Shown in pieces: positions 1-64,000 of a stretch of 64,000 bases of DNA. The stretch comes from Euglena gracilis. Taxonomy: Eukaryota. Below the pieces are notes generated by a model, which did no database searches, had not been told where the DNA came from, and worked only from the letters and a program-made list of their open reading frames with translations. The DNA lies in NCBI GenBank assembly GCA_039621445.1, contig CP154954.1, positions 5,619,919 to 5,683,918 on the forward strand, given 5' to 3'. Made by a program: the position numbers and the translations under genes. Positions within the stretch are counted from its first letter, which is position 1. Each line of letters opens with the position of its first letter.

Positions 1-848
1 GTGTAAATCGCGTAATATTGGGCTAATCCCAAAAATACCTTTAAATGCGTTAAGGTCTTAATGACCTCAGGAGTCCATTTCTTAATGGCCTCCATCTTAC
101 TGGGTGCGGCTTTACGCTGCCCGTTGCTCAGGATATGCCTGCAAAACTTAATAATTTTGCGGAACAGGTACATTTTGGAACCCTTCACAAAAAGCACATG
201 CTTTTGGAACGCGGATAATACCGCCCGCACATCGCGATAATGCGGTTCGAGGATATCCTCGCCCGATTTCGCGGATGGCGGTTGGGTTCCCACCAGTACA
301 TCATCGATGTACACCAGAGCAAACGGTAAATCGCGCAAAACCCACTGGATCATGCGTTGAAACATGGCTGGGCCATTCTTAACACCCATGGGGAGTACCG
401 TCCGTTGGTACACACCCTTGGATGTCACGAATGCCGTGTACGGTTGCGAATCAGGATGCAAATGCATCTGATGGAAACCGTCTTCCAGATCAAAGATTGA
501 CCACAACCGGTTATCCGATTGTCTGGTGATCAAATCCTCGATCACCGGTAACGGGAAGGGGTCATCCTTCGTTTGTGAGTTCAGGTACCGGTAATCCAGC
601 ACTAGTCTCCACTTCTTCTGACCAGACTGGTCAGCTGGTTTGGGCACCACAAAAGCTTGTGATGTCCACTCGCTCTTGGAAGGGATAATCCACTTCCGCT
701 GGATGAGCTTCTCAATCATCTCGTTGAGAGCTTGTTCGCGTTCACCCGAACAACGGAAGAATTTCCGGTGCATGGGTTTAGCGCCATCCTTGAGCTCGAT
801 TTTGCAAACACCGAACGGGCCGTGAATCGCGGGGTCGATGTCGCAGGC

Positions 849-1514
849 TTAAACTGGGTTATCCAGTACACCATGGAATTCGCGAGTAATTCGCGAACAA
901 TAGTCAGCAGACTTGGGGTGTTGGTCCGCACTCTCAATGACCGCAGAAATCTGCGTTGAGGGTGTGGCCTCCCCATTGGTACCAAGGTATCTTGGCACAC
1001 GCAAATCGGATATTCCGAATGCGTCAAAGAAACAAATGCGAAAAATGATTTCTTTAACAGGTGGTAATAATAAACCACAAAAATCCTCAAATAGTGGTAC
1101 ATCAGCGGGTAAATCCCACCAATGAAAACACACATAGGACAATTGGTGAAACCAATCCGCATTCGGATTGACGGGTATGAGGAGAGCTCCTCGCGCTTCA
1201 TCGCGGAGGATTTTCTCCACCACATCCGGGATAAGTTTTGGGGGAGGGTGCATCCAGAGCACCGTATCACCCCAAAATTTAGCAAATGCGTTGGAATGTC
1301 GCGACCAATATCGCGACAAGCGCGCATGCGCTGTTGATGAAAACGCATCAATTTCCAACGACAAATCGAAGGAATCAGCCAAAGCCGCGATCTTGGAGAA
1401 CCATTCCTCCAAAATACGGTATTGGCCAAAATTAAAGGCGTTCCATACGCGCATCGCGTATGTGTTGACCTGGTTCGCGGTTGAAGAGGGGTAACGCAAT
1501 TCAGGGATCCGCAA
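849..1514 (-). pseudogene. N6-adenine DNA methyltransferase-like domain at the start of the RT frame (copy A, premature stop)
   Basis: EIDAFSS...NAF..FW..VLWMHPPP..IP.VVEKI....ALLIP....WF aligns by eye with the DIRS MTase domain in this window (VDMFAS...NAL...VYANPPW). Confidence 0.8.
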
Positions 1515-2322
1515 ACATAGGTCAAGGGTGTGTCATCCACACTCCCTAGGGGCATTCCCAAGGGTTGATGGGTTGGATGGGTGCATACCCAGTCCATATC
1601 ATGCCAGATGGAGGTGGGGGAGGTGTGTGACACGGATTTCGCGGTCCCAAACAACAAGGCAATACCTCGTTGTTGGAGCACTTGATGTACGGTCGCGCAT
1701 TGCGATCCGCAACCAAGTGTATGGGCGAGCGAAATCGGGATTTGTGTTGGTGTTTGGACTAGACATCCACAATCGAAATCTGGCTGGGCGGAAATTCTCC
1801 TACAGTGCACACATTGGTAGGAAGTGTCGGAGTAGTGGTCCTGGTCGCGCATGTTGGTCTGGTGAGGGTGTGTGTAAAAGTTGGGATGCGCTTTTGAAGC
1901 TGCTGGGGGGTGTACAGATGTATCTGAAAGCGATACATCTGGTGGAAAACGGGGTATTGATGCAGCTGGGCGACTACTCGACACTGTGATCACTTCAGGC
2001 CTTTGGGCTTTCGTCTTGTAACCCAGTGAAACGAGGGGGGTACCGCTACTCGCTTGCCCTGCCTCATGGGAAACGGAACTTGGTGTGTCAATGGGCAGGG
2101 GGTGAACTTTCTCGGTACACCCGGTGTAGAAAACGTTGGTGGGTGTGGTTGGTAACGGGGTAAAATTTTTCGAAAACGGTGTGGAAAAATTGGTGGTCGT
2201 CGCGGTTGACGCCACAGGTGATGAAGGTTTGGGGGGCAATGAAGAGAATGGTGATGTGCGCAAACCGTGGGAGTGGCAATCCACTACCAGCCGGTGCTGA
2301 CGTAAAAAGGGGTATTCCAGAA

Positions 2323-2823
2323 TTATGTCAGAACCGTGGATTCCAGATTCGTATCCCCAGGTATCCGGAAAATTTTGCGGTTGGGGGGGGGTGAGTGGTG
2401 CTTGGGGATGAGGGGTAGGACAATGTCCAAAAAGCATCCCAAGTCACCACCGCACATGGGGGTGTTGTCAGCCGTCGTAATTTTGATCGGCTTCTTGGCT
2501 TTCACCAAGAGGGGGGTTGGTATCAACCCGAACCGAAAAAGTAGTGCAATGCGACAACCAGTGTCAATGATAATTTTGACTTTTGCACAAAAATTTTGGA
2601 TTTTGATTTCCGCCTGGACTAAAAGTTCCATGGGGGGTAAGCAAAGCGAAGGGTCTGGCGAAAATACGTTTTCTTGCCAGCTTTCCCATGAACCCTTTCC
2701 TACTTTGCACAACATTCCGAGCGGAAAGTTGGAGTGGGGGGTGGGGGACCCGAAAATTTTCCGGGTACCGACCAGAAAGGCAGATGGGCAGGGGGGGCAG
2801 GGTTGATCAGGTCCTACCTCCAT
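2323..2823 (-). pseudogene. Retroviral-type aspartic protease (copy A, frameshifted)
   Basis: KIIIDTGCRIALL motif. The C-terminal DIILEYPFL lies in the next frame after a G9 run. Confidence 0.85.
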
Positions 2824-5800
2824 CTGTTCATCAGCCCAGTGGTCCGTGCCCTCGGACCTCGGGCTCCCCTACTCCAGGTCCGAACCGGCCGAATAGCCGG
2901 CTATGGGCCTTTTAGAGGTATACACGGCTTTCAACGTGCGCACCGCCATGCGGGCCTCGTCGAAATCGGTATCCCTGGTCTCATCCCCCTCCCTGCCCGA
3001 AGCCGGGGTGTCATCCTCCAAACAAGATATCTTGAAACCGACTTTATGGCGGTTGGAGGAGTGACCCTTGTCACCGCGATTCATACCGCGATGACGTTGG
3101 CCAGGGCGGGGAGAACGAGAACGCGGACATTTGGATGAGTGGTGATCACTCGATCCACAAAGCGAACACCGAGATTTGTGTCGCGATTTTGGGAAACGGG
3201 GGGATCGGTTTCCCGATTTCCCGTCAAACCGCCGTGGTGACCGGGTATCCCGTCGACCATGACCGGTGTATCGGGGTTTTCCCGATGAGGATCACGAAGA
3301 GGATGATCCGCTTCGCGAACGCGATCGCGATGCCTCGCGATGAGAATCACGCTTCTTGGCCGGGGCACCGGGTGACCTACCCCGAGGGGTACCGTGTTTC
3401 CGCTCATCGCGGAACGGGATCCGGGGGCTAATACCACCGGAACGGGGACCCGATGACCGTGAATTGCCCGATTGGCGTGAAAACGCGGAGGAACCCGAAC
3501 CTTGTGATGAGGTCGAGCCTCGCGGACTCTGAATACGCTTACGCGCTTCAGGATTAGGACATTCCCGAGACATATGTCCCGATTTGTTGCACAAAAAGCA
3601 CACTTTATCCGTGGCTTGGTCCGAAGAACGCGGATATCGCGTTTTCGATCCCGTGGTGGGTGAAGTGGGTGAAACCGGTGATTTTTGCAATCCACTCACC
3701 GCACCAGCCGGTAATCCAGCGGTTGGGTGTGCGTTATACGCGGATTGAATCTGACCAAGAAGCTGTGATAGCTTCAATTGCTTGGAAACGTAGTTCCAGC
3801 GTTGGTCAAGAGTCATTGGATGACTCGCCAACTCCTCACGATGGATATCCTTGATGAGGCTAGGCGTGAAATGCATGAGAACAGCGTCAAACTGTTCGCG
3901 CATTTGCTTTTCACTGAGTTCATCCACTTCAGCGGCAAGTCCTAACCATTTGGCATACCAAAGGTCAATGGACTTACATTTGCGGTCGGGTGGGGCGCAT
4001 CCACTTGGTCTCCAGGGTAATCCTAGCGACCAAACTTGAACTGGTGGAAGCGTATTGCTCCACCAGGTCATCAAAGGAAACGCGGTAGCGAATGACGAGT
4101 TGTCGCGCGCGCTCCTTCTCATCCCTAGGGAGGCAATCAATGAATTCCATCTTGATCACCTCCGGGTTTGTGTCCTGGGTTGGCCCTTTCAATGCCCAGT
4201 AGTACTCCCAGTCCCGGAAAAACTGTCTCCATGTGGTTGGGTCACCGTCCCATTGGGGTTTCACCTTATTCGCGATTGCGATGGTGCCCTTGAAGTCTTT
4301 CTGAAAAACCCGTTGGCCCTCGGTGGTATTCCGTGGATTCGGGCCCGGGTACGCTCGAGCACCAAGCGTATTCTTTCCGGATTCTTGTCGGAATCGCGAA
4401 ATTTCTGGTGAAGGTGAATCCTGGTACCGGAAATCCGGTCGCAAACCCTGTTGGTCACCCGTAATAGGGGGACACTCCGGTGTGGGGGTATGTCGCACAT
4501 GCAACATGTGACCCACTCGTGGTGTACGGGTTTAGCTCATTCCACGCACAAGCATGAAATGATGGATTTCTTGGTGGAGACTTGGTGGAATCGCCGTGTT
4601 TTCCGAAAATTCGGTTCCCGTAATGGGAAATTCATCCGAAAACTGGTTTTGAGTTGTAGGCAAGGCCAATGGTGGCACAATTCGCGGAATCGCGGATTGT
4701 GACACTCGGGACACGGGTGGTCGTGGTGGATGTGCACCTTGATTCGGGTTGTGGAAACGCGAATCTGGAGCATCTGGCGCATCTTCGGCAATGCATACTG
4801 CCGAATTGCAGTGTGAAACCCGCTGTTGGTTGGACACATTATCCAAACCCACAGACAAGTCATGCACACTTTGCTCCAAATGCTCAACGAGTTGGAGTTG
4901 GCCGCAAATACGGTCAACTTCATCCTCCAAAGCGCGAATACGCTTGCGGTAACGGGAAAAGCCATCCAAGTGCGGAATCCTTTCGGAAATTCCGGTAACA
5001 TCTTGGACAAGTTTCCCGTGAGACTTATCCAATAATTGGAGTTGTCCCATTAATGCTTTTACAGCATTTGAGAGAATCTGCAAAGGTGATGTCACCGTGG
5101 TTGGTGTGGTGGTGGGTGCAACCGGTGCAGGGTTATCCGAGAACGCGGCTGTGGTACCCACGGGCAAATTTCCGGGTGGTGGCTTATCCAACAACGCGGA
5201 AATCCGCTCATCCAACCTGGTAATCTCACCTTGCGTGGATCAGGCATTCCGATTCACCGATTCCTCAAGCCGTAATAGGCTGTTGCAGAAATCTTGCAAG
5301 GTTTCCTGATTGTTAGTGAGCATTTTGTCATAAAATGCCTTGAAATCAGGGTTCTCGGTAATCCGAGAACTGGAACCTGCAGGCAAAGACTGCATTTCCG
5401 TTACTTTGGTAGACACCGATGCATACCGGGTCTGGAGTTCCCCAATAGCAGTCTGAATGCCGCTAATGTCTGGAACTGGGTGGGAAAGTGCAGAATAGCT
5501 TTGTTGCAAACCCGCAATGGCCGAGTTAATCCCGCCAATGTCGGATTGCAACTGCAACTGCAGGGAATCCTGCCGTTGTGCTATTTCCGCGACTTTCGCG
5601 ATCAGATTGGATAATCCAACCCGATTCGCGTCACAATAGCAGGTTTTCTGCTCCAAACGGGAAAGTCGCTCCTCCAACTGCCGCACATACGTGTGGGGAG
5701 CAAAATTCTCGTTGGCTTGTGACTGGAATTGCCGAAACTTTTCCGTTTCATCGCACAACTGCATAATGCGGTGTTGCGATTCATGGAAAGTTGCAGACAA

Positions 5801-5891
5801 TGTGGTGAAATGGTCCATAGACACAAATCCACCACTGCTGGATGTTGCAGACGAGGAATCTCGTGCATGCAACTGTTGTTGCAAATGCAAC

Positions 5892-5904
5892 NNNNNNNNN
5901 NNNN
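5892..5904. other. Assembly gap (13 N)
   Basis: Run of N. Flanks are gag of copy A and the 3' ORF of copy B. Confidence 0.99.
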
Positions 5905-8030
5905 CAGCCACACATGGAGGTTGTTGCACCACAACACCTCGATCAGGCGTTCGATGTCAGGGTGTAGTGGGTAGAATTCCCACTGTACGCCGAGGGGTCC
6001 GACTGTATGAATACAGTCGAAGACTGCCTTCAGCCTTCGGGCCAACACACGCTGGTCCCGAAAACCCAACTGGTGCAGGTAACTGCGACCAGTGGAGTCG
6101 CTGAAGAGACCCCAGTTCTGGCAGGGGTATCCCAGCCAAAACCAGAGCTCCCAGAAACCCGGCTGGGCATCCAGCAAGGGTCTGCCACCTTCACCTTCGA
6201 AGGCGTACAGATCTATTCCGTAATGGAATAGTCTGACTCTGTTCTCGGTGTGGCGTAATACCACATCGATGACTGCTTGTGGAGGGGTGACGGGGCGGTT
6301 TCCTGCAACATGGTAATCATGCTGCATTCGCCAGCCTTCGTCCTCCAGCTCCTCCTTGAACCTGAGCATATGCTCAAAGTCCGAGAGGACTTCCGCTGGT
6401 TCCTCTTCCTCCTCACGTGATGTTCCCTTACCTTTACCCTCACCCTTCCCTTTGCCGGCCACGCCTTTGCCTTCTCCCTTGCCTTTGCCCTCGGCCTTGC
6501 CTGTCTCCTTTCCCGTCTGGCGAATACCAGAGGGTCGGGCGCTCGGTGCCGCAGGAGTCGGTTCGGTTCCTTCCCATTCCATCTCTGGGGAGGGACCTGG
6601 CCGCTCCGCTGCACGTCGCGGTGATGGCGTGGCTGGGCGCTGGCTAGGAGTCTGGCGTGGGCTTGGCTTCGACGCAGGGGGTCGCGGCTCCTTCCATACC
6701 GGAGGGATCGGCGGTGGCATAGCGGCAACAGGACGGCTCATCGCCACCTGTGCCTCCGGTGGTCGTCCAGCCGGGGTATCCTGGCTGGCTTCCACCTGCA
6801 TTGCCACACCGCCTTCCGCGTCCCGTGGGCTGGGGTGTAAGGTTTTCCGTAGCCCTGTCGCGCTTCAGGGTGGCAGGTAATACTGCCACACCTGCCCGGG
6901 GCTCACCGGGTAATACCGGGGTTGCCACCCGCAGCTGCGGCTGGGACGGATGGTTAGGGGGTGTATCCACGGCCCTGAAGGGCAGCCAGAGAGGAGTAAT
7001 ACCTCGTCCGGTGCTCTTCAGACGCGAATACTGGCTCCTGCAGGAAGTGCCGAGCAAGCTCATCCTGCTCGGTTCCCGGAGGTGCCATGTGATAGTAGGG
7101 AGTCTCCTGCCGACGGGGGATATCCCCAGTCTGGACAGGAGCTGCACTGGGCGGTCGGGCTGCCTCACGGTGGGGAGGTTCATCCTCCACCACTATGGGC
7201 TCCGCCTGCCTCCGTGGCTCAACGCCAGGGACAGGGGCGACCGGTGATGCCTGTGACATGTGTTGGACGTATGCCTCAGGGGGCACGTCCGACTGTCCGG
7301 CCGGGAGCACGCGTGCGCCGCGCGGGTAATCCGCGTGCGTCGCGTACCGCGAGACAAATTGCTCCGCTGGCGGCTCGCGCGGCGGCATTCGCTGCGGCGA
7401 GAGCGGGCGAGCAAAAATTCTCGTCATCCCAGGTGGGACATGCACAGCCTCACCTACCGGTGGGGGCGTGTGCTCACGCATATGCACGGTGTGGGATCCC
7501 ACCGGCGTCTGCGTTTGCAGCATGGGCGGCACATACACGCCCAGGTCCATCATTGTCTCGCCAGGCTCGAATCCGGAATCGGATGCCGACGAGAAATACC
7601 GTCTCCCCGTCATCAGGGCTTGACCACAGGGACACCACTGAGCCACCGGGGTGTTGGCTACCACCAACAACTGAGCACAGTATGCATCCCAAAGGGCTTG
7701 CATAAAGGGCTCCGTTGGGGGGTGTGCGCACATACGCATCGCCCGCTCCAACGTCTCCGTAGTGCGGAAGATCATCTCTCCCGCATACGGGGGCAGGCGC
7801 GATCTGCGCTGCGCTGGTGGCTGAGGTGCCGGCTGCTGGACGGCAGATGGATCTGGTACCGCATATGCGGACCGGCTGCTGGTAGCCGCGGCGAATACCG
7901 GGGCTGAAACCCTCTCAGCATGTGGGGCACCCGAAATCGGGGCCTCAGCATACTGAGGGTACTGGGGGTATGGCGCGCCAGAAGGCTGCGGCCATGGTGG
8001 ACCTGGTCCAGGTCCGCGCCCAGGCAGCAT
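5905..8030 (-). CDS. Extra ORF(s) downstream of integrase: Pro-rich protein of unknown function (6954-8030 and 5905-6807, probably one frameshifted ORF)
   Basis: 358-aa and ~300-aa GC-rich ORFs on the same strand as pol. GKGKGEGKG low-complexity tract followed by a globular-looking W/C-rich segment that runs into the gap. Confidence 0.55.
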
Positions 8031-8132
8031 GATGCTACCCGAACGACGACGACAACCAAGGGTAACCTTGTTGTCAGTCGCTTTGAGTGCTGGTGCACTG
8101 AAAGAGGTAGGCTTCCATCTTAATCAAAAACT

Positions 8133-8162
8133 CTGCGAGAAAGATAGAGAAAGAAGGAAGTG
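8133..8162 (-). promoter_or_regulatory. Putative splice/trans-splice acceptor (polypyrimidine tract + CAG)
   Basis: Minus strand reads CACTTCCTTCTTTCTCTATCTTTCTCGCAG, ~100 nt upstream of the ATG at 8030. Confidence 0.5.
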
Positions 8163-8225
8163 CAGGGGGGGTATAAACGCGAAACATTCACATAAAACAC
8201 ACGCATTCTCCAAAACGAAATCGTT

Positions 8226-8576
8226 TCAGAAAGTGTTTATGTTTATGTCTATGTGATTGCGCTTGTTCCACAGCTTCCAATCCTGCTGGATATATCCAAC
8301 AAAACTGGATGCTGGCTCCCAAGTGTCCTCCTCTGGCCCATACCCTTTCCAACGAACTTTCCAGTAGTGCACACCCCTGTCGACCTTGTGGTCTATTATC
8401 CTATCGACCACAAAATCGTCCGTTTCAGGTAATCTGGAACGGGGCTTGAAATATAGGCAGGGGATAGCTTTTCCGTCTGGGGGGCTTAGGTACGGTTTGA
8501 AGTCGTCCATATGGACGTCCTCAATCCCGTTGGGCAAGGCAACTTTATATCGCCCGCTACTACCTAACCTCTCCAA
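8226..8576 (-). pseudogene. Integrase C-terminus with chromodomain
   Basis: [10 protein letters not shown]...[22 protein letters not shown] is a chromodomain consensus. Separated from the IN core by an in-frame stop. Confidence 0.92.
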
Positions 8577-8579
8577 TAT

Positions 8580-10142
8580 TTAGCATGGGCCGAGCCAAAG
8601 AGGATCTAGCTTGGAAGATTGCATGCGGGTGCGGTTATTCCGTACCCACACGCGGTCACCTGGACTATACACAGGTGTGTTTAAGTTTTGTAAAAACGAT
8701 TTCCGTTTGTTGGAATGAATTTCTGTGTTACGTGATTGGACTGCAGAGCGGAGTGATTCCACTTCTGCAAACCACGTTTCACAGCTGACGCTACTTCGGG
8801 CATGTCTCTCCGAGGGGATATCCCCTATGGCCGGAGGGTCTCGTCCGAAAACAATTTTGTACGGTGAGTGTGGTAATACCAACCCTGGCAAGGTATTGAT
8901 GTAAAACAAACACCAGTGAAGAACGGATAAACAATTCTTACCCGAGTCAGCCAGTGAAAGGCGAAGCATATTGACAACGGATTTCACGGCCGCCTCGGCT
9001 CTACTATTGCCTTTTGGGCGGTATATAATGGAAAAATGCTGCTCAATGCCGAGTAAACCGCACAAAGTTGTGAAAAACCGCGAAGAGATCAAGTGATCTT
9101 GATCACTCACGATTTCGTTCGGTAAACCCATTAAGCAGATACAACAAAAACGTAACCGTAAATTTTGTCATCTGATCCTTTGCAAGGTTCAAGTTCGAGA
9201 AATATCCATGCAGAGGGACGTAAAAATGTCTGGTGGTACGGGGAAAAAGTCCATCGTACCAGGGGGGGTACCTCTGCGCGGTTTCACAGCCTGACAAATT
9301 TGGCACCGTTGCGAAATTCGCAAACAGCGCGAATATAAATCTTTTACACTCAGGGTTGTGCAACATCTGCGACCCACTAGTGAAAGAAGTTTGGGGGCCC
9401 CAGGGTGACCATGGTTGTGATAGCTGAAAATCACATCATCAACCAGGTCTTGGGGTATACAATATTTATAACCAGAATCATTCCGGAAAATAAGCCGCAA
9501 TGGTGATAGAGAGTAATTCTCTATAGATTCACCATTACGAAGTCTATTCACAATGGTACTATATATAGGGTCACGCGAATAATCCCATTCGCGGAAAAAT
9601 AGGGGGGTAGGAGTTTCCGTACGCGTAATGCGACGGGGTCCGGCAGTGCGTCCACGCCGGCGCCTTCCACGCAATGGTGAAATGGCGATGCTGCGATATA
9701 CCCGGGAAACGGGTAGTGAATCGAGCATGTTGTCCGCAGCGTCGGATCGACGTGCGAACTGGTCAGCCTCATGGCTGCCATGAAAAGTCGCATCACCCTC
9801 ATCCGGGTTCCCAGGATAATACCAGGGGGCTCGGCTGAGAGGATTCGCAACTTTTTGCGTGTGACCTGGGGTATAGATAACCACCAGGTTAAACTGGCTC
9901 AAGAACTCATGCCATCGGCATCTTCTGCCCACTGATGACATGGCCTTGTTCAGGTCCTCGGTATACCAGTGTTGAAGGCTCTCATGATCCGTCAACACAA
10001 GTATCTGGACCAAGCTGCTGGCTATCCAGCTGCGGAATTGCTGGAGAATAAGCACAATGGCATATGTCTCCTTTTCGCGAATGCTCCATTTAACCTGTCC
10101 TTTCCCGTTGTCGCCCTGTAGCTTCCTGCTGAAGAAAGCCAC
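8580..10142 (-). pseudogene. RNase H C-terminus and integrase (HHCC zinc finger + DDE core), frameshifted
   Basis: AFFSRKL...EKETYAI...LTDHESL; YHNHGHPG...CQICQ; GLPNEIVSDQD...NSRAE. Confidence 0.92.
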
Positions 10143-11902
10143 AGGTCGGAGGTCATTCGCCGCATTATGCAGGCTAAGAACCCCGCCAACAGCGTAATCG
10201 CTGCTGTCGACTTCCAGGACATACGGTTGTATGGATCCGCGATATCGAGAACCACGTTCTCGAGCAGCAAGTCCTTGATTTTATTCAAGGCCTCGCGCAT
10301 TTGGTCATCCCAAATGACTTTTGCGTTATCGGGTGTCCGATTTTTGAGTTGTCGGGTTAGGGGTACCCCGATTTTCGTGAAATCTTTCGTGTAAATCGCG
10401 TAATATTGGGCTAATCCCAAAAATACCTTTAAATGCGTTAAGGTCTTAATGACCTCAGGAGTCCATTTCTTAATGGCCTCCATCTTACTGGGTGCGGCTT
10501 TACGCTGCCCGTTGCTCAGGATATGCCTGCAAAACTTAATAATTTTGCGGAACAGGTACATTTTGGAACCCTTCACAAAAAGCACATGCTTTTGGAACGC
10601 GGATAATACCGCCCGCACATCGCGATAATGCGGTTCGAGGATATCCTCGCCCGATTTCGCGGATGGCGGTTGGGTTCCCACCAGTACATCATCGATGTAC
10701 ACCAGAGCAAACGGTAAATCGCGCAAAACCCACTGGATCATGCGTTGAAACATGGCTGGGCCATTCTTAACACCCATGGGGAGTACCGTCCATTGGTACA
10801 CACCCTTGGATGTCACGAATGCCGTGTACGGTTGCGAATCAGGATGCAAATGCATCTGATGGAAACCGTCTTCCAGATCAAAGATTGACCACAACCGGTT
10901 ATCCGATTGTCTGGTGATCAAATCCTCGATCACCGGTAACGGGAAGGGGTCATCCTTCGTTTGGGAGTTCAGGTACCGGTAATCCAGCACTAGTCTCCAC
11001 TTCTTCTGACCAGACTGGTCAGCTGGTTTGGGCACCACAAAAGCTTGTGATGTCCACTCGCTCTTGGAAGGGATAATCCACTTCCGCTGGATGAGCTTCT
11101 CAATCATCTCGTTGAGAGCTTGTTCGCGTTCACCCGAACAACGGAAGAATTTCCGGTGCATGGGTTTAGCGCCATCCTTGAGCTCGATTTTGCAAACACC
11201 GAACGGGCCGCGAATCGCGGGGTCGATGTCGCAGGCGTAAACTGGGTTATCCAGTACACCATGGAATTCGCGAGTAATTCGCGAACAATAGTCAGCAGAC
11301 TTGGGGTGTTGGTCCGCACTCTCAATGACCGCAGAAATCTGCGTTGAGGGTGTGGCCTCCCCATTGGTACCAAGGTATCTTGGCACACGCAAATCGGATA
11401 TTCCGAATGCGTCAAAGAAACAAATGCGAAAAATGATTTCTTTAACAGGTGGTAATAATAAACCACAAAAATCCTCAAATAGTGGTACATCAGCGGGTAA
11501 ATCCCACCAATGAAAACACACATAGGACAATTGGCGAAACCAATCCGCATTCGGATTGACGGGTATGAGGAGAGCTCCTCTCGCTTCTTCGCGGAGGATT
11601 TTCTCCACCACATCCGGGATAAGTTTTGGGGGAGGGTGCATCCAGAGCACCGTATCACCCCAAAATTTAGCAAATGCGTTGGAATGTCGCGACCAATATC
11701 GCGACAAGCGCGCATGCGCTGTTGATGAAAACGCATCAATTTCCAACGACAAATCGAAGGAATCAGCCAAAGCCGCGATCTTGGAGAACCATTCCTCCAA
11801 AATACGGTATTGGCCAAAATTAAAGGCGTTCCATACGCGCATCGCGTATGTGTTGACCTGGTTCGCGGTTGAAGAGGGGTAACGCAATTCAGGGATCCGC
11901 AA
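10022..11902 (-). CDS. Pol segment: N6-MTase-like domain (~11830-11410) fused in frame to reverse transcriptase
   Basis: 626-aa ORF with the MTase-like block, then WRLVLDYRYLN, FDLEDGFHQ, LPMGVKNGP, YIDDVLV. Confidence 0.93.
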   Translation of the reverse strand: MRIPELRYPSSTANQVNTYAMRVWNAFNFGQYRILEEWFSKIAALADSFDLSLEIDAFSSTAHARLSRYWSRHSNAFAKFWGDTVLWMHPPPKLIPDVVEKILREEARGALLIPVNPNADWFRQLSYVCFHWWDLPADVPLFEDFCGLLLPPVKEIIFRICFFDAFGISDLRVPRYLGTNGEATPSTQISAVIESADQHPKSADYCSRITREFHGVLDNPVYACDIDPAIRGPFGVCKIELKDGAKPMHRKFFRCSGEREQALNEMIEKLIQRKWIIPSKSEWTSQAFVVPKPADQSGQKKWRLVLDYRYLNSQTKDDPFPLPVIEDLITRQSDNRLWSIFDLEDGFHQMHLHPDSQPYTAFVTSKGVYQWTVLPMGVKNGPAMFQRMIQWVLRDLPFALVYIDDVLVGTQPPSAKSGEDILEPHYRDVRAVLSAFQKHVLFVKGSKMYLFRKIIKFCRHILSNGQRKAAPSKMEAIKKWTPEVIKTLTHLKVFLGLAQYYAIYTKDFTKIGVPLTRQLKNRTPDNAKVIWDDQMREALNKIKDLLLENVVLDIADPYNRMSWKSTAAITLLAGFLACIMRRMTSDLWLSSAGSYRATTGKDRLNGAFAKRRHMPLCLFSSNSAAG

Positions 11903-12712
11903 ACATAGGTCAAGGGTGTGTCATCCACACTCCCTAGGGGCATTCCCAAGGGTTGATGGGTTGGATGGGTGCATACCCAGTCCATATCATGCCAGATGGA
12001 GGTGGGGGAGGTGTGTGACACGGATTTCGCGGTCCCAAACAACAAGGCAATACCTCGTTGTTGGAGCACTTGATGTACGGTCGCGCATTGCGATCCGCAA
12101 CCAAGTGTATGGGCGAGCGAAATCGGGATTTGTGTTGGTGTTTGGACTAGACATCCACAATCGAAATCTGGCTGGGCGGAAATTCTCCTACAGTGCACAC
12201 ATTGGTAGGAAGTGTCGGAGTAGTGGTCCTGGTCGCGCATGTTGGTCTGGTGAGGGTGTGTGTAAAAGTTGGGATGCGCTTTTGAAGCTGCTGGGGGGTG
12301 TACAGATGTATCTGAAAGCGATACATCTGGTGGAAAACGGGGTATTGATGCAGCTGGGCGACTACTCGACACTGTGATCACTTCAGGCCTTTGGGCTTTC
12401 GTCTTGTAACCCAGTGAAACGAGGGGGGTACCGCTACTCGCTTGCCCTGCCTCATGGGAAACGGAACTTGGTGTGTGACAACGGGCAGGGGGTGAACTTT
12501 CTCGGTTCACCCGGTGTAGAAAACGTTGGTGGGTGTGGTTGGTAACGGGGTAAAATTTTTCGAAAACGGTGTGGAAAAATTGGTGGTCGTCGCGGTTGAC
12601 GCCACAGGTGATGAAGGTTTGGGGGGCAATGAAGAGAATGGTGATGTGCGCAAACCGTGGGAGTGGCAATCCACTACCAGCCGGTGCTGACGTAAAAAGG
12701 GGTATTCCAGAA

Positions 12713-13213
12713 TTATGTCAGAACCGTGGATTCCAGATTCGTATCCCCAGGTATCCGGAAAATTTTGCGGTTGGGGGGGGGTGAGTGGTGCTTGGGGATG
12801 AGGGGTAGGACAATGTCCAAAAAGCATCCCAAGTCACCACCGCACATGGGGGTGTTGTCAGCCGTCGTAATTTTGATCGGCTTCTTGGCTTTCACCAAGA
12901 GGGGGGTTGGTATCAACCCGAACCGAAAAAGTAGTGCAATGCGACAACCAGTGTCAATGATAATTTTGACTTTTGCACAAAAATTTTGGATTTTGATTTC
13001 CGCCTGGACTAAAAGTTCCATGGGGGGTAAGCAAAGCGAAGGGTCTGGCGAAAATACGTTTTCTTGCCAGCTTTCCCATGAACCCTTTCCTACTTGGCAC
13101 AACATTCCGAGCAGAAAGTTGGAGTGGGGGGTGGGGGACCCGAAAATTTTCCGGGTACCGACCAGAAAGGCAGATGGGCAGGGGGGGCAGGGTTGATCAG
13201 GTCCTACCTCCAT
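12713..13213 (-). pseudogene. Aspartic protease (copy B)
   Basis: IIDTG motif, with the same G9 frameshift as copy A. Confidence 0.85.
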
Positions 13214-13681
13214 CTGTTCATCAGCCCAGTGGTCCGTGCCCTCGGACCTCGGGCTCCCCTACTCCAGGTCCGAACCGGCCGAATAGCCGGCTATGGGCCT
13301 TTTAGAGGTATACACGGCTTTCAACGTGCGCACCGCCATGCGGGCCTCGTCGAAATCGGTATCCCTGGTCTCATCCCCCTCCCTGCCCGAAGCCGGGGTG
13401 TCATCCTCCAAACAAGATATCTTGAAACCGACTTTATGGCGGTTGGAGGAGTGACCCTTGTCACCGCGATTCATACCGCGATGACGTTGGCCAGGGCGGG
13501 GAGAACGAGAACGCGGACATTTGGATGAGTGGTGATCACGCGATCCACAAAGCGAACACCGAGATTTGTGTCGCGATTTTGGGAAACGGGGGGATCGGTT
13601 TCCCGATTTCCCGTCAAACCGCCGTGGTGACCGGGTATCCCGTCGACCATGACCGGTGTATCGGGGTTTTCCCGATGAGGA

Positions 13682-16600
13682 TCACGAAGAGGATGATCCG
13701 CTTCGCGAACGCGATCGCGATGCCTCGCGATGAGAATCACGCTTCTTGGCCGGGGCACCGGGTGACCTACCCCGAGGGGTACCGTGTTTCCGCTCATCGC
13801 GGAACGGGATCCGGGGGCTAATACCACCGGAACGGGGACCCGATGACCGTGAATTGCCCGATTGGCGTGAAAACGCGGAGGAACCCGAACCTTGTGATGA
13901 GGTCGAGCCTCGCGGACTCTGAATACGCTTACGCGCTTCAGGATTAGGACATTCCGGAGACATATGTCCCGATTTGTTGCACAAAAAGCACACTTTATGA
14001 GTGGCTTGGTCCGAAGAACGCGGGTATCGCGTTTTCGATCCCGTGGTGGGTGAAGTGGGTGAAACCGGTGATTTTTGCAATCCACTCACCGCACCAGCCG
14101 GTAATCCAGCGGTTGGGTGTGCGTTATACGCGGATTGAATCTGACCAAGAAGCTGTGATAGCTTCAATTGCTTGGAAACGTAGTTCCAGCGTTGGTCAAG
14201 AGTCATTGGATGACTCGCCAACACCTCACGATGGATATCCTTGATGAGGCTAGGCGTGAAATGCATGAGAACAGCGTCAAACTGTTCGCGCATTTGCTTT
14301 TCACTGAGTTCATCCACTTCAGCGGCAAGTCCTAACCATTTGGCATACCAAAGGTCAATGGACTTCCACTTCCGATCGGGTGGGGCGCATTGCCGCCACT
14401 TGGTCTCTAGGGTAATCCTAGCGACCAAACCTGAACTGGTGGAAGCATATTGCTCCACCAGGTCATCAAAGGAAACGCGGTAGCGAATGACAAGTTGTCG
14501 CGTGCGCTCCTTCTCATCCCTAGGGAGGCAATCGATGAGTTCCATCTTGATCACCTCCGGGTTTGTGTCCTGGGTTGGCCCTTTCAATGCCCAGTAATAC
14601 TCCCAGTCCCGGAAAAACTGTCTCCATGTAGTTGGATCACCGTCCCATTGGGGTTTCACCTTATTCGCGATTGCGATGGTGCCCTTGAAGTCTTTCTGAA
14701 AAACCCGTTGACCCTCGGTGGTATTCCGTGGATTCGGGCCCGGGTACGCTCGAGCACCAAGCGGATCCTTTCCGGATTCTTGTCGGAATCGCGAAATTTC
14801 TGGTGAAGGTGAATCCTGGTACCGGAAATCCGGTCGCAAACCCTGTTGGTCACCCGTAATAGGGAGACTCTCCGGTGTGGGGGTATGTCGCGCATGCAAC
14901 ATGTGACCCACCCCCGGTGTACGGGTTTGGCTCATTCCACGCACAAGCATGGAATGATGGATTTCTTGATGCAGACTTGGCGGAATCGCCGTGTTTTCCG
15001 CAAATTCGGTTCCCGTAATGGGAAATTCATCCGAAAACTGGGTTTGGGTTGTGGACAGGGCCAATGGTGGCACAATTCGCGGAATCGCGGATTGTGACAC
15101 TCGGGACACGGGTGGTGGTGGTGCATGTGCACCCAGAGTCGGGTTATGGAAACGCGACTCTGAAACATTTGGCGCATCTTCGGCAATGCATACGGCCGAA
15201 TTGCGGTGTGAAACCTGCTGTTGGTTGGACACAGTATCCAAACCCACAGACAAGTCATGCACACTTTGCTCCAAATGTTCAACGAGTTGGAGTTGGCCGC
15301 AACTACGGTCAACTTCATCCTCCAAAGCGCGAGTACGCTTGCGGTAACGGGAAAAGTCATCCAAGTGCGGAATCCTTTCGGAAATTCCGGTAACATCTTG
15401 GACAAGGTTCCCGTGAGACTTATCCAATAATTGGAGTTGTCCCATTAATGCTTTTACAGCATTCGAGAGAATCTGCAAAGGTGATGTCACCTTGGTTGGT
15501 GTGGTGGTGGGTGCAACCGGTGCAGGGTTATCCGACAACGCGGTTGTGGTACCCATGGGCAAATTTCCGGGTTGTGGCTTATCCAAAAACGCGGAAATTC
15601 GCTCATCCAACCTGGTAATCTCACTTTGCGTGGATCGGGCCTTCCGATTCACCGATTCCTCAAGCCGTAATAGGCTGTTGCAAAAATCTTGCAAGGTTTC
15701 CTGATTGCCGGTGAGCACTTTGTCATAAAATGCCTTGAAATCAGGGTTCTCGGTAATCCGAGAACTGGAACCTGCAGGCAAATACTGCATTTCCGTTACT
15801 TTGGTAGACACCGATGCATACCGGGTCTGGACTTCCCCAATAGCAGTCTGAATACCGCTAATGTCCGGAACTCGGTGGGAAAGTGCGGAATAGCTTTGTT
15901 GCCAACCCGCCATGGCCGAGTTAATCCCGCCAATGTCGGATTGCAACTGCAACTGCAGGGAATCCTGCCGTTGTGCTACTTCCGCTACTTTCGCGCTCAG
16001 ATTGGATAATCCAACCTGATTCGCGTCACAATAGCGGGTTTTCTGCTCCAAACGGGAAAGTCGCTCCTCCAACTGCCGCACATACCTGTGGGGAGCAAAA
16101 TTCTCGTTGGCTTGTGACTGGAATTGCCGAAACTTTTCCGTTTCATCGCACAACTGCATAATGCGGTGTTGCGATTCATGGAAAGTTGCGGACAATGTGG
16201 TGAAATGGTCCATAGACACAAATCCACCACTGTTTTTTGTTGCAGACGAGGAATCTCGTGCATGCAACTGTTGTTGCAAATGCAACAACGCGGATGAACA
16301 GGACTCCATTTGTCCCGATAACCGTTGTAGTGAGTCATGAAAGTGCAGAAACTTGGAGTCATTCCGCGTTTCCACTTCATGCCTGCATTCACTAATTAGC
16401 CGGAAGTTTTGCGGGAGTTGTTGGCACATTTTGTCAAAGGTTTCCCGAAAGTTTGCAAGGTCAACACCCGCACTTTCTAAATTCCTCTGGCAATATTTGC
16501 CAACTTCCTGCAAGTAATTCCAGCAGTATTCCAGCTTGGTGAAGACATGTTTTTTTTGGTTGTCCTCATCAAACTGGAGCACTTTGTTGAGTGCAGTTGC

Positions 16601-17185
16601 ACAATCTGCAACGCATTGTTGCACATGGTTGAACTGCCTCACAAGGGGGTGATCCCCTGGGAGCCGAGCAACGATATCCTGCACATCCTCAGCGGTAAGG
16701 AGCTCACCAGTGCCCTTCCCATAGCCATCCATGGGTTGGGACGTACCGGAGAATTCCGGTACCACTAGGCGAGTCTCCGGTTGCCAAGGTAGTGCGGGAT
16801 AGCACCCAAGATCGGGTGGTGGTGGCAAAGCTCTGTAAGGGCTTGCCGGTGGAAGAACGGGTGGTGGTTGAAAGAAACACGGGGTTTCCAGTCCACCATC
16901 ACCAGAGAAGCCCGGTGGCGGAATCACCACGGGTCTCTCCGGTGTGCGCAGCTGCACCATTGCCGCAGACAGAGGTGAATACCCCCGTTGTGGCAAGGTG
17001 AGTGCGGAAGAGGCCGCATTAGCCTCTGAAGCCAATGATGTGGAGGGCTCATCGCCGACCACTGTCAATGATGACAAATGTTGCAATCTTGACAATTGAA
17101 CCAATTGTGCCTCATCGGCGTGGGAACTGGAAGCACTTTCACATAAAAGCTTCCAATCCCCATTTTCTTGGTCAATGTCTTGCAA
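13682..17185 (-). CDS. gag: Gag (1167 aa; long coiled-coil N-terminus, capsid-like region, CCHC knuckle)
   Basis: WDGDPTTWRQFFRDWE capsid-like motif and CFLCNKSGHMSPEC. A second knuckle (CSLCGSRDHHSSKC) lies in frame beyond the TGA. Confidence 0.9.
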   Translation of the reverse strand: MQDIDQENGDWKLLCESASSSHADEAQLVQLSRLQHLSSLTVVGDEPSTSLASEANAASSALTLPQRGYSPLSAAMVQLRTPERPVVIPPPGFSGDGGLETPCFFQPPPVLPPASPYRALPPPPDLGCYPALPWQPETRLVVPEFSGTSQPMDGYGKGTGELLTAEDVQDIVARLPGDHPLVRQFNHVQQCVADCATALNKVLQFDEDNQKKHVFTKLEYCWNYLQEVGKYCQRNLESAGVDLANFRETFDKMCQQLPQNFRLISECRHEVETRNDSKFLHFHDSLQRLSGQMESCSSALLHLQQQLHARDSSSATKNSGGFVSMDHFTTLSATFHESQHRIMQLCDETEKFRQFQSQANENFAPHRYVRQLEERLSRLEQKTRYCDANQVGLSNLSAKVAEVAQRQDSLQLQLQSDIGGINSAMAGWQQSYSALSHRVPDISGIQTAIGEVQTRYASVSTKVTEMQYLPAGSSSRITENPDFKAFYDKVLTGNQETLQDFCNSLLRLEESVNRKARSTQSEITRLDERISAFLDKPQPGNLPMGTTTALSDNPAPVAPTTTPTKVTSPLQILSNAVKALMGQLQLLDKSHGNLVQDVTGISERIPHLDDFSRYRKRTRALEDEVDRSCGQLQLVEHLEQSVHDLSVGLDTVSNQQQVSHRNSAVCIAEDAPNVSESRFHNPTLGAHAPPPPVSRVSQSAIPRIVPPLALSTTQTQFSDEFPITGTEFAENTAIPPSLHQEIHHSMLVRGMSQTRTPGVGHMLHARHTPTPESLPITGDQQGLRPDFRYQDSPSPEISRFRQESGKDPLGARAYPGPNPRNTTEGQRVFQKDFKGTIAIANKVKPQWDGDPTTWRQFFRDWEYYWALKGPTQDTNPEVIKMELIDCLPRDEKERTRQLVIRYRVSFDDLVEQYASTSSGLVARITLETKWRQCAPPDRKWKSIDLWYAKWLGLAAEVDELSEKQMREQFDAVLMHFTPSLIKDIHREVLASHPMTLDQRWNYVSKQLKLSQLLGQIQSAYNAHPTAGLPAGAVSGLQKSPVSPTSPTTGSKTRYPRSSDQATHKVCFLCNKSGHMSPECPNPEARKRIQSPRGSTSSQGSGSSAFSRQSGNSRSSGPRSGGISPRIPFRDERKHGTPRGRSPGAPAKKRDSHREASRSRSRSGSSSS

Positions 17186-17191
17186 TGATGC

Positions 17192-18202
17192 CTAGGATCG
17201 AACAAATCTGCTACCAAGTGTAATACCTGGTAGCCTTTCTTTCTGTGAAGTATGTGTAGGATCGTAACCAATCTGCTACCAAGTGTACATCTGATTCCCA
17301 ATTCTCCTTTACCAATTCCCAAAAGCCTTCTCTTTCGCCTTAGCGCACCTACTTGGGAACTGAAAATCAGAGTAACAGAAAAATCCCTTTTCCCACTTCC
17401 CAAGAAGCAAAGCACAGAGCAATGCAGGGAGGACGGACTGGATCACCAAGTCCGGTCCGATGGAAAGGAAGGAAAAGGTATAAAGAAGAATACCACCTGT
17501 GGAGAGAGAAGGGGCACCCATTAGGAGATCCTAATAGGATCTGCTTCCATCCTAACTTCCTCAACGGAAGGGGACGGAAGCATACGCCTGGTACACAGTA
17601 TCCGCCTCAGAGTCAAATGTGCCTATCGGCACTAGTGCGAGATCTCGCCGGGGGGAATAGGTGTTAGCCGATCGGCTTTCCAACAGAAGAAGTTGTGCCT
17701 GTTGGGCATTGGGTTGCTCTATAGAGCTTCACACCGATAGGTGTGGGAGTGCCCATTGGGCGGGGGGAGGATTACTCGACACAGATACCGATAGGTGTGA
17801 CGCACGCGGGGAAGGAGGATTACCTATGAAATGAGTCAATGCTTGATTACCCCTATGGGGTTGTGAATGCTCAATAGAGCTGGTCAACGATGCCGCAGGT
17901 TCATTGCAGCGTAGTCAATTGGCGTTGTGCTCTGCATTTTTAAAGGAAAAATGCGAAAACCAAGTGTGAATTGTGGTGTAAAATGCAGAAACAAGTGCAA
18001 AAAGAGGGAAAAGTATAAAAAGTAAGCAGGGACCCGAACTCTGAGGTTTGAAGCATCGTATACTGCGAACCGTCAGAGGACGTGTCCGTGCGTACGGCTT
18101 TGGCCGGAAACGGCTTGTAGTGCCTGTGATCGCCTATGGCGGGGCACCACACGACCGTTTGCGGTCAAAAGGATCGAAAAACCTAAACTGCTACCAAGTG
18201 TA
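17192..18202 (-). promoter_or_regulatory. Three tRNA-iMet-like primer binding sites (~17208-17222, ~17273-17287, ~18188-18202)
   Basis: Plus strand GGATCG(n)CTGCTACCAAGTGTA occurs three times. Minus strand reads TACA-CT-TGGTAGCAG, i.e. LTR end plus PBS. Confidence 0.7.
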
Positions 18203-19209
18203 CGTCCAACCTTTCCTCGCTTTCGCCCTTTGGTGTGCAAAAAAAGGTAAAAGTTGGAGTAACAGCTAAAATTGAAAAGAATAATATAAAAGTTGTTCGC
18301 CCTTTTCCCTAATTAAGAGGCAGAGCACAAGACAGGGGAGAAGCCCTATGGGCTACGACAAGGAAAAGTGCCAAGTGACTTGGCTGTCCTTTCAGGACGT
18401 CAAATGAGAAAAATCAAACTTGGAAATCAAGTCTTGAATGAAACATCAGAATGAAATAAAATACAACCTGTGGAGAGGAGAACCAGAATAATTGACAGCA
18501 GGATTAGGTATTCCTAATTCAGGCCGTTGTTGGCCATCTGTAGGATGGCTGGTACACAGTTAGGCACTCTTCTAAAGTCTTGGGAAGCAGAAGTTTTCAA
18601 TGCTCAGGTCCATCAAGAAACATTTACTCCGACTCCGGCCCAGGGCCTTTGCAGGCCATTGGAGCAAAATGATGTAATAGGTCGAAATGGTGTCCTAGGG
18701 GGGCCTTTGCAGGCCCATGGTCATTGCAGGACACTGGGGTAAAATGGTGTCACAGGGAGGTTGGGGTGGCAAAATGTGTCTGAACGAAAAGGTATCAGCA
18801 GGTGAACTGAGTTTTCTTTGTGGACACAGGTTTTCATTGGAACTTTCAAACAAAGCAACAATAAATGCACAGAAATGGAATGCAAATAGGTTCCAGGTGA
18901 CAAAGGGGGACAGACAACCGATGTTGGTGCAACCAGTGGCCCAAAAACTGGCAAAGAGAAACAGAATTGGGAAATGATGTCTGATAGATGATGTGAGACA
19001 ACTGGGGTGAAGATGGAAGACACCTTTTGAAAACAATCTGGGGGGTTGGTGGAAGATGTCAGCACCAAAAGGTCTCTTTGCATGCAAATGGAAAGACTGA
19101 TGTAGGGTTGGTGATGAGGGTGGGTATGAGAAGAATGCAGGAACCTTTGCAAAGCCAGAGATTGGTTGGATCCATGGTGGGTTTGCAGTGGTTGGACATG
19201 GTAGAAGGG

Positions 19210-19720
19210 GCAGCATGAACATGGCACTGTGCATAGCAGCAGTCTGCAGAATGTGCAATGTCATGCTAGATAGTACTTTTCCATGTTCTGCAACACAAAT
19301 TGTAGAATTGCGAATAGCCTATCCTTTCTCGGGTTTGCCTCCCTGCCTGTCGGCCTACTTAAACCCTCCCATGGGAACAGAACCAGGAGAGTAACAGAAA
19401 TAAAAGTCTTTCACTTAACTATTAGTTTTTAGTGCCTTTGGGCTTATGCAGAGCACAAGGTAAACCAGGTGTTATTTTGGAACCTCAGTTCCAGTAGTCT
19501 TCTCCTATCGGAGTTCAAATCTTCAAATCTTGGTTTGCCCTTTCAGGCCAATGAAGCGCGAAACAAAATAATACCACCTGTGAATAGGGAGGCAAATATG
19601 AGATAGGATAGGCTATTCCTAATTCTGCAATTTGTGTTGCAGAACATGGAATAGTACTATCTAGCATGACGTTGTACATTCTGCAGACTGCTTTTATGCA
19701 TAGTGTCATGTTCATGCTGC
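19210..19720. repeat. Inverted repeat, ~120-bp arms (19210-19330 / 19600-19720)
   Basis: GCAGCATGAACATGGCACT...GCCTATCCT is matched by its reverse complement AGGATAGGC...GTTCATGCTGC. Confidence 0.85.
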
Positions 19721-19758
19721 CTGTGTGCCAGTGTGCAGTGATTGGGGGGTCACTGTTG

Positions 19759-19945
19759 GAGGGGGCCTTTTCAGGCCCATAGCCTTTTTTTGCCACTGGC
19801 TGGTTTGAGGGGGCCTTTTCAGGCCAAGAGACTGGGGGGGGGGCTTTTCAGGCCCAGTGGGTGGAGGGGCCTTTTCAGGCCCATTAGCAGGCCCAGGGCC
19901 TTTTCAGGCAAGAGGCGGGGTTGAGGGGGCCTTTTGATGCCCAAT
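19759..19945. repeat. Short tandem repeat GGGGCCTTTTCAGGCCCA
   Basis: About 6-7 degenerate copies, with related copies at 18640-18720. Confidence 0.8.
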
Positions 19946-20374
19946 ACAGCCCATAGCAGCATGGGGAAGTTCTGCAGCATCAAGACCAAAAAGGGCTGAG
20001 AAGCCCAAGAACTTCAACCGCACGTTGAACTGCTCGAGCTGGAGTTCTTGTATGTCTTGTCTTGAGCTTGTACTTGTGCTTGACTTCTATTTCTGCCTGC
20101 ACCAGCAGGACTTCTTCTGCCTGCACCAGCAGGACTTGTAAGTAACTTCGATGATATTTGAACTCTTAACTTGGATATTGACCCCACCTGGGGCTTTCAA
20201 TTGTCCGCCATGTATTATGCGAAAAAAATAGACACTCAGAAAGTGCTTGTGGAGCTACACTCCGCCATGGGACACTAGCCCTAGGGGGAAGTTCCGATGG
20301 CGCCGAAGTGGAAATCAGCAACCAGAGGCTTGACCCTGGCGTGCCTGATGGGTAAGGGCCGGTGAACCATCGGT

Positions 20375-22256
20375 TCAACAAAGGTTGCCTACCTGACCTG
20401 TCACGATTAAACCATTGCGGCTTCGGCCGAGCAGTAACACTAAGGACAAGCAACCCCTATCAAGCACGCCATCGCCAAGCGTCAGGAGCTGAGGCAAGGC
20501 GAACAATGATGGGCAGCCCAAGCCACCATTTGAGCCCAAGACATTACTCATCACTTGAGAAGACTGTGTGTGGAGCCGGTGAGGGAGGAGAGGCCATCCA
20601 GCCATGACCAATTCCTGAGGACTGTTCCAAAAGGCGGGCTTGGTCCCGTGGCTTGCATTGATTAATCAGGTTGTCCATTGTGGTTTTGCCTATTTCTTTG
20701 GACCACCATTTTTGGGACTGCTCATCTTTTCCTGCGGTCTGGGTTGTTGCCAGGTTTCCTAGCAGTCTCGGGGCTGTCGGATGGTTGGGTAGGGCAGCAC
20801 ACAGTTCTCTCACTGGTGGCTCAATGAGATCTGCCACGGGACTTCTTGCCTATTGGGGCAGACCAATTTTCCGATGCCCTTCAGTGTAGAAAGCACAAAG
20901 TACTACTATACGGGCCGCTGCTTGGTTGTGTGAGGGGACGCGCAGCCCACATCCTCCTTTAGAGAGTGGTAGTGCTGCTTGCAGTCTCCGTGTCGTGTTC
21001 AGTGCGACTCCCACCACGTCCTCAAAGGCTTGTAAGATGACTTCGGAGGACCGATTGACTGCTTCCTGGCAGAGGTAGCTGTTGGAGCCGCGAAGTAGGT
21101 GGTTGACTTTGCATCCGTCAAGACATGAGCGTAGGAGGTGATGAGAGATTTGGGCATCCGTCATTCTGGTAACATTGTCTGCTGCGTGTTCGATTTTTTC
21201 TGTGGCGCAGTCCCATGCTTCTGCTGTTTTGTGGTGGCTTGTGGGGAAGTCCACGGGTACCTCCAGTACCGTGATACCTGAATCTTTTTCCCACGGAATC
21301 AGGGTCATTTCTGGTGCAGAGGTGATTGAATTGACGGCTGGCCCCCAGACCACACACTTCTGGAGGTTCAATTGTAACCCGCAGCGTGTGGCCTCACCCT
21401 GGAGGAAGGAGATGACTTTCTGCAGTTTGTCAGGCTGTCCCACCATGATGCCATCATCCATGTACCAGGAACTCCAGAGTAATTCTGCGTTGTTTGTGGT
21501 GGTTTCGGCTGCAGGCCGATGCAGAAGCCGACGGGGCCCAGTGGGCAGCCCAGTGCCGCAACGGGACCAAAGGACTTTGCCAGCGCAGAAAAGGGGGGCG
21601 GGGTTCTTGTATGCGAAGTCGAGATAATTGAAGAGGCAGGGTGTCCTGGTAGTTGCCTCCAACAAAAGGTGTGACCTGTCCATGCAATTGAAGGCATTGG
21701 AGAAATCCAACTGCAGGCTTGCCCAATTTCCGGTTGGGTCGAGTTTGTGCACCAGGTGTTGGAAGCCAATCGCAACTGATTCTGCAGCGATCGTGACCCT
21801 TACCCCGACTTGTATGGGTTGGAGCTTGCTCACCTGGTCTTTAGCCGTGCCTGTTGCCAATAGGGCTTTGCCAATCAATCTCCGTATGGTTTCGCCCACT
21901 GCCACCGGTCTGACCCCATCATCCTTTTTCCGGAGGGGTGTGAGGTTGGCACCGCACCAGAACGAGGAGTGTGCTGAGGGGAGGTCCCCATTAACCCAGG
22001 TGTTGGTGAGCTTGGCGAGAGCTGAGATCAGATGTGCCCCTCTACCTGGGCGCTTGATTGCGTCTTGCAGGTGAATGGGACGAAGCCCACAGGGTCCTGG
22101 GGCTGACGTACGCGGGAATTTCAGGATGTTCCAATGTAATTGATTGTCCATCCTGGAACGGTGTGATTTTCTTTTAACCGTGCCCCGGGCCCAGGGAAAC
22201 GTCTCTTTTGGCCCTCGCCACAAGGAGAACCTCCTCATGACTCCCTGTGCGTTCAC
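20375..22256 (-). mobile_element. Decayed non-LTR retrotransposon, CRE-like RT
   Basis: SAPGPCGLR, LTPLRKKDDGVRPVAVGETIRRL, PIQVGV, LDFSNAFN, YMDDG, LPLSKGGCGLR, and downstream GWMASP...LKWWLGLP. Contains stops and small deletions. Confidence 0.88.
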
Positions 22257-22708
22257 AGGTCAGCAGTAGCTATACTGAGGGGTTTACAAAGAGGTGTTCG
22301 GTGACTGGGTGAGAGGTGAGTGGAAAATTTTCTTTTGCTTTTCACGCAATTCCGAATTTTCGCGTGAATTTGCGCACATGACAAAAAGAAAAGTTCACCA
22401 CCCCATTTGAGTCGAATTCTGGGTCCAACCACGCCTCCCATCAGTTATTTCATTTCCAGAGAATCGGTCAAATTTCACATGCACTGAAATTTGATGTTTG
22501 ATGGCAGTTGTTTTAAACTTGGACCAGTCTGGTTTGCAACAGGGGGACCTTGGGGTTTTCTGGATTTTTTTGCTTCAAACCAAAGGGTCCAGTGATTCTG
22601 TTTTTCCCATTCTCAACACTTGCCCATTAATATTTAGCACAATTGTTGAAGTTGTCTAAGTTAGTTCCAAATTCAACTTCTTCGCCAGTGGTTTTTTTCC
22701 AGAGAAAA

Positions 22709-23065
22709 ATGATCGGTCACGCCCTGCAAGCCGCCACCGGCCGACGTGAGCACCACCCTGCTTTGGTTATGTACCTTCTCACCATCCTTCTCCTCTGTCT
22801 TGCCATCCTCCTGGGGTTCATTGCGCTGTTTGTTCCCTGGGTTCAAATGGATGCCGCCATCGGCACCCGTGTCTTTTCGTACCCATTCAAGACGTGCTAT
22901 GTTCAAACCTTCAGCCCTGTGCATCAGCAGACTTGCATGGACAACGACTTCATCGTCGGCCCCAAGGGTGCCCCCTTGACCGGAGGAAACAACACGTGCA
23001 AGCAATTCCTCCTTGTTGCGATCGCCCTTGGGTTCGTTGGCTTCCTTATTGCACTTCTGACAAGG
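22709..23065 (+). CDS. Exon 1 of an amastin/claudin-like tetraspan membrane protein
   Basis: ATG preceded by TTTTTTTCCAG. TM1 (YLLTILLLCLAILLGFIALFVPW), Cys-containing loop, TM2, then a GT at 23066 where coding-like codon usage ends. Confidence 0.7.
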
Positions 23066-23651
23066 GTTTCGGCTCTCATACTCATACTCTTTCACGCACT
23101 CAGTCGATCCACACCAAAACCACTCGATTTACACCCTTTCTTCCCCCTATGCTTTGACGTCATAAAGCACAGATGATGTTGACCTTATGACGTCATTCCT
23201 CAGCTGCACACTCCTGTATGACGTCACACGGTTCCAATTGAACAAGGCGGAATAGGGTGTGGATGGACTTATGAAATTGATGCACAGGCATGAGACATGG
23301 AGGTCGGTCTGACCAGGTCGGCCCGTCCTCCACTTTTTCTTTTGATTGGTTCAAAATGAAAGGAACCACAGCGTTCAAACAAAAACTTCCAAAAATGGCC
23401 AAAAAAAGCCAGCTCCATAAATCCTGGCAGAAGTCCTGGCATCATAGACTGAAAATATTTTGGAAACAAGATTCTGGGTGATACTGCGGGAACAGATGGG
23501 AAATTTTGTTTTTGAACCCTTTTCCGGGAAACCAACCCTCCAGAGCCCAACTCCTCACGGTTCCAGAGCGGCTCGGTGTTTGAACCGGTCCAAAATCCAT
23601 GTTTCTTTTCCCATCCATGTTTCATTTTAGGGAGCATTTGTGGAGCACTTT

Positions 23652-23814
23652 GGGTACCCCTTCGTTAAACGACCCCCACCGAAAATTTTCAAGTTGGATG
23701 GGTTATTTGAGGAGTAGGGTTAGGGCAACATGGCCATGTTGCCCTAACCCTACCTCCTTCAAATAACCCAATGATAACCCATTTGGGTGGGGGTCGTTTA
23801 GCGAAGGAGTACCC
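23652..23814. mobile_element. Palindromic MITE containing telomere-like repeats
   Basis: TIR GGGTACCCCTTCGTTAAACGACCCCCACC / GGTGGGGGTCGTTTAGCGAAGGAGTACCC, ACTTT on both flanks, internal palindrome TAGGGTTAGGGCAACATGGCCATGTTGCCCTAACCCTA. Confidence 0.8.
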
Positions 23815-23895
23815 ACTTTTGTTACTCCTTCGCTAAACGACCCCCACCCAGAATTTTACAAGTCGGCCTTGGAAAAGAATAAAAAGAAAAACAGG

Positions 23896-23958
23896 GGGTT
23901 AGGAGTAGGGTTAGGGTTCGGGTTGGGTCAGGGTCAGGGTGGGGTTAGGGTCAGGGTG
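23896..23958 (+). repeat. Degenerate interstitial telomere-like (TTAGGG/TCAGGG)n
   Basis: GGGTTAGGAGTAGGGTTAGGGTTCGGGTTGGGTCAGGGTCAGGG... Confidence 0.7.
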
Positions 23959-23969
23959 CATCACACAAT

Positions 23970-24215
23970 AAAGTGATAAATTGGCCCCTACAGGGTACCA
24001 GCTACCCCAAAGACCCGCCCAACCAGGGTTAATACACATGGGTGGACCCTCGCTCTGCGCCTTCGGCGCCTTGCTCGGGTCCACCCATGTTTTTAACCTT
24101 GGTTGGGCGGCTCTTTGGGTTCGCTAGAGGCCAATATAACGAAGCTGAGTGGGAATGGTTCAACTGTTTGCATGAGACTCTTAACCCCAACCCTACTCCT
24201 TTAAATTCCGTCATA
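23970..24215. repeat. Dispersed repeat; inverted copy at ~30600-30853
   Basis: Shared hairpin core GGACCCTCGCTC-GCGCCTTCGGCGCC-GCTCGGGTCC and shared flanks in opposite orientation. Confidence 0.75.
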
Positions 24216-24574
24216 ATACCACATTTAGGGGCTCAAGGGGGCTTCCTTGTCCACATGGGTGGAACGAGTATATACTGAAAAAAATAGACACTCAGACAGT
24301 GTACACAGTACACGGAGCGGGGCGGACAAGGAGCCCCACCGGGCATTCACTGAGGTGGGCGGGCGGTTTGACGGTTTCGGCGCTTGCTCTTCGATTTCGC
24401 TGGATGTCAAATTTTTGGCCCGGCGCTTCGCACCGGGCTGAAAATCGGTCACCCGGACCACGTTTAGGTGGGGGGGGGTCCGGACCACCCCCCCCCACCT
24501 GTCCTTAAAACCTATTTTCTGGGCCCGACGCCTGTCTTGAAATTCTACTGACATTAACGGATTTCAGGCTGAAA

Positions 24575-25585
24575 TTGTTTATGTCGGTCAATTTCCATTC
24601 AGGCGCCCGTTTATGTCGGTCGATTTCCATTCAGGCGTCCGTTTATGTCAGTCGATTTCCATTCAGGCGCCCGTTTATGTCGGTCGATTTCCATTCCATT
24701 GAAATCTGTTGCTGGTCAGATTGGGAATTTTTAGTGACTTTTTGGACATTTTTGGACATTCCCTTTTTTTAAACATTTTTGGTCCTACGGGGTTGTGGAG
24801 GCGTTATGGATCAGACAAAAACCAAATTTTATGGTCAGGTGATCACCGCTGGCTGAACTTTGGATGGAACAGACGGAAGGACGGTACTTAAGATTATCAT
24901 TTTCTGGAACTTCAGAAAAAGCATTTGGCAAGTTTGTCCTGAACCAGTTGTCATCACTGGTCATCTGAAAGCACAGCTTTCGGGTGAGGAGTGATTTGGA
25001 AAGGTTAAACATATTTTCTGGGCTCGACGTCTGTATTGCAATTCTATTGATATCATCGGATTTCGGGCGAAGGCTGTGTTCATAGCAGCATGGCTTTGGT
25101 CAAAATCTGTGACAAAAGGTTGGTCGACATTACCCTCACCCCCCCCTCAAAGTGGCCATCCTCCAGGCACCACGGGACCCCAAAACGGCCACTCTGGGGG
25201 AGGGGACACTTTGGGGGGGGGTCAATTTTTGGGCTTCGGCGCCTTCGGCGCCAAAAGAAAGTGGCCACTTTGAGGGGGGGGGGGAAACCAAACTTGCCAA
25301 AAAATTTTGGCCATTCTGAGGGGGGGACACTTTGAGGGGGGGGGTGAAGGTAACGGGTTTCAGGCTGAAACTGACAATATCCCAAAACGGAACAAAAAGG
25401 CATTCAAAAAAGGAAACAAAAGGTTGGTCGATTTCCAAGACATCGGAATCCGTTTATGTCAGTCGATTTCCATTCAGGCGCCCGTTTATGTCGGTCGATT
25501 TCCATTCAGGCGCCCGTTAATGTCGGTCGATTTCCATTCAGGCGCCGTTTATGTCGGTCGATTTCCATTCAGGCGCCCGTTAATG
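24575..25585. repeat. ~31-bp minisatellite GTCGGTCGATTTCCATTCAGGCGCCCGTTTAT (arrays 24575-24700 and 25450-25585; also 28680-28730, 32300-32370 and inverted 32600-32680)
   Basis: Head-to-tail copies without unique spacers, within a dispersed repeat family. Confidence 0.85.
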
Positions 25586-25667
25586 GGCCAAAAACCACTT
25601 TTTTGACCATATTTCGGTCCAGGCGGTTCGGTCGAATGAATATCAAGCCAGACAAAATAGGTTTTAG

Positions 25668-25771
25668 AAAAATCGACCGACACTAACAGATTCAGCAGGG
25701 GCGCCGGGCGGCTCGCTTCGCTCGCTCGCGCCCGGCGCCCCTGCTGAATCTGTTAGTGTCGGTCGATTTTT
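25668..25771. repeat. ~100-bp hairpin; related copies at ~32090-32176 and ~32450-32510
   Basis: AAAAATCGACCGACACTAACAGATTCAGCAGGGGCGCCGGGCG...CGCCCGGCGCCCCTGCTGAATCTGTTAGTGTCGGTCGATTTTT. Confidence 0.9.
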
Positions 25772-25869
25772 GTATGATATCGAACCCTGGTCGACCCCCC
25801 CCACCAGGCCCTCCTGTTTTGCCCTGCCAGAGGGTCACGGTGAGAGGTGCGGTTGGGGTTTTACCCCCC

Positions 25870-26120
25870 CCCCCCCTAGTCGTACGACCACCCCTCATTT
25901 ACGACCACCCCCCCCGGTCACAGGTTGCAGGTCATGGGGGTGTTATGACCACCCCCCCCCCCCGGTCACAGGTTGCAGGTTGCGAAAAACTTAACACCAC
26001 CTTCCCTATGACCGCCACCTCATTTACGACCACCCCCCGGTCACAGGTTGCAGGTTATGGGGGTGTTATGACCCCCCCGGTCACAGGTTGCAGGAACCTG
26101 GTCATACGACTAGGGGGGGG
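25870..26120. mobile_element. MITE-like element with internal CGGTCACAGGTTGCAGG repeats
   Basis: TIR CCCCCTAGTCGTACGACCA / TGGTCATACGACTAGGGGG with four internal direct repeats. Confidence 0.65.
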
Positions 26121-26694
26121 CCTAGTGGCCTTTTGGCCTTTTGGCCCTTTGGCCTTTTTTCGAATTGGGCCAAATTTTGACAAAATTGCCCTGTTTCTCT
26201 ATGTTCAGGATAGCAAATCCCCTTTTGGGCCGAAGGGTCGGTGGGCTTTATCTTTCTTCACCCCTGTTCATCTGCCGCCTTTGGGTTTCCTTCTCTGTGC
26301 CAAGGTACGGCAGGGCCATGTGCAAACCCTACCCCCAGGGTTGGATGGGCAGCCCTTCGGTATTGAGGTAGGTGGTAGGGGGGGGGGGTCGCTGAGCTCT
26401 TATCCCTTTATGGGTAAGAGCGAAGCTCCCCCCTGGGGGAAAACCCCCCCGAACCCCCCCCCCCCCTCGGGGCCACCTCGGGAACCGGCGGATTATCACC
26501 ATGATCCTGGCCCCGTTCCCGGATTTTTTTTTCAGTCGCGAGCGACTGGATTTCTAGTTTCCGAATCACCTGGGTTTCTGGGTTTGACCCCCAACTCCCC
26601 GCCAGGCCCGAGTTATTCACGCGCGAAGGGGTCCAAACTGGGTAGGATTGACCCGCCCCCCTTTTTTAACCCCCCCACCTTTGGACTCTGCCAT

Positions 26695-27520
26695 TTCGGC
26701 CAAAAAAAAATGTCAATTTTCAAAATATCTCCAAAATGAAGCAAAATCAAAAGAAATGTCCGGAGACCTAATTTGAAGCCCTTGGAACGCCCCATCTACT
26801 GGTATTTTGATTTCCCCGCAACTCCCCGCCTAGCCCGAGATACGGCCGTTTTCGGCGCAGATGGCCGTTTTGTACACTTTTCCCACTGTTCGACTAAGCC
26901 GTTTTGTTTTTGGGGGGTGGGGGGTCAAAAAATCGATGTTTTCAACATTTCTCAAAATGATGCAAAATCAAAGGAAATGTCCGGAGACCTAAATTGAAGC
27001 CCTTGGAACGCTCTATCTACTGGGAGCAGCTCACCGCAGCTCACCGCCCAGCCCGAGATACGGGCGTTTTTTTTGGCCAATTTAGGCCATTTTGTACACT
27101 TTTCCCGCTGTTCGACTTGGCCGTTTTCGGCCAAAAAAGTCGAAATTTTTTTTTGCCCGAAACGATGTTTTTTTTAGCCTCCCGGACCCAGAAAAACTGT
27201 TTTTGAGCCGAAAACGAGCGTTTTCCGACCTGCCGGCGCCCCGTTTTGGGCCGCCAACTTTGGGTCAAAGCCGGGTCAAAAAAGTCGAAAAAAATCGAAA
27301 AATATTTTTTTTTGCCCGAAACGATGTTTTTTTGGCCTCCCGGACCCAGAAAAACTGTTTTTGAGCCGAAAACGAGCGTTTTTCGACCCGCCAGCGCCCC
27401 GTTTTGGGCTGCCGACCCATTGACTTTGGGTCAAAACCGGGTCAAAAAAGTGGAAAAAAGTCGAAAAATTTTTTTTTGCCCAAAACGATGTTATTGGGCC
27501 TCCCGGACCCCAAAAAAAAT
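26695..27520. repeat. Degenerate tandem repeats (~230-bp unit x2, then ~160-bp unit x2-3)
   Basis: GAAATGTCCGGAGACCTAA..GAAGCCCTTGGAACGC occurs twice. TTTTTGCCC..AACGATGTT..GCCTCCCGGACCC occurs three times. Confidence 0.75.
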
Positions 27521-29401
27521 GTTCAAAAAATTTCAAAAAATGAGCATTTTTGGATCGATTTTCAAACAAAAATCGGGGATTTTTGACCGATTTCGACCCA
27601 ATTTCCGGCCCTTTGCCCGTCCGTGAAATCGAAAAATTTTCGCCCCCCCCCCCCTCAGTTTCGAGGTAGGAGGGGGGGTCCGACACCCCCCTTCGTGTCG
27701 GGGGGGGTCCAACCCCCCCCCCCTCAAGGCTTCCCATCCATCCCTGCCTACCCCAGAAATAATTAATTTTTTAAGTAATTTAAGTAATTATTTCTGTGTG
27801 AGCGAAATGGGATTTTTCTCGATTTTCGGTATCTTTCTGGTGATACGTTGGTTTTTGAGGGTGGGTGGGCGAGGGCCGCTGGACCTGTTGTTCCAAAGTT
27901 CCAACAGGTCGGTCCGACCTCAGGTTGGCTGGCGGGCAGACCAGGCCAGGGCGTCGCTAAAGCCGAAGGGGACCCCATCCCCCAGGGGGTTCCGCCCAGC
28001 CAGTCTTTTTCCATCCCCGGACCTCCATCCCCCACCCCATCGACGAGAATATTTTCCAGCCTCTGAGCTGGACCCCCTTGGGGAGTCGCAAAGCAACGCG
28101 GGGGGGGGGGGTTGATGCAGTGGACTTGGGCATCCTCATTGACCACGAGAGGTCAGCCCAACCACCAAAACCGCCACGGCCAAAAATCCACCCAGGGTGC
28201 TCTGAGACACCCCAGCCTGTCCTCCATTTCTTTGTCTTCTTACCTGGCATTGAAAACGGGCCGAAATTCTTCCACTGGTCTTGATTCCACTTGTGTTTGT
28301 GATCCTCAGACTGTGGTCACGCCCTTTGATCCTGGCCATCATTTGCCAGGTCCAGGCATTTTCTGAAGTCAGGATGTCCCACCCGCCATTGGCAGCACTT
28401 TCTCTGTGCGGATTTCCACGGATCCTAACTGGGTGGGGCGCAAGGTTTGCATTTTTTTTAAAAGAAAGCAAAAAAAAGTTTTTTTCCCAAAGGAAAACAC
28501 ACCAAAAAGCAAAATGCAAAAATGAAAAATTTGCATTTGAATGCATTTGAAAATGCAAAAATTGTTTGTTTTTTTCATTGAAGAACACCAATCAAAAAAA
28601 AAACCCTCAAAAATGTGTTTTTTTTTTTGGAAATTGACAAAAAATGTTTTTTTGGTCAAATCGGGGAAATTCACCCGTTTAGGTCAGTGGATTTCCATTC
28701 AGGGGCCCATTTCGGTCAGTCGATTTCCAAGACACTGAAATCTGTTGTTGGTAAGATTCGGAATTTTAGTGAAATTTTGGATTTCCACCTTTTTTCGACA
28801 TTTTTTTGGTTGTGCGGGGTTATGGAAGCGTTTTGGACCAGACAATGGCTAAATCTTGCAGTCAGATGGCCCCAAGCGGATTTCCGGTGGTCGTCCTTGT
28901 GGTGGTCGGCCCGACCTTGTCGACCTGTGGTGGTCGGCCCGACCAACATTTTTTTTCACTACCCCCCCCCCCCTTCTGGAGATTTAAGCCCCCCCCCTGA
29001 AAAAACTTTTGTCCAAATCACCCCAACACCAGTCAAAACCCACTTAAATGGCTCCAGAACCCCCCAATCGGGGGCGAATATGCAAAAAGTTGGGGGGAAA
29101 ATGCCCATTTTGGGCCACTTTTGGCAAAAGAACACCTCTCCCCATCGGATTTTCAATATAATTGCAAAATTCTGCACAAAAAGGACTTATCCCTCTAAGT
29201 ATGTTGCCAACATAGAGGGGATTTTGTTATCTGGGGGGGTGCGGGGGGGGGGGGGCGGAGCCCCCCCCCCCCCCGCCTATGCCAAAGTGAGCCACAAAAA
29301 CGACTTGGCCCCCGAGTATGTTGCCAACTCGGAAGGGATTTTGTTATTTGAGGTTCGGATGGGGGTCGAGGGAGGAGTTTCCTGCCTCTCGTGATGCAGA
29401 G

Positions 29402-29903
29402 CAGGGAATTTCTTAAGCCGGAGGGTACCCTACCCCCGGGGGGGGTCCAGCCAGCCAGCAGCTCAAATCCAGCCAGCAGCCCAAATTTGGGCTGGGAGCC
29501 CCCCCCCCCCTCTCGGAGGGTCGAGTGAAATAAAGTTGGGTCCAGCTCGGCCAGAGGCTGGGCCAGCCGGCCGCAGGCTGGCCCGCCAACTGGGCTGCCC
29601 AGCTCACTTATCCTTGCATTTTTTCCCCTCGTCACAGCCCCTCCATCACAACCCCCCAGTCTTGATCTAGCTCCACCCATCAAAATGTCGAAAATGGCAA
29701 AAATGTGTTAGAAAATTTTGGTTTTCCTCGACCCAGCCCAGCCCAGCCCCCTCCAGCCCCGGACCCCCCTTCCCCCCCCCCCCCCCCCCGGGGGGGGACC
29801 AGCCAGCAGCTCAAATCCAGCCAGCAGCCTTTTTGCCAGCCGGAGGCTGGACCCCCCCCCCCCGGCCCCGGCCCCGGGGGGGGGGTCTTTAAGAAATTCC
29901 CTG
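29402..29903. mobile_element. hAT-like MITE family A, copy 1
   Basis: TIR CAGGGAATTTCTTAA / TTAAGAAATTCCCTG, homologous to 40440-40939. No TSD visible. Confidence 0.8.
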
Positions 29904-31688
29904 GTGGTCATAAAAATGGTCTGTGGCGGGCCCAACACCCGGAAATGGTCCGGATGGGTCCAAATAAATGTCTTACACCAACATAAACACCCCCAGATGG
30001 AAATCTTTGGTCGGTGGGGGTCAGTGGGCCCTTGATGCTCTTACCCATAAAGGGATAAGAGCTCAGCGACCCCCCCCCTACCACCTTACCCCCCAGGACC
30101 AGGTTTTGAACAGTGCTGAGTGCTGAGTGCTCTTAATAAGCGCTCACCCACCCCTTCATTGACACCGCCATATAAACCGGCGCACTCCATGGAGCTCTGT
30201 TTACTGAAATGCAAAGGTTTTGTGCCCGAAACAGGGCGCCGGGGGGTGAAGAAACACTCATTTTTGGCTCAAAATACACCTTTTCCAGGTCAGGGAGGGG
30301 TAAAAAAACCAATGATGAAACAGGGATTACATGAAAATCCTTTAGAAATGCAAGCATTCTGCATCAGGGAAATTCTCCAAGGATTTTCTTCATGGATTTA
30401 AATGTCGGCGGTACTGACCCGTTAGTACATCAGAGTGGGTAGTCGGCCGACTACCCAATACCCCCCCCACCCCGTCTCGCCGACTAGCTACCGACCATTA
30501 GTCGGCCGACTACCCCCCCTCCCAGTCTACCGCCATGCGCCCCGAAGGCCGCCTGGCCGAAGGCCGAAGGCCGCTGCAGTTTCAGAACCTGATCAGTTGA
30601 TGATGTTATTTAAAGGCGTAGGGTTAGGGTCAAGTTTCCATTCCTAACTGTCCCATCCCATCCCCTCAACGTCGTTCAATTGGTGTCTGCAGGGGACCCA
30701 GCGAACCCAAAGAGGCGCCCAACTAGGGTTAAAAACATTGGGGGACCCGAGCGAGGCGCCGAAGGCGCCGAGCGAGGGTCCCCCAATGTGTATTAACCCT
30801 AGTTGGGCGTCTCTTTGGGGTAGCTGGTCCCCTGCAGGCACCAATTTATCACGCATCAGTCACCGACCCCTCAACTGGTCGATCGACCCTTCAACTAGTT
30901 GGTGGTGGGCTGGAGGGGGGGCTGGCTAGTCGGCTGACTAGCCAATTGGTCGGCCGACCGACCACGCCAATTGGTCGGTCGGCCTAGTCAGCAGCGAGTC
31001 GGCGAGACAGGGGGGGGGAGCCAGTTGGCCGACTAGTCGGCGAAATACCCACTCTAATGTGCTGGTGAGTCAACCGCCGACTTTTAAGCCCCCCCCCCAT
31101 GAAAAAAAACTTCGGATGGGGGTGGAGGGGGGAGTTTTCTGCCTCTCGTAAGAGTCATGGCCAGTTTCCCCCCCCCCCAGGACCCCCCCAGGACCCACCG
31201 GGGGGCGGTACCCATTTCAAAGAAACCTGAATTTGTGCTGCAAAATTTCTGCCAAAAAGTTGTGGGACCCACCCAGGACCCCCCCCCCCAGCACCCCCCC
31301 AGGACCCTCCAAAGGACCCCCCCCCCAGGACCGCCCCAGGACAGGGTCCTGGGGGGGGGGAACTGGCCACAAGTGCATTTCTGGGTGATTTGGGCCGGCC
31401 ACAGACCATTTTTATGCCCACCGACTAGCCACCGACCAGGGGGGGGGGCTTAAAAGTTCAAAAGGGAGGGGTATTGCGGGAAAATGGTGGTCGGCCCGAC
31501 CACCACAGGTCGGGCCGACCATGGTCGGCCCGACCACCACGACGGCGACCACCGGAAATCCGCACGGAGCCAGATGTCACAACTGGCTAACAGGCCGAAG
31601 TTAGGATGTCCGTTTCATTTTCTGGAACTTCAGAATAAGCATTCTGTACAATTTGGCCAGATTCCGTTGTCATCGCTGGACGCCTGAT

Positions 31689-31914
31689 CAGGCTGTATTT
31701 TAGTCGGGTGCCGACCCCACCCAGGGGTGGGGGGTGCCTGCCTGCGCAGGCACAACCCCGGCGCGGGGAGCCAAAAATAGCCTGTTTTCAAAGGAATGTG
31801 CCTGGGCACAGGCCGAAATCCTACCCCCCCCCCCCCCGGGGGGGTAGTGCCTGCCTGGGCAGGCACTCCGACCCCCCCCCCCCCCCCCCCCGGGGTTGCT
31901 AAAAAAACAGCCTG
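31689..31914. mobile_element. hAT-like MITE family B
   Basis: TIR CAGGCTGT / ACAGCCTG with 8-bp TSD CGCCTGAT. Confidence 0.85.
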
Positions 31915-32811
31915 CGCCTGATGAGAAGCTTTCGATCGGGGGTGTTTTGGCAACTGTTAAAACCTATTTCCATGGCCCGACGCCTGTCTTGAAATTCCAC
32001 TGACATCAACGGATTTCAGGCTGAAATTGTTTATGTTGATCGCTTTCCAAGACGGCGCCCATTTATGTCGTTTGATCAATTGATTGGCTTCGATTTCAGC
32101 AGAGGGCGCCGGGCGGCTTGCTTCGCTCGCTCGCAGCCGGAGCCCCTGCTGAAACCGTTGGTGTCGGTCGATTTTTGAAACAGACGGATACAATCCCGAT
32201 CGTCTAAATTCAGGAATTTCATCTTCATTGGTCAAGGAAGGAATTGGGGAAATCTGGATATTGCCAAAAAGGCACAAATCGATTCCCAAGGCATCGGAAT
32301 CCGTTTACGTCGGTCGATTTCCATTCAGGCGCCCGTTTACGTCAGTTGATTTCCATTCAGGCGGCTGTTAATGGGCCAAAAAACCACTTTTTTGGCTATA
32401 GTTCCGTCCAGGCGGTTCGGTCGAATGAAATTCAAGAATCAGGCCCAGACAAAATAGCAGGGGCGCCCGGCGCCCTTGCTGAATCTGTTAGTGTTGGTCG
32501 ATTTTTTGTATAAAAATCTATTTTGTCTGGGCCCGATGCCTGTGTTGAATTTTGTTCGACCGAACCGCCTGGACGGAATTATAGCCAAAAAAGTGGTTTT
32601 TGGCCCATTAACAGCCGCCTGAATGGAAAATTGACTGACGTAAGCGGGCGCCTGAATGGAAATTGACTGACCTAAACGGATTCCGATGTCTTTGAAATTG
32701 ACCAACCTTTTTTGGCAACATCTAGATTTCCCCAAATTCTTGACCAACGAAACTGAAATTTCTGATTAAAATAATTTAAGACTGAATTTTGTTCATCCCA
32801 ATGGTCAAGGG

Positions 32812-33049
32812 GTTGTTGCTCACAAAGGGCCTGGCCGGGTGTTCATCATCATGGTACCTGCCTCCTCCATCTGCTCCTATTCTGTCTTCATCGCGTATGC
32901 CGAAATGACCTGCCACGCCAATAGTATTTTCCCAGTGCATGGCTACTCTTATGGGTTCATCCTGCTTGTCTTCTCCTCTGCCTTTTCGCTTGGAGCCACT
33001 GCGACTGGCTTTTTGGGCATTAGGGATCAGGGAATTGGACAGCATTAAG
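32812..33049 (+). CDS. Exon 2 of the tetraspan protein (TM3, TM4); contains an in-frame TAA at 33046
   Basis: VFIIMVPASSICSYSVFIAY...C...GYSYGFILLVFSSAFSL resembles the claudin/amastin TM4 entry. Donor AAG|GTACTG at 33049/33050. The 5' boundary is uncertain. Confidence 0.6.
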
Positions 33050-33226
33050 GTACTGCATGGGCCTTTTTTTGCACGACATGCATCAGTGCATGTCAGAGCA
33101 TTTTTCCTGCTGTTGTGTTTTTTTTGAAGAATTCAAAAATCAAGAATTCAAGAATTCATATTTCCGCTTTTTTAAAAAAAGGTTGCTTAAATAGATTTTT
33201 TTTTGATTGAGCTCACTAATTGCCAG

Positions 33227-33411
33227 TTGTCCAGCACCCTGTTGCCAAGCTGAAGAAGTACCAGCTGCTTGATCTCGATGTGAAGGAGAAGGAGTTCTAT
33301 GTGGATGGGCAGGAGGTCCCGTTTGACGGGGTGTACGAGGAGTACAACCCGCATGCTGCCCCAACCCCCGTTCCGACCACTGACTCTCCGCACCACGTGG
33401 TTCTCTACTGA
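33227..33411 (+). CDS. Exon 3 (cytoplasmic tail) of the tetraspan protein
   Basis: Branch-like CACTAAT plus TGCCAG acceptor, phase matches the 33049 donor. Strong GC3 codon bias, ends in TGA. Confidence 0.6.
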
Positions 33412-33524
33412 GCTCTCCAGCCTGCTCCTCTACCCCGTGCTTGACCAAGCCGCAGTGATGTATCCTGTGAATGAGGAGTTTCTCGTGTTTTGTGTTGTTC
33501 CAAGAGCTTACAACACACGCTCAG

Positions 33525-33561
33525 CCGCGCGCACACACACGCACACGCGCGCGCGCGCGCA

Positions 33562-33599
<38 letters not shown>

Positions 33600-33600
33600 C
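33525..33600. repeat. Compound microsatellite (CG)n(CA)n(GA)n
   Basis: Directly visible, just 3' of exon 3. Confidence 0.95.
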
Positions 33601-33619
33601 AGCACAAAGCAGGTGGGGG

Positions 33620-34235
33620 AAATGCGTTTCGCATTTTTTCGCATTTTTGCGCATTTTTTGCGCATTTTTGTCAATTTTTCAAAAATGCGCATTTTTGCGC
33701 ATTTTTTGCAATCCCCCCCCCCATTTTTGCACATTGTCCTGAGTTTGTGACATTCCTAAGGGAAAAAGGACTTAGACAAAAAAAATTTTCCAACAGTAAA
33801 CCCAAAATTAAACCAAAATCACCAAAAAGAGCTGAAATGAAGGCATTTTGGCCAAAAAAGTGCGAAAATGGGTTCGTTGGTTACAGAAATGGGTCAGTTG
33901 AACATGGGCAAAATTCGGTGAGCATGTGATTTGGGTGGAAAATGTGCAAAAATGGCAAAATGTGCAAAATTGGGCAAAAAAAGGCGCAAAAAAGGCGCAA
34001 AATTGAAAATGTGCAAAATTGGGCAAAAAAATTCGCAAAAAAGGCGCAAAAATTGAAAATGTGCAAAATTGGGCAAAAAAGGCGCAAAAAAGGCGCAAAT
34101 TGAAAATATGCAAAATTGGGCAAAAAAATGCGCAAAAAAGGCGCACAAATTGAAAATGTGCAAAATTGGGCAAAAAAATGCGCAAAAAAATGCATTTTTT
34201 GCGCATTTTTTTGCGCATTTTTGCGCATTTTTTCC
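33620..34235. repeat. GCGCA(T/A)n-rich tandem repeats, including a ~45-bp unit AAATGTGCAAAATTGGGCAAAAAAAGGCGCAAAAAAGGCGCAAAATTG
   Basis: About 5 copies at 33950-34190, with inverted-sense tracts at 33620-33710 and 34190-34230. Confidence 0.85.
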
Positions 34236-34949
34236 GAGGGCCGTCCAGCGCATCCCCCCCCCCCCTGCACAAAGACAAACCCAAAGTGCACAGAAGGAGA
34301 AAATAAAGAAATGAAGATGGTTGGTGTTTCGTCGCTTTGCTTACACCCCAACCCCTGAAATTTTCACTCTTCACACCGTATATTATTGCACTTCCGGTCA
34401 ATTTTTTGCATTTTATCTCAAAAATGTTTGCGTGCCAATTACTTGTTTGCACTTTACACATATGGCATAAAGTGGAGCCCCCACAGTCGAGTGTGGGGTA
34501 CTGTGGGGGGTAAGTGTGGGAGGTAAGTGTGGGGTGACAGTGGGGGGGAGTGTGGGGGGTAAGTGTGGGGTGACAGTGGGGGGGAGTCAATCTGGGCTAA
34601 ATTCTGTCCACCCCTTTCGATCCTAGTGTATTTTATACCGGCCGTCACTGCTGCACCAGATCACACACCCACGGCCGAAACTCCTCCCGCATGAGAGCGC
34701 ACCTGCCCCTGAAGGGTTTTGTTCACTTGCCGCTATCTTCGTGTTCGGAAGATATGGATTTTGTTAATTTGGATCTGGGGGAGGGTCCGCCCCCCCCTCC
34801 CCAGGACGAGGCCAAAGGCCCAGTGAGTCAAAAAATGACACTCAAACGTTGGGCCACATGCAGGAATCTGGCAATTTCCTTTTCACACAAAAGGGGAGTG
34901 TGGGGGTTAAGTGTGGGGTGACAGTGGGGGGGGGAGTGTGGGGGGGGGG

Positions 34950-35349
34950 CAGGGTTCGATACAAGGAGGGCGTACATGGTTTAGGTGGGGGGGTGTCCCC
35001 CCCCCCCCCCTGGCCCGCAGGGGGGGTCCGGACCACCCCCCCCCACCTGCAAGGGGGGTCCGGACCGACCCTCGGGGGGTACCCGGGACCCCCCCCCCAA
35101 AAAAGGGTCAATTTTTTCCTCCGGCACTTTGCGCCGAAATTTTTTTTTGCATTTTTGGCCAATTTTTGCCCAAAAAAAAGTGCCCAAAATGGCACTTTTG
35201 GTCGTTTTGGGGGGTCAAAATTTTTTCGGTCACCCTGACCGCGCCACTGTTTAAGTGGGGGGGGTGTCCCCCCCACCCCCCCCCCCCCTGGCCCGCAGGG
35301 GGGGGGGGTCCGGCCCCCCCCCCCCCTCCTCTCCTTATATCGAACCCTG
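34950..35349. mobile_element. hAT-like MITE family C, copy 1
   Basis: TIR CAGGGTTCGATA / TATCGAACCCTG with G8 on both flanks. Confidence 0.8.
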
Positions 35350-37423
35350 GGGGGGGGACCAGCCAGCCGGCTCTGTACAGATGATTGGCTGCGACAATTC
35401 TGGAGGTCGGGCCGACCATGAGCGAAAATTTTGTGCTAACCTAGTCGTCTTTCGGTCCTCTGGGTGGGGGGCTGCCCCCCCCCCCCCCGCTAATGATAAA
35501 CTCCCCCCCCCCCTTTATGTGCTGCCATTTAAGGTTGCCATGACCGAACCCCCCCCCCCCCGGGGCATTGGTTTTTGAACAGTGAACTGACTGGTTTTTT
35601 GAAAGTGGAAAGTGACCCCCCTTGGGGGTCACGAAGGAATGCTATGGTTGGAAGCACCAAAACACCACAAAGCACCAAACTTTTGGGTCTGCCGGACCCC
35701 ACCCTCCCCGGGTGAAGGGGTCCCCCATTTGGTTGGTGGGGGGGGGGCTGGTCCTCCCACAAGGCCCCAGCTGGGTCCAAAGCAAAACAGAGACAAGAAT
35801 GTGGCGTGAGAGGCTCCTCACCAGGGGCTGACGGTTGCCGCAGCATTGTTTCAAGAAAACATCATCTCACATATGCCAAAGCAGACGCGAAATGCTCTTT
35901 GCCCTGTTTTTTTTGAATATCTTTTTTTCACCTGTGAGCACCAAGCCCCCCCCTCCCGATAGTGTCCCATGCCCCCTGCCTCAGGACCTGGCCGGCTGGT
36001 CCTAAAGGAATTTTATTGACCCCCCCCCTGATAGTGGCCCATACCCACCCTGCAAAATATGCTCTGCATATCTCCCCATGAGACTGTTTTTGTCAAAATT
36101 TTCAGCAGATTTTGGTCCTTTTTGCTGGACAGTGGCTGTGGACTTGTTTGGTGTTTTGACAGGAAACCTGAGGGGCTTCCAATTGGGGGGGGGGGATGAA
36201 CAACTTTTTCGGCGCTTTGGGCTGCCCAGCACTCCTGCAAAAGCTGCTGCCCCCCCCCCTTCACCTGAACACGACCAAAAATGAGATATTTTTCCGCATC
36301 TTTTCAGCACAATTTTCATATATTTCTGGAGTGACCCCCTCCCCCCCCCCGGGGGTCGGTAAAAAAAATTGTATGACTGGAACCTGCAGACGAGAGAGGA
36401 CTTTTTAAAATATAAAAACTGTGTGTTCACCTCTGGGCACTTTTCGAAAAACCAGTCAGTCACTTTTTTTCGGGAAACCAGTAAGTCACTACCCCCCCCC
36501 CCCGGGGGTCGGCCACTAAATTTGACCAAAAAAATGGAAAAAAGGCCAAAATTTTTCCGGCGCCGGGTCACTTTAGTGGTTTTTTGCCGACCCCCCCCCC
36601 CCCAGGGGGGTCCGGGCCAAAAACCAGTCAAAAACAGTCAGTCACTCCGAAAAAATCAGCCACTCACCCCCCCAGGGGGGGTGTTGGCCAGTGCTTAAGC
36701 AATTGTCTGGTTCCAGTCCAAAAGAAATCTGTTTGGTTGCAGTGGTTCAGTTTGCCAATTCCCTCTGTTCCACAAGAGCATTTCCTCATCATCATGCGTA
36801 TAAAAGCCAAACCAACCGACACTGTACTTGTACTTTGGTGGCCCATGTTGTCTGCAAATCAGACCCATTACCTTTCTGTGTTGTTGTCAGCTTTGTTTCT
36901 TCACCTGTTCCGAAGTTGAGAGGGATGAAATGGGGGGCAGGGGCGTACTCAGAATCACCAGAACAATCCAATGATGTCTGAAGAAAACCTTGCTCCCCTG
37001 AATTTGGACAGACCCGAAGCATGTTCCTCACAGAAGAACGACGGAGTGCCCAAATTGTGCAAAAATAGCAGCAGAGGCACTCTGGAAAGTGAAACAAAAA
37101 TGAGGATTTCAGCAAGAAGTTTTTCAAGGATGATCCCCACAAGCATTCAGTAAGGTTTCATCCTCCCCTCTCACCCCCCCTGTTCTTCTCAGTCTTTCCT
37201 CCTTTTCTTTTCTTTGCACAAGGGATCAGGTCCATTGTGGGCACATTCACCCCCGTCAAGCAGCGACATGCATCATCCATAGCGCACAGGATTACGGAAG
37301 CGGAATGCAATCCCTTCCGTCCCTTCGCTCTCATTTTGCACGCGACAAAAGTGGGAGTTCAGGGAACCCCCAGGACGACTGGATCTCCCCTGGTATGTCT
37401 TCTTGTCTTTCTTCTCTTCTGGT

Positions 37424-37707
37424 CAGGGATTTTTTTTAAATTTGGACCCCCGGGGGGGGGGGGGGGGGGGGGAGGGGGGGTGGGTCCGGCCGTGCCCCCC
37501 CCCGGGGGGGGTGCCCCCGGAGGGGGGTGGGATATACTTTTCGGCGCCGCAGGCGCCGAAAAAATTCTATTTTAGCATTTTTCGCGATTTTCGGCCATTT
37601 TTTGTGGGTCCCCCCCCCCCCCCCCCCCCCCCCGGGGGGGCCCCCCCCAGGGGGTGGGTGGGTGGTGGGGCCCCCCCCCTCCCCCTCCGGTCTTAAAAAA
37701 ACCCCTG
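37424..37707. mobile_element. hAT-like MITE family D
   Basis: TIR CAGGGATTTTTT / AAAAAACCCCTG with 8-bp TSD CTTCTGGT. Confidence 0.85.
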
Positions 37708-37846
37708 CTTCTGGTTCACGTTTGTGTTTGCAAAAATGTGCCATTGATAGGCTCATTGCGGGAAATTGGTGATGGATTTTTGGTGGTAGCCACCAGTCGC
37801 TAGCGACCATTGGTGGTCGGGCCGACCACCCATAATAAGTCCACCC

Positions 37847-37894
37847 CAGGGTTTGATATAAGGAGGGCGTACATGGTTTAGGCCCCCCCCCCCG

Positions 37895-37933
<39 letters not shown>

Positions 37934-38247
37934 TGGCCCGCATGGGTGAGGGTCCGGACCACCCCCCCCACACCTGCAAGGGGGGTCCGAACCGACCCTG
38001 GGGGGGTATCCGGGACCCCCCCCCCAAAGGGTCAATTTTTTCCTTCGGCGCTTTGCGCCGAATTTTTTTTTGCATTTTTGGCACATTTTTGCCCAAAAAG
38101 TGCCCAAAATGGCACTTTTGGTCGTTTTGGGGGTCAAAAATTTTCGGTCACCCAGACCGCGCCATTGTTAAGGTGGGGGGGTGTCCCCCCCTCCTGGCCC
38201 GCAAGGGGGGATCCAGACCCCCCCACCTGTCCTTATATCGAACCCTG
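37847..38247. mobile_element. hAT-like MITE family C, copy 2
   Basis: Homologous to 34950-35349, with 8-bp TSD GTCCACCC. Confidence 0.88.
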
Positions 38248-39874
38248 GTCCACCCCCCTCTAAAGAAATTTTGAAGCCCCCCCCCAAAAAATTTCAATCA
38301 AATGTGAAGGAAAATGACTCAAAACCCACCCAAATGCCTTCCAAAACCTCCATTTGGGGGTTAATTTGCAATGTGTGCAAGGCAAGGATGGCCGAGTTGC
38401 GCTGGCTCAAGAAGAATTCAAGATAATTCATGGTTTTCGACATGGGATTTGAAGAATTCAAGCAAACACCTGAATTTTTCCCACTCAGGGTTTTTGCCTC
38501 TGCCGAGTGTGAAGTTCGGCTCCCAGTCGCCCTGCTTCGTCTTGTATATATTTCGCTGTGTATTTGTCCAGTCAGCGATTCGGGCCTAAATGGGATCTCA
38601 TCCAATGCTCAGGAAATGAACTCTGGATACAGGTGTTGCGCATCTGAATCTATCCCAGGTGATTGCACCGGATCGGACCCAGCCGGCGCAAAAGGGTACA
38701 TTTGAGCCATCGACTGCACTGGGACGGGGAACTTTTTTTTTGCTTCAGGACCGCCCAGGATGGATGTGAAATATTTGTGCAAAGTGATGGACTTGCCGCA
38801 ATCAATTTGTGCTGGGACTTGGTGTCGTGCAAGGATGGATGGGTGTGGCCCGCCTATCTCATGCCTTGATTCATATGAGATCAGTGGGAATCTCAGTTCC
38901 CCCCATCATATTCCATGGATGCCCGCCTGGCATTATGGATTGTCACCCCATTTTGGGGACAGAACACCACCATATGCACTCATCAGGCTTCATTATTTCA
39001 TTACCAAAGTTGCACATTAGATGGGGTCATCGTCATCAGGGATTTCCAGATTAATAGCAATCAGGGCTGGCCAAAACTCATTTTGGGGTCGAAAACTGAT
39101 GTGTTTTTTTTTGCATAATTGGTGGTTTTCAGGGCATTCTAACAGTTTCGGTTTCTTTTAGGACCTTTTTGACGGCTCATTTTCCCGGGGGGGGGGGCTC
39201 TAGGGGCTTTACGGCCAAGCACCTATAGTAAAAATGGCCGAAAATGAAATTTTGGGCTCTATAGGTGGGGGTCCCGAAAATGGCCGAAAATGGCCGAAAA
39301 TGAGAAAAAATTTGATGCAAATTTTTTCGAATTTTTTTTGCCTAACAGTTTCTTTTTTCCTGGCGACTGATTCTTGTCTCTGTGCAGCCTCTCTGCTTTT
39401 GTTATTATGCCTGCAAAGCTGAATGTTTTGATGGCATTTCAGAAAATTTTGGTGACAAGGGCGATGCTGGCATTTTTTTTGTATATTTTGAAGAATCAAA
39501 CCCATTTTTGGGATAATTTCACAAATCTCCAGTATTACACCCATCTAGGCCATTTTGGATCAATTTTTGCTAATTTTGGGGATATTTCGCACTGATTTGG
39601 CAAATATGGGGCCGATTGGGTCAATACGAGCACATTTTATGGCATTTTTTTTGGCCATTTTGCACCATTTTGGTGATGTTGGGTAATTTTTTACATTTTT
39701 TTGTGAACATTGTTGGCGTTTTTGGGCAAGTTTAGGTTATTTGAAGCCATTTTCGGTCATTTTGGTTGCTTTTTGGGGCCTTTTGCGGTCAATTTTAAGT
39801 CTTTTTGTGGTCATTATTTGGGTTTCTGTGGTCATTTTGCTAGGTTGGGAGCCAGTGGATGCAGTGGTTGCAGA

Positions 39875-39987
39875 TTCTAGACAAGATGCAATGGATGCAG
39901 ATGCTGAACAAGATGCAGACATTGGACACGATGTCGACACTGGACAAGATGCAGATGCTGTACAAGATGCAGCTGCTGGACAAGATT
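39875..39987. repeat. Degenerate ~18-bp tandem repeat (GGACAAGATGCAGATGCT)
   Basis: About 6 copies visible. Confidence 0.7.
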
Positions 39988-40439
39988 AAGATCTTGACAA
40001 GATTCAGGTATTGGACAAGATGCACACACCTCAAGCTGAGCGCACTTTCTCCCAATTTCGCCACTCCCAGACGGATGATTGTCTCAACATGACGGATGGA
40101 ATTTTACATCAAGGCTTCTTTGAAGTCATGCCTCTCTTCTCCTGCCGTTATGCCCGACCATGGAACATATGCTGCTCAGCGAACCACCTCCAAATGGGTT
40201 ATTTGGGCCAAAGCTGATGACATTTCAGAAAATTGTGGTGACAAGGTGCAACCAAGCAAAGTATGTGAAGTGTTTTTTTCTCTGTTAAAGGTGTGATTCC
40301 TGCGTTAGGTTTATTGCACACGAGTGGATGGGATCTAACAGTGCCACCATCAAACAATGTTGCCCGAATGTTGCTTGGGGTATCAAGTTGGAATAGGTGA
40401 GGAGGGGAAGTTGTTTGTGAAAAGCATCCACGCCAAGAG

Positions 40440-40939
40440 CAGGGAATTTCTTAAGCCGGAGGGTACCCTACCCCCCGGGGGGGGGGTCCAGCCAGCCAGC
40501 AGCTCAAATCCAGCCAGCAGCCCAAATTCGGGCTGGGGGCCCCCCCCCCCCCCCCGGGGTCGACTGAAATAAAGTCGGGTCCAGCCCGGCCGGAGGCCGG
40601 GCCAGCCGGCCGAAGGCCGGGCCAGCCGGCCGCAGGCTGGCCAGCCAACTGGGCTTCCCAGCTCACCTATCCCTGCATTTTTTCCCCTCACCACAGTTTC
40701 CTCCATCACAGCCCCCAGCCTTGACCAAGCTCCATCCACCAAAATGTCGAAATTGCAAAAATGTGTTAGAAAATTTTGTTTTTCACCGACCCAGCCCAGC
40801 CCAGCCCCCTCCAGCCCCGGACCCCCCCCCCCCCCCCCCGGGGGGGGGTCCAGCCAGCAGCTCAAATCCAGCCAGCAGCCTTTTTGCCAGCCGGAGGCTG
40901 GACCCCCCCCCCCCCGGGGGGTCCTTAAGAAATTCCCTG
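40440..40939. mobile_element. hAT-like MITE family A, copy 2
   Basis: TIR CAGGGAATTTCTTAAG / CTTAAGAAATTCCCTG with 8-bp TSD GCCAAGAG. Confidence 0.9.
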
Positions 40940-41324
40940 GCCAAGAGGCTTGAAGAGAAAAGCACCAGTTTTGGTGTTGCCACCCACCATTGTGGTTAAT
41001 ATGTCATGTGCCAACCGCTCTCATGAAGCGTCCCAAGAACCCCCAGCAAAAAAGAAGACCAAAGTGGACAAGAGCCTCTCTGGCAGGCAACCAATGGTCG
41101 GTAGGAACGACCTCCATTGTTTTCCATTTCAGAAGCATCCAAACCCTTGGCCCAACCCTGTGGAACATACAGAGGGGCTATTTCACCTGCCAGACACCTA
41201 AATTCGAAGGCCGACTAAGTTCATCAGGGGGTGCGTTTTGGCCATCCTTGCCTTGCACACACACAAGGGGATTTTGTTATTTTGGGGAAACAAACAGGTC
41301 GGGCCGACCATTGTCGGCCCGACC

Positions 41325-41745
41325 TATAGCAGGGGGGGGGGAATTGATATCCGAAATTTTTCCGCAATTTTCCGCAATTTTTTTTACATTTTTTTTCGCA
41401 GAATGTTTTTCCCACCACCGAAGATGGAAGATGAGTTCAGGCCATTCTTCAAATGGATCAACAGGTGTGCTATTGTGTTTTGTTTCCCCCCCAATTTCCA
41501 ATTTTTCTCACAGGTGCACCACTGGTCACAGGATTGGGTGCGTCCTACCTGTGCATAGAACTTCAAGCGGTTGATTTGTGCTCGCCTGCATCGACGTGGG
41601 TGTTGCAGTGTTCTGAACCTCACAATTGAAAAATTTCTAAGTCCCCTCAAGCAGAAATGTGTATATTCCTGATATCAATTTTTCCGCAATTCTTCCGCAA
41701 TTTTTCCGAAGGCCTCCGATATCAATTATCCCCCCCTGCCTATAG
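41325..41745. mobile_element. MITE-like element
   Basis: Inverted ends CTATAG-CAGGGGGG..AATTGATATC / GATATCAATT..CCCCCCTG-CCTATAG. Confidence 0.55.
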
Positions 41746-42687
41746 TCAAAAGCCTTTTGAAAAAAGGGGGTAATGCGGTTCATTGGCTGTATTTATCGAC
41801 CTCCAGAGGTCGGCCCGACCTCCGGGATCGTCATAGCCAATCATCCGCCCGGGTGTCTTTGAGCAAAAGCTCATTGTGCAAGAATCTCCTTTTCTGTTTC
41901 TTTTCCCCCGTGGACGGGATTTTGAAGATATTTTGGATTTGCGTGCCATCCGGGCGGTGCCCCCCCCCCCCCCGTTGAGGCCACATGCACTCCACAGCTC
42001 CAAATCCCCCCACCTCGTCAATTGGTCAATTTCAGCCTTGGTTCCATCACCTGACTGAGTTGGGAGAATGCAAATGAGGCCTGAGTCTGACCCCAAGAAT
42101 TGCAGTTGTTGGCATAGCTGTTGGCAGTGCCATATGCTATGGAATCAGCGAGAACAGCGTTGCCGAATATCCGCCGCTGTTTGCCCTCCAGCTTTGCAAA
42201 GCTTTGCCATCGCTATAAAAGTTCAAGGTGTTTTGCTATTTCAATTTCCACATTTTGCAGTTTTCAACTTCCACTCTAATGTAACATGCTTACCATGTTT
42301 GACTCCACCCCTCGGGACTGGGAAGTTTTTAATGTGGGACGCCAACCCCGCCGCGACAGGAACCCTGGGATTGGCCTCTGGCGGTGTAGGATCTTTATTT
42401 CCTCCCTCTTCTTCAGGAGAGCGGACATGAACTCCTGCGTACGCCCCCTTAAACGTACTTGGGGTCACAATTCTTTGCACCCTCGCCCTCTCTCGGACCC
42501 CCCTTGCTCCGCACTTTGGCTCGATGGGACCTGTCTTTCCTCGCCGGCTATTGTTGTTTGTGTTTTTTGCTCCGCGTCTTCCCCTTACTGCTTTTCGCGC
42601 CGGCAGTTGGCTGTGACGTAGCCCTGCTACAAAGAAAAGTTTCGAACACAAGTTTTCAAGCAAGCAAAAGCAAAAACAAAGACAAGA

Positions 42688-45600
42688 ATGCAGACAGAGC
42701 ATCTGGATGTAAACCTCTTACTCGGTGAAGGGCAACCTTTCGAAGAAGGGTGGAGCAAACTGATGTTCAACCTGGAAGCAGCAAAAGAATTACGAGCACA
42801 ACCTGCGGACCAGATCGCCCTCTTGCTGCTGGCGGGGGCGCGGTTCACCGGACGAGGGTGGAGTACAGGGAAGGCCAGCAGAGCCCTGTACCAGCTTTCG
42901 GGGATCCCCCTGGTCCGGGGAAGCTTCCCCCCATACCGGGACATTTGGCTCATGGCGTTGGCGTTGATTTGGGGTGTCGATGTCCCCCAACTGGACCTTG
43001 AACCTGAGGCAGCCGCGGCGGCCTTTGCCATTGCCTCGCAGGCAGAACAACACGACACCGAAGAACCACAACAGGAGGAAGAAGGTGAAGAGGAAGAGAC
43101 AAAATTTTCCTGGGATCAACCTGAAGTGACGACACCCAAAGAGTTGACGGAGCTTTGGTCCAGGGCCCAGCGCAACGAGCACCGCATCGACGTTCGACCA
43201 CTCTTTGAAGTCCTGGCCCCTCTGGCGGGGATACCAGCGCGGGCGCCAGAGAATCAATTAATACCAGCCCACAGGAAGAAGCAGGACCAATTCTTGCGTA
43301 GCGTCTCGCAGAATGTCTTGCAGGTGGTACGACTGCTGGGGCACAACTGGGTGCCTCAGACTACGGAAGTGATACCTCGTGGACAAGTCAACTTGCAAAT
43401 ATTCCAATTGTTGGGTGAAGTTTATTACAAGATCCAGAGCGAGAGGAAGGAGTTGGCCGTGCCAGGAATCACGAGAACTTCGACGAGCCACACCGACTCC
43501 CTCTTCACGGAGGACGATGTCCGTCAGCACAGAATGGACAACAACATCAATCGCATAAGGGGAGGTACACACAATGGGCCCTCAGGGCCGACATTTCGTT
43601 TTCCAACAGGCCAGGCCAACAGACCGTGGAGAGGCAAAGGTGGACTATATGGAAGCTCCAGTTCAAGTCCCAGATTTGGGTATGGAAAGGGCAGAGGAGT
43701 GCCATTTCGCTCAATGCCGTGGAGAGCACCATGGAGAGGTGGAAGAGGCAAAGGTATCCCCCCCTCCTCTTGGGGTCAAGATGACCGGATCAGGAGCCAA
43801 GGAGGCTCAGTTGGCCCAAGATGGGCACAGTCTGGAGGACCCTCTGTTGGGGTTAGCCCCATTTCAAAGACTCAGAGCATGCATCGGCTGGTGGAAAACC
43901 CATGCCCCACCCAGAATCCTGAATCTCATTCTGCAAGGAGTGGAGCCAGATTTTCAAGGGGGGGCGTTACACACCTTAAAACAGCAAAAGTCCCCCCAGG
44001 AGGAAGCCCAGGCTCTCAGCATCATGGAGGAATACATCAAAGAAAAGGCTGCAAAGGAAGTTCAACAGCAAGGGACTATGTTTTTGGTACCTTGGTTTGT
44101 AATCGAGAAAGCAGAACCTGGGGGGGGGAAAAAAGTGAGACTGATCTCAGATTGCAGAAAACTAAACAATTTTCTTCATGCCCCCCACTTCAAATTGGAT
44201 CACTGGAAGGAAATTTTTCCACAGCTGGAAAAAGGAATGTGGGCCACAAAAATCGACTTGAAAAATGCTTATTTTCATTTGGAACTGTCAGCAGCCATAA
44301 AACCATTCATAAGGATGGAAATAGCAGGAAGAATATTTCAGATGGAAGGGGCCTGTTTTGGTCTAAGCACCCTCCCCTATCTTTGGATGCAGGTAATGCA
44401 AGTTTTTCTGAAAAAATGGCGAAAACAGGGAATTTTGGTTTTTGTTTATCTGGACGACATTCTTCTGGTGGCAAAATCAAAGGCTTTGGCAGAAAACCAA
44501 ACAAAAGTTCTGTTGCAGGATCTGAAAGACAGTGGTATGACCATCAACTTCAAAAAGTCACAGACCACCCCAACACAAGCAGTTCAATATCTGGGATTTT
44601 CAGTGGATCTAAAAAATGGTTGTTTGCTGGTGCCCTCAGCAAAACTAAAATGTATCAGAAAAGAGTTGGGAAAATTTGTCACCCAAGACAACATGTCCTG
44701 CAGGAAGGCAGCTGCAATTTTGGGGCAGCTGAGAAGTTTCCTCACAGCCCTCCCTTGCCTGAGGGCTTTCACAGACAAACTGGTACAATTCACAGACCAG
44801 CACACCAGGATGGGTTGGGACCAGAAAATCCCCATTCCCAAAGATGTCAAACAGCAGGTTCTAGAAGTAGGAAACTTATTAAGGTCCTGGGAGGGAAGAA
44901 AATTTCAAAACAAATGTCCTGTGAGAGAAATTCATTCAGACTCCTCCACTCAAGGGTGGGGGGCTCTGGACCTGACCACTGGTCAAAAAGTTCAAGAGTT
45001 CTGGAGATCAGAAATGGGCCTGCACATAAACATCAAGGAATTAAAAGCAGCTGTGGCAGCTACAAAAAGTTTAGCAAAGTCAGGGGAAAATGTCCTGCTA
45101 ACAGTAGACAATCAAGTAGCTTACAGCTACTTAAGAAAAGGGGGGGGAAGGAAATCCCCCTTCAACACAATTTTGAGACCCTTTTTGCAGTGGTGTCACA
45201 TAAACCAAGTAAATGTGATTCCAAACTGGGTCAAGTCAGAAGACATGCTAGCAGATGGCATTTCAAGGTGGGAAAAGGACAGGGGGGACTACACCCTAAA
45301 AAAGTCTGTGTTTCTGCACATCTTGAGAATTTTCTCCTCAAACAATTTTTTCCCCAAAGTGGACATGTTTGCCAGCCCAGGAAACGCACAACTGCCACAG
45401 TTTGTCAGCAGATGGCCTCATCACCAGGCCATAGCTGTGAATGCCCTGGAGTGCCCACTGGAAAAATTTGGGGAGGTTTATGCAAACCCCCCCTGGACAT
45501 TAATCTTACCATGGTTGGTGAGATTGAGGAACAACCCTCAGCTGACTTGTCTGATGGTGGTTCCATTCTGGGTTGGGAGTGTGTGGTGGCCCCTGTTAAC

Positions 45601-46896
45601 AAGAATGATCGTAAGAAAGAGCCCTGTGATTCAGATTCAACCTCAATGGGGGTTGTTCCAAAACTGCCTGGGGGAGATCATGCCCCCCACCAGATGGCCC
45701 CTCCTCTGTGTGCTGTTATCAGGGAGGGTTTACAAAGAAAACAAGTTCCACCTGAAAATATCACATTGTATTTGAACAGTCTGAAAAGTTTGAACAGGTA
45801 TGAAAAAGGATTTCAGGCTCTGTGGAGTTTGTGTGTGCAGGGAGGGGTGCAACCCCCTTTGATGACAGTGGATGAGACAGCCAGCTGGATTTTGAAACTG
45901 GCCCAGGACTCCCCTCATCAAGCAAGAAATGCTTACAGTGCTGTGTTGTTGATTCCTGGGTGGGAGGCTGTGAGGTTTTCCCCTCTCATCAAAAAAGCAA
46001 AACTTCTGTGGGCTTATGCAGGGGAAAAATATTCCACATTCTGGGATGCTAAGGATGTCATTCAGAAACTCCTTGCAACCCCCCTCAACTGGGATAGTAT
46101 CCAGGAGATTCGTGACAGAACCATTCTGTCCCTGCGCCTGTTTCACTTATGCAGGTCAATAGATTTGCAAAGACTACAAAGATCAAAGTCAATTATGGGA
46201 AACAATTTCTTCATCAAGCTGAGGCGTAAAGGCCAGCTGAGAGCCAGATTCGAACAGCTCATGACATTGCCAAAATCTCTGCAGACTGTATGTCCCACTG
46301 CTTTATTGTGCAGGTTGGTGTCTTTGACTGCCTCCCAGGGTGTGCAGGGGGGGGCCATGTTTTTATCATTAAATCCCCCATATGCACCACTGACTTCAAA
46401 CAGTTTGGGTAGGATCACAAAGAATCTGCTGACCCAGTTGGGGGTACCCACATCATTTTTTGGGGCTCACAGCACCAGGGGGGCAGCAGTAAAAATGTAC
46501 AAGTCTTTGGGTTTATCGTCAGAAATGGTGTGTGAGTTAGGGGGCTGGAAAAATACAGAGGCTTTTGCCAAACATTACCTCAGATTGGGTGCAGCAAAGG
46601 CTGCTGGAGATTCGTTGGCAAAACAGTTGGTTGGAAAAAGCTTTGGGGTGCACAGAGTCCCATCGAGCCAAAGTGCGGAGCAAGGGGGGTCCAGTAGTCC
46701 CGGGGAAACCCATGACCAGGGACGGAGGGACCTCACTTGCGAAGCACAAAGGCAAGATGGGCCCACCCCCCCCTCCCCAAAAAAGGTCCACCCAGGGGGG
46801 GGGTCCACCAGGTTCCGGTTTACCGATCCAGCCAACTGCCGACGACGACCAAGCAGTAAGGGGAAGACGCGGAGCAAAAAACACAAACAACAATAG
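42688..46896 (+). CDS. Gag-like + tyrosine recombinase fusion ORF (1402 aa)
   Basis: C-terminal YR motifs LCRSIDL (R), AHSTRGAA (HxxR), LGGW, FAKHY (Y). N-terminal gag-like region with an RGG-rich tract. Confidence 0.9.
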   Translation: MQTEHLDVNLLLGEGQPFEEGWSKLMFNLEAAKELRAQPADQIALLLLAGARFTGRGWSTGKASRALYQLSGIPLVRGSFPPYRDIWLMALALIWGVDVPQLDLEPEAAAAAFAIASQAEQHDTEEPQQEEEGEEEETKFSWDQPEVTTPKELTELWSRAQRNEHRIDVRPLFEVLAPLAGIPARAPENQLIPAHRKKQDQFLRSVSQNVLQVVRLLGHNWVPQTTEVIPRGQVNLQIFQLLGEVYYKIQSERKELAVPGITRTSTSHTDSLFTEDDVRQHRMDNNINRIRGGTHNGPSGPTFRFPTGQANRPWRGKGGLYGSSSSSPRFGYGKGRGVPFRSMPWRAPWRGGRGKGIPPSSWGQDDRIRSQGGSVGPRWAQSGGPSVGVSPISKTQSMHRLVENPCPTQNPESHSARSGARFSRGGVTHLKTAKVPPGGSPGSQHHGGIHQRKGCKGSSTARDYVFGTLVCNRESRTWGGEKSETDLRLQKTKQFSSCPPLQIGSLEGNFSTAGKRNVGHKNRLEKCLFSFGTVSSHKTIHKDGNSRKNISDGRGLFWSKHPPLSLDAGNASFSEKMAKTGNFGFCLSGRHSSGGKIKGFGRKPNKSSVAGSERQWYDHQLQKVTDHPNTSSSISGIFSGSKKWLFAGALSKTKMYQKRVGKICHPRQHVLQEGSCNFGAAEKFPHSPPLPEGFHRQTGTIHRPAHQDGLGPENPHSQRCQTAGSRSRKLIKVLGGKKISKQMSCERNSFRLLHSRVGGSGPDHWSKSSRVLEIRNGPAHKHQGIKSSCGSYKKFSKVRGKCPANSRQSSSLQLLKKRGGKEIPLQHNFETLFAVVSHKPSKCDSKLGQVRRHASRWHFKVGKGQGGLHPKKVCVSAHLENFLLKQFFPQSGHVCQPRKRTTATVCQQMASSPGHSCECPGVPTGKIWGGLCKPPLDINLTMVGEIEEQPSADLSDGGSILGWECVVAPVNKNDRKKEPCDSDSTSMGVVPKLPGGDHAPHQMAPPLCAVIREGLQRKQVPPENITLYLNSLKSLNRYEKGFQALWSLCVQGGVQPPLMTVDETASWILKLAQDSPHQARNAYSAVLLIPGWEAVRFSPLIKKAKLLWAYAGEKYSTFWDAKDVIQKLLATPLNWDSIQEIRDRTILSLRLFHLCRSIDLQRLQRSKSIMGNNFFIKLRRKGQLRARFEQLMTLPKSLQTVCPTALLCRLVSLTASQGVQGGAMFLSLNPPYAPLTSNSLGRITKNLLTQLGVPTSFFGAHSTRGAAVKMYKSLGLSSEMVCELGGWKNTEAFAKHYLRLGAAKAAGDSLAKQLVGKSFGVHRVPSSQSAEQGGSSSPGETHDQGRRDLTCEAQRQDGPTPPSPKKVHPGGGSTRFRFTDPANCRRRPSSKGKTRSKKHKQQ
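43574..45775 (+). CDS. RT - RNase H - N6-adenine MTase (733 aa), nested in the +1 frame
   Basis: IDLKNAYFH, FGLS..P, YLDDILL; HSDSSTQGWG, HINIKELKA, VDNQ, ADGISR; VDMFAS...YANPPW. Confidence 0.96.
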   Translation: MGPQGRHFVFQQARPTDRGEAKVDYMEAPVQVPDLGMERAEECHFAQCRGEHHGEVEEAKVSPPPLGVKMTGSGAKEAQLAQDGHSLEDPLLGLAPFQRLRACIGWWKTHAPPRILNLILQGVEPDFQGGALHTLKQQKSPQEEAQALSIMEEYIKEKAAKEVQQQGTMFLVPWFVIEKAEPGGGKKVRLISDCRKLNNFLHAPHFKLDHWKEIFPQLEKGMWATKIDLKNAYFHLELSAAIKPFIRMEIAGRIFQMEGACFGLSTLPYLWMQVMQVFLKKWRKQGILVFVYLDDILLVAKSKALAENQTKVLLQDLKDSGMTINFKKSQTTPTQAVQYLGFSVDLKNGCLLVPSAKLKCIRKELGKFVTQDNMSCRKAAAILGQLRSFLTALPCLRAFTDKLVQFTDQHTRMGWDQKIPIPKDVKQQVLEVGNLLRSWEGRKFQNKCPVREIHSDSSTQGWGALDLTTGQKVQEFWRSEMGLHINIKELKAAVAATKSLAKSGENVLLTVDNQVAYSYLRKGGGRKSPFNTILRPFLQWCHINQVNVIPNWVKSEDMLADGISRWEKDRGDYTLKKSVFLHILRIFSSNNFFPKVDMFASPGNAQLPQFVSRWPHHQAIAVNALECPLEKFGEVYANPPWTLILPWLVRLRNNPQLTCLMVVPFWVGSVWWPLLTRMIVRKSPVIQIQPQWGLFQNCLGEIMPPTRWPLLCVLLSGRVYKENKFHLKISHCI

Positions 46897-47084
46897 CCGG
46901 CGAGGAAAGACAGGTCCCATCTTGCCTTTGTGCTTCGCAAGTGAGGTCCCTCCGTCCCTGGTCATGGGTTTCCCCGGGACTACTGGTCTTCGGCCGCCCG
47001 CCGCCCCTTGCTTGCAAGACGTAAGGGGGCGCGGCCCCATCCCCGGCCCCAACCTTTTCCTCCCTACATTTGAAAAAAGATGGA

Positions 47085-48010
47085 AATTTCAATTTTTCAA
47101 GTGCCTCTTTCCTCTCACCGTGCATAAAACAAAGGCTTCTGTCTGGTTGGCTTTTCCCCCTCCATCAATGGCACGGATGCATAGCCATATTGCCCGCTGT
47201 CGGGGGGGTCCGTAAATGGCGATGGCCGAAATGCCGTCCCCCTTTAATCTTGCAAAACTTGTCCCCTCAACTTGACTACCCGTTCATCCTCTTTTTGGTC
47301 CTCCCCCTCCCTGTCAATTGTCAGCCGGTTGATAGCTTGCACTGGGGGGTCACTTCCCTCCAAATCTGTGGCAACCTCCCTTTGGTCCTCATCACTCAAA
47401 AATGGCAGTTCCTGGCCAAACCCCTCCAATGGCAAACAACGACCAAGTTTTTTCAGCCCAAACGAAGACCCGTCCTCCGCAGTCGCATTGTCCACTGAAA
47501 AATTTCCCTGAATTTTTGCGAATTCCTCCGTCTTTCTTCACCGCGAAAAAAAGCAGGTCGGGGCTGTCTTTCACCAACGCCTTGTGGTGTGGAAAAACTC
47601 CCAGTTTTGCCTCCGCCAACCAAGGATAAGAAAGAATTGCATCAACTTTGATATTTGCCTCATAAAACTCAACTTCATACCCCACCGACTCACCGACCCT
47701 TTCCTCATTCAAGTTTTGTTGAAGGATCATTTTCACCTTAGCACATCTGCTCCCCCCCCCGCCAACGTTTGCCCATTGGCAGTTTAAAACCTTAACGGGT
47801 TCTTAGCATGATACATTGGGTGGTCCCCTATCGACCCTTGTCGAATGAGGTTTGCCTCAGCTCCTGTGTCAATCAAAATTCTGGCTGTTTTTTCCTCCCC
47901 ATTTGCCAACCCAATCTGCGTTTTCAACAGAAGTTGTCTGTCCTCCCCGAATTTCTTTGCTCCTCCCCGAGTTTTCGTCCCCCTCAACATTCTTGTTTTC
48001 AGCCGAACCA
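47085..48010 (-). pseudogene. Fragment of a Gypsy element related to family 2 (protease to start of RT)
   Basis: ILIDTGAEANLIRQG, DAILSYPWL, FMHGERKEALEK, collinear with 56900-56040. Many stops and frameshifts. Confidence 0.85.
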
Positions 48011-48417
48011 AATTTTTATTTGCCTCCCCAGGCAACAAAAAACTGCCCAATTTTGTAGCCAGATGGCCCCACTGGGAGGCCAGGGCAGTGGATGCCCTCC
48101 AATGTCCCCTGGGACTTTATGTCCACATGTCCACATGGGATGTCCACATGTCCACAATGGCCACATGGCCACATGGCCACATGTCCACATGGGGGGACTT
48201 TATGCAAACCCCCCTTGGTCAATCATTCAGAAATTTCTCCCACGCTTGAGAATGTTTCCCCAGACCAAAGTTTTATTGGTCACCCCCTTTTCGTATTCAG
48301 CCACATGGTGGCCCCAATTAATAAAGATGATAGTGCCAGGAACCCCCTGCCTGAAAATCACCCCCTACAAGGGCACGTTCACCAATTGCAGGGGGGAGAA
48401 AATGCCACACCCCAGGT

Positions 48418-50443
48418 TGAGAGCGGACAGCAAAAGATCCAGAATCTGTGATGGCAATCTTAAATTAGGCATGGCCAGAAAAGAGATTCCTACCAGTGAA
48501 ATTCTACTTTGTGTTTTTCACAGTGGTATGGCAAACAGTGCATCACTTTGCAGCAGTTGTATCTGGCAAGTTCTTGGATTGCTGTGTTGGGAAGTCTGGA
48601 AGGGATTTGGAAAAGTCAAGTTCAAAGTTCAAGTTTGACAGATTGCCAGCTGAGATTGGTGAAAAGGGCTCTCCCAGGTTGCTTGCCCTGGGGGCCATGG
48701 CACAGGTGGTGGGGAAAGCTGAGGTGTGTTTTCAGGCAAGTACCCCCCCTGAAGCCTACACAAAGTGATGTGAGATTTGCAATTGCCAGGCTGACAAAGG
48801 ATCCTGTGGAGACCATGGGAAAAGTAGACATTTCAGAAGGTGACAAGATTGATCATCATTGCACATTGTCATTGATGACATCTGAGACTACAATTACAGG
48901 AGATGGTGATGAGCCGTGAGGCACGTACAACAGAATCGAGCACCGGTGGAGCATCGAGATGAGCCGTGAGGCACGTACTGGAGAACGAGATGGTGGTCAT
49001 TTGGTGCCTTGGACAGCCAGATGTTGGCATTGCCATGGGTTGTGGGTTAACCGATAAAACCCTCTGCCGTGATGATTTGACATTGACGTGATGCCGTCTG
49101 CTGGTGCTGTTCTGTGGCAGTAAATGTCACGGTTTGATCGTTTTCTCCGTCTTCGTCTTCTGCGTGTCTGTCTCTCTTCGTGTTCTGCGCGGGGCTAAGT
49201 GGCTCGTCTGTCCGCTGTGCTGCGAATGCCTGGGCAATTGCGCCGCAATTGTTCAGGAAGGGGGGTGAGAGCGGACAGCAAAAGATCCAGAATCTGTGAT
49301 TGCAATCTTAGGCATGGCCAGAAAAGACATTCCTACCAGTGAAATTCCACTTTGTGTTTTTCACAGTGGTATGGCAAACAGTGCATCACTTTGCAGCAGT
49401 TGTATCTGGCAAGTTCTTGGATTGCTGTGTTGGGAAGTCTGGAAGGGATTTGGAAAAGTCAAGTTCAAAGTTCAAGTTTGACAGATTGCCAGCTGAGATT
49501 GGTGAAAAGGGCTCTCCCAGGTTGCTTGCCCTGGGGGCCATGGCACAGGTGCTGGGGAAAGCTGAGGTGTGTTTTCAGGCAAGTACCCCCCCTGAAGCCT
49601 ACACAAAGTGATGTGAGATTTGCAATTGCCAGGCTGACAAAGGATCCTGTGGAGACCATGGGAAAAGTAGACATTTCAGAAGGTGACAAGATTGATCATC
49701 ATTGCACATTGTCATTGATGACATCTGAGACTACAATTACAGGAGATGGTGATGAGCCGTGAGGCACGTACAACAGAATCGAGCACCGGTGGAGCATCGA
49801 GATGAGCCGTGAGGCACGTACCGGAGAACGAGATGGTGGTCATTTGGTGCCTTGGACAGCCAGATGTTGGCATTGCCATGGGTTACCGATAAAACCCTCT
49901 GCCGTGATGATTTGACATTGGCGTGATGCCGTCTGCTGGTGCTGTTCTGTGGTAGTAAATGTCACGGTTTGATCGTTTTCTCCGTCTTCGTCTTCTGCGT
50001 GTCTGTCTCTCTTCGTGTTCTGCGCGGGGCTAAGTGGCTCGTCTGTCCGCTGTGCTGCGAATGCCTGGGCAATTGCGCCGCAATTGTTCAGGAAGGGGGG
50101 TGAGAGCGGACAGCAAAAGATCCAGAATCTGTGATTGCAATCTTAAATTAGGCATGGCCAGAAAAGAGATTCCTACCAGTGAAATTCCACTTTGTGTTTT
50201 TCACAGTGGTATGGCAAACAGTGCATCACTTTGCAGCAGTTGTATCTGGCAAGTTCTTGGATTGCTGTGTTGGGAAGTCTGGAAGGGATTTGGAAAAGTC
50301 AAGTTCAAAGTTCAAGTTTGACAGATTGCCAGCTGAGATTGGTGAAAAGGGCTCTCCCAGGTTGCTTGCCCTGGGGGCCATGGCACAGGTGGTGGGGAAA
50401 GCTGAGGTATGTTTTCAGGCAAGTATCCCCCCTGAAGTTTACA
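48418..50443 (+). mobile_element. Non-autonomous tandem TRIM: LTR-int-LTR-int-LTR (LTRs 48418-48760, 49266-49603, 50101-50443)
   Basis: TG...CA ends, ~343-bp LTRs, PPT AGGAAGGGGGG before LTR2 and LTR3, 4-bp TSD AGGT. Excision restores the DIRS MTase frame. Confidence 0.9.
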
Positions 50444-50630
50444 AGGTGGCCCTCCTTTGCATGATTTGCTCAGGAAAATATTGGAGGGGAAACAAATGCA
50501 GAATAAATCCATTCACGATTTCCTGGGGAGAAACCCCAGTTTAAAGCGTTATCAAAGTTCCTTTGGATTATTATGGGGTATTTTGGACAAAATGGGGATA
50601 CCCCCCCCCCCTGAAGCCACAACTGACCAA

Positions 50631-51265
50631 TGTTCACACCCGGCGCCCCCCCCCTGCGAGTGTCGGAATCGAGACCCCAGCCCCCCAGCCGGCTGCCTCG
50701 TCCCCTACACCCACCCTTGGGGCTGCCGTTGCCAGTGTTTTTCCGGGTGGTGGAGGGCTCAGGCCACCCCCCGTTTCGCCCACTGGTGTACCCCCCGACC
50801 AGAGGGGTGTGCGTAGGATCGAATTTGCTTTTCCCCTGAAAACTTTCACAAAGTCAAAATTGCGTTCCTTCAAAAATGTAGTGCCAAATTTCAGTCCCCA
50901 CGTAGCCATTTCACCCACCCTTTCTTAAGTATGCAAAAACACTGGAAATGGTCAGGGTGGGTGTTTTGGTGCAATGGATGGTGGTAAAAGGCAACAGAAA
51001 CGCGCACACACCGTGAAAGTGGGAAGAGGGACCTGAAATTGACAATTCTTGCAAACAATGTACCTTCTCTTGATTTCGATTCTCCAATTCGATTGTTGAT
51101 TGATGCCAATGTCAAAAACACCCACAAAGGTCTGCGGAAGCAAATTGTGTTAAATTTGAACCCCAAATTAGGCTTTTCCTATTGAATGCGCGGAATGAAA
51201 AATTCCGTGTTTTCAAAGCTTCCGCCTTACCATTTTTGACTGTCGGACGCCCCCGACAGTCGACA
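50631..51265 (-). repeat. 3' LTR of Gypsy family 2
   Basis: Direct repeat of 62008-62662, with adjacent CCCCCTCCCTT (minus-strand PPT). Confidence 0.95.
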
Positions 51266-52814
51266 CCCCCTCCCTTGCGACATTAGTCGGACCCTCGAAA
51301 AAAAAAAGAAAATTGAACAAAAAAAGCGAAGAAATCCAGAAAATCATTATGAAACTCGAACGAAAATGAGAATCCTTCACTGATGTTTTGAGAAAGGGAA
51401 TGATGAATCGCCTATGCCCCTCGCTTGTGTTACCTTGCCACAAAAACAAGGTACACGGCACCACTTAGCGGCTCCACAGAAATGTTCGGTAAACGTCCCC
51501 CCCAAAAATGTCCAAAAAATCCATGCCCCCCCCCCCCCCACAGGTTGGGGGCCTAAAAAAAAAATGACAAGAGAGAAAATTGCCACGAACTCTGTGAAAT
51601 TCATTCAAAATTAAACGAAAACTTGGCTAGCGCCCCCCCCCCCCATCGAAAACCCATCGTGGGGAGAGTTCTGACTTTGTGCCCCCGGAGGGATAATTTT
51701 GGAGGGAAAATTTGCCCCCCCCCCCGAACGTTCGGCTTGACCGCTTTGGGGAGAGTTCGGACAGCACCCCCCCCCCCGGGCGCTTGTGTCTTCCTTTCTC
51801 ATGGCATACAAAAAAACCTGGGTTCTTGGATTGGAAGGCATTCTCTTGCACAACTCACTCCTCGCGGACATCTGAAATGTTCTCAATCCTTCATAAATGA
51901 AATATGATACACCACGCGAAGACCTTGTGTATAGTTATTTTTTTGAATTTCACCGGAATACATCAACTGAAAAATAATGGGACATGGGAATGGGAATGGG
52001 CGCCCCCCCCCCAACCGAAACACGTTTGGAGGGAGCTCACCCAAAAATCGGAGAAAATTCAGCCCCCCCCCCCCCGCATCCACGGAGAAGGTGAGGCTTC
52101 TTCCCCTTTGCAACATTCACCAATGACTCGGAATCCGTGCACATCATCAAAACTCCATACACTTCGAGCCGCTCTCCTACAGGGGCTATGGCTCAACATT
52201 GAAAAAAAAATACAAATCCTTCGGTCCTCCTTTCCATTCACGGTATGGGAAGGTGAGGTGAGGTTGGGGTGAGGAATATAGGCAGCGGGGCTCGGGGCTC
52301 GGGTAGCGTGTGATGGGGTCGTTCATAAAGAGGAAAGCCCCAACGGGGCTGGGCTATGGACAAATTGGGTCGTGGTGTATTCGGTTGGTTGGGTAAAATC
52401 TCCTCGTCTCCTCGCTCCTTGCCTCGTCTCCTCGCTCCTTGCTTCGTCTCCTCGCTCCTTGCTCCTTGCTGTGGTGTGCGCTCGCAATTTTCCCTTGGGG
52501 CTCCCTTGGGCGTGCTTGGGGCCTCCAAGTCCTCAAAACCTGTGAGAGCAAAGCGAAAGAAAAGAGCAAGCACAAAATATGCAGGGAAAGAGAGAGAGAA
52601 AGAGAGATAATTCATCATATGCCCGAGAAATCAAAACATATGAGAATCGTGGATTCAATAACAAAACATGTGATGCACAAGCAATGCATATGTAGCACAC
52701 AAATAACTCGCCGAAACAGCACTTCGCCCGATTCAAAACAAGAGCCTCAAACATTTGGGCTCCCCCATCCAAAAAAAAAGGAAAATGAACCGAGCCTTCA
52801 ACTTTCGGCTCACT

Positions 52815-54290
52815 AGGGTTTCAAAGATTTTTTTCAATTCCGACATCAAATCGACCCCTAGATTTTTCTTCGAGCAACACCTTACCAACTCCTCACTAAA
52901 CCGGTGTATAAAATTCCTCTCCAAGTTTCCTCCCCATCATTATACCCAACCCATTTTGTGAGGAACTCCCAGGTTCCCCCCCTCTGGCGATGATTCAGAA
53001 TTTTTTTCTACACTCATCAGGCATTGCTTCTTCCTCTTTTTCGGTTCTTTTCGGTTCTTTTGAAAAAGAACAAAGGAACCCCCTCACCAAAAACTTCAGG
53101 CTCTTTGTCCTCCTTAAGGAAACTACGGTGAGTCTTAATTTCCATCCCGGGCTTAATTTCAATGACGTAACTCCTCTCCCCCTCCCCGGCTTTGATAATC
53201 CCAGGTCCAATCCATCTGGAATCCAATTTTTCGCCGGATCCTTCGGGTCTCCTATACGACACTTGGGTTCCTAATTTTAAGGGCACCAACTCCCTCCTCC
53301 CTTGGTTGACCCAACTCGCTTGAACCCAATGTTTGTGGTTGAGAACTTTTGCAACTTTCTCATCCATCTCCCTCATTCGGCGAACAAAACTTTGAGCGTC
53401 CTCACACTCCTTTGTTGGTTCATAGGGTATCCCCCCAATGGGTCCCCTTCCGAACAAAAATTCGTAAGGACTAAAACCACTCTCCCCCTTGGTGTCATGA
53501 ATACGATCCAAAAGTTGGGGAAGAGCTTCCACCCAATTCTATTTTTCCTCCACAAACAACTTTCGGAGGACTTCCAAAATTTGTTGACCGGCTCTTTCCA
53601 CCCTCCCATTCGCTTGGTGGTGGTAAGCTTGGGAAAATGCCTGTCTAATCCCCATGAGTGAACCCATGAGTGCAACCATGTGTTGACAAAATGGCTCCCT
53701 TGGTCACTTGAAATTATTGAGGGTACTCCAAAAGGTTTCCATTGGGGCTTAAGCATTTCCTTGGAAAACTTTGCACCCGTTAATCCCTTATCAAAACATG
53801 GTATGGCTACAATCCAACCGGAATGTCGGTCCACACAAACAGCCATTGTGTTGTATTCCCCCCCCTCGTACAACACCTTTGGCATTTTGAAAAGATCAAT
53901 TGCCACACTTACCATGGGTTCGGGTGGTATGGTTGTTGAATCAATGGGTCCTTTCAATGTCTCCCACCGCGAGCTTGCTTGACACGTTGTGCAATTTTTG
54001 CTACAACTGTCGGTGAAAACTTTTGCCTTCTTTTCATCGGCCCATGCATACCTCAAATTGACGTGTCTCCACACCTTTTCCCCACCTACATGTCCAAGGA
54101 ACTTGTGGTTTTCAAGGATGATCATTTCTTGAAAACCCAATGGAACGCACAACTCCTCTTCCACAAACATTTGGTTTTTGTGCACTTTCACCCCCTTTGG
54201 CCACTCACCATTTTCTTGCGTTGCTTGCCAAATTTCCCTCCAAGTGGGGCATTCGGTATACGAACCACCCAATCTCTCTCCCAAACTGAT
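52815..54290 (-). pseudogene. Integrase + chromodomain (family 2), frameshifted
   Basis: HKFLGHVG...CTTCQ, VAIDLF, VPSIISSDQGSHF, SRWIGPG. Chromodomain KILNHR..WEFLTKWVGYNDGEETW at ~52920-53010. Confidence 0.9.
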
Positions 54291-54616
54291 TTTGTTAGCT
54301 TAGGGGTTGCGCTTGGAGTTGGCACGGCCGCAACTTCTCCCGTTCCCCCGTTCGGTAACTCATCAGTCGGAAGTTTTTTGCTGGTCACCAAATTTTCCGC
54401 AGGGTCCACTCCATCCCAAAAGGTAACTCTCCTCTTACCCTTTTTCGAACCAAAACTCCTAGGCCCTTGTGAGTGAGTGTCTTCGGTGGTGTTTGTTCCT
54501 CTCGGACTTTCGACACTCTCGGGACCCCTCCCTGATGCATCATCCACAAAATTAGGTGCCACCTCTTTTCCACTGCACGTTACCGCCCCCCTTATCCACA
54601 AGTTACGAGCGTTAGT

Positions 54617-56426
54617 CTAAATTTTGACTTTGACCAACAAGCAATTTTTCTCATCTTCCCTCTCCTCTCTTATGAGCTCCTCCATTTCCCTCTTATCTTC
54701 GGCCGAACCATGTTTACTAATGTCCCTTAGAGCTTGCGAAGCAGGGTATGCCCACCGACTTAAAATGTCGGCAATGGTGTTTTCCTTCCCCGGAATATAC
54801 CCCACTGTCAAATCGTATTTTGAAAAAATTTGGTGCCATCGTGCCCTCCTCCCCACCGGTCCACTTGGGGTGTCGAGCCTCCAAACTTTGGTGATCGGTC
54901 AACACCAAAATGGGTTGGAGACCAATCCAACTTTCCCATTTTTGGAGTGCCAAAATTATGGCATATGTCTCCAATTCCCGGGGGGGGGGTCCATTTTCTT
55001 TGCCCCTCGGTGAGTTTTCGGGACATAAAAGCAACAGGCACCGTTTTCTTGTCCAAAATATCCTGGGGTGTGGGCGTACCGTTTCCTTCTTTGAGTTGTT
55101 TTAAAGTTGCTCCTACGGCATACCCACTCGCATCAACTCTCAAAGCAAAGGGTTTATCGGGGTCTACCCTTTGAAGAATTAATTCGGGAACACAACCGTT
55201 TCTTTAACTCCTCAAATGCTTCGCGTTCAACCTCCCCGAATTCAACCCATTTTTTTGCTCCCTTTCTTGCCTTCCTCCCTAGACACCTTCAACTTATCTT
55301 GCAAAGGTGCCGCAACTTGGGCATACATGTGTATGTAGGTGTTGTAATAATTTGTGAAGCCGAGGAAAGCCCTTAAGGCCGTTATGGTGGTTGGAACCTC
55401 CCATTTTTCAATGGCACGTAATTTGCCGGGGGCCGGCCGACGCATGCCATGCCCCAAAATCTGGCCACACAATTCCACTTCTTTGATGAATAATTCCGCT
55501 TTTTTTGGGTCCACTACAAAAATTTCCTCGGCGAGTAAATCCAACACCCTACACAAATCCCTTTTGTGTGCCTCGAGGAGATCCTCCTCCTCCACGAAGG
55601 TGGTCCCTACCAAAATGTCATCAATGTATGGGGTAGCAATATCCCTTACGGGTGCTAAACGGTCATCCATCATTTGTTGAAATTGTTGTGAGGCATTGGT
55701 TAACCCCATTACATTTACCCTCCATTGGTAAAGACTCTTTGGTGTGAAGGAGGAAGTTATAGGCCTACTATCCGGGTGAAGCGGCTGTTGGTGAAAGGCT
55801 TGTTTTAAATCCAAAATGGAGAACATTTGGTTTGCGCCATGCTTCACCAGGATGTCTTCGATTTTCGGAAGAGGGTAGTTGCATCTACGGGATTGACTGT
55901 TGGGTCCCCTCATGTCAAAAACCCCCCTCCGAGGAAAATCGGCTGACTTTTTGGGCTCGGGGAAAGTTTGTTGGAGCCATTCTGATTTTTTTGTTGTGGC
56001 TGGCTCGATGAATTGGACATCGATCCAATCTTGAGTGATTTTTTCCAAAGCTTCTTTTCGTTCCCCGAGCATGAAAAATGGTTTTTGTCGGGTGGACCGC
56101 GCTCCTTCTTGCAAAGGTGTGAATACATAACCATATGGTCCTCTTACGGGTGGGTCGGGTTGTACCTTATACCGAAATACGGTTCCACCATACCTTCCAA
56201 AAATGTCCTCTCTTAGCTCCCTTATTCTCTCTTCCTCTTTAGATTCCGTTTCATTATTCCCCTCCCCCTCCCGTGCAATAATCATTTTGCGAATTGGTAG
56301 GGGGTTTTCATTTGCAATCTCCAAATTCTTTCCCAAAATTTTGAGCGAGTGTTCGTCCAAGGCTTGTCCCCTTTGATCAAAACCCTCCATAGGAAGTTGG
56401 AAACCAAACTTTTCCAAATTTGTCAC
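54617..56426 (-). pseudogene. Reverse transcriptase + RNase H (family 2), frameshifted
   Basis: LDLKQAFHQ, VMGLTNAS, YIDDILV; VDASGYAVGA, AFMSRKL, ELETYAII, LTDHQSL, ADILSR. Confidence 0.95.
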
Positions 56427-56504
56427 CCCCCCCCCTTTGGGTTAGTGTGTTAGGGACTTTTCCTTGTCGTTTTCTCCCATGATCTCTCACACCGAACAAA
56501 AATG

Positions 56505-56900
56505 TCAACTTGGGTTCCTCCACTGCCAAAGCACGATGATGTTGAAAAATTCCAATTTTTGTTTGCACAAGCCATGGGTATGACAAAATTGCGTCCAATT
56601 TGATATTGACATCATAAATTCCACATCGTACTCAAAATCTGTGGGTGGGGTATTATCGTTCACATCCCCTTGCAATTTCATGATCACCTTAGTGCACCTC
56701 CACCCACCACTCAAGGCTTGACCGTCAGCGGTTTCAAACCTCAAGGGGTGTTCGGCCGAATACTCACCAACCCTTGCCTTATGAGGTTAACCTCCGCACC
56801 GGTGTCTACCAAAACGTCCATGTTTTGTTCTTCCCCGTTTCCCAAAACAACCCTTGTCCGAATCAAAAGTTGTTGGTCCTTGTAAAATTTCTCAATACCT
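56505..56900 (-). pseudogene. Aspartic protease (family 2)
   Basis: DVLVDTGAEVNLIRQG ... DAILSYPWL. Confidence 0.9.
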
Positions 56901-56989
56901 GTGGTTGGGTATCTCTTTTTAACCATCCCTGATTTCAAATGTACCACCTTTGGTGAATTGGGGTTGCTAGTGTTGGCGGGGGGCTTATT

Positions 56990-57395
56990 ACCCTCTATCC
57001 ACAAGGCCCAAACTCCCCACCTCACACCCCCCATTGGTTTCCCATCGACCTCAAAAAGCTTGGTTCCGGGTGGAAAGTACAACTTTTTTGTTGCCTTCCG
57101 AACAAGTTCTCTCACCCAACCTCTGTTCCAATCGGGTAAAATGCAAATGGCATCACAAGGGTCTTTTGCTATTTCTTTGCCACCTTTGGCCACAATGACC
57201 AGGGAGGGTTCAACCAAACCGTGCCTCCCCCTCCCCATGGTACCGCCAAAGCATTTTCCTTCTCGGTCAAATATGACGTGCACTGATAATTTTGGGTAGA
57301 AGGAAAACAATCCAGCTCGGCCCTCCTTTGAAAATTCTCCTCAATCATTTGCACAAATGAATTTCGAACGGCATAGTCCTCACGTTTGAAAGAAA
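56990..57395 (-). pseudogene. N6-adenine DNA methyltransferase-like domain (family 2), frameshifted
   Basis: EDYAVR..ELDCF..ENALAVPW..VWLNPPWSLWPKVAKK | IAKDPCDAICILPDW..WV..L; the second half is in frame with the protease. Confidence 0.85.
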
Positions 57396-57419
57396 ATTTC
57401 TCCTCCTTAAAATCAAGGG

Positions 57420-58030
57420 TCGAAAGAAGGTACTCGGTACCAACTTCTCAGGTACTCTCCATTTTTGTTAAGTGCTCACCCTCATTCCATTTCCTCCCAA
57501 TTGTTCTTTGTGAACCAACCCACCCCCCTCAGTCACAGTCAAATGGGGGCAGGTTTTCCCATCACAAAGTTTGTCCTTCAAACTCAACAAATTTTGACTC
57601 CCCCAAATACGAGTGGGTTTCTGACATCACCAGTCGGAAAATTGACAATAATCCACGTCAATGAAATTCAAATTTTGCACACAATGCCTTTTTGGCAAAA
57701 GTCCCGTTCGGGGATTTTCAATCCACCATAATTTGGGCTGAAAATACTCCACAATTTCCAAAGTTTTTGTCACAAGTTGGTCTGCCCATTCCAAATTTCT
57801 TTCTCCCACCGTCTTAGCACGGCTATACTCCGTGCAAGGCACACTTGCCGTTATGACTTGAAAATATCCATGGGGGTATTTTTGATAATTCCACTCCAGA
57901 ATATCCGTGACGTGGGTTGGGTGAAATTTTGGGTTCACATCCAAGGATACCACCTGGTACCCGTTTTCCTCCAAACACCTCCCAACAGACCCTTTTCCCG
58001 AAAACAAATCCAACGCCTTGGGAACTTTCC
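57420..58030 (-). pseudogene. C5-cytosine DNA methyltransferase domain (family 2), with a stop and frameshift near the C-terminus
   Basis: Motif I ALDLFSGKGS, II VVSLD, III TDIL, IV ASVPCTEYS (catalytic PC), VI WIENP, then VDYCQF..*CQKPTRIW (motif VIII-like) and KWRVPEKL. Confidence 0.9.
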
Positions 58031-61000
58031 AACTTCCCACACCTTTGATGGATGGTCTTTCGCTCAAACAACCATAATAATTGTTGAACCTGGGCCGTGC
58101 ACTCTCCTGGCTTGCACACCTGGTCCACGGTTTGCCCTTCCTCGACACAGGCTGCCATTGGCCACTCAAGGCCTCAAAGCTCAAGGCCACTTGTCTTCTC
58201 GAGTTGGCTGTCGAGCATGAACTCATTGAAAGCATTGAATTGGCACCGTTGCTCGTCTTCGATATTGCACACTCTTCATTGCCTGATTTGGAACCTGAGG
58301 TGAAGGGATTGGAATCTCCACCACGGTAATATCCTCTATGTGAAGATGTGGTTGGGTTATGCAAAATACTTTAGGGGTGTTCGATGCCCGAGGATGTAAA
58401 CCCCTCAAAAACATGACCCCGGCGTCCCTGATGACGAATAGGGCGGGCAACCGTTGGTGTTGTGTTATTGTTATTGCCCTTCCCCCCTTTGGCACCGAAA
58501 TTCTGGTCAAAACCTTTGACCTTCCCTCTTCCCTTACCACCCTTCCCCTTGTACCCCTGTTGGTTACCCCCATACCATTGGGAGTTATTTGCCCCATGTC
58601 CCTGGGAATTATTCCCCCCTTTCCATTGGCTGCCATTACCATACGGCTGAAAATTGTTTCTGTTCCACGGGGCTTGTCTAGCAACATCACCCCCACCACC
58701 GGTCTTTGCACATTGGGAGGGTTCTCCACCGTTGAAAGCCTTGAAGAATTGCTTGATGGCTGCACATTTGAAGATGAAACCGCAACAGATTGATCAGGTT
58801 TTGCTGTTTCGCTGATTTGTGATTTGCTTCTGGCTGGGGGAGGTGTGGTTGCCCTACCAGAGGTTGACCCTGGTGAACTCTTCCGACTCCCTGATTGCCT
58901 CCCCCCTCGATTTTCAGCACCCACCGACCTTGAACGCCTAAACCCTTGATATCCTGGGGATGAAACAGAACTTAGTAAGGCGTCATGCTTGTTTCTGAGT
59001 GTCAACTTCGTTTTCACGAGGTTGAAAATATCCTCGGTGGTCAAAATTGGTTCAATTTCCTGAAACAAAACGTTTGAATCGTCAAACTCTTTGCCATGAA
59101 AACTCTTGACTTTTTCAGGCAGAAATGTCAGGGAAAATGATTTCAAATTCTTCCTCGTAAATTTCCGACACTTTTGTGGGTCTTTTCCCAACTATTTTCC
59201 CCAGGCTTTCTGCAACCGTTTCTGAATTCCTGTTCCCTGGCATCTTTAGGCGTAAAGTTGGCTGATAATTCAGCCTCCTTTCCTCCTCATCTGAAACCCA
59301 TTTTAGGATGAATGGGGGAAGTTTCCGCACCAAAAGTCGTTTTTCTTCCCCCTCCCTGGCATCCTTAACCTTGCACTTGGCCATCTTGAAATTTGCCTGA
59401 GATTCAAGCCAGTGCTCAAGGGTAACTTTGCCTTGATTAAAAAGACTCACCTGTTGCCAAGTTTTCCTTGCCCCAGATTCCTGATTCTTCGAAAATGTCA
59501 TTTGCAGGTGACCCCACCCGGCATTAAAATTGATCCCCCCTTCCTTGATATGGAGCTTCAGAATTTGTTTTGCTCGTTTCGTCAAGACAATCCTCCAACA
59601 GAGCAACTTTCAAATCTTCACTCACTTCCCCCCCTGCAGAATTCAGTTTCCGTGAAAATGCTTGCCAATCCTCAGAAAATTGCTGCCAATCTTGAGATTT
59701 CCCTGTGAAATCTGGGATGTTGATCTGGGCGGCTGCCGACCATCAAGTAGTTCACAGGGGGGTGCATTTGCAATAAATCAGGTCAGTGGCAATTGTGCCT
59801 TTGGGGGGGCACCCCAGCGACCCCCAGTCATAAGTGTTGGTAACCCAGCGGTGCAGCATCTGTTGAGAATTTTGACTGCACCATGGCATCATTGGGGTCA
59901 CCCCCTTAACCCCGAAAATCCCAGATGATTGAGCCGGTGACACCCCCTTAATGCCAAAATTACCAGAATTCGGCTGATTTACTGTCTTGGGCTGGGCCAC
60001 TTCAGGTGCCTTGGGATCAATTTGCTGTGTTTTTTCGACTGAAATTTCCTGAACCCTCCCCTCCATGAAATCCAAACGAGTCTGCAAAGTTTGACACAGT
60101 TCTTGCAAACCCTCCCGTTGACTCTTTTCAGGCTGAAAATCTGTCTGCATGTTCATCAAAACTGTGAAAAATTGCTGTTTCACTCGATTTTCAATGTCAG
60201 TTTGCAATTTTTCAAAATGTTGTTCCTTTTGGGTTTGCCTCAGCTTTTCATCCATCATTTTCACCATCATAATTTCCATTTTTTTTTCTGACCTGGTCTG
60301 CCGTTTCCCTACGAACTTCCAGTTGAATTGTTGCTTCTGATTTTCCCAGCATTTCAACCACCTTATCCCAAGGCACCTGCTGGGTGCCCAGAAATTTCTT
60401 AATTGCTGTGATCCTGCCCCCCAGAGCTTTGCTCTCGTTTCTAGTTTCTTCAAATTGCTGCTGAATTTAGTGGGTTAAGGTCCCAAAACCTGACTTTGAT
60501 TCCTCCCCCACCATTTTCAGCCCAGCAGCGATTTCAGCAAATTTTCTGTCCACACCAGAGCATAGCTCACGATTTGCTTGTCGGATTGCCAAAATTTCCT
60601 TCTGAAAATCTGACTTAATTTGCTCAACAGAATGCAAACAAATTCCAACTTGCTCGACCAACCCACCTGGTGCAAACAATTTGTTTTGGACATCGTTTCC
60701 ATGGCTCTCAAGTTGTGCCAGCTCACCACCCAGAAAATCCCGTAATTGCTTCTCAAAATCATGAAATTTCCCTTCGATCTGCCTTTGAACTTCAATCCCC
60801 AAAAGTTGTTTGTGGCAGTTTGCAATGTTTTCCACAGCACTCCCCCCCCCAGCTGGAGGAAAGCATAATTCCTCCCCAGGTTGTGATTGAGAATCGGCTG
60901 GAAATTTTTGAGAAGAATTTGGCTGAAAAAAGCGCTCGAGCACAGAGAGGACTTTTGCATTTCATCCATGAAAATATGGAGAAATATGCTGCTGAAATGT

Positions 61001-62008
61001 GCAGCCAGTTTGAGCACGAAAAGCAAAAAAGTCAGGAGCAAATTCAGCAATCAGTCAGCCAATTTATTTTACGATGCCAGGAAGGGGGTTTGCACCAGAA
61101 AACTGAAACTCGCAGAAAAATCTGGCAGATTTTGCTCCAAACCCTGATTTCTGGGTGGTACCCAACCTGCAGCAATCAAAAAATCCTCCATTTCTCTCAA
61201 CCGATCTTGGTTTTGCGCACCCTCCCCCTCCGTTTCACAGTCACTTCCATACGACGGGGGGGATTCTGCCCACTGAACTAGATGGTTTTCCCCTTCTGGC
61301 TGTGAATTTTCCCTCTGTGCAGTTATCATCATTACGGGGAAACAGTTTACAGGGCGATCTCCTGATTTTTCAGACAAAAACTCTGAATTATCACCTGAGG
61401 CAACCTGTGAATGTGTAAAACCTGTGATTGTAAATGGCAGGGAGCTGAGAATTGATTGATTTGAGATTGAAGATTGATTGGCTGACCCTGCAGAAAAACC
61501 TGAATGATTCCATTCGCCCAGCTGACTTCGACCCACTGATTGAAACAACCCCTCAGATTCCACAGATTCTGCAGTTCTGACATTTTAAATTTCGGGGGCT
61601 GCTCTCCGAAAAATCTGGTGGCTGACCTGAAAAATTCTGTGATTCCACATTCACAGACTCAGCAAACTTTTTGGCCTCTGAAAACTCTGTCACCATGTCA
61701 AACTTTTCAGCAAGATTTGTGCTGGCTGTGCCAGCAAATTCGTCCGTGTTTTCTGGGCTGAAGAAAGTTTTGTCGACAGGGCTGGCAAAACATTCTCTGC
61801 TTGTCATGTTCAGGGAATTCGAAAACTTTTCACTGACGAAGTCATTGAATCCACTTCCGCCAACCATGTTCAGGGGTTCTGGTTTGTCATCATTCGAATC
61901 CAAAAATTCTTCACTGACAGAGTCAGTGAAGCAACCTCTGCGTACCATGTTCAGGGGTTCTGAAAACTCTTCACTGACAGGGTCAGTGAAGCCACCTCTG
62001 CTAACCAT
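58030..62008 (-). pseudogene. gag: Gag region of family 2 (multiple frameshifts; coiled-coil and capsid-like segments)
   Basis: Chain of minus-strand ORF fragments (61553-62086, 61069-61563, 60467-60943, 59752-60453, 59115-59606, 58223-59191) between the PBS and the MTases. The call is mainly positional. Confidence 0.7.
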
Positions 62009-62662
62009 GTTCACACCCGGGCGCCCCCCCTGCGAGTGTCGGACCCGAGACCCCAGCCCCCCGGCCGGCTGCCTCGTCCCTGACACCCACCCTTAGGGCT
62101 GCCGTTCCCTGGCCCGGGGCCAGTGTTTTTCCGGGTTGTGGAGGGCTCAGGCCACCCCCCGTTTCGCCCACTGGTGTACCCCCCGACCAGAGGGGTGTGC
62201 GTAGGATTGAATTTGCTTTTTCCATGAAAACTTGCACAAAGTCAAAATTCCGTTCCTCGAAAATGTAGTCCCAAATTTCAGTCCCCACGTGGCCATTTCA
62301 CCCACCCTTTCTTAAGTATGCAAAAACACTGGAAATGGTCAGGGTGGGTGTTTTGGTGCAATGGATGGTGGTAAAAGGCAACAGAAACACGCACACACCG
62401 TGAAAGTGGGAAGAGGGACCTGAAATTGACAATTCTTGCAAACAATGTACCTTCTCTTGATTTCGATTCTCCAATTCGATTGTTGATTGATGCCAATGTC
62501 AAAAACACCCACAAAGGTCTGCGGAAGCAAATTGTGTTAAATTTGAACCCCAAATTAGGCTTTTCCTATTGAGTGCGCGTTCTGAGCGGAATGAAAAATT
62601 CCGTGTTTTCAAAAGCTTCCGCCTTACCATTTTTGACTGTCGGACGCCCCCGACAGTCGACA
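62008..62662 (-). repeat. 5' LTR of Gypsy family 2
   Basis: TGTTCACACC...GTCGACA. Differs from the 3' LTR by scattered substitutions and two ~10-13 bp indels. Confidence 0.95.
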
Positions 62663-64000
62663 CCAAGTGGCTGACGCTTTAGTACAGTTATTTCGGTTTT
62701 CCAAGGCCCAGACACGTAACTATGCTTTTAATTCCATGGTTTGGTGGTTTGAGATTCCACAACCTGTTGGCCCCATACAAGAGGCTTTGGAATCAAAATC
62801 TGGAAAAATATGAAAACATGGTGCTTTTTGGGACCCCCTCCCCATCCTCCTGGGGATGGCCCAAGCCCCCTTCCCCTCTGATATATGCACGTTGCGCACA
62901 CAGCTGGTTTTTTTGCTCCAGAATTCTCTGTTTATGTTGATCTTCTGATCTGGAGAGAATCAAACGAACAACCAGTGTGTTTGGCAGGGCGCCCTACATC
63001 AAAATTCAGCGTAAAGGCCAGAAATTCCGTAAATGGGAGAGGGTTGTTTCACTTCCAAAGTGCCCACAGATAAGTCCCTTTCATTTAATGATGGCTTGCG
63101 TGGCTGCAACCCGATTTAACGTAAAGCCTGGGGGTCCCCTTCTGGTTTCACTAAAACCCCCATTCAAAGCCATGAGTGCTGACACAATTGCTTCAATAAC
63201 TAAACATTTTTTATCCAACATGGGGTACCCCCCCAGCTGTGGGGGGCCCGCTCCACCAGAGGGGCAGGAGTTGGTTTACTCAAAAAATTGGGCCTTTCTG
63301 CCCAAGAAATTTGTGAAATTGGCCAGTGGAGAGGTGTGGAGGCTTTTACAGCCCATTATCAACGACTTGGTGCCCAGGGTGCCTTGGAGAATGCCCAGGC
63401 CGCCCTAATTTCAGTGCACAATCAGGCCTCGCAAGGGCAAAGTGCGGAGCCCGAGGTGTCTCGTACTCCCTCGAGGATAACCGACAAGGGAGGAAGGGAC
63501 CCCGAGGGCGAAGCACAAAGATCTTGTGAGCCCGAACGGAGTCGCTGCTCAGTGCCGCCTCGCCGGAGCTGGCTGATGATGTGGCTCCGACGTGGTGACG
63601 TGACTTCTTGCCCCTGGGGGGGTTTCCCCCCTCTGCCCCCCATTTTCTGACCGAGTGCTTTTGAAGACAAATACTTTCTTACAGGTGGGGGGGGCTAGCC
63701 CAACGCAGCAAACAGTCCACACAACACCGCCGGCGAGCAAGACATGGCCTCACAGGGCCTTTGTGCTTCGCCCTCGGTGTCCCTTCCTCCCTTGTCGGGT
63801 TTCCTCGAGGGAGCACGAGGAAGGTTGGGACGGAAGAAAGCCCCAGGGGATGTGAAGCGCGTGTGGATGGGATCCTTTCCTAACCAGTGGGGTATCAGCA
63901 ATTTGGGTTTCCAATTCTGCTGCCCAAATGTAGGAGAGTGAAGGAATGCATTTGGAGGGGGGGGAGAGTGGCAGAAGTGTATTTGGCATATCCCCATGGA

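Follow-up and report, generated by a model that had tools for sequence, protein, structure and literature searches.

The stretch of DNA analysed here, hereafter the window, comprises 64,000 nucleotides of Euglena gracilis contig CP154954.1, and its minus strand carries a two-LTR Ty3/Gypsy chromovirus at positions 50631–62662 (coordinates are those of the window). Along the element strand a 5' LTR of 656 nt (62007–62662, minus strand) and a 3' LTR of 635 nt (50631–51265, minus strand) form a direct repeat, both with TG...CA ends and 96.9% identical to each other (633 of 653 aligned bases, with 10 transitions and 10 transversions). A PBS-like sequence starting with TGG, read from the sequence, abuts the 5' LTR (61989–62006, minus strand), and we take it to resemble the 3' end of the initiator tRNA-Met; Rfam and tRNA scans of the window gave no match. 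Three tandem leader units of 60–81 nt, each consisting of the LTR end plus the PBS-like sequence, occupy 61815–62022 on the same strand (repeat family D3), and a polypurine tract, likewise read from the sequence, abuts the 3' LTR on its upstream side (51266–51277, minus strand). The flanking letters show a target-site duplication, CCAA or ACCAA, at 50626–50630 with its partner at 62662/62663–62666, and contigs from all four sequencing runs searched (X1, X2, X15 and X16) join position 50625 straight to 62662 with 5 shared letters. These contigs represent the empty site, indicating a true insertion with a 4–5 bp target duplication. The LTR ends, target-site duplication, PBS and polypurine tract of a Ty3/Gypsy element are thus all present, and an earlier note made from the sequence alone, which had described a TSD-flanked two-LTR chromovirus at these positions, was right on this point. 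The PBS-like 19 nt are also present after the 3' LTR, and a tandem or recombinant element was considered on that ground, but a simple insertion is more likely given the empty-site contigs.

The pol region extends from 58016 to 52817 on the minus strand and is now split into 8 frame pieces, which by three-frame translation and tblastn with the intact relative P0125 are collinear with residues 165–1911 of that protein. The order of domains is C5-cytosine methyltransferase (C5-MTase), Dam/DIRS-type methyltransferase, protease, reverse transcriptase (RT), RNase H, integrase and chromodomain, and from the protease to the integrase both the Pfam matches and the collinearity with P0125 give the order expected of Ty3/Gypsy elements. 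The compact C5-MTase lies at 57438–58016 (Pfam PF00145, E 1.2e-6, with the expected motifs) and is 65% identical to residues 165–357 of P0125, and the Dam-type domain follows in two frames at 56990–57405 (PF05869, E 1.3e-11, and alignment with the Dam segments of 25 relatives). The aspartic protease (56430–56870) was recognized from its translation and its collinearity with the protease region of P0125, with the DTGA motif at 56806–56795, and the C-terminal half of the Dam domain reads in frame with it in the translation, as had been noted before. Further downstream are the RT (55454–55955, RVT_1, E 1.2e-17), which is 83% identical to that of the relative P0127 over 297 columns, the RNase H (54800–55235, RT_RNaseH, E 1.9e-6, collinear with P0125) and the integrase with zinc-binding domain and core (53640–54146, rve E 3.6e-9 and Integrase_H2C2 E 5.6e-4), all on the minus strand, as are the preceding domains and the chromodomain at the integrase C-terminus (52817–53004, Chromo E 4.2e-4). 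The chromodomain reaches 20.6 bits against a cut-off of 25.1, a shortfall due to a frame break that interrupts it, and the pol tail (53673–52921) is 65% identical to residues 1625–1874 of P0125, where the latter has its Chromo match (35.4 bits), so that the chromodomain claimed in the earlier note is probably present.

Upstream of pol, several broken frames at about 61584–58223 (minus strand) constitute a gag-like 5' region, assigned by ORFs and position; it has no Pfam match and no CCHC knuckle, and of the order gag then C5-MTase that had been proposed the second part is well founded while gag is placed by position only. The window copy is dead, in agreement with its earlier description as decayed: in addition to the 8 frame pieces of pol, the C5-MTase has two in-frame stops (57629–57627 and 57470–57468), and the reading frame shifts twice within the methyltransferase cassette, at the junction of the two domains near 57438 and again inside the Dam domain near 57170–57210.

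The C5-MTase of the window shows the motifs DLFSGKG, VPC, ENP, DYCQF and KPTRIW and scores 28.6 bits with the Pfam DNA_methylase model against a cut-off of 22. Among 22 aligned C5-MTase rows the catalytic Cys, the ENP, the Y and C of DYC, the K.T..W motif and two more Cys are invariant, and one His is nearly so. The domain has a total length of 201–220 aa with the target-recognition domain almost absent, and the conserved residues suggest that a small Cys/His cluster may replace this large domain. The structure model of the C5-MTase of the relative P0003 has a mean pLDDT of 88.2, and among solved structures it best matches DNMT3B and DNMT3A (E 3e-9, TM 0.6), followed by DNMT1 and M.HaeIII, while a PDB profile search with the C5-MTase gave weak matches only, with DNMT1 at E 0.003. 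The compact C5-MTase that had been read from the letters is accordingly borne out by motifs, by a Pfam score above cut-off and by the confident model of the P0003 domain, whose nearest solved structures are DNMT3A and DNMT3B. When compared with viral models, the top match is the putative C5-MTase of Tetraselmis virus 1 (TetV-1; E 1.1e-18, TM 0.80/0.74), an enzyme of 218 aa that is 36% identical over its full length to the modelled C5-MTase.

The second methyltransferase carries the Dam-like motifs ELDCF, NAL, WLNPPW and ILPDW, and NPPW marks N6-adenine rather than N4-cytosine enzymes. Its Pfam score (44.9 bits against a cut-off of 28.1) and the WLNPPW motif agree with the proposal of a Dam/DIRS-like amino-methyltransferase directly after the C5-MTase. 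At least 90% of the 25 Dam segments keep D.F, W.NPP, P.W, G..F and WG, and the window copy keeps all of them. The Dam half of the second structure model has low confidence (pLDDT about 40–75), and a PDB sequence search with the Dam part matched no solved structure. The profile and structure checks that had been suggested thus turned out positive for both methyltransferases with Pfam and for the fold of the C5-MTase, whereas the Dam domain gave a low-confidence model and no PDB match.

Relatives were gathered with the read-through C5-MTase of the window (P0001), giving 160 of similar length and 78 longer ones. All five intact relatives that were scanned, of 1,763–1,911 aa, hold PF05869, PF00145, RVT_1, RNase H, rve and Chromo in one ORF, with PF05869 above cut-off in all five and PF00145 in four of them, so that C5-MTase, Dam and the rest of pol are read together in a single frame. 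P0125, P0126 and P0127 share the domain order of the window, and in the alignment with these three the linker EEKF.FKREDY is kept between the methyltransferases, followed by an unbroken run into the protease. A repeat search found no repeats bounding the cassette, and contigs from other copies cross both of its junctions, for example one of 854 nt over 56991–57845. Both methyltransferase domains are integral parts of pol and not a later insertion, because the order is the same within the single ORFs of intact relatives; the observation that no TSD or TIR sets the cassette apart holds in the window and is matched by the same order in uninterrupted metagenomic ORFs.

The family is very abundant: two DNA runs from one organism gave 9,413 and 8,623 contigs that match the element at a likeness of at least 90%, with all 30 bins filled. 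Near 57437 all covering contigs differ in length from the window copy, and near 57162 a part of them do, indicating that the two breaks in the cassette frame are peculiar to the window copy. In a set of six intact polyproteins of the window type the mean pairwise identity, which is an identity measure and not dN/dS, is 0.61 for the C5-MTase, 0.49 for Dam and 0.50 for the protease, and 0.63, 0.78 and 0.80 for the integrase, RT and RNase H respectively (15 pairs each, except 10 pairs for the RNase H and 6 for the integrase). Both methyltransferase domains are therefore conserved about as well as the protease and the integrase, and the ORFs containing them run uninterrupted over about 1,800 codons, which indicates that they are probably under purifying selection. 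The observed/expected ratio of CpG is 0.59 in the element and 0.93–0.98 in a young neighbouring LTR family; in the window as a whole GC is about 50%, and the ratio goes down to 0.45–0.67 in older repeats.

HMMs built from these domains were used to classify 198 relatives. Both methyltransferases are held by 37, where the C5-MTase precedes Dam in 22, Dam precedes the C5-MTase in 14 and the protease lies between them in one; 47 combine the C5-MTase with other pol domains and no Dam, and in the remaining 114, mostly short ORFs, only the C5-MTase was seen. An RT tree of 30 rows (28 relatives, the window and one outgroup) places the window RT in a clade with SH-aLRT support 99 together with four polyproteins of the order C5-MTase, Dam, protease, P0127 being the most identical. 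This clade is nested in one of 16 rows (support 98) made up of elements with an N-terminal C5-MTase, nine of which have no Dam, and P0156 and P0177 have a divergent Dam (28% identity between P0156 and P0125). Forms with the order protease, Dam, C5-MTase and RT constitute a separate RT clade with support 100, and in other relatives and the metagenome loci L001 and L004 the C5-MTase is found elsewhere in pol, between RNase H and integrase or after Dam and protease. The tree and the varied layouts together indicate that the C5-MTase module has changed position several times and that gains or losses of Dam occurred repeatedly.

The C5-MTase also has a wide range of relatives outside retroelements. 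A profile search against 1.84 billion cluster representatives gave 6,462 proteins with E at or below 0.001, 3,246 at or below 1e-10 and 841 at or below 1e-30, and many of the best 150 matches are free-standing proteins of about 200–240 aa. Among 38 metagenome loci, all at most 54% identical to the query, retroelement domains accompany the C5-MTase in five (L001–L004 and L014), and it stands alone in the other 33. Several of the C5-MTase contigs are low in GC (26–38%) and gene-dense, and of those with a free-standing gene L011 encodes an NCLDV-type capsid N-terminal domain and L010 a primase-helicase. Together with the TetV-1 match these contigs tie the C5-MTase module to viruses of protists, and the likeness of the model to the giant-virus enzyme points to a possible viral source. 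In the C5-MTase tree the retroelement-linked and free-standing labels are clustered (12 changes versus 35 in shuffles); a reading of the donor or the direction of transfer from this tree was discarded, since ORF fragments of decayed elements, when they lie on short contigs, also receive the free-standing label. A search of the ESM Atlas with the P0125 cassette gave best scores of 0.82, below the level of a lead. Of 10 sequence clusters looked up, a single one bears an organism name, that of a partial Genlisea aurea protein, possibly a contaminant.

Some contigs carry joints inside the element. In run X15 one contig passes straight from 62397 to 58292 and leaves out gag, another passes from 58118 to 52537 and leaves out pol, and a similar pol-skipping joint is found in run X16; both runs are only guessed to be RNA runs, and the joints rest on single contigs. 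On the element strand both joints are bounded by GT...AG, the AG being preceded by a pyrimidine tract, they are absent among the listed contigs of two DNA runs, and the read depth in X15 and X16 is higher over gag than over pol. A gag-skipping splice would place a pol-frame ATG at 58235 near the 5' end. We offer, as a tentative and somewhat doubtful reading, that a large environmental radiation of chromoviruses may have captured a giant-virus-type C5-MTase and moved it to at least four settings in pol (before the protease, between protease or Dam and RT, between RNase H and integrase, and with or without Dam), and that in the lineage of the window the methyltransferase pair might form the N-terminus of a Pol translated from a subgenomic mRNA that lacks gag through splicing, in the manner of foamy viruses, while the second splice would give a gag-only mRNA. 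Should Pol be made in this way, the methyltransferases could reach the replication complex without Gag and work on the cDNA there.

Our preferred reading, to which we give a probability of roughly 60%, is that the element is a decayed copy of a high-copy chromovirus of the EpiLTR kind, a name given to LTR elements with DAM, DNMT and chromodomain in Euglena gracilis and Cymbomonas (Fernandez-Moreno et al., bioRxiv 10.64898/2026.05.21.726589, 22 May 2026, cited here from its accessible part), in which a giant-virus-type C5-MTase and a DIRS-type Dam domain have been inherited and selected within pol, with the Pol-borne enzymes methylating cDNA or the fresh insertion and the chromodomain steering integration. 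Pol would carry both methyltransferases into the particle or the pre-integration complex, where they would methylate the new cDNA or the fresh insertion. The C5-MTase would provide 5mC, making the new copy resemble the heavily CG-methylated DNA of the host, the Dam-like domain would lay down or seed 6mA, which marks permissive chromatin, and the chromodomain would steer integration into chromatin so marked. That the element's own cDNA is methylated is what we infer, and the 47 relatives that pair the C5-MTase with other pol domains and no Dam count against such a model.

The main rival holds that the conserved domains do not methylate the DNA of the element: Dam could be a non-catalytic domain with a nucleic-acid-binding or structural role, as may hold in DIRS, and the C5-MTase could have RNA as its substrate, either genomic RNA or the tRNA primer, or else work in trans on host DNA. 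According to the accessible part of the EpiLTR preprint, eukaryotic DAM domains gave no 6mA in dam- E. coli and lack a part of the bacterial enzyme, CD-1/TR-1 (10.64898/2026.05.21.726589). The same window contains a second, young LTR family with Dam only, where the Dam-like domain is open and intact but has HPPP instead of NPPW and scores 21.2 bits, under the Pfam cut-off, which argues that catalysis by Dam may not always be needed. RNA methylation has been raised for the DNMT of SymbioLINE (de Mendoza et al. 2018, PMC5890265, accessible text), the C5-MTase is nearly without a target-recognition domain at its 201–220 aa, and many relatives have no Dam. Methylation of element DNA is favoured, on the other hand, by the fact that at least 90% of the 25 Dam segments retain NPPW together with the rest of the pocket residues, by the invariant catalytic Cys and ENP of the C5-MTase, and by its closest folds, which are the DNA enzymes DNMT3, DNMT1 and M.HaeIII and not the tRNA methyltransferase DNMT2; DAM-LTR insertions are moreover reported as 6mA-enriched in three hosts (10.64898/2026.05.21.726589, accessible part). 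The non-methylating alternative is rather unlikely in our estimation.

We regard as improbable that the element restrains itself by methylating new insertions, which would silence them immediately and limit both copy number and harm to the host. This would agree with 5mC being usually a silencing mark, with the low or undetectable expression of LTR elements in E. gracilis given in the accessible part of the preprint (10.64898/2026.05.21.726589) and with the CpG ratio of the element, which is lower than that of the young neighbouring family, but loss of CpG is expected for any old copy in a CG-methylated genome, the very high copy number is contrary to strict self-silencing, and a C5-MTase paired with a Dam-type domain, for permissive 6mA, fits it poorly. 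Finally, the cassette might stem from the nesting of one insertion in another, from chimerism or from faulty assembly at this one locus. For E. gracilis, nested insertions and assembly artefacts are flagged as pitfalls in the accessible part of the preprint (10.64898/2026.05.21.726589), and the window copy is broken exactly at the junction between C5-MTase and Dam; the same order is nevertheless found in uninterrupted ORFs on independent metagenomic contigs, and with both junctions spanned in other copies and no bounding repeats we consider such an origin extremely improbable.

Among known systems the EpiLTRs are the closest. The earlier note knew of no Gypsy element with both classes of methyltransferase in one polyprotein, a claim of novelty that does not stand, as this kind of element is already in print as EpiLTR (10.64898/2026.05.21.726589, accessible part); a literature search on EpiLTR and on the pairing of PF05869 with PF00145 found no description beside this preprint. 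The assignment of the window element is by domain content (DAM, C5 DNMT and chromodomain, here as there in one Ty3/Gypsy-like element) and not by tree placement. In so far as the preprint is accessible, EpiLTR genomes also hold DAM-DIRS and DAM-only LTR elements, as the window does, the EpiLTR DNMTs form a monophyletic group that is sister to DNMT4, and CG methylation is near default in E. gracilis. The Dam-bearing neighbours of the element, the GC content and the CpG depletion of older repeats in the window agree with this account of E. gracilis. The DNMT of the Cymbomonas tetramitiformis EpiLTR is located at the 3' end of pol, from which the Euglena gracilis layout differs (same source), and in the window element the DNMT comes first in pol.

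DNMTs have also been described from LINE and DIRS retrotransposons of Symbiodinium and from a Gypsy element of Klebsormidium, all of them without a Dam domain in the accessible text (de Mendoza et al. 2018, PMC5890265). The precedent of Symbiodinium and charophyte retrotransposons given in the earlier note is hence real, with the specification that the Symbiodinium elements are LINE and DIRS and the charophyte one is Gypsy (PMC5890265, accessible text). According to the same source retrotransposon DNMTs can methylate CG de novo. KnitGypsy-Dnmt3 of Klebsormidium nitens resembles the window element in being of Gypsy type and in having, within pol, a C5 DNMT that evolves under purifying selection, but its DNMT is a host-derived Dnmt3 and is not accompanied by Dam, in contrast to the compact giant-virus-like DNMT of 200 aa found here (PMC5890265, accessible text). 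SymbioLINE-Dnmt and SymbioDIRS-Dnmt3 share a conserved C5 DNMT, abundance and a host with near-global CG methylation, whereas their backbones are of the endonuclease or tyrosine recombinase type and not LTR/integrase, and neither is described with both methyltransferase classes in the part of that paper that is accessible (PMC5890265).

DIRS retrotransposons have the same PF05869-type domain with the D.F, NPPW and P.W blocks, but with a tyrosine recombinase and split or inverted repeats they are unlike the LTR element of the window. A DIRS element with a Dam-like domain is located in the same window at 42622–46896, and its Dam is only about 30% identical to that of the chromovirus, indicating no recent local exchange between the two. 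The C5-MTases of TetV-1 and of the virus-like contigs agree with that of the window in size and fold and differ in being free-standing viral genes, while here the enzyme is fused into a retrotransposon polyprotein. A viral source of retrotransposon DNMTs is only suggested, and for other elements, in the accessible text of de Mendoza et al. 2018 (PMC5890265).

If the predicted activities hold, the element would carry writers for both eukaryotic DNA methylation marks together with a chromatin reader, and such a parasite could set its own epigenetic state. Beside the EpiLTRs already in print, the window offers a fully delimited example, with LTRs, PBS, polypurine tract, target duplication and empty site, and presents the cassette as the N-terminus of Pol, and the metagenomic relatives show the design to be widespread, conserved and modular. 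The value of the locus lies in this added detail and in testable leads, namely splicing and the shuffling of modules, rather than in a first discovery.

Two joints on the minus strand of the decayed chromovirus (50631–62662) were seen in contigs of runs that are guessed to be RNA, one of which (62397>58292) bypasses gag, a gene named by its position, and the other (58118>52537) pol. Read on the element strand, both have GT...AG ends together with a pyrimidine tract, and neither is present among the joints listed for two DNA runs. If the guess on the nature of the runs is right, the gag-skipping and pol-skipping joints may represent subgenomic pol and gag mRNAs of the element, respectively. The leader contains three tandem units (61815–62022), each repeating the LTR end and a sequence resembling a primer binding site (PBS), and a similar PBS-like stretch of 19 nt is located at 50612–50630, in the flank just beyond the 3' LTR.

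The window contains several other retroelements. A DIRS-type element on the plus strand (42622–46896) encodes a reverse transcriptase (RT), a Dam-like methyltransferase domain with the motif ANPPW and a tyrosine-recombinase-like C-terminus (HSTRG), and its Dam domain shows about 30% identity to that of the chromovirus. Immediately adjoining the 5' LTR of the chromovirus is a partial tyrosine-recombinase-like ORF (HSTRG...HY, 62941–63650, plus strand), which probably represents the remains of a DIRS element, with the chromovirus inserted either within them or alongside. The minus-strand fragment at 47127–48035 matches the Dam C-terminus, protease (PR) and linker of P0125, an intact metagenomic polyprotein with the domain order of the chromovirus, at 41–45% identity and represents a truncated remnant of an element related to the chromovirus. 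A 469-residue ORF on the minus strand (20850–22259) looks by eye like a non-LTR (LINE-type) reverse transcriptase.

A second LTR family is present on the minus strand at 1–17191 in two young-looking copies, with 227-residue ORFs that are 99% identical between the copies, a CpG observed/expected ratio of 0.93–0.98 and an open gag ORF of 1,169 residues with a CCHC knuckle. Its pol has the order PR-Dam-RT, where the Dam-like domain preceding RT carries HPPP in place of NPPW and scores 21.2 bits with the Pfam Dam model, which is below the cut-off. The family lacks a C5-MTase.

The compact C5-MTase of the chromovirus is found elsewhere in pol in the metagenomic relatives P0144, P0152, P0173, P0182 and P0190 and in the metagenome loci L001 and L004, the orders being PR-Dam-C5MT-RT, Dam-PR-C5MT-RT, RNase H-C5MT-IN, or with the C5-MTase after RNase H. 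Free-standing homologues are found at loci L005, L006, L010, L011, L012 and L016, on low-GC and gene-dense contigs. An NCLDV-type capsid N-terminal domain is encoded at L011 and a primase-helicase at L010, so that contigs of this kind look like viruses of protists.
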